From Nemertoderma westbladi (Eukaryota > Animalia > Xenacoelomorpha), in the NCBI GenBank assembly GCA_032718475.1, contig JAUCBJ010002732.1, positions 1-48,113 of the forward strand: a DNA stretch of 48,113 nucleotides, in the 5' to 3' direction. Numbering within the stretch: the first letter of the stretch is position 1; each line of letters opens with the position of its first letter. A program made the position numbers and the translations under genes. Positions 1 to 48,113 of the stretch are shown here, piece after piece. The notes below the pieces were generated by a model. That model was not told where the DNA came from and made no database searches. It was given only the letters and a program-made list of their open reading frames with translations.

Positions 1-1295
1 CATTCTTATAAATCCTAATTATTGTTTTAGCTGAGAGTCTAAATATCCACATGAAGCCGAAATTTTTAATTTTGCTTGTATATTTGTTATAAGCATTTTA
101 AAAAAAGTGTCGTTTGCGAAATTGCCTCATCTCCTACAGTATCTTTATCTTCGTATCGTATCTTAATCTTCATATTAGTGAAGAATTGTTCATATCATTA
201 GAAAGCTTTGAAGAATTCGTATATATACAGTATACAGTAAGGATTCGATATTGCGTTGCAAGGATTCCAAATACTATATGTAACAATGTCCCCGGAAGTA
301 ATAATTGCTGAAATTGGAAACGATTTTATGATTTGGAATTTGCAGATGAAGGCTGTTGTAATGATATCTAGATTACATTCCAAAGACGAAAAATAAAGCC
401 GACACAGGTGCCTAAATATTACCAAATACAGTAGTATGATTTTTATAACAGCTTATTGTTTCGAAATAGCTCAGAAATTGTGAAAATCCGGACATACCTG
501 CAGTAAGAAAAGTTGTCGAACTATCATCACACCAAATTTCGTAGCATATGATTGAAATTGTAAAAAATCAGGGGGACTCAGACTTGGTAAAAATGGCTGT
601 TGTATTAAGGGAGGTGGTGTATTATTATACAGCTTTATTAGAGACCTTAAAGAAAATTGCCAAACAGGCAATTAATTGTTGTTGGGAATATTTATCAGCT
701 GACTTATTGTTGCTAGGGAAACATATAAAAACAACAATTCCTATTTTAAGTCTGATTGCAGCTGCTATGGTACCGGTACTGTAGTATGATTTTATGTAGT
801 ACCGGTACAATTACTGCAATAATCTGTAGGACAGGTTCAATTTCTGGCCTGATGTAGGTAGGCATGTTGTGGACCGCCTAAAAAAGGCTACAGATTTTAT
901 CTTAAAGTAATGTTACTGGTGCCGAAATAATAATAAGGTACCAGCTACACATAAGTACCGGTACATTACAGCATTATGTCGATGTATATATTTATATTAC
1001 AGTATTACATTGTAATTAGATATCAATTTTGGGAGAGGTATTCGTTCATGTAATGTACCCGTGTTGTCGGATAGTCCTCCAGTTAGGTATCCCTAAATTG
1101 TAACGGTACCTGTGTCAGTGTGTACTGCTTTTACGCACCTAGACCACAGTACGGTACGGTACGAGTCTCTTACACATTACAGTCAAAGATAATTAATAGC
1201 GTAGCGATCCTCTATAGCTTTACATATACTTCAGTTCAATCACCCAAAAACCTAGCTATAGTCAGGTAGTACTTGAACTAGCCATATTTACACCC

Positions 1296-3854
1296 ATGAT
1301 GAAAATTAAAGGCAAAAGTACAGCTGAAATTTCCGATGGTGACGTGGCCACATGGACGGATGAAGTTCCGGCATTCACATCGATTCAACGCGATGTGTCT
1401 CTGTTCTCCTTGGAAGTAGTTGTTCAGCACCTCGTTATTAAACGAACTGTTCCATGCCGCATTCCGGCCATCGCATTCCGACTGATGGACTTTCCGACTC
1501 TAATGATATCCCGGCACGGCCCCCAGGATGTCGAGGATATCAAACTCACCGCCGCGATGGAGTTTGGCGACTGTCTCCCTCCTCAGCTGGAGAGTTTACT
1601 GGACATGCAAGGGAAACATGTCGTGCGAAAAGGTAAATCCTGTCTATTTAAGATCCAACCCTCTGTCTTGCGTGACCACTTCCAGTGCGTTCCAATGTAC
1701 GTTATGGTTCTCGATCTGGTACATCCGGCGCCCAAACTAGTTGGAACGGCGACGATTCCGTTGTCGGAATCCGTTCCCAGTTTGTTCGGACACACCGAAT
1801 TTCCCTCCTCCCCGCTATTGTACGGAACCCGGAACTCTTACACGATCTACAACCTAATGGGTGCTAACGTAGGGGTCATACAGACAGGGGTCAAACTTGT
1901 CAATCTCGGGAGAACCTTACTGGCTCATCTTCCCATTCGGGAGGCGCTGGAGGAGCCTTCCGAGTCGCTTTGTCCACCGCTTTTTCTTCATCAGACGTCT
2001 CGTCGAGCTGACGAGGATATGAAACCCGAACCTTCTGTCGCAGTGATTCCGTCTGCCAATAAAGACTACGATTTGGTAAATATTTGCGATTCCGCCACTC
2101 AAACAAACGAACAAGCTCTAAGAGAAACGAGAGCAACTGCGCCCAAAAAATCGCTTGATATTATTCCGAAAGATTGCGCCGACATACCGGTTGTTGGCCA
2201 GGGGATTCTGTTTCCCGCGCCTCTGTTCTACAACAGTTCGTTGGACGAGCGACCTGCTACGGCACCGGCTGCGGAAGTACCGGTTGCCTACCAACACGTA
2301 GAAGAATTTGCCGATCTCAGGCAAGGCGATTTGGATTTAATGGAGGTCCAGGGATCCCTGGGGGACGACTTGCCGCCCCCCTCTGAGCTGTTCGCTCGTC
2401 TTAAAGAACGAAAACTCAGGACAATGGATCAGAAACAACAGCCTCTTGTATCTCACCAGTCACTTAAACAGTTTCCAATTCTAAACGATTTGTTTGCAGA
2501 ATTACAAAGACTTTATAACCCGGAGGGAACACATCAACCATCAGAAAGAAAACCTAAACCGGATCAGTTAGTTAAGAAACCCACTACTAGTCGTCAGACT
2601 AAGCCGACTGGTTCCCGTAGAGACGGGACGACTGCTCATCCTCAAGGTCACCCGGTGGAACGACCGCGGTTTATGGGGCCCAAAACCCCAACGAGTCTGT
2701 CCCACAGACGGAACCGCGGGGTCCCTGACGCGACGGCCCGGGTCCCGCCGACACGCGGGTGGTTACGTAAGGACCCAGAGTACGGGAGGAGGATCTCCCA
2801 TCTCGAGTACAAGATGACTCGAACTCAAATGCTGAGGATACAACGGACCAACCCGGAACTCTACCAGGCCCTAAGACTTTATCAGGATAGAGTAGAAAGT
2901 GAAAGTAATCGTCAACCCCACCCGAAACCTCCAGTTTCGGAAGAACCATTGAGTCAACTCAATACAACTATAGTTAAAGGGAAAATTCCCGATGTTAAAC
3001 CCAAAAAAACTGTGCAAATATTCGTACCGACAACCGATGCGGTTGCAGATAATGAAGAAATTCCTCTCCCTGTGATTGACGTTGGTACCGATGAAGTTGT
3101 TGGTGATGCCGTCGATATATTATCTGGTTCGTTGACCAGTTTGTCTTTGGTAACTTCTCCATCATCTTCTACTGGCACTGCAGGTAAGGTTCCCTCGGTT
3201 ACTTCGTTACAAAAAGAAGTTGAATCAGCAAATAAGGATGACGAAAATGATTACTCGGATGATTTCGAGGAGGTCGATGAGACAGAAACCGATGCGACAC
3301 CGGAGGTGGAAGCGGATCGGAGACCGGACGCCTCTCGGAAACCGGACACCGACGCCTCTCGGAAACCGGACACTGACGCCTCTCGGAAACCGGACACCGG
3401 CGCCTCTCGGAAGCCGGACAGCGACGCCTCTCAGAAGCGGGACACCGACGACTCTCGGAAGCCGGACACCGACGCCTCTCGGAAACCGGACACCGACGAC
3501 TCTCGGAAACCGGACACCGACGCCTCTCGGAAGCGGGACACCGACGCCTCTCAGATGCCGGATATGAACCGGACGCCATTCCGACACCCTGGACGCCGCA
3601 CCAATCTAAACCGTGGGGTTTACCCGACGAATCCTCCGGTCGTCCATCGGATCAGTAAACTCGTCCCGCTCCCTCCCCGCATTGCGTCCGAGAACGCTAA
3701 CATTGCTATGACTACCGGACGATCTCCAGACCCAGGCCGTTCCTCATGCGATAGCTACGTTCCCTCCAGGTTGAGTCCCGCTGATATCGATTCCGGCGAC
3801 GAAACTGACCAAAGATCGGTCGCTTCCGTCAGCGAAATTCTCAAACATTTGTAA
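1296..3854 (+). CDS. MAP10: Microtubule-associated protein 10-like (MAP10/KIAA1383 family), single coding exon, 852 aa
   Basis: Long ORF, GC-richer than its flanks. N-terminal motifs SLFSLEVVV, PAIAFRLMDFPTL, GKSCLFKIQP and YNLMG..G.I..GVKLVNLG match the conserved MAP10 N-terminal domain as I recall it. The C-terminal half is low-complexity. Confidence 0.85.
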   Translation: MMKIKGKSTAEISDGDVATWTDEVPAFTSIQRDVSLFSLEVVVQHLVIKRTVPCRIPAIAFRLMDFPTLMISRHGPQDVEDIKLTAAMEFGDCLPPQLESLLDMQGKHVVRKGKSCLFKIQPSVLRDHFQCVPMYVMVLDLVHPAPKLVGTATIPLSESVPSLFGHTEFPSSPLLYGTRNSYTIYNLMGANVGVIQTGVKLVNLGRTLLAHLPIREALEEPSESLCPPLFLHQTSRRADEDMKPEPSVAVIPSANKDYDLVNICDSATQTNEQALRETRATAPKKSLDIIPKDCADIPVVGQGILFPAPLFYNSSLDERPATAPAAEVPVAYQHVEEFADLRQGDLDLMEVQGSLGDDLPPPSELFARLKERKLRTMDQKQQPLVSHQSLKQFPILNDLFAELQRLYNPEGTHQPSERKPKPDQLVKKPTTSRQTKPTGSRRDGTTAHPQGHPVERPRFMGPKTPTSLSHRRNRGVPDATARVPPTRGWLRKDPEYGRRISHLEYKMTRTQMLRIQRTNPELYQALRLYQDRVESESNRQPHPKPPVSEEPLSQLNTTIVKGKIPDVKPKKTVQIFVPTTDAVADNEEIPLPVIDVGTDEVVGDAVDILSGSLTSLSLVTSPSSSTGTAGKVPSVTSLQKEVESANKDDENDYSDDFEEVDETETDATPEVEADRRPDASRKPDTDASRKPDTDASRKPDTGASRKPDSDASQKRDTDDSRKPDTDASRKPDTDDSRKPDTDASRKRDTDASQMPDMNRTPFRHPGRRTNLNRGVYPTNPPVVHRISKLVPLPPRIASENANIAMTTGRSPDPGRSSCDSYVPSRLSPADIDSGDETDQRSVASVSEILKHL
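3318..3575 (+). repeat. Coding 24-bp minisatellite (DASRKPDT)n, about 10 copies, inside MAP10
   Basis: Unit gacgcctctcggaaaccggacacc is repeated in frame. Confidence 0.95.
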
Positions 3855-5317
3855 CTAACGATCCGTTATGCTTGTATTAATCTATTATTTCACATATATT
3901 TGATACTATCTCGTCTCCCAACACCTAGTTGTTACTTCATTTACAATATAATCTAACAAAACAATTTCCATTTTAATAGTATTTTCAATTTATTCCCATT
4001 CATTTTAATTAAATCGATATATAAAAATGGATGGGAAAATCAAAATATCTGACTCCGTCGTAACCTCAACCGTGTGTCGAGCTAGTTATTTATCAAAATT
4101 TTTCAAATTTTAAGCAACATCATAATAATTTGTAGAAAAATATGTTGGGGGGGGGGGGGGGGGGGAGTTATATACACTAATATATTATGGGTCATGCCTG
4201 CTAGGTCCTATCCTGTAAATTGAATGCGAAATGCTGTTTCTCATGAATGCTATGGCGGTTACTTGACTTTTAAATAAAATGTTGTTATTAATAAATTATT
4301 TCTCGACTTTTCCCACATGTGTAGTATAATATTTTTCCTTGTCATTTAATCATATTGAAGGTATAGTAGTAAGATATGGATGAAATAGCCCAGCATATTG
4401 GAGCGCCATAAGTCGTTAGCTGTACACTAAATATCGCGTGTATCGTAAGTAATTAGTCTCTTTGTATTTTATTCCCTTTTAACTATTTCCCTCCCGCTGT
4501 GTTTCATTTCCGTAACATACGGAGCTGCCCTATCTCTCTACAGGCTCTTTCCATTTTTTTAACTAACCCCAGTAATTATTCATTGCCTCTTGAGACCGAA
4601 ATGTCCAAAGTCTCTATAATTTAACCATGTCGTCATCCATTACGAGGTAGATAGTGTTGGTACACTTGGTGGATAGTGAGTAACCTATTGACTTTCACTA
4701 CCCGAGCTTCAAGCGTTGCTGAGCATAATTAAACGGACGCATATCTATCTATCTCAGGCTGCTAGGGAATAGCTGAGCAGGTGTGGGCAGTTGCGGCCCA
4801 TACTTACTACAACTGTCCCACTAAAAGTCATTTCCCTTCGGGTGAAATCTCATTTAAATTCTTCACATCTCGTTCCGCTGTACACAGAAATAATTGTTAA
4901 TTTCCTTGAGTGAACCTTCGGAAAAATTCATTTAGATTTATTCCCAGAACTCAAATTAGTTGTTGAGTTTTTTTTCGCAGATTTCCCGATTATAACTCTG
5001 TAAGGCCTGATTATAATTCCAGAGGATTTGCTCCTAACAATTGTGATAGTTAAAGCACGTGGAAATCGAAAGATTTCAGAAACATCGCATCTTCTAATAG
5101 TTTGGCGAAGCTTTAGTATTGAAACCCAATGTTATTCAATTTAAAAATTTAATAATGTTCTTACACATTAATAAAAATGCAACGAATTAAGTTCTCATTT
5201 TAATATGACCACACAAAATTATTGTTAAAAATATATATTATAAAAATGTCAAAATTGTTAATGACTTTCTACGTATTAACATTAGTACAAAATTAATGGA
5301 GAATTGTTTTATTATTA

Positions 5318-6140
5318 CATGACCTACTATAGATACTCAGGTGAAACAAATAAAAACTTAATAGCTCCAGTAGTTTTCGAGCATTCGAGGTATGAGGAGT
5401 TCTTGGCACCCATACCATATCAACACCTCTCTGGATTGATAAAATTACTCAATATACGAAAACGATTCACCGGGAATCTGTTCCGACTTCAGTGTCCAGA
5501 TTGCCTCAAAATTTGAGTGTCATATGTCGTGATCAGCATCCCAGAAAACCCACAATGTCAATATTAGGTTGATTTGGTATTGATTTTTGATATCTTTACT
5601 ACTTTACTTCGATATGTTTGATGTAGAGCTCAGTAGCCAAACTGTACGGCAAATTTAACACTTTTGGCTGTTTGACAATTTCAAGCTACTTGCACTTTTG
5701 GTGCTCTTTTGATATCTATTAAAAAATGAAAATGAAAATTTTGCTTCTAATCTCGTGTTCGATTTCTAATATTGAATTCGATAACCAAAAAAGCATGGCC
5801 TATATGGTTATACCAAAGTCTTTGAAGGGTGTTTTTATTTTATGTAATATATAATTAATATGTAATTAATCAATGTATGTAATATAATTAATAATAATAT
5901 GTAAAATTCCGAAAGGTTCCGATATGGTATGGGTGCCAGGAACTCCTCATATCTCGAAAACTACTGGAGCTATTAAATTTTTATTTGTCTCATCTGAAAG
6001 AGAACATAATTTTAGTTAGGGACAAGTACTTTCGACGCGCTAGAGAAATAGTTTCAGTGTTTCTATATAAGAGAAATAACTGGCCCACTGAATTTTGGGG
6101 CTTTGCGCAGCTTGGCGGGTCGTATCTATAGTAGGTCATG
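5318..6140. mobile_element. Non-autonomous DNA transposon (MITE), P-superfamily-like
   Basis: Perfect 19-bp TIR catgacctactatagatac (5318-5336 / 6122-6140), flanked on both sides by attatta (7-bp TSD). An inner imperfect inverted repeat of about 100 bp lies at ~5338-5435 / ~5905-5996. CA termini with a 7-8 bp TSD suggest the P superfamily (inference). Confidence 0.8.
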
Positions 6141-7655
6141 ATTATTACTTTAATTATTTTTTCATTACAAAATTAATGTAGTTGAATTATTTAGATCATA
6201 GTATCGTTAATAGCACCTATTGAATAAGGGCGTATTTGCCACTCAGTATAAATCTGCTCCTCATAATTTCTATGAGTTAGGATTAATTTGAAATGAGGAT
6301 TAAGTCGTTGAATTTACATATTTCACATATTGTAATTATTTTCCTTCAAATATGTAATTGGGAACCGAGAGTAACTTCAAATCAAAAGCAGGGACATCAG
6401 TTTGCGACAAGGTGCTCATAGTTCTAACAAACACACTGATTTGAAACCAGGAACTCAAATGTGTAACTGGGAACCCAAATACATAACCAGATGATCTAAT
6501 TTGTAACTGATAACTACAATTTGTTACAGATTTGTAACCAGAAACTCAGATTTGTTACCTCTGCCTTTTGTCTCTTTTATTTGAAATAAAAAGTCGGTTC
6601 CTTATCGGGCCGCTAGGCCCGTCACTAGTATGACTATGGTAAATATTAAAGCAGTATTTAACTCTAACCTATCTGCAATACAGGCCGTGTTACAGTGATT
6701 CCCATCAATGTACTTAGGCAGACTTTTTAATATTATCATAATTTATTATTAATGAAATATATTTATTGCGCAATTTTACTGTATGGCTATATAATAATTA
6801 CATTTACATTTTACATAACCGTCACCTTGTAAAGGCTATTTAAATTAATTAAAAATCTCAACTATTTCACAGACTTTTATTTACTCTAATACTAAATGTT
6901 GAGGTCAGAGACCTCCGTTGTCTTGACGACGTGTTTGCAATTTGCATACGGTTACCTGCTACTAATTGCTCCCAAGCCTGTATCTTTTTGCCTTTCGCCT
7001 TCAACAATTTTATAATAGATATCAATCCACTAAAAAATCATGTTACTGTGTCTGCTAGGCCTGTCAGATATCCACTGAACCACTGCCGCCAATGCATCAA
7101 CTGGTATCACCCAGATAGGAGATGGCCGCAAATTTGTATGCAAAGGGTGGCCCATCAATGCATGACACTGTCAGATGTGGAATAGCAGCTGCATCTCCAT
7201 ATAATACAATACGAAGTCAGCCTTAAATATGTTATGCTTATTGTCCTAGGCAGATAATACATTCACTTCCTTCAGCTGATTCCATCCGAATAAGAACTAG
7301 TTTAATTGCAACTCGATTTCAACTCATACTGATGAATACAGTATAAATAAAGGCACACGGGTGGGAATCATTCTGTTGTTACTTAAATCTTTGATGATAC
7401 TTTACAATTTTTGCAGAGATCTGATTGCATCTTTTCCATTTAAAATTGCTACCATTTTTAGTTATAGTTATGGTTGATTTTTAATTATTTATTCATTTTG
7501 TAACTTTACGGGATGTATTTGTGGAAAAACGAAATTATTATATATATGTATGTACTAAATATTTTGTTATTTTTGTGCATGTGCATGTGCATGTTAAAGT
7601 TTAAAATGTTTAAAGTATCAATATCGAAAGCTGTATAGATGTTAGTTACACGAAC

Positions 7656-10600
7656 ATGGATGGTTTAAATATAGACGAGTTGACGATAATGGCTAAAATT
7701 AATTGCAACACGATTGCTATTATAAACATGTCAACAAAAGATGAAAATTTTGCAATTCACAAAGCCAATTTCCATCATTGTTCAGAGCCGGATGTCAGAT
7801 CAAATAGTGATATCACGAGACAACACTGCGAATTGTCATTTTCAAACGTTTCTTCCAAAAAACAAAGACATAATTCTGCGCCATCATTTCTGAACTATAT
7901 TCCTTCGAGTAATATTGACAAAGTTGACGCAGTTAGAACGTCTTTTTACCGAAATTCCACCAACCATGCTCAACATGAGTTAATTGCCCCTGGCGTATAT
8001 CCCCAGAAACATTTTCTCAAAAGATCATTTGCTTTCGAGTACCGTAGGCCGTACCTCTACAGAGGGGATCCTCTTGATAGATCTACCCAAAACGCCTCTG
8101 TTAAATCAGAATATTCAGCTAGTGAGTCATGTAATGTCCAAAACGAGTTACCCGTCCCTAATTCTTCGACGGAAAACGGAGAAATGAACGTTAACAGTCA
8201 GCCCCTGTCACCCTCAAGGAATGTACAAGTGATGAATGACTCTATATCGTCCGCAATAGATGGACAATTAGAGAATGAATCTCTGTCGCTCAAATGGGGT
8301 GGTCATCGACACATGAAACTTAACAATATAGAATCATATTTGTGTTTCATTCATGTTAACAACTTGGGGAACATCCAGAAAGGTTGCAGTTCTGTATTCT
8401 ATGTTACGCGTTGTGGTAATATATCTTCTAATGGAACAGCCCCAATTATGAAAGAAATAGTAAGGGATACTGATGCTGTAGCCGCAGTTGATAATAATTG
8501 TGCGCCTACTATTGATGAGAACGAAGTCAAACTGCAAGCGAATAATAGTATACCTACAGTTGAGAAGGATGGACATAATGGTAGCATAGCTACAATCGCA
8601 TTAATTTATAATTCACAATGCATTAATACGCTTAACGCATTTACGAAAGAAGTGATTAACAAATCAGAGAACAGTGATAAAACCGACACTATTTTACACG
8701 AGACTATTGATAAACCAGAGTGCAGTGATAAAACTGATGCGATTACACACGCGACGGTTGACAAAACAAAGGACATTGTTGAGATGGATACGATTTCAAA
8801 CGAGACTATTGACAAACCAGAGGACAGTGATGAAACTGATACCATTTCAAACGAGACTATTGACAAACAAGAGCGCAGTGATAAAACTGTTTCGATTTCA
8901 CACGAGACTGTTGACAAACCAGAGGACAGTGATGAAACTAATACCATTTCACACGAGACTGTTGACCAACCAGAGGACAGTGATGAAACTGATACCATTT
9001 CAAACGAGACTATTGACAAACAAGAGCGCAGTGATAAAACTGTTTCGATTTCACACGAGACTGTTGACAAACCAGAGGACAGTGATGAAACTGATACCAT
9101 TTCAAACGAGACTATTGACAAACAAGAGCGCAGTGATAAAACTGTTTCGATTTCACACGAGACTGTTGACAAACCAGAGGACAGTGATGAAACTGATATG
9201 ATTTCACACGAGACTGTTGACAAACCAGAGTACAGTGATAAAACTGTTTCGATTTCACACGAGACTGTTGACAAACCAGAGGACAGTGATGAAACTGATA
9301 TGATTTCACACGAGACTGTTGACAAACCAGAGTACAGTGATAAAACTGTTTCGATTTCACACGAGACTGTTGACAAACCAGAGGACAGTGATGAAACTGA
9401 TACCATTTCAAACGAGACTATTGACAAACAAGAGTGCAGTGATAAAACTGTTTCGATTTCACACGAGACTGTTGACAAACCAGAGGACAGTGATGAAACT
9501 GATATGATTTCACACGAGACTGTTGACAAACCAGAGTACAGTGATAAAACTGTTTCGATTTCACACGAGACTGTTGACAAACCAGAGGACAGTGATTTGA
9601 CTGATACCATTTCACCCGAGACTATTGACAAACCAGAGTGTAGTGATAAAACTGAATCGATTTCACACGAGACTGTTGACAAACCAGAGGACAGTGATGA
9701 AACTGATACCATTTCAAACGAGACTATTGACAAACAAGAGCGCAGTGATAAAACTGTTTCGATTTCACACGAGACTGTTGACAAACCAGAGGACAGTGAT
9801 GAAACTGATATGATTTCACACGAGACTGTTGACAAACCAGAGTGTAGTGATAAAACTGTTTCGATTTCACTCGAAACTATTGACAAACCAGAGGACATTG
9901 ATGAGACTGATACCATTTCACACGAGACTATTGACAAACCAGAGTGCAGTGATAAAAATGTTTCGATTTCACACGAGACTGTTGACAAACCACCAGAGGA
10001 AAGTGATGAAACTGATACCATTTCATACGAGACTATTAATAAACCAGAGTGCAGTGGTAAAACTGGTTCGATTTCACACGAGACTGTTGACAAACCAGAG
10101 TGCAGTGATAAAACTGTTTCGATTTCACACGAGACTGTTGACAAACCAGAGGACATTGATGAGACTGATACCATTTCACACGAGACAGTTGACAAACCAG
10201 AGGACAGTGATAAAACTGTTTCGATTTCACACGAGACTGTTGACAAACCAGAGGACATTGATGAGACTGATACCATTTCACACGAGACAGTTGACAAACC
10301 AGAGGACAGTGATAAAACTGTTTCGATTTCACACGAGACTGTTGACAAACCAGAGGACATTGATGAGACTGATACCATTTCACACGAGACAGTTGACAAA
10401 CCAGAGGACAGTGATAAAACTGTTTCGATTTCACACGAGACTGTTGACAAACCAGAGGACAGTGATGAAACTGATACTATTTCACACGAGACAGTTGACA
10501 AACCAGAGTGCAGTGATAAAAATGTTTCGATTTCACACGAGACTGTTGACAAACCACCAGAGAAAAGTGATGAACCTGATACGATTTCACACGAAACTAT

Positions 10601-13600
10601 TGACAAACCAGAGGACAGTGATAAAACTGTTTCGATTTCACACGAGACTGTTGACAAACCAGAGGACATTGATGAGACTGATACCATTTCACACGAGACA
10701 GTTGACAAACCAGAGTGCAGTGATAAAACTGTTTCGATTTCACACGAGACTGTTGACAAACCAGAGGACATTGATGAGACTGATACCATTTCACACGAGA
10801 CAGTTGACAAACCAGAGTGCAGTGATAAAACTGTTTCGATTTCACACGAGACTGTTGACAAACCAGAGGACATTGATGAGACTGATACCATTTCACACGA
10901 GACAGTTGACAAACCAGAGTGCAGTGATAAAACTGTTTCGATTTCACACGAGACTGTTGACAAACCAGAGGACATTGATGAGACTGATACCATTTCACAC
11001 GAGACAGTTGACAAACCAGTGTGCAGTGATAAAACTGTTTCGATTTCACACGAGACTGTTGACAAACCAGAGGACATTGATGAGACTGATACCATTTCAC
11101 ACGAGACAGTTGACAAACCAGAGTGCAGTGATAAAACTGTTTCGATTTCACACGAGACTGTTGACAAACCAGAGGACATTGATGAGACTGATACCATTTC
11201 ACACGAGACAGTTGACAAACCAGAGGACAGTGATAAAACTGTTTCGATTTCACACGAGACTGTTGACAAACCAGAGGACATTGATGAGACTGATACCATT
11301 TCACACGAGACAGTTGACAAACCAGAGGACAGTGATAAAACTGTTTCGATTTCACACGAGACTGTTGACAAACCAGAGGACAGTGATGAAACTGATACTA
11401 TTTCACACGAGACAGTTGACAAACCAGAGTGCAGTGATAAAAATGTTTCGATTTCACACGAGACTGTTGACAAACCACCAGAGAAAAGTGATGAACCTGA
11501 TACGATTTCACACGAAACTATTGACAAACCAGAGGACAGTGATAAAACTGTTTTGATTTCACACGAGACTGTTGACAAACCAGAGGACATTGATGAGACT
11601 GATACCATTTCACACGAGACAGTTGACAAACCAGAGTGCAGTGATAAAACTGTTTCGATTTCACACGAGACTGTTGACAAACCAGAGGACATTGATGAGA
11701 CTGATACCATTTCACACGAGACAGTTGACAAACCAGAGTGCAGTGATAAAACTGTTTCGATTTCACACGAGACTGTTGACAAACCAGAGGACATTGATGA
11801 GACTGATACCATTTCACACGAGACAGTTGACAAACCAGAGTGCAGTGATAAAACTGTTTCGATTTCACACGAGACTGTTGACAAACCAGAGGACATTGAT
11901 GAGACTGATACCATTTCACACGAGACAGTTGACAAACCAGAGGACAGTGATAAAACTGTTTCGATTTCACACGAGACTGTTGACAAACCAGAGGACATTG
12001 ATGAGACTGATACCATTTCACACGAGACAGTTGACAAACCAGAGGACAGTGATAAAACTGTTTCGATTTCACACGAGACTGTTGACAAGCCAGAGGACAG
12101 TGATGAAACTGATACTATTTCACACGAGACAGTTGACAAACCAGAGTGCAGTGATAAAAATGTTTCGATTTCACACGAGACTGTTGACAAACCACCAGAG
12201 AAAAGTGATGAACCTGATACGATTTCACACGAAACTATTGACAAACCAGAGGACAGTGATAAAACTGTTTCGATTTCACACGAGACTGTTGACAAACCAG
12301 AGGACATTGATGAGACTGATACCATTTCACACGAGACAGTTGACAAACCAGAGTGCAGTGATAAAACTGTTTCGATTTCACACGAGACTGTTGACAAACC
12401 AGAGGACGAGACAGTTGACAAACCAGAGTGCAGTGATAAAACTGTTTCGATTTCACACGAGACTGTTGACAAACCAAAGGACAGTGATGAAACTGATACT
12501 ATTTCACACAAGACAGTTGATAAACCAGAGTGCAGTGATAAAAATGTTTCTATTTCACACGAGACAGTTGACATACCAAAGGACATTGATGAAACTGGTA
12601 CCATTTCACACGAGACTATTGACAAACCAGAGTGCAGTGATAAAACTGATACGATTTCACACGCGACGTTTGACAAAACAGAGGACAGAGATAAAACTGA
12701 TGCGATTTCACATGAGACAGTTGACAAACCAGAGGATATTGACAATACTGATACGAGTTTACACGAGACTGTTGACAAACTGGAAGACATTGATAAAAAT
12801 GTTTCGATTTCACACGAGACAGTTGACAAACCAGAGGACAGTGATGAAACTGATACTATTTCACACGAGACAGTTGACAAACCAGAGCGCAATGATAAAA
12901 ATGTTTCGATTTCACACGAGACTGTTGACAAACCACCAGACGACAGTGATGAAACTGTTACCATTTCACACGAGACTATTGACAAACCAGAGTGTAGAGA
13001 TAAAACTGTTTCGATTTCACACGAGTCTGTTAACATACCAAAGGACATTGATGAAACTGGTACCATTTCACACGAGACTATTGAAAAACCAGAGTGCAGT
13101 GATAAAACTGATACGATTTCACACGCGACGATTAACAAACAAGAGTGCAGTGATAAAACTGTTTCGATTTCAAACGAGATTGTTGACAAACCAGAGGACA
13201 TGGACAAAACTGATGCGGGTTTACACGAGACTGTTGACAAACTGGAAGACATTGATAAAAGTGTTTCGATTTCACACGAGACTGTTGACATACCAGAGGA
13301 CAGTGATGAAACTGGTACCATTTCACACGATACTATTGACAAACCACAGTGCAGTGATAAAACTGATACGATTTCACACGCGACGATTGACAAAACAGAG
13401 TGCAGTGATAAAATTGATTCAATTTCAAACGCGACTTTTGACAAACCAGAGGAAATTTATAATACTGATACGAGTTTACATGCGACTGTTGACAAACTGG
13501 AAGACATTGATAAAACTGTTTCGATTTCACACGAGACGGGTGAAAAACTAGAGGACAGTGGTAAAACTGATATTAATTCACACGAAACTGTTGACAAACC

Positions 13601-16193
13601 AGAGGAGATTGATAAAACTGATACAATTTCTCATGAGATTGTTGACAAAACAGAGGACATTGATAAAACTGATACGATTTCTCCCGAGACTGTAGACAAA
13701 CCAGAGTGCAGTGATAAAACTGATTCAATTTCAAACGTACCTTTTGACAAACCAGAGGAAATTGAAAAAACTGATACGAGTTTACATGCGACTGTTGACA
13801 AACTGGAAGACATTGATAAAACTGTTTCGATATCACACGAGACTGGTGAAAAACCAGAGGACAGTGATAAAACTGATACTAATTCACACGAAACTGTTGG
13901 CAAACCAGAGGAGACTGATAAAACTGACACGATTTCACACGAGACTGTTGACAAACCAGAGCGCAGTGATAAAACTGTTTCGATTACACACGAGACTGTT
14001 GACAAACCAGAGGACAGTGATGAAACTGATATGATTTCACACGATACTATTGACAAACCAGAGTGCAGTGATAAAACTGTTTCGATTTCACACGAGACTG
14101 TTGACAAACCAGATGACAGTGATAAAATTCATACAATTTCACACGAGACTGTTGACAAACCAGAGCGCAGTGATAAAACTGTTTCGATTACACACGAGAC
14201 TGTTGACAAACCAGAGGACAGTGATGAAACTGATATGATTTCACACGATACTATTGACAAACCAGAGTGCAGTGATAAAACTGTTTCGATTTCACACGAG
14301 ACTGTTGACAAACCAGATGGCAGTGATAATATTCATACTATTTCACACGAGACTGTTGAAAAACCAGAGTGCAGTGATGTTTCAATTTCAAACGCGACTT
14401 TTGACAAACCAGAGGAAATTTACAAAACTGATACGGGTTTACACGAGACTGTTGACAAACTGGAAGTCATTGATAAAACTGTTTCGATTTCAGACGACAC
14501 TGTTGAAAAACCAGAGGACAGTGATAAAATTCATACTATTTCACACGAGACTGTTGACAAACTAGAGGAAATTGACAAAACTGATACGGGTTTACACGAG
14601 ACTGTTGACAAACTGGAAGACATTGATAAAACTGATACGATTTCACACGAGGCAGTTGAAATACTAGAGGATGTTGATGAAACTGGCACGCTTTCGCACG
14701 AGATTGTTGACAAACCAGAGGACATTGGAAAATCTGATATGATTTCACACGAGACTGTTGTCAAACCAAGGGGCATTTATAAAACCCATACAATTTCACA
14801 TGAGACTGTTGACAACCAAGATGACATTGATAAAATTGATGCGATTTCGCACACGACTGTTGACAAACCACATGACTTTAAAACAACTGATACAATTTCA
14901 TACGACACTGTTGACACTCCAGAGCTAATTGATAAAACTGATACGATTTCGCACGCGACTGTTGACAAACCTGACGACATTGATAAATCTGATACAATTT
15001 CACATGATACTTTTGATAAACAAGAGGCCAAACCGGAGGACATTGAAAATATGGATACAATTATACAAGAGGGCAAGGTTGTTGACAAAGCTGAGGATTT
15101 TGACAAACGGGAAATAGTTTCTGTTGGAAATGCTAACAAGCAAGATAAGATTAACACAGCGGGAGTAGGTTTATATGAATCTATCGACATACAGATTGCT
15201 GACAGGCAGGTTGAGTGTGAGTCACACAAGGAGCATTACTTACAAACACAGGCGAATGCCTGCAACAGTTCTTATAAAGAAATTAACGCAAACGGTAACC
15301 ATCATGGTAATATAGAGCCTCTTATCAATAATAATCACGGCATGGATAAAAATATTGACTATATTGAAAAACTGGAACTTATAGGTCAAATTGATCATGT
15401 TTATAATGAAGAGCAGCATACTGGCGAAAGTTACTGTGGTGACAAAATAAACGAATTCGGAAAACACAGCAATAAATTAACTCAATTAAATGCGAAGATA
15501 AATGTAGCCTCCCCGTATCAGAATAACATTGTTGATGATGAATTATCTTGTCATTTATTGACTAAAACCCCTAGAATTATTAATAACAAATCGCAAGAGG
15601 TTTTTGATCTTGAGTTACCACATTCATCTGGAACTACCCAAACTACAACCCCCGGGAAACCATGGTTAGAAATGGGCGCTATTAATTGGGAGGAGAAACA
15701 GGAATCAAACGAGTATTGTTGTGCAGAGCGAGGCTTCTGCGATTATCAATTCGCTGCCAGCATTATTGGCAATAATAAGGCGGCGCTGGCAGGACACCCG
15801 GTTGCTTTAGAAACTAGATTCCCTACTGACAATCTCCAGCCTTCAAATGATAATCATTATTGCTTTGATGAGGAATATTCAATAAATAGTGAATTTGAGC
15901 GAAACCGTTGTTACCTAGATTCTGGTTCTTTAGGCTTTAGTTCGTTAGTACCTGCCCTACCTCGAGTACCTACCCTACCTCGTGCTTATAGCTTTAATGC
16001 AATAAATTTTTGTAATTTGAATACCAGCTTTTATTGTTACGAGAATACACGAAACTACTTAGACTGCCCTCCATTTGAATTTGATATGGATAACGAACTG
16101 GGTCCCACTACAGAGCAGAATTTATCTGATGCCGAGTGTCCCCCTTATATGGTAGACGAGGAGGGAAGATTACTGCATCAAGGAGATAATGAG
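7656..16193 (+). CDS. Exon 1 of giant repeat / CAPON-like protein (2846 codons, mostly 17-aa acidic repeats)
   Basis: 8.5-kb uninterrupted ORF with non-repetitive open flanks of about 340 aa and 390 aa. Phase-0 donor GAG|gtacac at 16193/16194, followed by AT-rich sequence. Confidence 0.75.
8670..15010 (+). repeat. Coding 51-bp tandem repeat (about 120 units; 102-bp dimer ISHETVDKPEDIDETDT / ISHETVDKPECSDKTVS)
   Basis: Directly visible. The length variants I could see all keep the frame. Confidence 0.97.
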
Positions 16194-16506
16194 GTACACA
16201 CACTACTGTACAATAATTTGTCTTTATTATTAAAATTTATTTAAAGAAAAATAACTAATAAATTTATTTCTACTCTTTATTTAACCCGTAGGCATTTTAA
16301 AAGCATGTCATTATTAATGACCAAGTAAAAAACTTACTGAATACATCACCTAAACTACTCACTAATTGTAATAAATGATAAGCCAAAATATAGAAAAAAA
16401 TCACCAAAAGAATGGATAAATATCCAGAAAATACTGAAACCATCACAAAAGAGTCTGTCTACGTCCACCTTACAGTTTCACTTTTGTACATGCACTATCT
16501 GCCTAA

Positions 16507-16813
16507 AGGCCCGTTCACATCCAACGGAACGGTACACCGCGCGGTGTACCGCAGGGCCAGCGGTACACCGCTGAGTGTGAACGACCTAACAGGTAGTTGT
16601 GCGCTAAACCGCGCGGTTTACCGCAGCCCATTTAAACAATGTTAAATCAATTAAGGTAATTTCCTGTTGAATTCACAGTCGACAGATAGACAATCAGTTA
16701 CCGCAACGGTACCGTTGGGTGTGAACGGGCTCCGCGTAATGTACCGCTGGCTTACCGCTTCAATACCGCCAGACTACTTTACCGCTCACACACCGTTGAA
16801 TGTGAACGGGGCT
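16507..16813. mobile_element. PIF/Harbinger-type MITE (307 bp) in intron 1
   Basis: TIR aggcccgttcacatccaacgg / ccgttgaatgtgaacggggct (2 mismatches). TAA on both sides (16504-16506, 16814-16816). Confidence 0.85.
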
Positions 16814-16975
16814 TAACGTGTCCTCCTTCGAACATACATTACTTCCTACCTAACGTGTCCTCCTTCGTCGACCGACATCATTAGACTTACGATACATTAT
16901 AAACATATACTATACGAGATAAACATTATATTCTCGCTAAATTTCATAAATACTATGTACGTATTATTTTTGCAG

Positions 16976-17189
16976 CAAATTATTGTCTACGAGAATGGTG
17001 AAACAACGCCCATGTCACCCACCAAGCAGGTGGACACACAGACTGAAGGGGCGTCCCCTATATGGACCCGTAGAGATGACGTCACTCCCAGTGAGATAGA
17101 CTCCAGAAGGGGCTGCCAGTCCACCAGTGAATCGCCTCGACGCCTATTGGATAACACTCATAGGGTGCAGCGCTCAAAGACAACCAATG
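16976..17189 (+). CDS. Exon 2 of giant repeat / CAPON-like protein (QIIVYENG...RSKTTN)
   Basis: Acceptor tatttttgcag at 16975 (phase 0) and donor G|gtagtt at 17190 (phase 1). Open and GC-richer than flanks; phases match exons 1 and 3. Confidence 0.75.
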
Positions 17190-17659
17190 GTAGTTTTTTC
17201 GAGACAGGGGAGAAACTGGACGCAAATACCATGTGGGATTTGGGATTAAGGAATTTGGGAATAAGGGATTTGGGAATAAGGTATTTGGGATTTGGGAATA
17301 AGGTATTTGGGATATGGGAATAAGGTATTTGGGATTTGGGATTAAGGTATTTGGGAATATGGAATTTGGGATCTGCCATTACATTAGTGATTATCAGTAT
17401 TTATTTGTTGATCGGCCATTATTGGTTGGTTGACTGAAGAAGATACGCAATGCGTATCTCATTATGCCTCATAATAGCCCCTCGTCAACAAGTCAACCCC
17501 ATCGACTAACGGCACTGGCTGTTTCCGCTGACGGGGTTCAGTTGAACAGCGCGTCCCTTTGGGATCTGGGAATATGAAATTTGGGATTTGGAAATAATGA
17601 ATTTGAGTAAATCATTTGGGCTTTGGAAATAGGGAATTTGGGATTTTTAATCTGTAAAT

Positions 17660-18860
17660 AAAACGTATTACAAGTTTATGCAGGTTAGTAAAGGAGCAGG
17701 CTATAGAGCCGGGTAGATAGAACCCAAACAATAAACAATAGTTAACACATGTTACAAGATTATGCAGGTTAGTATTAGTAAAGGAGCAGGCTATAGAGGA
17801 GGGTAGGTAGAACCAAAACAATAAACGATACATGTTAAAAGATTATGCAGGTTAGTAAAGGAGCAGGCTATAGAGGCGGGTAGAAAAACCAAAACAATAA
17901 ACGATAGTTAACACATGTTACAAGATTATGCAGGTTAGTAAAGGAGCAGGTTATATAGGCGGGTAATTAGAACCAAAACAATAAACGATAGTTAACACAT
18001 GTTACAAGATTATGCAGGTTAGTAAAGGAGCAGGTTATAGAGGAGGGTAGATAGAACCAAAACAATAAACGATAGTTAACACATGTTACAAGATTATACA
18101 GGTTAGTAAAGGAGCAGGCTATAGAGGAGGGTAGATAGAACCAAAACAATTAACGATAGTTAACACATGTTATAAGATCATGCAGGTTAGTAAAGGAGCA
18201 GGTTAAAGATGAGGGTAGATAGAACCAAAACAATTAACGATAGTTAACACATGTTATAAGATCATGCAGGTTAGTAAAGGAGCAGGTTAAAGAGGAGGGT
18301 AGATAGAACCAAAACAATTAACGATAGTTAACACATGTTATAAGATCATGCAGGTTAGTAAAGGAGCAGGTTAAAGAGTAGGGTAGATAGAACCAAAACA
18401 ATAAACGATAGTTAACACATGTTAAAAGATTATACAGGTTAGTAAAGGAGCAGGTTATAGAGGAGGGTAGACAGAACCAAAACAATAAACGATAGTTAAC
18501 ACATGTTACAAGATTATGCAGGTTAGTAAAGGGGCAGGCTATGGAGGAGGGTAGGTAGAACCAAAACAATAAACGATAGTTAACACATGTTAAAAGATCA
18601 TGCAGGTTAGTAAAGGAGCAGGTTAAAGAGGAGGGTAGATAGAACCAAAACAATTAACGATAGTTAACACATGTTATAAGATCATGCAGGTTAGTAAAGG
18701 AGCAGGTTAAAGAGGAGGGTAGATAGAACCAAAACAATTAACGATAGTTAACACATGTTATAAGATTATACAGGTTAGTAAAGGATCAGGCTATAGAGGA
18801 GGGTAGATAGAACCAAAACAATAAACGATAGTTAACACATGTTACAAGATTATGCAGGCT
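17660..18860 (+). repeat. 84-bp tandem array, about 14 copies
   Basis: aaaggagcagg recurs at 17940, 18024 and 18108 (period 84). Confidence 0.95.
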
Positions 18861-18954
18861 AGTCGGTGGGGTTGACTTGTTGACAAGAGGCTATTATGAG
18901 TCGTAATGAGATACGCATTGCGTATCTTCTTCGTTGAACCAATAATGGCAGATT

Positions 18955-20085
18955 CTAAATTTCTTATTCCCAAATTCCAAATACATTCCTTATTCCCAAA
19001 TCACAAATACCTTAATCCCAAATCCCAAATACCTTATTCCCAAATCCCAAATACCTTATTCCCAAATCCCAAATACCTTATTCCCAAATCCCAAATACAT
19101 TAATCCATGTGAATCCATGTTATCTATGTGAATAAATGAGACTTAAAGAGTTAAAAAAAAAAATACATTAATCCCAAATACCTTATTCCCAAATCCCAAA
19201 TACCTTATTCCCAAATCCCAAATACCTTATTCCCAAATCCCAAATACCTTATTCCCAAATCCCAAATACCTTATTCCCAAATCCCAAATACCTTATTCCC
19301 AAATCCCAAATACCTTGTTCCCAAATCCAAAATACCTTATTCCCAAATCCCAAATACCTTATTCCCAAATCCCAAATACCTTATTCCCAAATCCCAAATA
19401 CCTTAATCCCAAATCCCAAATACCTTATTCCCAAATTCCAAATACCTTATTCCCAAATCACAAATCCCTTAATCCCAAATACCTTATTCCCAAATCCCAA
19501 ATACCTTATTCCCAAATCTCAAATACCTTAATCCCAAATACCTTATTCCCAAATCCCAAATACATTAATCCCAAATACCTTATTCCCAAATCCCAAATAC
19601 CTTATTCCCAAATACCTTATTCCCAAATCCCAAATACCTTATTTCCAAATCCCAAATACCTTATTCCCAAATCCCAAATACCTTATTCCCAAATCCCAAA
19701 TACCTTATTCCCAAATCCCAAATACCTTATTCCCAAATCCCAAATACCTTATTCCCAAATCCCAAATACCTTATTCCCAAATCCCAAATACCTTAATCCC
19801 AAATACCTTATTCCCAAATTCCAAATACCTTATTCCCAAATCACAAATCCCTTAATCCCAAATACCTTATTCCCAAATCCCAAGTACCTTATTCCCAAAT
19901 CCCAAATACCTTAATCCCAAATCCCAAATACCTTATTCCCAAATCCCAAATACATTAATCCCAAATACCTTATTCCCAAATCCCAAATACCTTATTACCA
20001 AATCCCAAATACCTTATTCCCAAATCCCAAATACCTTATTCCCAAATCCCTTAATCCCAAATACCTTATTCCCAAATCCCAAATT
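18955..20085 (+). repeat. 22-bp minisatellite (ataccttattcccaaatcccaa)n, right arm of the foldback element
   Basis: Directly visible. Reverse-complement copies lie at 17235-17370 and 17558-17645. Confidence 0.95.
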
Positions 20086-20412
20086 CACCATTTCTGGGAT
20101 TTGCGTCCAGTTTCCCCTGGTGAGATATTTTTCTGTGTGTGTCCATCCCCCCCCCCCCCCCCCCCCCCCCCTATCTGTTTTTTTCTGTTTCAATGTTTAC
20201 TGGACCCATTTCTGAAATCGTTTCTATATTTCAGTATTTATTGTTATTTATCAATATAATTATTTTATAAATTCAATTATTATTTTTATTAAACATGTTT
20301 CTAGATCCACATCGACACAATTATTATGTACACCACTACTTTCATATAAAAGTTTACGATACCGTATATTATATCAGTGTAGCTGTATTTTAATGTTTAT
20401 GTTATATTTCAG

Positions 20413-20561
20413 ATTTCTTTGCCGTGAGCCAACATTTTCAGGTGCAATTACTGCAACAACAAGTTCGCCAGCAGCAGCAGCAGACGCAGGTAGCGATGGC
20501 CCAAATACAACTCCTTAAAGAGCAAGTAGACGCTGAAACAAGGACTCGGTTAGAAGCCCAG
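20413..20561 (+). CDS. NOS1AP: Exon 3, CAPON/NOS1AP-like coiled coil ([50 protein letters not shown])
   Basis: Acceptor tatttcag at 20412 and donor CAG|gtcaga at 20562. My translation matches the NOS1AP motif [37 protein letters not shown]. Not in the ORF track. Confidence 0.85.
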
Positions 20562-20580
20562 GTCAGATTCATTACTATAA

Positions 20581-21437
20581 GGGGTCATCCATAAAAGACG
20601 TCCGAGCTAGAGGGGGGGGGAGGGGGGTCGGCCAAATCCGGACATTTACGGACAGGGGGGGGGGGGGGTGTAGCAAAATTCGGACGTCTGTTTTTAAATT
20701 TTTTATTGTCAACTTTGCAGCCCATATGGCCAAATGTAGTCTAAACTTAACTTTGGGATGGGCACCTAGGCCCCGCATATTTAAAGTGAAAGTAAACGTT
20801 TGGCTAGGTGTCACAGACGATGCTATTAAGGTCAGCTTTAGATGTCTATCAAACACACTAACTCCCCGGGGCACTGCTTAAGAACAGCCGGAGGTTAATT
20901 TTCGCGAGAGTTATATTTGGATATTTTAATGAAATATTATCGTATTACTATTAATCGTGTAATGCTTATGCTGTAGGTCCAGTGAGGCGAATCGTCACCG
21001 GCGAGGCAAGTCTGTTGGTTTGATATTATTATTTATTTAATATTGCTAATTTTAATTGTGGCTTCAAGTTTCAGAATCTGGGGAGACGGCCAACCTAACC
21101 CTTGATGGGTGTACCTGTACACTGTACAGTATACGTGAAGTTTATCATGTATTACAATGTATTAAGCCTGTACCGTAACGCTATATTATACTGGCTAATA
21201 AGTAGTTTCAGTTTGATAATGTACTGGTCAGTACTGCGGTCCCCTATTCTTTACTAGTGCCCACTCCCGGCAAGCCTAAGGCTGCACGATAAATAGGCTA
21301 CCGGTAAATAGGCTAAAATTCGGACGTCCGAATAGGGGGGAGGGGGGGGGGGTCAAAAACCGGACATTCGCGGACAGGGGGGAGGGGGGGTCCAAAAATT
21401 CGGGATCGAGACTCGGACGTCTTTTATGGATGACCCC
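20581..21437. mobile_element. PIF/Harbinger-type MITE (857 bp) in intron 3
   Basis: TIR ggggtcatccataaaagacgtccgag / ctcggacgtcttttatggatgacccc. TAA TSD (20578-20580, 21438-21440). Subterminal cggac + poly-G repeats. Confidence 0.9.
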
Positions 21438-22219
21438 TAACAACAAACTGAAAGTATTTAAAAACCCAAAATTGTGCGAGCTGTCTGTTTCCAACAAATT
21501 TTTATAAATTCCCTTACATGACCTCCTGTAGTAGTCCATATCCCTTACACAATGACTAAAGTGTATACAGTAGGCTATATCGACAGACAAGAACCAAAGC
21601 CTTAATTATGGTGGATAAAAAAAGAAACTAACCACGACAGTTACCCGGTCATGTCCCTTAACATTTATAGCAGTTATTGAATGTGCTTGTTGGCTGTTTT
21701 AGATTTTACACCCATAAGTCGAGGCAAATATAGTAATTGAATAAAATTGCGCAGGAGTAACAATTAAATTATAACGTGTTATTATACGTGTTATTATAGT
21801 TATTGTTACCGTGATACGCATCCCTAAAGATGGTACAGAGTACATACAATTGGTACGACATACGAGCTAGCACAACGGAATATACAATGTAAACAAGTGA
21901 ATATATGACGTGTAAATAGATGGGTCTCTATTATACGTAATTGAATATTTAAGAGGTAGCAATATACTGTAAAATAAAGAAAATAAATAAATAAATATAA
22001 AAAAAATATACTGTCATTAATTTCTTGCACATTAAATCCAACAACATCACCTGACTCGAAACGTATGTCTGTCAGTTCCTTTAAAAATATAACCTTCCAT
22101 TCACCATCTATTCGCTTGACACAATATTATACGTAGTATGTTATATATGTTCTCTGTACATATGTTATTGTACACCGAACAACATATGTTAATAAAGAAG
22201 ACTTTGCTTACGCTTACAG

Positions 22220-22378
22220 GATCGCATTAACCAGCTGTTGATACAGAACGGGGCTTTACTACGTCACGTCCAGGGTTTGGTGTCGCAAGTACAGAATCTC
22301 GAACTGGTAACAGAAGGGGAATTCACTCCCGCCGATGAAATACTCAAACAACCCAAATACAAATCCAAAAATAGCTAA
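22220..22378 (+). CDS. NOS1AP: Exon 4 (probably terminal), CAPON/NOS1AP-like (DRINQLLIQNGALLRHVQGLVSQVQNLEL...KSKNS*)
   Basis: Acceptor cttacag at 22219, phase 0. Continues the NOS1AP motif ARVHQLLLQNKDMLQHISLLVKQVQELEL. Stop at 22376-22378 and AATAAA near 22529. An internal donor (ctg|gtaaca, ~22307) cannot be excluded. Confidence 0.8.
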   Translation, partial: DRINQLLIQNGALLRHVQGLVSQVQNLELVTEGEFTPADEILKQPKYKSKNS

Positions 22379-22807
22379 TTTCAATAACTTTATAATTATA
22401 CATAGTACTTAATACTGATTCCCTAAAACTTTCTGACAGACAGAGTCAGACACTGTTTCTACCCCACTATATTTGACACTTTGTACGGGGCGGGCCTCAT
22501 GTAGTGATTAAAGGTATTTGGCATATAAAATAAAGTGTATAATTTTGTGCTCTCTAGTGGTATACAAATACTGTACGTTATAGTGGTATAGAAGTAAGAA
22601 CCCACCAATAATCTGCAATCAATATTCTCGCGATAATAATTTCATAATTTGACAACTGTTTTTTAGGCTGCAGTGGCTAATAACACCATCACTCCCATTA
22701 AATATGGGGAAATTAAATTCTTACAAATCGATATTAATATTACGATGTTAAACAGTCTTAGGAGTACTAAACAATCTTTAATTCGATTTTATTCAATTTT
22801 CGATACA

Positions 22808-23771
22808 TTTTCGGTGGTTGGCTCTCGGCCCAACCATCACAAATAGACCACACCGACCTAGACCCGCAGGTCATTCCGCAATAACCTCGCCCTGCGGTAC
22901 GGCCTCGCACCCCCTGACCTTCCCACTAACTGCGAGGGCTGTGGCGAGCCATTTGATACGGCACACGCCCTCAGCTGCAAGGTCGGGGGCTGGTCATTCG
23001 TCGCCACAACGAGATCCGGGACGTCTTCGGTGACCTACTGGCGGGGGCCTTCGGTTCGAACAATGTCGAAAGGGAGGTCACCCTGTCTGGAGGTCACCTG
23101 GACTCCCAGGGGCATGAGGTCGAGGGGGTGAGGGCTGATCTGGTCTCACGGGGTGTTTGGGCGAACCAGGTTGTGGCGTCTTTCGACGTCTCGATTATAA
23201 ATCTTGACGCCACTTCCTACGTTCGCTCCAACAGCTCCGCTGAGACCTTACTCGCCCAGAGGGAGCGGGTCAAACGCGTCCACTACCAGGAGGCCTGCGA
23301 AACACGCAGGATGCACTTCACACCGCTGTGTGTTCCACTGATGGAGTTTGGGGTGCGGAGGCGGCGGTCTTCATCCTTCACCTTGCTGAGACTCTGCAGT
23401 CTAAGCAGGTCGGTATGAGGCAGCGTGGGTTGGGGGTGGTGCTTGGTGCGGTGAGGCGACGACTGCAGTTCGGTCACCTTCGGGCGACCTCTCTGTGCCT
23501 GAGGGGTGGGAGGAGGCCTTGGCGTGATCTCGGGTTTGGGGATGGGGCGGGGATCCGGTGGATAGACCAGGACATGTACTAGGGGGGAGGGGGGGGGGTT
23601 GCTATTGTTGTCGTTCTTCGGGGGGAATGGGCAAGACTATTATTTAATATTGTATAACCCGGTTTACTTATTGTCAGTTATCGGTTGAGTTTGGTGAACT
23701 GTAGTTTTAAACGCTCAATTAATGTTAATATAAATTCATTACATAATTACAGTAAGTTAAATAAAAAAAAA
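22808..23771 (+). mobile_element. 5'-truncated, frameshifted non-LTR retrotransposon with restriction-like endonuclease (CRE-like clade)
   Basis: Joining frames gives LALRYG..P..CEGCGEPFDTAHALSCKVGG/LVIRRHNEIRD...RADLVSRGVW...FDV...FTPLC/STDG...LRATSLCLRG, i.e. a CCHC finger plus RLE. A-rich tail at 23761-23771. TSD tttcgataca at 22798-22807 and 23772-23781. Confidence 0.9.
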
Positions 23772-23849
23772 TTTCGATACAATATTATATATATCATATT
23801 CATTAACTAATGAAATAAAACCGCCCTAATATTATATAAAATAACTATT

Positions 23850-25167
23850 TACATCATTGTGTGCAAAGTAGCACTTTGCACCGTTATGACCCGAGTTTAT
23901 TTATGTACCGAGCGAGCGCAGCGAGGGAGGTTTACATAAATAAACAAGGGTCTTTAACGCTGTAAAGTGACTTTTGCAAGCAATGATGTATGTAATTTTG
24001 TTACATTATGTCAACTTATCAGCGTTCGGTATGTGAAGAAAGGATTTTATGGATACTCATTTATACATTTTAATCATGTACTATATCGAATATAAGTGAA
24101 ATTTATTAACAGGTACACGGTATATACATTTAAATCTAATTAAAGTTTATTGTTGTTATCTCCTGCATGGATGTGATAAATCTTTGATCCATCGTCGACT
24201 GAAACAAACTGGCCATCGTCTGTGTCCGTTCAGTTTTACTGAACACTGTTGCCATTTCTTTGTTCATTGTCTATAAAATGTCTTCTATTGAACGTTTCGA
24301 TAGAATGGAATGCAGTACACGTTAAAAAATTATTTACATACAGTAGCTAGTCCCGTCACTGCAAACTGGACGCACACATTATGCAAACACGTGCTGCTTT
24401 ATTGAATAAAGAAGCACCCATTAATATAAATGGAAATAATACATTCTGGAAACACATTTACATTTATTTATTATGTATACTGTATTACATTTACATTTAT
24501 TTATTATGTATACTGTATTACATTTACATTTATTTATTATATATATTACATTTATTTATTATGTATACTGTATTACATTTACATTTATTTATTATGTATA
24601 CTGTATTACATTTACATTTATTTATTATATATATTACATTTATTTATTATGTATACTGTATTACATTTACATTTATTTATTATTATACTGTATTACATTA
24701 CATTTATTTATTATGTATACTGTATTACATTTACATTTATTTATTATGTATACTGTATTACATTTACATTTATTTATTATACTGTATTACATTACATTTA
24801 TTTATTATGTATACTGTATTACATTTACATTTATTTATTATGTATACTGTATTACATTTACATTTATTTATTATATATATTACATTTATTTATTATGTAT
24901 ACTGTATTACATTTACATTTATTTATTATGTATACTGTATTACATATACATTTATTTATTATATATACTGTATTACATTTACATTTATTTATTATGTATA
25001 CTGTATTACATTTACATTTATTTACATTTTACATTCTTTAAGTTGTTTCCATGTTATTGATTACTTTGCAGCGTCCCGTCGTATAGGCCGCAACGCAGCA
25101 AAGTAGTACTTTGCAGCGTTGCGAGTATTTCACCAGAACGCTGTTAAGTTGACCTAATGTAACAAAA
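23850..25167. mobile_element. Unclassified non-autonomous element: 140-bp hairpin plus asymmetric inverted repeat enclosing an AT-rich minisatellite
   Basis: Hairpin at 23850-23990. IR ttttgttacattatgtcaacttatcagcgttc (23996-24027) pairs with 25135-25167. Confidence 0.55.
24453..25035 (+). repeat. AT-rich minisatellite, about 33-bp unit (tttacatttatttattatgtatactgtattaca)
   Basis: Directly visible, with length variants. Confidence 0.95.
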
Positions 25168-25168
25168 G

Positions 25169-25305
25169 TTTTTTTGTTCGGCCATTTAGCCTCCATTTAA
25201 GGATGAAAGGCAGAGATGGGCCTTGGCTAGATTCTTTAAAGCATTTGTAAACGAAAAAAATTGTCTTGGCCCCCATGCGGGGATAAAACCCCCGACCTCC
25301 GGAGA
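25169..25305 (-). mobile_element. tRNA-derived SINE, degraded copy
   Basis: Shares catttaaggatg.aaggca.agatg and tgtcttggccc..atgcggga....a.cc.cgacctcc with the copy at 28611-28767. The T-run at the left end would be the A-tail. Confidence 0.6.
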
Positions 25306-28144
25306 GATGCCTTGTATGTGTCATGTATGTGTGTAGGCCTATGTGTACTGTAAAAACAACAGTGTGCATAGGGTAAGGAAGTGGAGGAAAGCCTGACTTA
25401 ATTTAGTTTATATTACACGATCAATTTGCACTCGTCATGAACCCGACATGTATGTAACCTTTTATTTAATTTGCTCGCTTTAACACGCGTTTGCGGTTGT
25501 TTGGGAAGGGTGTGATACGATTTTCACACTGACACATTTAGTTTGTGAAATAAATCTGAGGTGTTTCATTAATAATTAGTGTGAGAGGATCGCGTTTTAG
25601 AATCTACAACGTTATATAACAACTACTGTATTTAATACGTCATTGTTCATAAAATAGCACTTTATAGCGTTACGGCACGAGTGATTTTGTTTACCGAGCG
25701 ACAGCGGCGGCAATTACAAAGCAGGTGACATAAAAGCATTAAAGTGATAATTATGAACAATGGCGAATCTAATATTATTTATTTGAGAGGAATTATTTGT
25801 AACTATGCACTTTAAACTTTCTAGAACAACCTTGTAACAGGAAACCATGACAATGTTAATTATAAATACTTTCATCTCGTTCCAAATTAGCGTAGTTGAT
25901 ACCGTCAAACCCAAACGGGGTGACTCTGGAAAAAAGGTTTTTGTTTTTCTTTACGTTCTTTCGTAATTTTAATTGATGTATTTCCACTACATCCAGTATG
26001 TCACCGCGTCATTATTAGGTTGTTCTAGAAAGTTTATCGAATCAATAATAAATGAATTGTTGTTGGGTGGGGTGACGGCGAATTAAATATATTATTATGT
26101 TATGATAATGTTCTCCATAGCGAAATATATCAACCGACCCTATTGGGGCTCGAACCCGGTACCTAGGTATCAAACTTTCGGTTATCATCAGACGGGTGTG
26201 TCTGATAGCGAATTAATTTTTCATATCAAAAAATTGGTTTGGAGGAATTGCGAATCTTTTGATATACAGTAGGTAATAATATTTAGTATTAAATGAACAA
26301 TTAAATAGCATTAATATTAAAAGCTACACATGTTTTTTATATCTTAAACAATCTGACACCAAAGGAGCAAAATAAACATGTTTATATGTTGGGGGTACAT
26401 ATATGTATGATTGAAATGTATGATGATATTAAGTAATATGATTGGTATTAAATAATTACTTCAATAGTATTAATATAAAAAGCCACACAAGAAATATTCT
26501 AATCTTTGTTATTTTTTACATTACGAGACCAACTAAGCTCAATAAAGTAGTTTTCATAGACGGGGTCATACCTTCATGCCATAAAACCAGTTGAGCCCCA
26601 CTGTGTATATTGAATGCCATATGTGGATGTAGGAGCAGAGCGGCAAATAGTTGAATATGGTATGTATTTTATTCTTAAAATTGTTACTTTTTCGCTCGAA
26701 TATACCCCAAAATCGGGAGATAAAGTTTCACTTTTTTCCCCTAGGTAAAAAGTAACCCATAGGATTGCATTGATTTTACTTTTTTCCCGGTAAAAAAAAG
26801 TAAATTACAATATTTTTGGTGGAATTTCTTAAATTTAATTACATACAGTATGTTTAAAGAGCATCGACGCAGAAAAGGTTTGGAAGTCATTTGAGCCAAA
26901 TCCATTCACAAACTCAAAAGTTATTGGAACTTTAGTGTCTGTGCGGCGTACTCCAAAACTGAATTCAATATTAGTTTAGGTAGTTAAGCGGCTCTCTAGT
27001 TACATAATACATATTCGATAACAATAAATTATTGTAACATTGAGGAAGGCAACATCGAGAGTTGAAGAGTACAATAATTTGAATTGCAGTAACTATGGAA
27101 GCAATGTACTAGTAAAATACTGCAGTTCAATTTATTTTGTAACACTATATCGCTTTATCTTTTAGAATTGAGCAACAAAAAGTACCAATTTAAGAATAAA
27201 ATTACGTATTACATGAAAAACATGGAAAAAAAGTAGAACTTTTTTTCATTATTCTCGAGGCATTTTATTTACCGAGCGTTAGCGAGGTTAACAAAGAGTC
27301 GAGGGAATATTGAAAAAAAAATTTCATGTTGACATTTTTTAAAGTATTTTTTTTCACATGATCGTTGTGTAACAATTGCAGTGCTAAAACTAGGTTAAAG
27401 GGTGTAAGTAAACGCTACGCCGACAAGCGACAACCATATGAACTCTAATTAATATTAATTATCAATTGAGGGCAAAGATCAGGTTACAGTGGAATGTTAA
27501 TTCTAACCAAAACAATAAACGAGTCATGAGAACATGTTATAGTCTCATGTTTGTCGATGTCTGTCTAGGTCGTCAGCTGTCAGTTGTAGGCGTAGCGTTC
27601 ACACACATTATTTATCGCTCTACAAGTCCGGAAGAGATCCGCGAAGTGTAATTTTGGCCCCAATTTATTTAAGACGTCTCGAACCCCTTAAACCAATGTT
27701 AAAATCAAATTCAGCGAGCATTATTCACTGTATAGAATATAAAAAAAAATAGTAAAATATAAAACAGTTATTCTATGAAAATCAATTATATATTTCTGAA
27801 CGTTTTAGTCCCTATTGCACAAACATTTATGTACTGCTATTCGATATTGATACAACGATTCGGAAGTCATTAGAATTCAATATGGCCATAAATAGCAACA
27901 ATGTAACACTGTATTGGGGTCCTGTAGTTCTCTATGGGGCATTCAATGTTTGAATAATTATATGAATTGCATGATTTGAAGGACCATAATCATTGTTGCG
28001 TATATTGTTACGATATTGAGCTATAAGAATTAATAAAATATATATTTTTATTTAACAATTACGAATTTAACAAAATATGTAAAATTGTAAGTTTTGTATT
28101 GAGTGAGAAAGCCAAAGAGAAAGAGCGCTTTGAAATAATTAAAA

Positions 28145-28357
28145 GGGTCAGAGTAAAACGCGGATCCGGATTCTACATTTAACATTGTCCCTACGGAAGT
28201 CGATTTTTTTTACATTTTTATAACTCCCAAAAATAAAACTATAACCTGTTCTATTGACCTCAGTTTATTGTTTTGGTTAAAATAACGTGCCACTGTAACC
28301 TGCTCCTTTCCCTTAATTGATAATTTTGGAATCCGGATCCGCGTTTTACACCTACCC
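28145..28357. mobile_element. Mutator(MULE)-type MITE (213 bp)
   Basis: TIR gggtcagagtaaaacgcggatccggattc / gaatccggatccgcgttttacacctaccc. Perfect 9-bp TSD taattaaaa (28136-28144, 28358-28366). Confidence 0.9.
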
Positions 28358-28610
28358 TAATTAAAAGCAAATTTATAATCATTTATAGGGATGTCCCGGA
28401 ATTCCGGCGGTTTTTGCCCGATTCCGGCCGGAATTGCCGGAATGGGGTCAATTCCGGCCGGAATTTTACCGGAATTACCAGGTTCCTAACTAGTTTAATA
28501 ATTGCAATTAGTTTGTTAAATTATTCTCAACATTTATATATTTTTTAAACTTTATTACCAATTAGTTTAAGATACTTTTCAACACTTGTAAAAAAGTATA
28601 GAAATGAAGT

Positions 28611-28767
28611 TTTCTTCGACCGTTAGAGCTAACATTTAAGGATGCAAGGCATAGATGCCCCATGGTTAGCCCATTCGTGCCGAATCGAAAACTGTCTTGG
28701 CCCACATGCGGGGATCGAATCCACGACCTCCATATAGATTGGATTCAATGCAACCACTACACAAAAG
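28611..28767 (-). mobile_element. tRNA-derived SINE
   Basis: On the minus strand: A-box-like tgtgtagtggtt (28752-28763), B-box-like ggattcgatccc (28711-28722), then a non-tRNA body. A second copy is at 25169-25305. Confidence 0.7.
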
Positions 28768-29827
28768 TGGAACCTAACTAACCTACAGTATGTAACGATT
28801 GAACATTAACTGCCACCCTGATTTTTAAAGTGAATGCAGTCTTGATGGGTATGTAACACATTTCCAAAAAACATTATATCATTATCATTAAAACATTATC
28901 CACCATCTGTTACAACACCTACTGTAGTATTCAAATACAATTCACAATAACTCGTGAGTCGTATGCCAAAAGATGGAACATTATTTAACATTGATTTTAT
29001 ATTATTTTACATTGATTTTATATATTGTACATTATTTTATTCCAAAATTGTAGCATTACTCAACGCCGTTAGTATTAACAGCGAGTTGATATTTAGCACT
29101 TTACAACTTTAGAGGACATTACAGCATTGTATTGGCCTGTACATTTAGTATTGTATTTGGTGTTATTGTTTACGTGGTAACCCATGCCGGTGTTAAGTAA
29201 TGTCCACTAAGAGGACATTACTTAACGCCGTCATTGGATACCATGTAAACAATAGGTTGAAATTTGCCTGACAGCCAGATAGGCCTACAGCATTACCTAC
29301 CGGTAGGCGGGATATATCTATTAATAATCAGTAGGGCTTAGCTATATTATTATAACATGGCTCCAAACGCCACCATAAATATAAGCTAACTTATTTATAA
29401 CATAATTTATGTCATTTCACATTTATTTATACAGCAACTAATATAATTTGTGCAGTTTCTATCACTTATAATGTATATGTACAATCATTTCGTAATGTTA
29501 AAAGTTTGGAATAAAACTACATACATACTTGTTTCTAAATAATTTACAGTGTTCTGATCCTCGTGGATTTATTTTCACTCACTCACTAACGTTCATTCAT
29601 GTAACAAAGCCACTCGGATCATCACACTGTACAAAGTGGTACTTTACACACAAGTATGTAATTAGTTATTACGAATTTTTATATAACTTTTATGAATTTT
29701 TGTATAAGTTTTAGGAATTTTTTGCAACTTTTAATTCAAGTTTTGGGAATTTTATAAAACTTTTGCTAACACATCTAAGTTTAATTTTAATTCTAATTTA
29801 ATTTTTAACTAACACATCTAATTTGGC

Positions 29828-31554
29828 CTGTCATGGTCGATACAGCTAAATCTAACAAATGGAGCTACGGTCTGTCATGGTCGATACAGCTAAATCTAAC
29901 AGATGGAGCTACGGTCTGTCATGGTCGATACAGCTAAATCTAACAGATGGAGCTAAGGTCTGTCATGGTCGATACAGCTAAATCTAACAGATGGAGCTAC
30001 GGTCTGTCATGGTCGATACAGATGGAGCTACGGTCTGTCATGGTCGATACAGCTAAATCTAACAGATGGACCTACGGTCTGTCATGGTAGATACAGCTTA
30101 ATCTAACAGATGGAGCTAAGGTCTGTCATGGTCGATACAGCTAAATCTAACAGATGGAGCTACGGTCTGTCATGGTTGATACAGCTAAATCTAACAGATG
30201 GAGCTACGGTCTGTCATGGTCAATACAGCTTAATCTAACAGATGGAGCTACGGTCTGTCATGGTCGTGGAGCTACGGTCTGTCATAGTCGATACAGTTTA
30301 ATCTAACAGATGGAGCTACGGTCTGTTATGGTCGATACAGCTAAATCTAACAGATGGAGCTACGGTCTGTCATGGTCGATACAGCTAAATCTAACAGATG
30401 GAGCTACGGTCTGTCATGGTCGATACAGCTAAATCTAACAGATGGAGCTACGGTCTGTCATGGTCGATACAGCTAAATCTAACAGATGGAGCTACGGTCT
30501 GTCATGGTCGATACAGCTAAATCTAACAGATGGAGCTACGGTCTGTCATGGTCGATACAGCTAAATCTAACAGATGGAGCTACGGTCTGTCATGGTCGAT
30601 ACAGCTAAATCTAACAGATGGAGCTACGGTCTGTCATGGTTGATACAGCTAAATCTAACAGATGGAGCTAAGGTCTGTCATGGTCGATACAGCTAAATCT
30701 AACAGATGGAGCTACGGTCTGTCATGGTCGATACAGGTTAATCTAACAGATGGAGCTACGGTCTGTCATGGTCGATACAGCTTAATCTAACAGATGGAGC
30801 TACGGTCTGTCATGGTCGATACAGCTAAATCTAACAGATGGAGCTACGGTCTGTCATGGTCGATACAGGTTAATCTAACAGATGGAGCTACGGTCTGTCA
30901 TGGTCGATACAGGTTAATCTAACAGATGGAGCTACGGTCTGTCATGGTCGATACAGGTTAATCTAACAGATGGAGCTACGGTCTGTCATGGTCGATACAG
31001 GTTAATCTAACAGATGGAGCTACGGTCTGTCATGGTCGATACAGGTTAATCTAACAGATGGAGCTACGGTCTGTCATGGTCGATACAGGTTAATCTAACA
31101 GATGGAGCTACGGTCTGTCATGGTCGATACAGGTTAATCTAACAGATGGAGCTACGGTCTGTCATGGTCGATACAGCTAAATCTAACAGATGGAGCTACG
31201 GTCTGTCATGGTCGATACAGCTAAATCTAACAGATGGAGCTAAGGTCTGTCATGGTCGATACAGCTTAATCTAACAGATGGAGCTACGGTCTGTCATGGT
31301 CGATACAGGTTAATCTAACAGATGGAGCTACGGTCTGTCATGGTCGATACAGCTTAATCTAACAGATGGAGCTACGGTCTGTCATGGTCGATACAGCTTA
31401 ATCTAACAGATGGAGCTACGGTCTGTCATGGTCGATACAGCTAAATCTAACAGATGGAGCTACGGTCTGTCATGGTCGATACAGCTTAATCTAACAGATG
31501 GAGCTACGGTCTGTCATGGACGATACAGCTAAATCTAACAGATGGAGCTACGGT
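29828..31554 (+). repeat. 44-bp tandem satellite, about 40 copies
   Basis: Unit ctgtcatggtcgatacagctaaatctaacagatggagctacggt, highly homogeneous. Confidence 0.98.
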
Positions 31555-31872
31555 GGTGATTTGCGGCCTTTCACCTTTCATTTTGATACTATTATTTAAT
31601 TATATATTTTGATTAATTATTCTTCCCACTTTTCAAAAAGAAAGGTGAAGATCATTCATGTCCATGTCCGTCCATCTGAATAGATTTAGACCTAACTGTA
31701 GTCACGCAAATACAGTGTAGCGCTCTATGTCAGTTTGTGCAATATGGAACCGGTATGATAGTGTGAGCAATCAGTTACTTATCTGGAAGGAGTAATGAGT
31801 TTTTAAAAAAGTGGAAAGAGTAATGAGTTTCAGAATGAAAGGTAAAAAAAAAGGCCGCAAATCACCACCGTA
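31549..31872. mobile_element. MITE with TAC...GTA termini and 6-bp TSD (IS3EU-like)
   Basis: TIR tacggtggtgatttgcggccttt..acctttcatt / aatgaaaggt...aaggccgcaaatcaccaccgta. TSD tggagc (31543-31548, 31873-31878). TAY..RTA termini with a 6-bp TSD fit the IS3EU superfamily as I recall it. Confidence 0.8.
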
Positions 31873-32970
31873 TGGAGCCCTCCCATACACTATATCACCC
31901 CGTAAACCTGCCTCCCTTAGCCTTGCTGGTCTTACTCATCGAGGTGGATTGTCAGTCCACCTCGGTTGGTCATTGATTCATCCCTTGGTTAGTATGCCTT
32001 ATTGGATATACCTCGGTTGCCAACTTGTTAAATTGCCCCCCCCCCCCACCCCATTTTATTGGTTGGAGGTGCTTAGCGGACTGGATCCGCTAACAGATTA
32101 ACAATTATTTACGATATTTATATTTACATATTGAAAATCAAAATAATTGTATAAATGGCAAATTATCTCAGCAGGGTGTTTATTTCAAATTAATTCAACA
32201 GAATTAGTAAATTCGAAATCAATTTCTGCGGAACTGCTGTAGAAATCGAGTCCTGTTTAAAATACAATTAATTGGGAGGTTTAACCCTCATCAAAAATGA
32301 AATTGCAATAAACTAAGAGATATTAAACTACCATTGAATTAACATTTAAGTAACTAATTATGCCAAAACATCACATATTGCAGCTTCAGAAATATAATTA
32401 CAATTCAACACATGTGTAATTAGACACAGCCAAGCCATGAATAACAGCACATTTTATAACAATCTTCCGTTCTAACTTAAACTCTCGTTGTCAAGAAACA
32501 CATAAAGCCATTCAGGGCAACGCCTCAATCGATTGTTTCTAACTTTTCCGCGCACCAAACCCGTTGTTATAGTAAGACAAACATAATCGTATAAAATAAG
32601 CTAAATAAATAAATATATACACAAATATAAATCGATGATTAAGACACAAAGGGTAAATGGGTGTTTCTATTTATTGTTTGAACAAAGAACTGTATTATTC
32701 ACTGACTTACTTATTTAATCAATGCACATTTATACAATAGTAACAAAACGAAACAGAGTGGTGGTGAAACACTGGTTCAATAAAATAGTGAAGTGAGTGA
32801 GTTGATTATAAAGAATTATAAAGTCTATCTCTGGGGGTATAACCTCGGTTGTTAGAAAACTTTATCAGAGTTTTGTACCAACGTTGGTTCAACCCTCACC
32901 AACTTATTCTTAATTAACTATAAATACAAGACAGAGTTTGCTATTTAAAGAAATATAATATATAGTATAT

Positions 32971-35485
32971 AGTAAGTGGTACACAGTGTAGGACGCAGTA
33001 TGTGGTACACATAGTAGGCGCAGTAAGTGGCACACATAGTGGCGCAGTAAGTGGTACACAGAGTAGGACGCAGTAAGTGGTACACATAGTGGCGCAGTAA
33101 GTGGTACACATAGTGGCGCAGTGAGTGGTACACAGAGTAGGACGCAGTAAGTGGTACACATAGTAGGCGCAGTAAGTGGTACACATAGTAGGCGCAGTGA
33201 GTGGTACACAGAGTAGGCGCAGTAAGTGGTACACATAGTAGGCGCAGTAAGTGGTACACATAGTGGCGCAGTAAGTGGTACACAGAGTAGGCGCAGTAAG
33301 TGGTACACAGAGTAGGCGCAGTAAGTGGTACACATAGTAGGCGCAGTAAGTGGTACACAGAGTAGGACGCAGTAAGTGGTACACATGAGTAGGACGCAGT
33401 AAGTGGTACACATAGTAGGACGCAGTAGTGGTACACAGAGTAGGCGCAGTAAGTGGTACACATAGTAGGCGCAGTAAGTGGTACACAGAGTAGGCGCAGT
33501 AAGTGGTACACATAAGTAGGCGCAGTAAGTGGTACACAGAGTGGCGCAGTAAGTGGTACACATAGTGGCGCAGTAAGTGGTACACAGAGTAGGCGCAGTA
33601 AGTGGTACACAGAGTAGGCGCAGTAAGTGGTACACATGAGTAGGCGCAGTAAGTGGTACACAGAGTAGGCGCAGTAAGTGGTACACAGAGTAGGCGCAGT
33701 AAGTGGTACACAGAGTAGGCGCAGTAAGTGGTACACAGAGTAGGCGCAGTAAGTGGTACACAGAGTAGGACGCAGTAAGTGGTACACAGTAGTAGGCGCA
33801 GTAAGTGGTACACAGAGTAGGACGCAGTAAGTGGTACACATAGTGGCGCAGTAGGTGGTACACAGAGTAGGCGCAGTATGTGGTACACATAGTGGCGCAG
33901 TAAGTGGTACACAGAGTAGGCGCAGTAAGTGGTACACAGAGTAGGACGCAGTAAGTGGTACACAGAGTAGGCGCAGTAAGTGGTACACATAGTGGCGCAG
34001 TAAGTGGTACACAGAGTAGGACGCAGTAAGTGGTACACAGAGTAGGACGCAGTAAGTGGTACACAGAGTAGGCGCAGTAGTGTGGTACACATAGTAGGCG
34101 CAGTAAGTGGTACACATAGTAGGCGCAGTAAGTGGTACACAGAGTAGGCGCAGTAGGTGGTACACATAGTGGCGCAGTAAGTGGTACACAGAGTAGGCGC
34201 AGTAAGTGGTACACAGTGTAGGACGCAGTAGGTGGTACACATAGTGGCGCAGTAAGTGGTACACATAGAGTAGGACGCAGTAAGTGGTACACAGAGTAGG
34301 CGCAGTAAGTGGTACACATAGTGGCGCAGTAAGTGGTACACATAGTGGCGCAGTAAGTGGTACACATAGTGGCGCAGTAAGTGGTACACAGAGTAGGCGC
34401 AGTAAGTGGTACACAGAGTAGGACGCAGTAAGTGGTACACATAGTGGCGCAGTAAGTGGTACACAGAGTAGGACGCAGTATGTGGTACACAGAGTAGGCG
34501 CAGTAAGTGGTACACAGAGTAGGACGCAGTAAGTGGTACACAGAGTAGGACGCAGTAAGTGGTACACATAGTGGCGCAGTAAGTGGTACACAGAGTAGGA
34601 CGCAGTAAGTGGTACACAGAGTAGGACGCAGTAAGTGGTACACAAGTGGCGCAGTAAGTGGTACACAGAGTAGGACGCAGTAAGTGGTACACATAGTGGC
34701 GCAGTAAGTGGTACACATAGTAGGCGCAGTAAGTGGTACACAGAGTAGGCGCAGTAAGTGGTACACATAGTGGCGCAGTAAGTGGTACACATAGATTAGG
34801 ACGCAGTAAGTGGTACACATAGTGGCGCAGTAAGTGGTACACATAGTAGGCGCAGTAAGTGGTACACAGAGTAGGACGCAGTAAGTGGTACACAGAATAG
34901 GACGCAGTAAGTGGTACACATGAGTAGGACGCAGTAAGTGGTACACATAGTGGCGCAGTAAGTGGTACACATAGAGTAGGACGCAGTAAGTGGTACACAG
35001 AGTAGGACGCAGTAAGTGGTACACAGAGTAGGACGCAGTAAGTGGTACACAGAGTAGGACGCAGTAAGTGGTACACAGAGTAGCCACTTTAGTAGCCACA
35101 GTAGCAGAGTACCACTTGCTGCGCCTACTCTTGTGTACCACTTGCTGCGCCTACTCTTGTGTACCACTTACTGCGTCCTACTCTATGTGTACCACTTACT
35201 GCGCCTACTATGTGTACCACTTACTGCGCCGCTATGTGTACCACTTACTGCGCCACTATGTGTACCACTTGCTGCGCCTACTCTTGTGTACCACTTACTG
35301 CGTCTACACTGTGTACCACTTACTGCGTCCTACTATGTGTACCACTTACTGCGCCGCTATGTGTACCACTTACTGCGCCTACTATGTGTACCACTTACTG
35401 CGCCTACTATGTGTACCACTTGCTGCGCCTACTCTTGTGTACCACTTACTGCGTCCTACTCTGTGTACCGGTACCACTACTTACT
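32971..35485. repeat. 23-28-bp minisatellite (gcagtaagtggtacacagagtagg)n with an internal inversion
   Basis: Forward array at 32971-35083, then a spacer of about 25 bp, then a reverse-complement array at 35109-35485. Confidence 0.97.
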
Positions 35486-35842
35486 GACTTATGCGAAACA
35501 AGCTAAATGGAATATTCAATATACAAAAATACAAAAGTACAAAATTATTAAAGATTAATATAAAACTATATATATGTTATAAGGTTTTTATTATCAGGTT
35601 TCAGACACGATAGTAGAGCGGATAGTGCCAGATCCTTCAGTCCTTTACTATGATATTTCCCGTAATAAGAATTTAAAGAATAAATAATTACAATTAACAA
35701 TGATTACATCTCATAACTTTTAGTACTAAGCGTTTACTATAATAAACAATAAACATATAATCTGAAAAACAATAAACGTATTATATCGATACAATAAACT
35801 GACTTTATTCCCGTAAGTAGATGAGATAAATCCACGAGGAAT

Positions 35843-36583
35843 CTAAACGTAGAGTTTCATTTGTTCTCTGACATCCGCGTCGGATTCCAGTCCGAATACT
35901 GCGGGATTATCCGCCATGAGTTGGCACATCTTCTCCAACTGGTTCCGTCGCACCTCGCGTTCTTCCAGCAGCTCCTCCGCGGTGAGACTCGCCTCCAGGC
36001 GTCGAGCTGTCTGGCGCAACTCCGTCTTCTTGTACTCGCTCGCTATGTGATCCATAAACTCGGTGGGATCCCGTTTAGCGTTCGCGTTGGGAGCCAGTAC
36101 CGAGGCAGTATCGGAGCGAACATCGGCAATATCCTCCCCAATTTCCGGTTCCTCAGCTCCCCCATCGGATCCGCTAGACAAGAACGGACAAAACGCCATC
36201 AATCCAGGTGGCATTCCGGGATGCGGCGCGGTTGCGTTCTCCGCATTCGTTGTTGTAACTCGGGAATCCTGAACCCGATCCCGCAAGGCGATAGAATCAT
36301 CTCTGCCTTCCTTCTCAACCGAATCTGATGCCTCGTTCACTTCGTTCCCTGCATCTCTAGCCTCGTTCGTTTTGTCAGACCCGTCCGACTTGGACGACGA
36401 TGTAACGTGTTCGACCTGCACTCCAGGTGCAGGTTCTAATGATACTGCAGTCTGGGTTTCATTATCTTCGAGTTGTTGTAAATCGTTAGTTACAATAAAT
36501 CTATAGAGAGAAGAGAGAATAACAGTAGCCAGGGCACACAGGATTATTCCCAAAACGTAATGCAAATCATCAAACCAAGGCAT
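35843..36583 (-). CDS. MXRA7: MXRA7-like (matrix-remodelling-associated protein 7) single-pass membrane protein, 246 aa
   Basis: N-terminal hydrophobic helix (YVLGIILCALATVILSSLY), acidic linker, and C-terminal LTAEELLEEREVRRNQLEKMCQLMADNPAVFG...DVREQMKLYV resembling the MXRA7 C-terminus. The first ATG is at 36583 (the track starts at a TTG at 36601). Minus-strand AATAAA at 35804-35809. Confidence 0.8.
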   Translation of the reverse strand: MPWFDDLHYVLGIILCALATVILSSLYRFIVTNDLQQLEDNETQTAVSLEPAPGVQVEHVTSSSKSDGSDKTNEARDAGNEVNEASDSVEKEGRDDSIALRDRVQDSRVTTTNAENATAPHPGMPPGLMAFCPFLSSGSDGGAEEPEIGEDIADVRSDTASVLAPNANAKRDPTEFMDHIASEYKKTELRQTARRLEASLTAEELLEEREVRRNQLEKMCQLMADNPAVFGLESDADVREQMKLYV

Positions 36584-37550
36584 TACTGAATTATATGTCA
36601 ATCAATGACTGAATGAATACTGGGACTGCAGTATATCCACGTACCAGTATACAGGTATACTGGCAGACAGGTGCCGGTATACTATTTTTTTAGGGGGGTG
36701 GAAATGGGGGTGGAAATTCAAAGTTCAAAATGCTCTGCTTCACCGGTATATCTACAGGACTACAGCTATACTACCGATACTGCGATAGCTACAGGCCTAA
36801 AATAATACCGATATATAACTGTATAATACCTGTTGTATAATAGGCGCATCAACCAATTAAGGCCATTAGTGACCGCACAATTAATTGCACAAATAACTAA
36901 AAGGAGATAATAAACACAAAGAAAATCCACTAATATAAAATAAATTTTAGGTTTAAAAAAATAAACTAACGAAAGCACACACTGTATAGTATAATTCCCA
37001 CAAAAATAATTGATATGAATATTATATGGAACGACATTGCATAATGTTCTCCCTAACCCGAAAAGCCTCATTAAGCTGTTAAGGTAGGCCTAACTTTAGT
37101 AGTTTTTCCCTGGTAGTTGCCCCCATTAGCTCATTTAGCACAAAGTTATTCAGTGCTACTATTTGTTTCTGATCTGATACTGATATAATCATAGTGACTG
37201 TGCAGTTGTGACTGTACAGCTGTAGTTCTAGTTGTTTTTGTCAGGTTGTTGTAGTACATACTAACTACTGCAGTCTAGTATAAATCTTTCCAACCTTCGT
37301 TTGAGCCATTGCAGCTAACATAAACATGTTGTACTGTGTGCTGTGTTTGATTTAAATGTCCTGCATTTGTATTGAAAACGAAAACAAATTGAATTATAAT
37401 GACCAAATTTTCTGCAGGTGTAACACGGTTTTCTGCGCTACCACGACGCGCAGTGCAGATGTCGGCTCTCCGTTTAAGTACGGAATCACTGCCGCTGCCG
37501 TCATTTCTCATTTGTATTCAATAATTCAACATTAGCCAGAGATTCCCGAG

Positions 37551-39820
37551 CAGTGGCGTAGCTGATGTTTGTGGCAGGAGGGGCCCGCCACGATTTTAGC
37601 GCCCCCCCCCCCCCCCCCCCCACCTCCCCTTAGAAAAAATAATAAATTAATTGAACTTTTTGTGTGACTATTTTCTAGGGTACACAGTACAGTATGTTTG
37701 ACAGAGTACATCATAATCATAATGGCACAGCCCGTGCTTTGGCATGAGCGAATGACTTTATAACCGCCAACAGGCATATGTTGGAAGGAAGTAGAAAAAT
37801 AAATGTGTTATTTTTCGAATAACAAAAAGACACCATGAAACCATAGTCATTACAAAGGGCAGTGATTTTTTATGTCCTTTTATTTGACTTTTTGTCCTCC
37901 TTTTTTTACGAATTGTGCATAATGACTTTTTGTTGTCCTTTTAATGACTTTTGTTGTCCTTTTAATGACTTTTTATGTATGTATTTCTTCAAACTGTCAG
38001 ACTGCTGATTTCTGGACTGTCAGACAGTTGATTTCAACATGCCTATGCCAAACATTTTCTGGTCTGTCGGACAGTTGGTTTCACTATGCCTGTGCCAAAA
38101 CATTCCATGATTCCATGATTTATAGACTATGAGATAGAATTCCATGCGCCTGTGGTAAAAGACTCTAAATTTAATAGTTTGTGGTTGTTGTAGATAATCG
38201 ATTACCACATGACGTAGCAAAACACTCATTTTATAGCCAAAAACAATTACCAATTGATGGAAAGGAGCAGGTTAAGGCCGGATTTTCTAACCAAAACAAT
38301 AAACAGTCACTTTACCAAATCAGGGAAAGGAGCAGGTTACAGAGGCGGGATTTTCTAACCAAAACAATAAACGATCATTTAACTAATTGAGGGAAAGGAG
38401 CAGGTTATAGAGACGGGATTTTCTAACCAAAACAATAAACGATAACATTAGCAATTGTGAGAAAGGAGCAGGTTACAGAGGCGGGATTTTCTAACCAAAA
38501 CAATAAACAGTCACTTTACCAAATCAGGAAAAGGAGCAGGTTACAGAGACAGGATTTTCTAACCAAATCAATAAACGATAACATTACCAATTGAGAGAAA
38601 GGAACAGGTTACAGAGGCGGGATTTCCTAACCAAAACAATAAACGATCACTTAACTAATTGAGGGAAAGGAACAGGTTACAGAGGCGGGATTTTCTAACC
38701 AAAACAATAAACAGTTACTTTACCAAATCAGGGAAAGGAGCAGGTTACAGAGTCGGGATTTTCTAACCAAAACAATAAACGATAACACCAATTGGGAGAA
38801 AGGAGCAGGTTACAGAGGCCGGATTTCCTAACCAAAACAATAAACGATCACTTTACTAATTGAGGGAAAGGAGCAGGTTACAGAGGCGGGATTTTCTAAC
38901 CAAAACAATAAACGATCATTTAACTAATTGAGGGAAAGGGGCAGGTTACAGAGGCGGGGGAAAGGAGCAGGTTACAGAGGCGGGATTTTCTAACCAAAAC
39001 AACCGGTCAGCTGTTAGGCCTACCAGCACCGTATTTAAATGGTAGGCTACATAGTAGGCCTACAGCAGTACCGGTGCCGGTACCGGTACTAAAATACAGA
39101 AATACCTGCTTTATACCTACATCTGTACATACAATACAGCAAAATAGTGCTATATATACTAATACCGGTACTGATAGCCTGAGAGAACAGCAGTAGAGAA
39201 ACCGGTAGCATGGAACCTAACATTAGATTTTTGGAGGACATAAAAAATAAAAATAAAAGGACAAAAAAAGGATTTAAACGGACAATAAAAATTATTGCGA
39301 TTACAAAGTGCCGTTAAAGTTAAGGTTTATATGCAAGTTCTGAAGCTGAACTGATGTATATAAAATTTTCTTATAATATAAATTTTGTACTCTCCTTTTA
39401 GATTTATATGTACCTGTAGGTGCTTGTTTTTATTTTCTTTATAATCCTGATGATAGATAGCCCTGGTGGCAGAAATATATTGATTGAATAGATAAACTGT
39501 TTTATTTAATAGCGGGGACAAGTCTCCAAGCAACACGAACGTTGAGATTATATGAACAATAAGTAGCAACAAGCTGGTTGTATGTAATGGAAAAAAATTG
39601 TGTTAGGGAATTATTTAAAAAGTTTATTGATATATGATATAGAATGTATTGAAGGTATTTATTAAAAAGTTTCCAACTATTTTACATTAATTTTCAAATG
39701 GGAGCGACCAAGTTTGAAAATATATTGTTCATTCATCGCGATTTTGGCGCCCCCCTGAAGCCAACCGGGGGGGCCCTGCGCCCCCCCCCCCCCCCCCGGC
39801 CCCCCTCAGCTACGCCACTG
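37551..39820. mobile_element. hAT-like non-autonomous element (2.27 kb) with 6-bp TSD and nested repeats
   Basis: Perfect 15-bp TIR cagtggcgtagctga / tcagctacgccactg. cccgag on both sides (37545-37550, 39821-39826). Subterminal gcgcccc and poly-C tracts. Confidence 0.85.
38245..39002 (+). repeat. 68-bp tandem array, about 11 copies, with three recurring linker variants
   Basis: aaaggagcagg at 38326, 38394 and 38462 (period 68). Confidence 0.95.
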
Positions 39821-39876
39821 CCCGAGGGAATTCCGCACAAGAAAGTCCCTGGCGGTTCCTTGCGACCAACAATACC

Positions 39877-40097
39877 TCCGTTCTACTTCCCTTATCGTGA
39901 GTTCCACCGCGACCCCCCACTCCACCGTTCTACTTCCCTGGACTTCCCTTATCGTGAGTTCCACCGCAACCCCGCACTCCACCGTTCTACTTCCCTGGAC
40001 TTCCCTTATCGTGAGTTCCACCGCAACCCCGCACTCCACCGTTCTACTTCCCTGGACTTCCCTTATCGTGAGTTCCACCGCGGCCCCCCACTCCACG
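39877..40097 (+). repeat. 57-bp tandem repeat, about 4 copies
   Basis: cttatcgtgagttccaccgc recurs at 39891, 39948 and onward. Confidence 0.9.
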
Positions 40098-40174
40098 AGA
40101 ACTCCCTCCCATTGAGGAACGCCAACTTCAGTTGCTCAATCAGCGAGATTTAATTGGAGCTTTTTGCAGCTGGT

Positions 40175-40632
40175 ATGGTGGCCCATGGCTGCCACTATAA
40201 AACTCTTGATAAAATATTTAAATATAAATAAGTGGAAAAAGTATCTTGAAAAAAAAATAAGTAAAAAAACTATCTTGAAAAAAATAAGTGAAATAAAATA
40301 TCTTAAAAAAAATCTCAGTAAAAAATATCTTGAAAAAAAAGGTAAAAAAAATACTCACGAAAAAATTCACATAAAAAATAAAAACTGTTAATAAAATTAA
40401 AAAAAAAAAACACCCCACGTGGCCCAGGGCTGCCATCACCCCATAATCAGATAACAGTTGGCCCATGGCTGCCATTAAAAAAACTAATAGTAAAAATAAT
40501 AAAAAAAAATAAAATACCCCCCTCGTGGCCCAGGGCTGCCACTGCCCCCAGAATCAGTACTGCAGTAATTAATAGTATTGGACCAAGGCTGCCATTAAAA
40601 AACTAATAGTAAAAAAATAAAATACCCCCTCG
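40175..40632 (+). repeat. Degenerate repeat cluster (tggccca[t/g]ggctgcca with A-rich tracts)
   Basis: The motif recurs near 40178, 40420, 40459, 40526 and 40578. Confidence 0.7.
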
Positions 40633-40808
40633 AAGTGCCAACATGGTGTGCTTTACTTACACTGAGCCTCTATTGACTGGCTGTGATTGACAAGCCTACG
40701 TGCCTCAGGAGATACTTTCATGAATACCGCAGTTTTTATTTGGCCATTTTGGTAATTTTGGCCGCCAAAATGACCAAGTTAATGCTTATTGGGATTGGGT
40801 TGGGACTG

Positions 40809-41016
40809 TATGCCAGTGAAACAAATTTGAAACAAATTAGGAGAGCCGCAATGATAGCCTACCGGAAGAATTGTAACAATGATGGTCTACGGAGCTCAAA
40901 AAATTGGAACAATGTTAAGCAGTTAAGTATGCCAGTGAAACAAATTTGAAAAAAAATTAGGAGAGCCGCAATGATAGCCTACCGGAAGAATGGTAACAAT
41001 GATGGTCTACGGAGCT
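40809..41016 (+). repeat. Direct duplication of about 88 bp
   Basis: tatgccagtgaaacaaatttgaaa...gatggtctacggagct occurs at ~40809-40896 and ~40928-41016. Confidence 0.9.
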
Positions 41017-41530
41017 GCCTGGGTTGTTTGGCTGAACCAGTGGTGGCACGGATGAGGGGGTAAGAAAAGGGGAAGGATCTAAAAATAGCACCCAATAGGA
41101 AGCTTCTAGCTTCTTGCATTGCTACGGATACCGGTACCTTGCTTGGCCTCTAGGCTGGCTCTGGCATAACCCTTATTTTCGCATGCGAATAAAGGTAATG
41201 TTTTAAAGATCTGATGTGTAAAACGCGTTTTTGTGCAGTGATGATGTTTACGATATTATAAAAACTAACTGCACTAACTATTTCACATTTATTTAATAAT
41301 ATGGTAAAAAAAGCAACCAACCTATTAACTACAATATTTACAATAATTATCGAATGTTCTAGGATGTAAATACTTAGCATTATTTTATAGGAAACGATTA
41401 TCAAAAAACGGTTCTTGTAAAAAAAAGTTTTGGCGAAAACTGTCCCTGCTTTCCGTTTTTGCAAATTTCTGGTACGGCTTGATTGCTCCGAGAATGTTTG
41501 CCGTGGAGTCTGAATAAGGTAGATAAAGTA

Positions 41531-44351
41531 CCCGGGTTGAGAATCTTATCATATTAGTAAAGTACTACCTAATGGCAAGTTACTGGCATGATAATTTTAC
41601 TAAAATTTTACAATTACCACATTTTGCATTATTTGTTAAGGAATTAAACGTAATACTTGCCAAGTACAGTATAGATTTTAAGAAATATTTGGGTGGGCAC
41701 TTATCATGCAATGCACTTTCCAAATTCTTAACAAATTTTGTATTCCTAGAATATACTTTCTGTGACTTTATAACTTGACAAATATTTCATAAGTACTTTA
41801 GTGGTGCTTGACACACATTGCAGGTATAAATCAGTCACATGATTCATCGCCAATAAATGACTCATTCAGTCATTTTGAGGTCAGTAGGCCTAATGCAGAG
41901 TTGACGTTTTTGAGTTTTCTTTATTTAAATTTAATTGTTTAATGAGTTTTGCTTACTTAAATAAATAGTGTTTAGTGTTTTGTTACTTTAATTTATAGTG
42001 GTAGTTTTATTGCTGTTTGTTTGCTTCAATTCAATTGTTTATTGTATTTTGTACTCTTTAATTCTGTAATTATTGTTTATCGAGTTTCGTAATCTTGAAT
42101 TGTTTAGTGCCTTTTGTATGCTTGTTTTGTTTATTTTTTTATTTATTTTATTTGTAGTGCTTATATCGTTAATGAAATATTTATGGTTTGCCTAATTGTC
42201 TGATTGTTGCTAATTGGCAATTGTAATTGGATTAATGCCTAATTGATATACAATTAAAATTCAAATTATTTAAATGTTGTGAAATTTGCTTAATAACAAT
42301 TGAATTTGGAAGAATTGGAATTTAAAAAAGGCCTCATAATCCAAAGACATACAATGAACTTGTTGGGGATCTGGCCTCTCTAGCATTTGGACCACAAAAC
42401 GTGACAGACGGAACCCATAGTCAGAGACCAACCAGCCTGGATTAAGTGGAGAGGCAGGACTTTGGTGTGATGTAGGAGTTCCAGGGGCATTCAACCCGGA
42501 GACTCAGGCATTGTTAGATATCAGGGTCGTAAACCTTACCGCCGAGTCGTATGCGGAACGCCCCCCAATGAGGGCCCTAGAATCTGCGGAGGACGCTAAA
42601 ACCGCACTATATGCGGAACCAGCGAGACAGAGGAGAGCGGACTTTGCACCCTTCGTAGTCTCACACCACAACTGGGACAGACCTTATAGCACCGCCATGG
42701 AGTGGGTTCGCCGCCGTGTGCAGTTCGCCATAGTTCTCATTGCATCAGGGGGTCGAGGCTAAAGTGGCGCAGTGGTCTGGGTACGGAGGATGGAGCTGGA
42801 TTGCCGATCACTCCACTCGTCTGACTCTGTAAACTGAATCTGTAAACTATGTAATGTGTTGTGCTTTCTCTTATTTGTATCTGTGCTAGTCTTTTTGGAA
42901 TTATAGTTACTATGTAGGTTCTTGTAAAATTCTCAGTGTATAATATTAATTGTAATTTCTGCTTTATATTATTGTTAAAGCCGTTTAATTGTACTAAACG
43001 GCGGTCTGGAGGCGGCAGCTCCAAATAAAAAATAACAAAATCAAGATAAAAAAGTAGGCCTACTTAAAAAAATTAAAAAAATATTTCCCTGATTTTTATT
43101 CTGTTTTTTTCCATACATTTTCCCATGGAAACCGTATTTTCTCACAGACACCGGGTAGTAACGAAATTGTATAAAATAAATGCCCTGTACAGTTACAGTA
43201 TATAAAATTCAACTGGACCACCACAATGAACCGTCAGTTATCCTGCATCTAAACTCAATAATAACTGTATATCTACAGTATATCGTATTACAATACCAGT
43301 ACTATGGTAGCTGTAGCACTTCATTATTTGGAATTCCTTGTACTGTGCGTATTAATGATTTTTAACATGACTAAAATTAATTTTAAAACTAATGTTAATT
43401 TGTTCATTGAACTGAACCACTATCTTCGTTGGGAAAAGTTAACCCTAATGTTAACTTACAAAATACAATTGCTGCAATCTATAGTTTAATATGATATTAT
43501 TAGCCCCTTTATATGATGGGTGATCAATTTTTTATTTTATTTCGATTGATATGATTATAAATTTGAATTAAATAGTTTTATTGCATAAAAAGAAATGAGG
43601 AATACCATTTTTGATCTTTATTGTTAAATTTTTCCGACGTAACTGTGTTTTAGTGTAGACCTACAGTATTTACGAGTTTATATCTGATTTATTTGATGAT
43701 CTGATTTATATAACGTAGAGTAATAATATGTTTGTTGATATGTTGTTTATATTAAAAACAATAAGTAAGTCTCTGTATTAATTTGTTTACATATGTCATG
43801 GGGGGGGGGGGGGGGGGTGTGGGGATGCAACAAAGAGTATTAAACCAAACATGTGCATACATCACTCACTATGATGATGTTCCATGTGTTGTTTCTCTTA
43901 TTATCTGATGGGGGGAGGGAGGAGGGGGGGGGGGGGGGGGGGAGGGTGGGGGCATCATTAACTTTTATTCGAAAGCTAACATGTATTTTTCAAATATAAT
44001 TATTACTTAAAAAATTTGCGACACATGTTCGAACAAGTGCCGGGAATATATAGGATACAGATATATTCTAGATTTGTAATGCGCATGTTATTAGTTCATT
44101 ACACTTGCAAAGTGCTTGCATACATCATCGGTTACATATAAAGCACGTTTATATATCTTGTAATACTTGTCAGTCACATACCAACAACTTGCTAAACAAT
44201 ATAAACTTGCAATGCCCTTTTTATGAGATTTGAAAATAGTTAGTACTTTAGTACTTTACTCACCCTTGGCACCAGCGTTGCTAAGCGTTCTAAGACTTTC
44301 TAAGCAAATTTGTTTAGAACTTAGGAAATATACTAAGAATTTCAACACGGG
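41531..44351. mobile_element. Possible old CMC/EnSpm-like non-autonomous element
   Basis: Imperfect TIR: cccgggttgagaatcttatcatatt versus the reverse complement of the right end, cccgtgttgaaattcttagtatatt. Subterminal agtaaagtacta is shared. TSD does not match (ta/ca). Confidence 0.4.
42330..43035 (+). mobile_element. Second 5'-truncated CRE-like RLE retrotransposon fragment (different family)
   Basis: GLIIQRH..NE..GDLASLAFG...EPIVRE...CDVGVPG...LLDIRVVN...SY...FAPFVVS [deletion] WDRPYSTAMEWVRRRVQFAI...CIRGSRLKWRSGLGTEDGAG, ending in an A-rich 3' stretch. Confidence 0.85.
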
Positions 44352-44479
44352 CAGGGGTGGGTGTGTTTGTTAGGTTCGGGTGGTCGGTGCGGGTAAATAG
44401 GATGTGGGAGGGAGGGGTGGTGGGTAGGCGTAGATGAGTGCGGGTTAATTAGGTGTGTAGGGGTAGGGGAGGTTGGGTG

Positions 44480-44825
44480 CGATTAAGTAGACGTGCTTAG
44501 TTTGGTGTGTGGGTGTGGTTAAGTAGACGTGTGCTGTGCTTATGTAGGTGGGTGGGTGCAGTTAAGTAGACGTGCTTATGAGGGTGGGTGGGTGCAGTTA
44601 AGTAGGTGTGCTTATGAGGGTGGGTGGGTGCAGTTAAGTAGGTGTGTTTATGAGGGTGGGTGGGTGCGGTTAAGTAGGTGTGCTTATGAGGGTGGGTGGG
44701 TGCGGTTAAGTAGGTGTGCTTAGGTGGGTGGGTGGGTGCGGTTAAGAAGATGTGCTTAGGTGGGTGGGTGGGTGCGGTTAAGAAGATGTGCTTAGGTGTG
44801 TGGTTGGGTGTGGTTAAGTAGACGT
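44480..44825 (+). repeat. 36-bp G-rich minisatellite (gagggtgggtgggtgcagttaagtaggtgtgcttat)n
   Basis: Directly visible; degenerate copies extend left to about 44352. Confidence 0.9.
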
Positions 44826-46902
44826 CCAATAAGATTTGTGTTATAACCATTTTAGTTACCAATTGAGGGAAATCTAACCAAAACAATAAACGATGTTGTT
44901 ACCAATTGAAGGAAAGGAGCAGGTTACATATACAGCTTTTTTCTAACCAAAACAATAATTGTTTAGTGGGCGAAGGTTGCTCGTGGGCGAAGATTACCTG
45001 CGGGCGAAGGTTTGAAGGTTTCCGCCGGGCGATAGTTGCACATTTTGAATGCGAAGATTGTTCCGGGCGACGTTTGCTGCCTACCGGCCTACTACTGTAC
45101 TAGAACAGTACTGTACTAGAACAGTACTATTACTGTATTGGGCCTTCTGTTACGTTAACTGTCACTGTCATATGGCTGAATTTAATTTAGATAATAATAG
45201 AACAGGTTACAGTTTCATTTTTGGGAATAATCAACTGTTCTGTATTTGGGTCGATTTCACCTGGAGAGGGATAAATTTTGATTGCGTTCAAAGTCCCACA
45301 ATATCTGCAAAATAGGACTAATATATATTTAGTAGCGGTACTGTAGAATGGCCAAAGAACTAAGTCTAATTTCATTTTGCCGCTTCCACTGGTTCAGGTT
45401 CATATTGTATTTACATGAACATTGATTATTATTTTCATATTTGATGCTATTCAGTGCTCTGATTTTCTATATATATTTGCTTCATGGCAGCATGGAGTGC
45501 ATGTGTGTGGTTTATTTTTATTTAAATATCTTGTCTTGCTTGACCCGTAGGGCCTAATTTGCATTGTCTCTTTATAAGATTTTTATTTTTCAAAGTCGTT
45601 GATATTTTTACTTTGTACCGTGCCTTTTTTCTATTATGTATATTTGTTTTGTTTTTTGCAACCATCAGTGTTATTTGTAACTTGGTTGTTTTCTCCAGCA
45701 ATATTGTGTTTATTTTTGGTAACTAAGGTGCGCATTAATTCTTTATAACTATACTTGAATGATATATATTTGTATATTTACTTCAACATGTACACAAAAG
45801 TACAATTATTGTTTATTGCAACATAGTCAAAACTTATTGCACCAGATGAGTATAATAATAATAACCCTTCACCAGAAGGAACTAGTGTATCTCAGGAGCA
45901 TATTGTAGTTATCGTGTAGTTATAGTGTAGTATTAGTGTACTTATACTTAAATTGAATTGGAACTACGTCTAGAGTGCGTGTTAATTTTGGCATAAAATT
46001 ATGGAGCGAAGTGAAAGTGCGTTGTACAAAAACAGGGAGAGATTTTTAACTATTGTTGGATCGGTGTACTGTAGAATCCTACGGTATTTGTACATAGATG
46101 GGAACCTAGTGTATTGGGGTGGCAGGTATTATTGTTCGCGTAAGCTACTGTATATTGGGCATTCGAGAAGGAAGTGGTATTCTGATTCAATACGCCCCAA
46201 GTTGCATACTGGACATAGCCTGTTCATCTGTGGGATATTGCATACCAACGTCCTTCTTCGATTTGTAATCTATGTGAAGTGCATCGGAAACTAGCTATTG
46301 TACGTTTCAGAGCGGGGTAATTTATAAGAACTATAACGTACGGTTCGGTTCGAAATGTATCTTTGACATAAAAGTCGCCTTTTGGGGAATTCTCTAGGGT
46401 TGACCACCAATTTTGGATAAACTGACTGTACTACAGGGGTGGGTTGCTGTTGCAACCCACCCAGCCACCCCTGTTCTACAGTTTAATATCCATTTAAAAC
46501 AATCCTACAGTAAATATCCATTAAAATTGGCACCAAACTGCCAAAGCTGATTTGCTCTACCTATCCATTCCACCTCACCACAATTCTCAGACTGTTGTTG
46601 ATGATAACAGTGGCTTTCATGTTTGTAACCCATACCGGTGTCCCAGGCGCATCTGCCCTTTGGCCTTTTGCCTTTGGACCGGTGCCATTGGCCCGACTTC
46701 TTTATGTTCTTGCTGTCTTGTTTCTTCTAGTTCTATATTCATATCTTGTTCTGTAGTGTACTTGTTCGGGTAGCCTATAATAATACTGTAATACAGAAAT
46801 TAAGTTATTGTACTGTTGTATGATCACTGTATCTCATTATCGGTGCCAATGTCTGAAGTTCAAGTCAGTTAATAATAAATTAAATAGCCTCCCGACCGAA
46901 AT

Positions 46903-47748
46903 ATGACGGGTGTTGCTGAGGAAAACAACGATAGTAAACTCTCTATGGATAACGGTGAGGTGCCTTTGCGTGCCGACACAATGCGCACGCGGTTACAGGC
47001 CCGTAGAAGCGCGTTAAACATACAAATTAACAAGGAATTAATGATGCGAAATGGAGCCGAGAATCTATACAAAGTCACCTCCGATAAGAAACTACGAGAG
47101 ACAATCGCGTTGGAGTTGAGTTTCCTAAACTCCAACCTCCAATTACTCAAAGAAGAGCTCGCCGAACTCAACAGTAATGTGGAGGCGTACCAGAACAGCA
47201 ACGCTTCCGCTGTCTCATCGCCAATGATCCCACTCGGACTCAAGGAAACCCGTGACATCGACCTCGCCACACCTATAAAGGATTACATACTGGAGCACTA
47301 CAGTGAGGACCCCAGCGGGTACGGTCGGGAGTTAGATCTACTCCATCGGATGCGCCAGATAGTGCGAGTCCCGACCCGCAACCAGGACGGAGTTTCGCTC
47401 CTACTCACCTACTTTCTGCAACTAGAATCGTTGACGCAACGTTTCCTTCCGCGCAACCGCCTCCACGGGGTCCACTTCCATTGGTACGACTCTCTCACCG
47501 GGGTCCCTGCGACCCACTGCAACGTCGCTTTCGAGAAATCATCGGTTTTGTTTAACGCCGCCGCGCTGCTGTCCCAGATAGCGGCCAAGGCGGATCGCAG
47601 TTCGGCTAGCGGATGCGACGAGGCTGCGAGTGCGTACCAGCGGTGCGCCGGCGTTCTGCGCTACCTCGCGGATCGATTTAACAACGCTCCTTCTAGGGAC
47701 ATGTCCGCGGAGGTGTGCAAGACGTTGATTCAGTTGATGCTGGCCCAG
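46903..47748 (+). CDS. RHPN: Rhophilin, first coding exon (HR1 Rho-binding domain + N-terminal BRO1 domain); gene continues beyond the window
   Basis: LQARRSALNIQINKELMMRNGAENL...LELSFLNSNLQLLKEELAELN (HR1). PMIPLGLKET, ILEHYSED, FHWYDSLTG, FEKSSVLFN and LMLAQ (BRO1). Consensus donor CAG|gtgagt at 47748/47749, phase 0. Confidence 0.95.
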
Positions 47749-47760
47749 GTGAGTAGCAAA

Positions 47761-47952
47761 TGTCGGCCGACAGGGGCCATATCACATACCCGGCAGTGTC
47801 GGCATAACGTAACGCCGACACTGTGTGGTGTGCAGATAATGTGCTGAGTGTCGGCGTTACGATGTGCCGACAGTGTCGGAGTTACGTTGTGCCGACAGTG
47901 TCGGAGTTACGTTGTGCCGACAGTGTCGGCATTACGTTGTGCCGACAATGTC
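47761..47952. repeat. Degenerate ~22-bp self-complementary repeat (tgtcggc/agttacgttgtgccgacag) in the rhophilin intron
   Basis: Repeated tgtcgg...ccgaca hairpin units. Confidence 0.8.
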
Positions 47953-48113
47953 AACATTTTAAAAATTTTCATAAATGAAAATGTGAAAAAATTTGAAAAT
48001 GAAAAGAGAAATTTCTCTTTTCATAACAAAATTTGAAAATTTCAGCATGAAAAATAAATCTCGGTTTTTAAAAGGCCTAACTGTTTCCAAGATAGGCCTA
48101 CAGATGAATTAAA

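What the first reader, a model, noticed from the sequence alone, without database searches (positions are those of the whole stretch)
7656..22378. Giant (~3019 aa) acidic repeat protein spliced to the CAPON/NOS1AP coiled coil, with no PTB domain visible
Seen: four exons (7656-16193, 16976-17189, 20413-20561, 22220-22378) with GT-AG sites and compatible phases 0/1/0. The last two exons are missing from the ORF track and encode the NOS1AP coiled coil. Established: CAPON/NOS1AP normally has an N-terminal PTB domain and, in vertebrates, a C-terminal PDZ ligand. I see no PTB exon between MAP10 and 7656, and the predicted end is KSKNS. Inference: either a novel architecture in which a roughly 2100-aa repeat spacer replaces the PTB domain, or a giant alternative exon/isoform of a CAPON gene whose PTB exons lie upstream of the window with MAP10 nested in an intron.
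Basis: partly seen in the sequence, partly recalled or inferred. Interest (0 to 1): 0.75.

Follow-up and report, generated by a model that had tools for sequence, protein, structure and literature searches.

The report
Giant repeat exon beside CAPON coil
In an unidentified animal, an unbroken 8.5-kb reading frame of about 125 acidic repeats lies just upstream of the coiled-coil exons of the adaptor gene CAPON/NOS1AP and is likely spliced onto them as an alternative first exon, which would give a giant version of a known kind of CAPON form lacking the usual PTB domain.

Summary
The four-exon model is open (3019 aa, all GT-AG, phases 0/1/0). Exons 3 and 4 are true NOS1AP coiled-coil exons, and the intron between them sits at the same codon in many other relatives. 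No PTB domain is detectable anywhere in the window. The 8.5-kb frame looks coding: both non-repeat flanks are open, with about 125 17-aa acidic units between them. The key junction 16193/16976 is unproven. Composition turns intron-like right at 16193, but the donor is weak, an AATAAA follows the frame's own stop, and no RNA or genome could be examined. A PTB-less CAPON is not new in itself. A leafhopper has both a PTB form and an alternative-N-terminus form sharing 289 of 290 downstream residues, a spiny lobster has a 333-aa alternative N-terminus, and human CAPON-S starts inside an intron. Best reading (0.40): a giant alternative-first-exon isoform with an ankyrin-long-exon-like, likely disordered spacer. 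Main rival (0.28): a separate intronless repeat gene. No relative of the giant exon was found, and the scan has not noted this elsewhere. Verdict: new variant of a known kind, modest interest.

The parts
7656..8657 (+). Non-repeat N-terminal part of the giant frame (334 codons), starting at an ATG with A at -3 and G at +4; no known domain
   Evidence: Open versus 0 of 20,000 shuffles; ATG context; no Pfam hit; no PTB match by hhalign, probability 0.1%
8659..15032 (+). Array of about 125 in-frame 51-bp units (17 aa; D+E 31%, S+T 26%, aromatic 0.7%), with higher-order duplications at 102-, 717- and 921-nt offsets; likely disordered spacer
   Evidence: AlphaFold of an 8-unit stretch gave mean pLDDT 35.6 and no secondary structure (weak evidence)
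15033..16193 (+). Non-repeat C-terminal part of the giant exon (387 codons), ending at the proposed phase-0 donor
   Evidence: Open versus 0 of 20,000 shuffles; no homologue among 1719 candidates; no Atlas hit; pLDDT 31
16194..16244 (+). Read-through tail of the ORF (16 codons plus TAA), intron-like in composition, followed by AATAAA at 16257
   Evidence: GC falls from 0.42 to 0.20 at 16193; codon score -0.68 versus -0.60 for the intron; AATAAA list
16976..17189 (+). Exon 2 (71 codons, phase 0 to 1), Ser/Thr/Pro-rich linker with no detectable homology
   Evidence: Acceptor among the top 10 of 2885 AG sites by my ad hoc score; codon score +0.41 in this frame; no match to the NOS1AP profile
20413..20561 (+). 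Exon 3: first half of the NOS1AP coiled coil, ending at a conserved phase-0 intron
   Evidence: 48 of 99 representatives read through this intron position; same donor position in locus L001
22220..22378 (+). Exon 4: second half of the coiled coil and a short tail to TAA; possible internal phase-0 donor at 22306; AATAAA at 22529
   Evidence: hhalign probability 95%, E 3e-8; donor and polyA scan
1296..3854 (+). MAP10 gene, single coding frame, same strand, 3.8 kb upstream; it would be nested if the PTB exons lie further upstream
   Evidence: PF14924 E 1.7e-8; translation

Best explanation
The 8.5-kb repeat frame is likely an alternative first coding exon of this animal's NOS1AP/CAPON gene, predicted to splice onto exons 2-4 and give a 338-kDa acidic protein with no PTB domain, while the ordinary PTB exons likely lie upstream of the window. 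Shown: the open frame, the repeat array, the NOS1AP coiled-coil exons with a conserved intron, and no PTB in the window. Inferred: the 16193/16976 splice, the start at 7656, and upstream PTB exons that would splice to exon 2 and skip the giant exon. Mechanism (inferred): the coiled coil would dock the protein on CAPON partners or on other CAPON chains. The roughly 2100-residue acidic array would act as a disordered spacer or tether whose length matters more than its sequence, as proposed for repeat arrays in giant ankyrin exons. [quoted passage not shown]
For: (1) Composition turns intron-like exactly at 16193: GC 0.42 to 0.20; the 16 tail codons score like intron. (2) Donor 16193 is phase 0, as exon 2 needs; 3 of 11 GT sites in 15951-16244 are phase 0. 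(3) My scan found no other exon candidate in 1-1250 or 3855-7613 to feed exon 2. (4) The ATG at 7656 has a strong context and coding-like composition begins at about 7614. (5) Precedent: Clastoptera P0210 (alternative N-terminus, only the last PTB helix) and P0236 (full PTB) share 289 of 290 downstream residues. Alternative N-termini run from about 72 aa (P0210) to about 333 aa (Panulirus P0203). Human CAPON-S has its own 5' end in intron 8 (PMC1201690, passages). (6) Exons 2+3 give 121 aa up to the conserved intron, within the 111-190 aa PTB-to-intron distance of 21 PTB-bearing representatives, so exon 2 fits an ordinary linker. (7) Size, unit length and composition (S,E,T,D,K,P = 63%) match ankyrin long exons (mean 8103 bp, repeats 36-228 bp, these residues >55%; PMC5135030, passages).
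Against: No junction was observed. The donor at 16193 is weak (5.5 on my ad hoc scale versus 8.0 for 20561 and 10.4 for rhophilin), and AATAAA follows the ORF's own stop by 13 nt. The conserved motif of the arthropod alternative exon is absent (best E 1.9, outside the exon), and those isoforms join the last PTB-helix exon, of which the window has no trace (E >= 5). Upstream PTB exons would make MAP10 a same-strand nested gene. Exon 2 has no detectable homology. Repeat units vary near-neutrally: 60 non-synonymous to 17 synonymous distinct variants against 117 to 30 possible. The longest of 99 representatives is 1085 aa, so no giant relative backs the model.
Confidence: 0.4

Rival explanations
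1. The 8.6-kb ORF (7656-16244) is a separate intronless gene for an acidic repeat protein, lying beside or inside an intron of NOS1AP, and exons 2-4 are fed only by exons outside the window.
For: The ORF has its own start, stop and an AATAAA 13 nt downstream. The donor is weak. The genome has long single-exon coding stretches (MAP10; 846 nt of rhophilin). No sequence link exists between the giant frame and any CAPON protein.
Against: The last 16 codons are intron-like. AATAAA/ATTAAA is common in this AT-rich DNA (3 within 16200-16500). The phase matches exon 2.
Confidence: 0.28
2. This is a NOS1AP gene or paralogue that has lost its PTB exons altogether, so the giant repeat protein is its only product.
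For: No PTB in 48 kb. A complete same-strand gene, MAP10, sits 3.8 kb upstream. The tail after the conserved intron (52 aa) is shorter than in all 21 PTB-bearing representatives measured (54-510 aa), which hints at a degraded or derived copy.
Against: Only 7.6 kb of upstream DNA is visible, and in human the short-form start lies 70 kb or more downstream of SNPs in introns 2-3 (PMC1201690). The coiled coil is well conserved (up to 72% identity). Known PTB-less forms come from PTB-bearing genes.
Confidence: 0.15
3. The giant frame is an internal cassette exon, as in giant ankyrins, so the product keeps its PTB domain and has the spacer inserted between PTB and coiled coil.
For: A fair acceptor lies inside the frame at 7786 (score 8.6, phase 1). 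Ankyrin long exons are alternatively included giant exons of the same size and composition.
Against: Entry at 7786 would leave 57 upstream codons open by chance (about 0.02 at the stop rate; my arithmetic). The best acceptor nearby, 7417, lies upstream of the in-frame stop that bounds the ORF at 7614.
Confidence: 0.1
4. The frame is an unexpressed coding-looking satellite or a recent pseudogene, and the array length may be partly an assembly product.
For: Near-neutral variation among units; exact internal duplications up to 428 nt; no relatives found.
Against: Both unique flanks are open in the same frame (0 of 20,000 shuffles each). The array has 0 stops in this frame versus 7-432 in the other five. 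The three introns carry inverted-repeat insertions while the exon has no frame-breaking insertion.
Confidence: 0.07

Closest known systems
NOS1AP/CAPON (vertebrate NOS1APa/CAPON-L, NOS1APc; invertebrate orthologues)
   Same: Coiled-coil segment, up to 72% identical over exon 3, with an intron at the same codon as in L001 and many representatives.
   Different: No PTB domain, no C-terminal PDZ ligand or C1orf226-type extension, a 52-aa tail, and a predicted 2846-aa first exon; the longest of 99 representatives is 1085 aa.
PTB-less alternative-N-terminus CAPON isoforms of arthropods (Clastoptera P0210, Rhodnius P0215, Panulirus P0203) and C. elegans DYC-1
   Same: An unrelated, variable-length, low-complexity N-terminus replaces most of the PTB domain ahead of the same coiled coil; P0203 and P0215 also end shortly after it. 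DYC-1 is the CAPON relative at muscle dense bodies (PMC3623643 and PMC8125261, passages); that it has a PTB-less muscle isoform is recalled, the paper was not held.
   Different: Those N-termini are 72-333 aa, carry a shared KKLSFREPE motif and join the last PTB helix. The window's exon is about 9 times longer than the longest, has neither feature and is built of tandem repeats.
Human CAPON-S (NOS1AP-S)
   Same: PTB-less product with its own 5' end inside an intron (PMC1201690, PMC10647562, PMC4735351; passages).
   Different: 211 aa with about 18 novel residues, and it keeps the PDZ ligand.
Long exons of giant ankyrins (Drosophila Ank2-XL, UNC-44, AnkG/B)
   Same: Single exon of about 8 kb, rich in S/E/T/D/K/P, with lineage-specific repeat arrays proposed as molecular spacers (PMC5135030, passages).
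   Different: No ankyrin exons were seen in the window; here the exon is predicted to be first and to join a CAPON coiled coil. This is analogy, not homology.

Membership tests
NOS1AP/CAPON | Conserved coiled-coil segment | tested here: met
   (E 9e-20 and 2e-8)
NOS1AP/CAPON | Orthologous intron within the coiled coil | tested here: met
   48 of 99 representatives read through at this codon; donor at the same codon in L001
NOS1AP/CAPON (canonical long form) | N-terminal PTB/PID domain in the predicted protein | tested here: not met
   No hit in the window by tblastn, HMM pieces, hhalign or Pfam
NOS1AP/CAPON gene | PTB exons elsewhere in the same gene | not testable with these tools
   No whole genome is held for this window
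NOS1AP/CAPON (vertebrate a-form) | C-terminal PDZ ligand (DEIAV in P0001, P0003, P0005, P0006) | tested here: not met
   Predicted end KSKNS; no downstream homologous exon. Invertebrate representatives also end otherwise
Arthropod-type PTB-less CAPON isoform | KKLSFREPE motif in the alternative first exon | tested here: not met
   Profile from 7 sequences gave best E 1.9, outside the exon
Arthropod-type PTB-less CAPON isoform | Splice onto the exon with the last PTB helix | tested here: not met
   Profile piece for that helix gave E >= 5 in the window
Giant-exon isoforms (ankyrin type, by analogy) | Single multi-kb exon, S/E/T/D/K/P-rich, with a repeat array | tested here: met
   8538 nt, 63% of these residues, 51-bp unit versus PMC5135030
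Giant-exon isoforms (ankyrin type, by analogy) | Inclusion of the giant exon in a spliced mRNA | not tested
   The one run search listed no RNA holder, so no reads were laid

The most novel reading that the evidence does not exclude
A CAPON gene in which a 125-unit acidic repeat has wholly replaced the PTB domain, turning a small signalling adaptor into a 338-kDa tether anchored by the CAPON coiled coil: a second adaptor family, after the ankyrins, to evolve a giant spacer exon.
Probability: 0.15. Interest if true: 0.55.

Novelty: new variant of a known kind. Interest (0 to 1): 0.35.

Why it matters
If the junction is real, this is by far the largest CAPON form seen in these searches and suggests that the conserved coiled coil, for which I found no described role in the passages read, can work without PTB or PDZ ligand as an anchor for a long spacer. 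It would extend the giant-ankyrin pattern (lineage-specific repeat exons used as rulers or tethers) to another adaptor. Its weight is limited: it rests on one unidentified genome, PTB-less CAPON forms and giant repeat exons are both known, and the splice is unproven.

Tried and rejected
RNA evidence: the single run search (window 14000-17300, kind rna) listed no RNA holder; this is no evidence either way. No genome was held, so the upstream scaffold could not be searched. Exact look-up of 6 window proteins: 0 of 6 in the collection. A rhophilin search placed the animal no closer than about 55-58% identity to fishes, amphioxus, hemichordates and arthropods alike, so the taxon stays unknown. Relatives of the giant exon: none among 1719 candidates of 212-678 aa, no usable Atlas hit for either end, none in viral contigs; these blanks do not show novelty. 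The Pfam CD45 hit on the array (E 1e-11, 0 passing stretches) was rejected as a low-complexity artefact. Degenerate PTB in the flanks or exon 2: rejected (hhalign probability <= 0.12%). The idea that exon 2 keeps the G-x-T..SP linker motif of homologues: a profile from 25 of 80 linker segments did not rank exon 2 among the 13 rows shown, so rejected. Amino-acid selection on repeat units: not detected; 97 exact 17-aa units of 113 intervals were used and 16 irregular intervals dropped. Further 3' exons from the donor at 22306: no homologous exon downstream and only mobile-element-like candidates; exon 4's good codon score after 22306 is circular, because exon 4 was in the training set. AlphaFold models of the repeat (pLDDT 35.6) and the C-flank (31.3) were too poor for fold searches. 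PMC12660744 passages and PMC9576154 passages gave nothing on the coiled coil or on invertebrate isoforms. Lecroisey 2008 (PMC2262962) was not held. No complex prediction was run.
Full report
Observation. Four segments (7656-16193, 16976-17189, 20413-20561, 22220-22378) have GT-AG ends and phases 0/1/0, and join into 3019 codons ending KSKNS. The calculated product is 338 kDa, pI 4.3, net charge about -470. The first segment lies in a stop-to-stop ORF at 7614-16244. Its middle is a 51-bp tandem repeat of about 125 units of 17 aa, 31% D+E and 0.7% aromatic, flanked by 334 and 387 non-repeat codons.

Is the giant frame coding? Probably. Each flank is open where 0 of 20,000 base shuffles are (mean 22.5 and 27 stops), and both are in the same frame as the array. 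The array has 0 stops in that frame and 14, 432, 42, 124 and 7 in the other five. A codon score trained on five coding stretches of the window prefers this frame in every part, though the flanks score only -0.16 to +0.15. The introns carry inverted-repeat elements (for intron 2; introns 1 and 3 by reading), while the exon has no frame-breaking insertion. Against strong constraint: among 97 regular units (16 of 113 intervals were irregular and dropped), distinct variants are 60 non-synonymous to 17 synonymous, against 117 to 30 possible. The frame is kept but the residues drift, as expected of a spacer. Exact internal duplications up to 428 nt show recent expansion, or some assembly uncertainty in length. 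AlphaFold gave no fold for the repeat (pLDDT 35.6) or the C-flank (31.3); with such shallow alignments this is only weak support for disorder.

Exons 3 and 4 are NOS1AP. Exon 3 found 7 NOS1AP-family proteins among 30 candidates and 99 representatives at up to 72% identity. A profile of 24 full-length homologues hit exon 3 (E 9e-20) and exon 4 (E 2e-8), and nothing else below E 1.7 among 2353 six-frame segments; hhalign gave exon 4 probability 95%. The intron between them is conserved: 48 of 99 representatives are gene calls that run into Val and unrelated sequence at exactly this codon, the signature of reading through a GT donor; 47 continue into the second half, 1 is aberrant and 3 lack the motif. 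Locus L001 shows the donor and the next exon directly. Exon 2 has no detectable homology, but its acceptor is among the best 10 of 2885 AG sites by my ad hoc score, it scores as coding (+0.41), and it ends in the phase exon 3 needs.

No PTB in the window. TBLASTN, six exon-sized profile pieces and the whole domain (best E 0.87), hhalign of both flanks and exon 2 and Pfam found none. No genome is held, so upstream DNA could not be searched. Only 7.6 kb precede the ATG, and 2.6 kb of that is MAP10 on the same strand.

The open question is the junction 16193/16976. For it: GC falls from 0.42 to 0.20 across 16193; the 16 codons between the donor and the ORF's stop score like intron (-0.68 versus -0.60); the phase fits (3 of 11 nearby GT sites are phase 0); and my scan found no other upstream exon candidate. 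Against it: the donor is weak (5.5 on an ad hoc scale, where exon 2's donor scores 5.7, exon 3's 8.0 and rhophilin's 10.4), and AATAAA lies 13 nt after the stop. The one run search listed no RNA holder, which is no evidence. I put the splice at about 0.6-0.65. The ATG at 7656 has A at -3 and G at +4 and coding-like composition begins near 7614, which favours a first exon over entry at the acceptor at 7786.

Precedent. Among the representatives, P0203 (Panulirus), P0210 (Clastoptera), P0215 (Rhodnius) and the unnamed P0221 carry an alternative N-terminus with a shared KKLSFREPE motif, joined to the last PTB helix or a diverged form of it. P0210 and the PTB-bearing P0236 from the same species share 289 of 290 downstream residues, so one gene likely makes both forms. 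Human CAPON-S begins in intron 8 and lacks PTB (PMC1201690, passages; also PMC10647562 and PMC4735351, passages). Only PTB-containing isoforms reach the membrane and bind SCRIB (PMC11607453, passages). C. elegans DYC-1 is the CAPON relative at dense bodies (PMC3623643 and PMC8125261, passages); its two-isoform structure is recalled, as the paper was not held. The window's exon lacks the shared motif and the PTB-helix exon, so it is at most a parallel case. In 21 PTB-bearing representatives the distance from the end of PTB to the conserved intron is 111-190 aa, and exons 2+3 give 121 aa, so exon 2 could be the ordinary linker that PTB exons splice to; the tail here (52 aa) is just below their range of 54-510. 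In size, unit length and composition the exon resembles ankyrin long exons (mean 8103 bp, repeats of 36-228 bp, S/E/T/D/K/P >55%, proposed spacers; PMC5135030, passages; here 63%). This is analogy only.

Novelty. The longest of the 99 representatives is 1085 aa, and searched only up to 2000 aa, so a giant relative could have been missed there. The listings of eight paper searches showed no giant CAPON; the library omits most subscription papers, and I read no supplements. No relative of the giant exon was found. The scan's notes held nothing on this locus or its look-alikes.

Verdict. The feature is real at the DNA level. The most likely reading is a giant, PTB-less, alternative-first-exon isoform of NOS1AP (0.40); rivals are a separate intronless repeat gene (0.28), a PTB-lost gene (0.15), an internal giant exon (0.10) and a non-functional frame (0.07). 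The spacer-and-anchor mechanism is inferred throughout. New variant of a known kind; interest 0.35.

Noticed in passing
window 17200-20125: Intron 2 is almost wholly filled by a roughly 2.9-kb foldback/TIR element: 22-bp-repeat arms (17231-17380 against 18963-20084, up to 92% complementary) around an 84-bp satellite, starting about 15 nt after the exon 2 donor.
   Followed up: partly
window 16500-16820 and 20580-21440: A palindromic MITE-like element in intron 1 and a terminal-inverted-repeat element in intron 3, seen by reading the sequence.
   Followed up: no
window 22860-23580 and 42400-42800: Frameshifted fragments resembling the restriction-like endonuclease region of non-LTR retrotransposons (family label recalled, not searched).
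   Followed up: no
window 35843-36601 (-): MXRA7-like gene: PF25473 helical domain, E 7.6e-19, at the C-terminus of an acidic frame.
   Followed up: partly
window 46903-47748 (+): Rhophilin with HR1 and the first part of BRO1 in one 846-nt exon, 54-58% identical to diverse bilaterians; suggests an intron-poor gene.
   Followed up: partly
window 1296-3854 (+): MAP10 in one frame, with its own in-frame 24-bp (8-aa) repeat of about 10 copies near the C-terminus.
   Followed up: no
window 8606-13456 (-): A 1616-codon antisense ORF over the array; a by-product of the repeat, as it does not extend into the flanks and that strand's frames carry stops.
   Followed up: yes
P0203, P0210, P0215, P0221, P0230, P0231, P0234: A conserved KKLSFREPE motif marks an alternative N-terminus of arthropod CAPON proteins that lack most of the PTB domain; several are annotated only as uncharacterized.
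   Followed up: partly
window 32971-35469: A 25-bp satellite (about 84 copies) followed by an inverted 26-bp block of related sequence.
   Followed up: no
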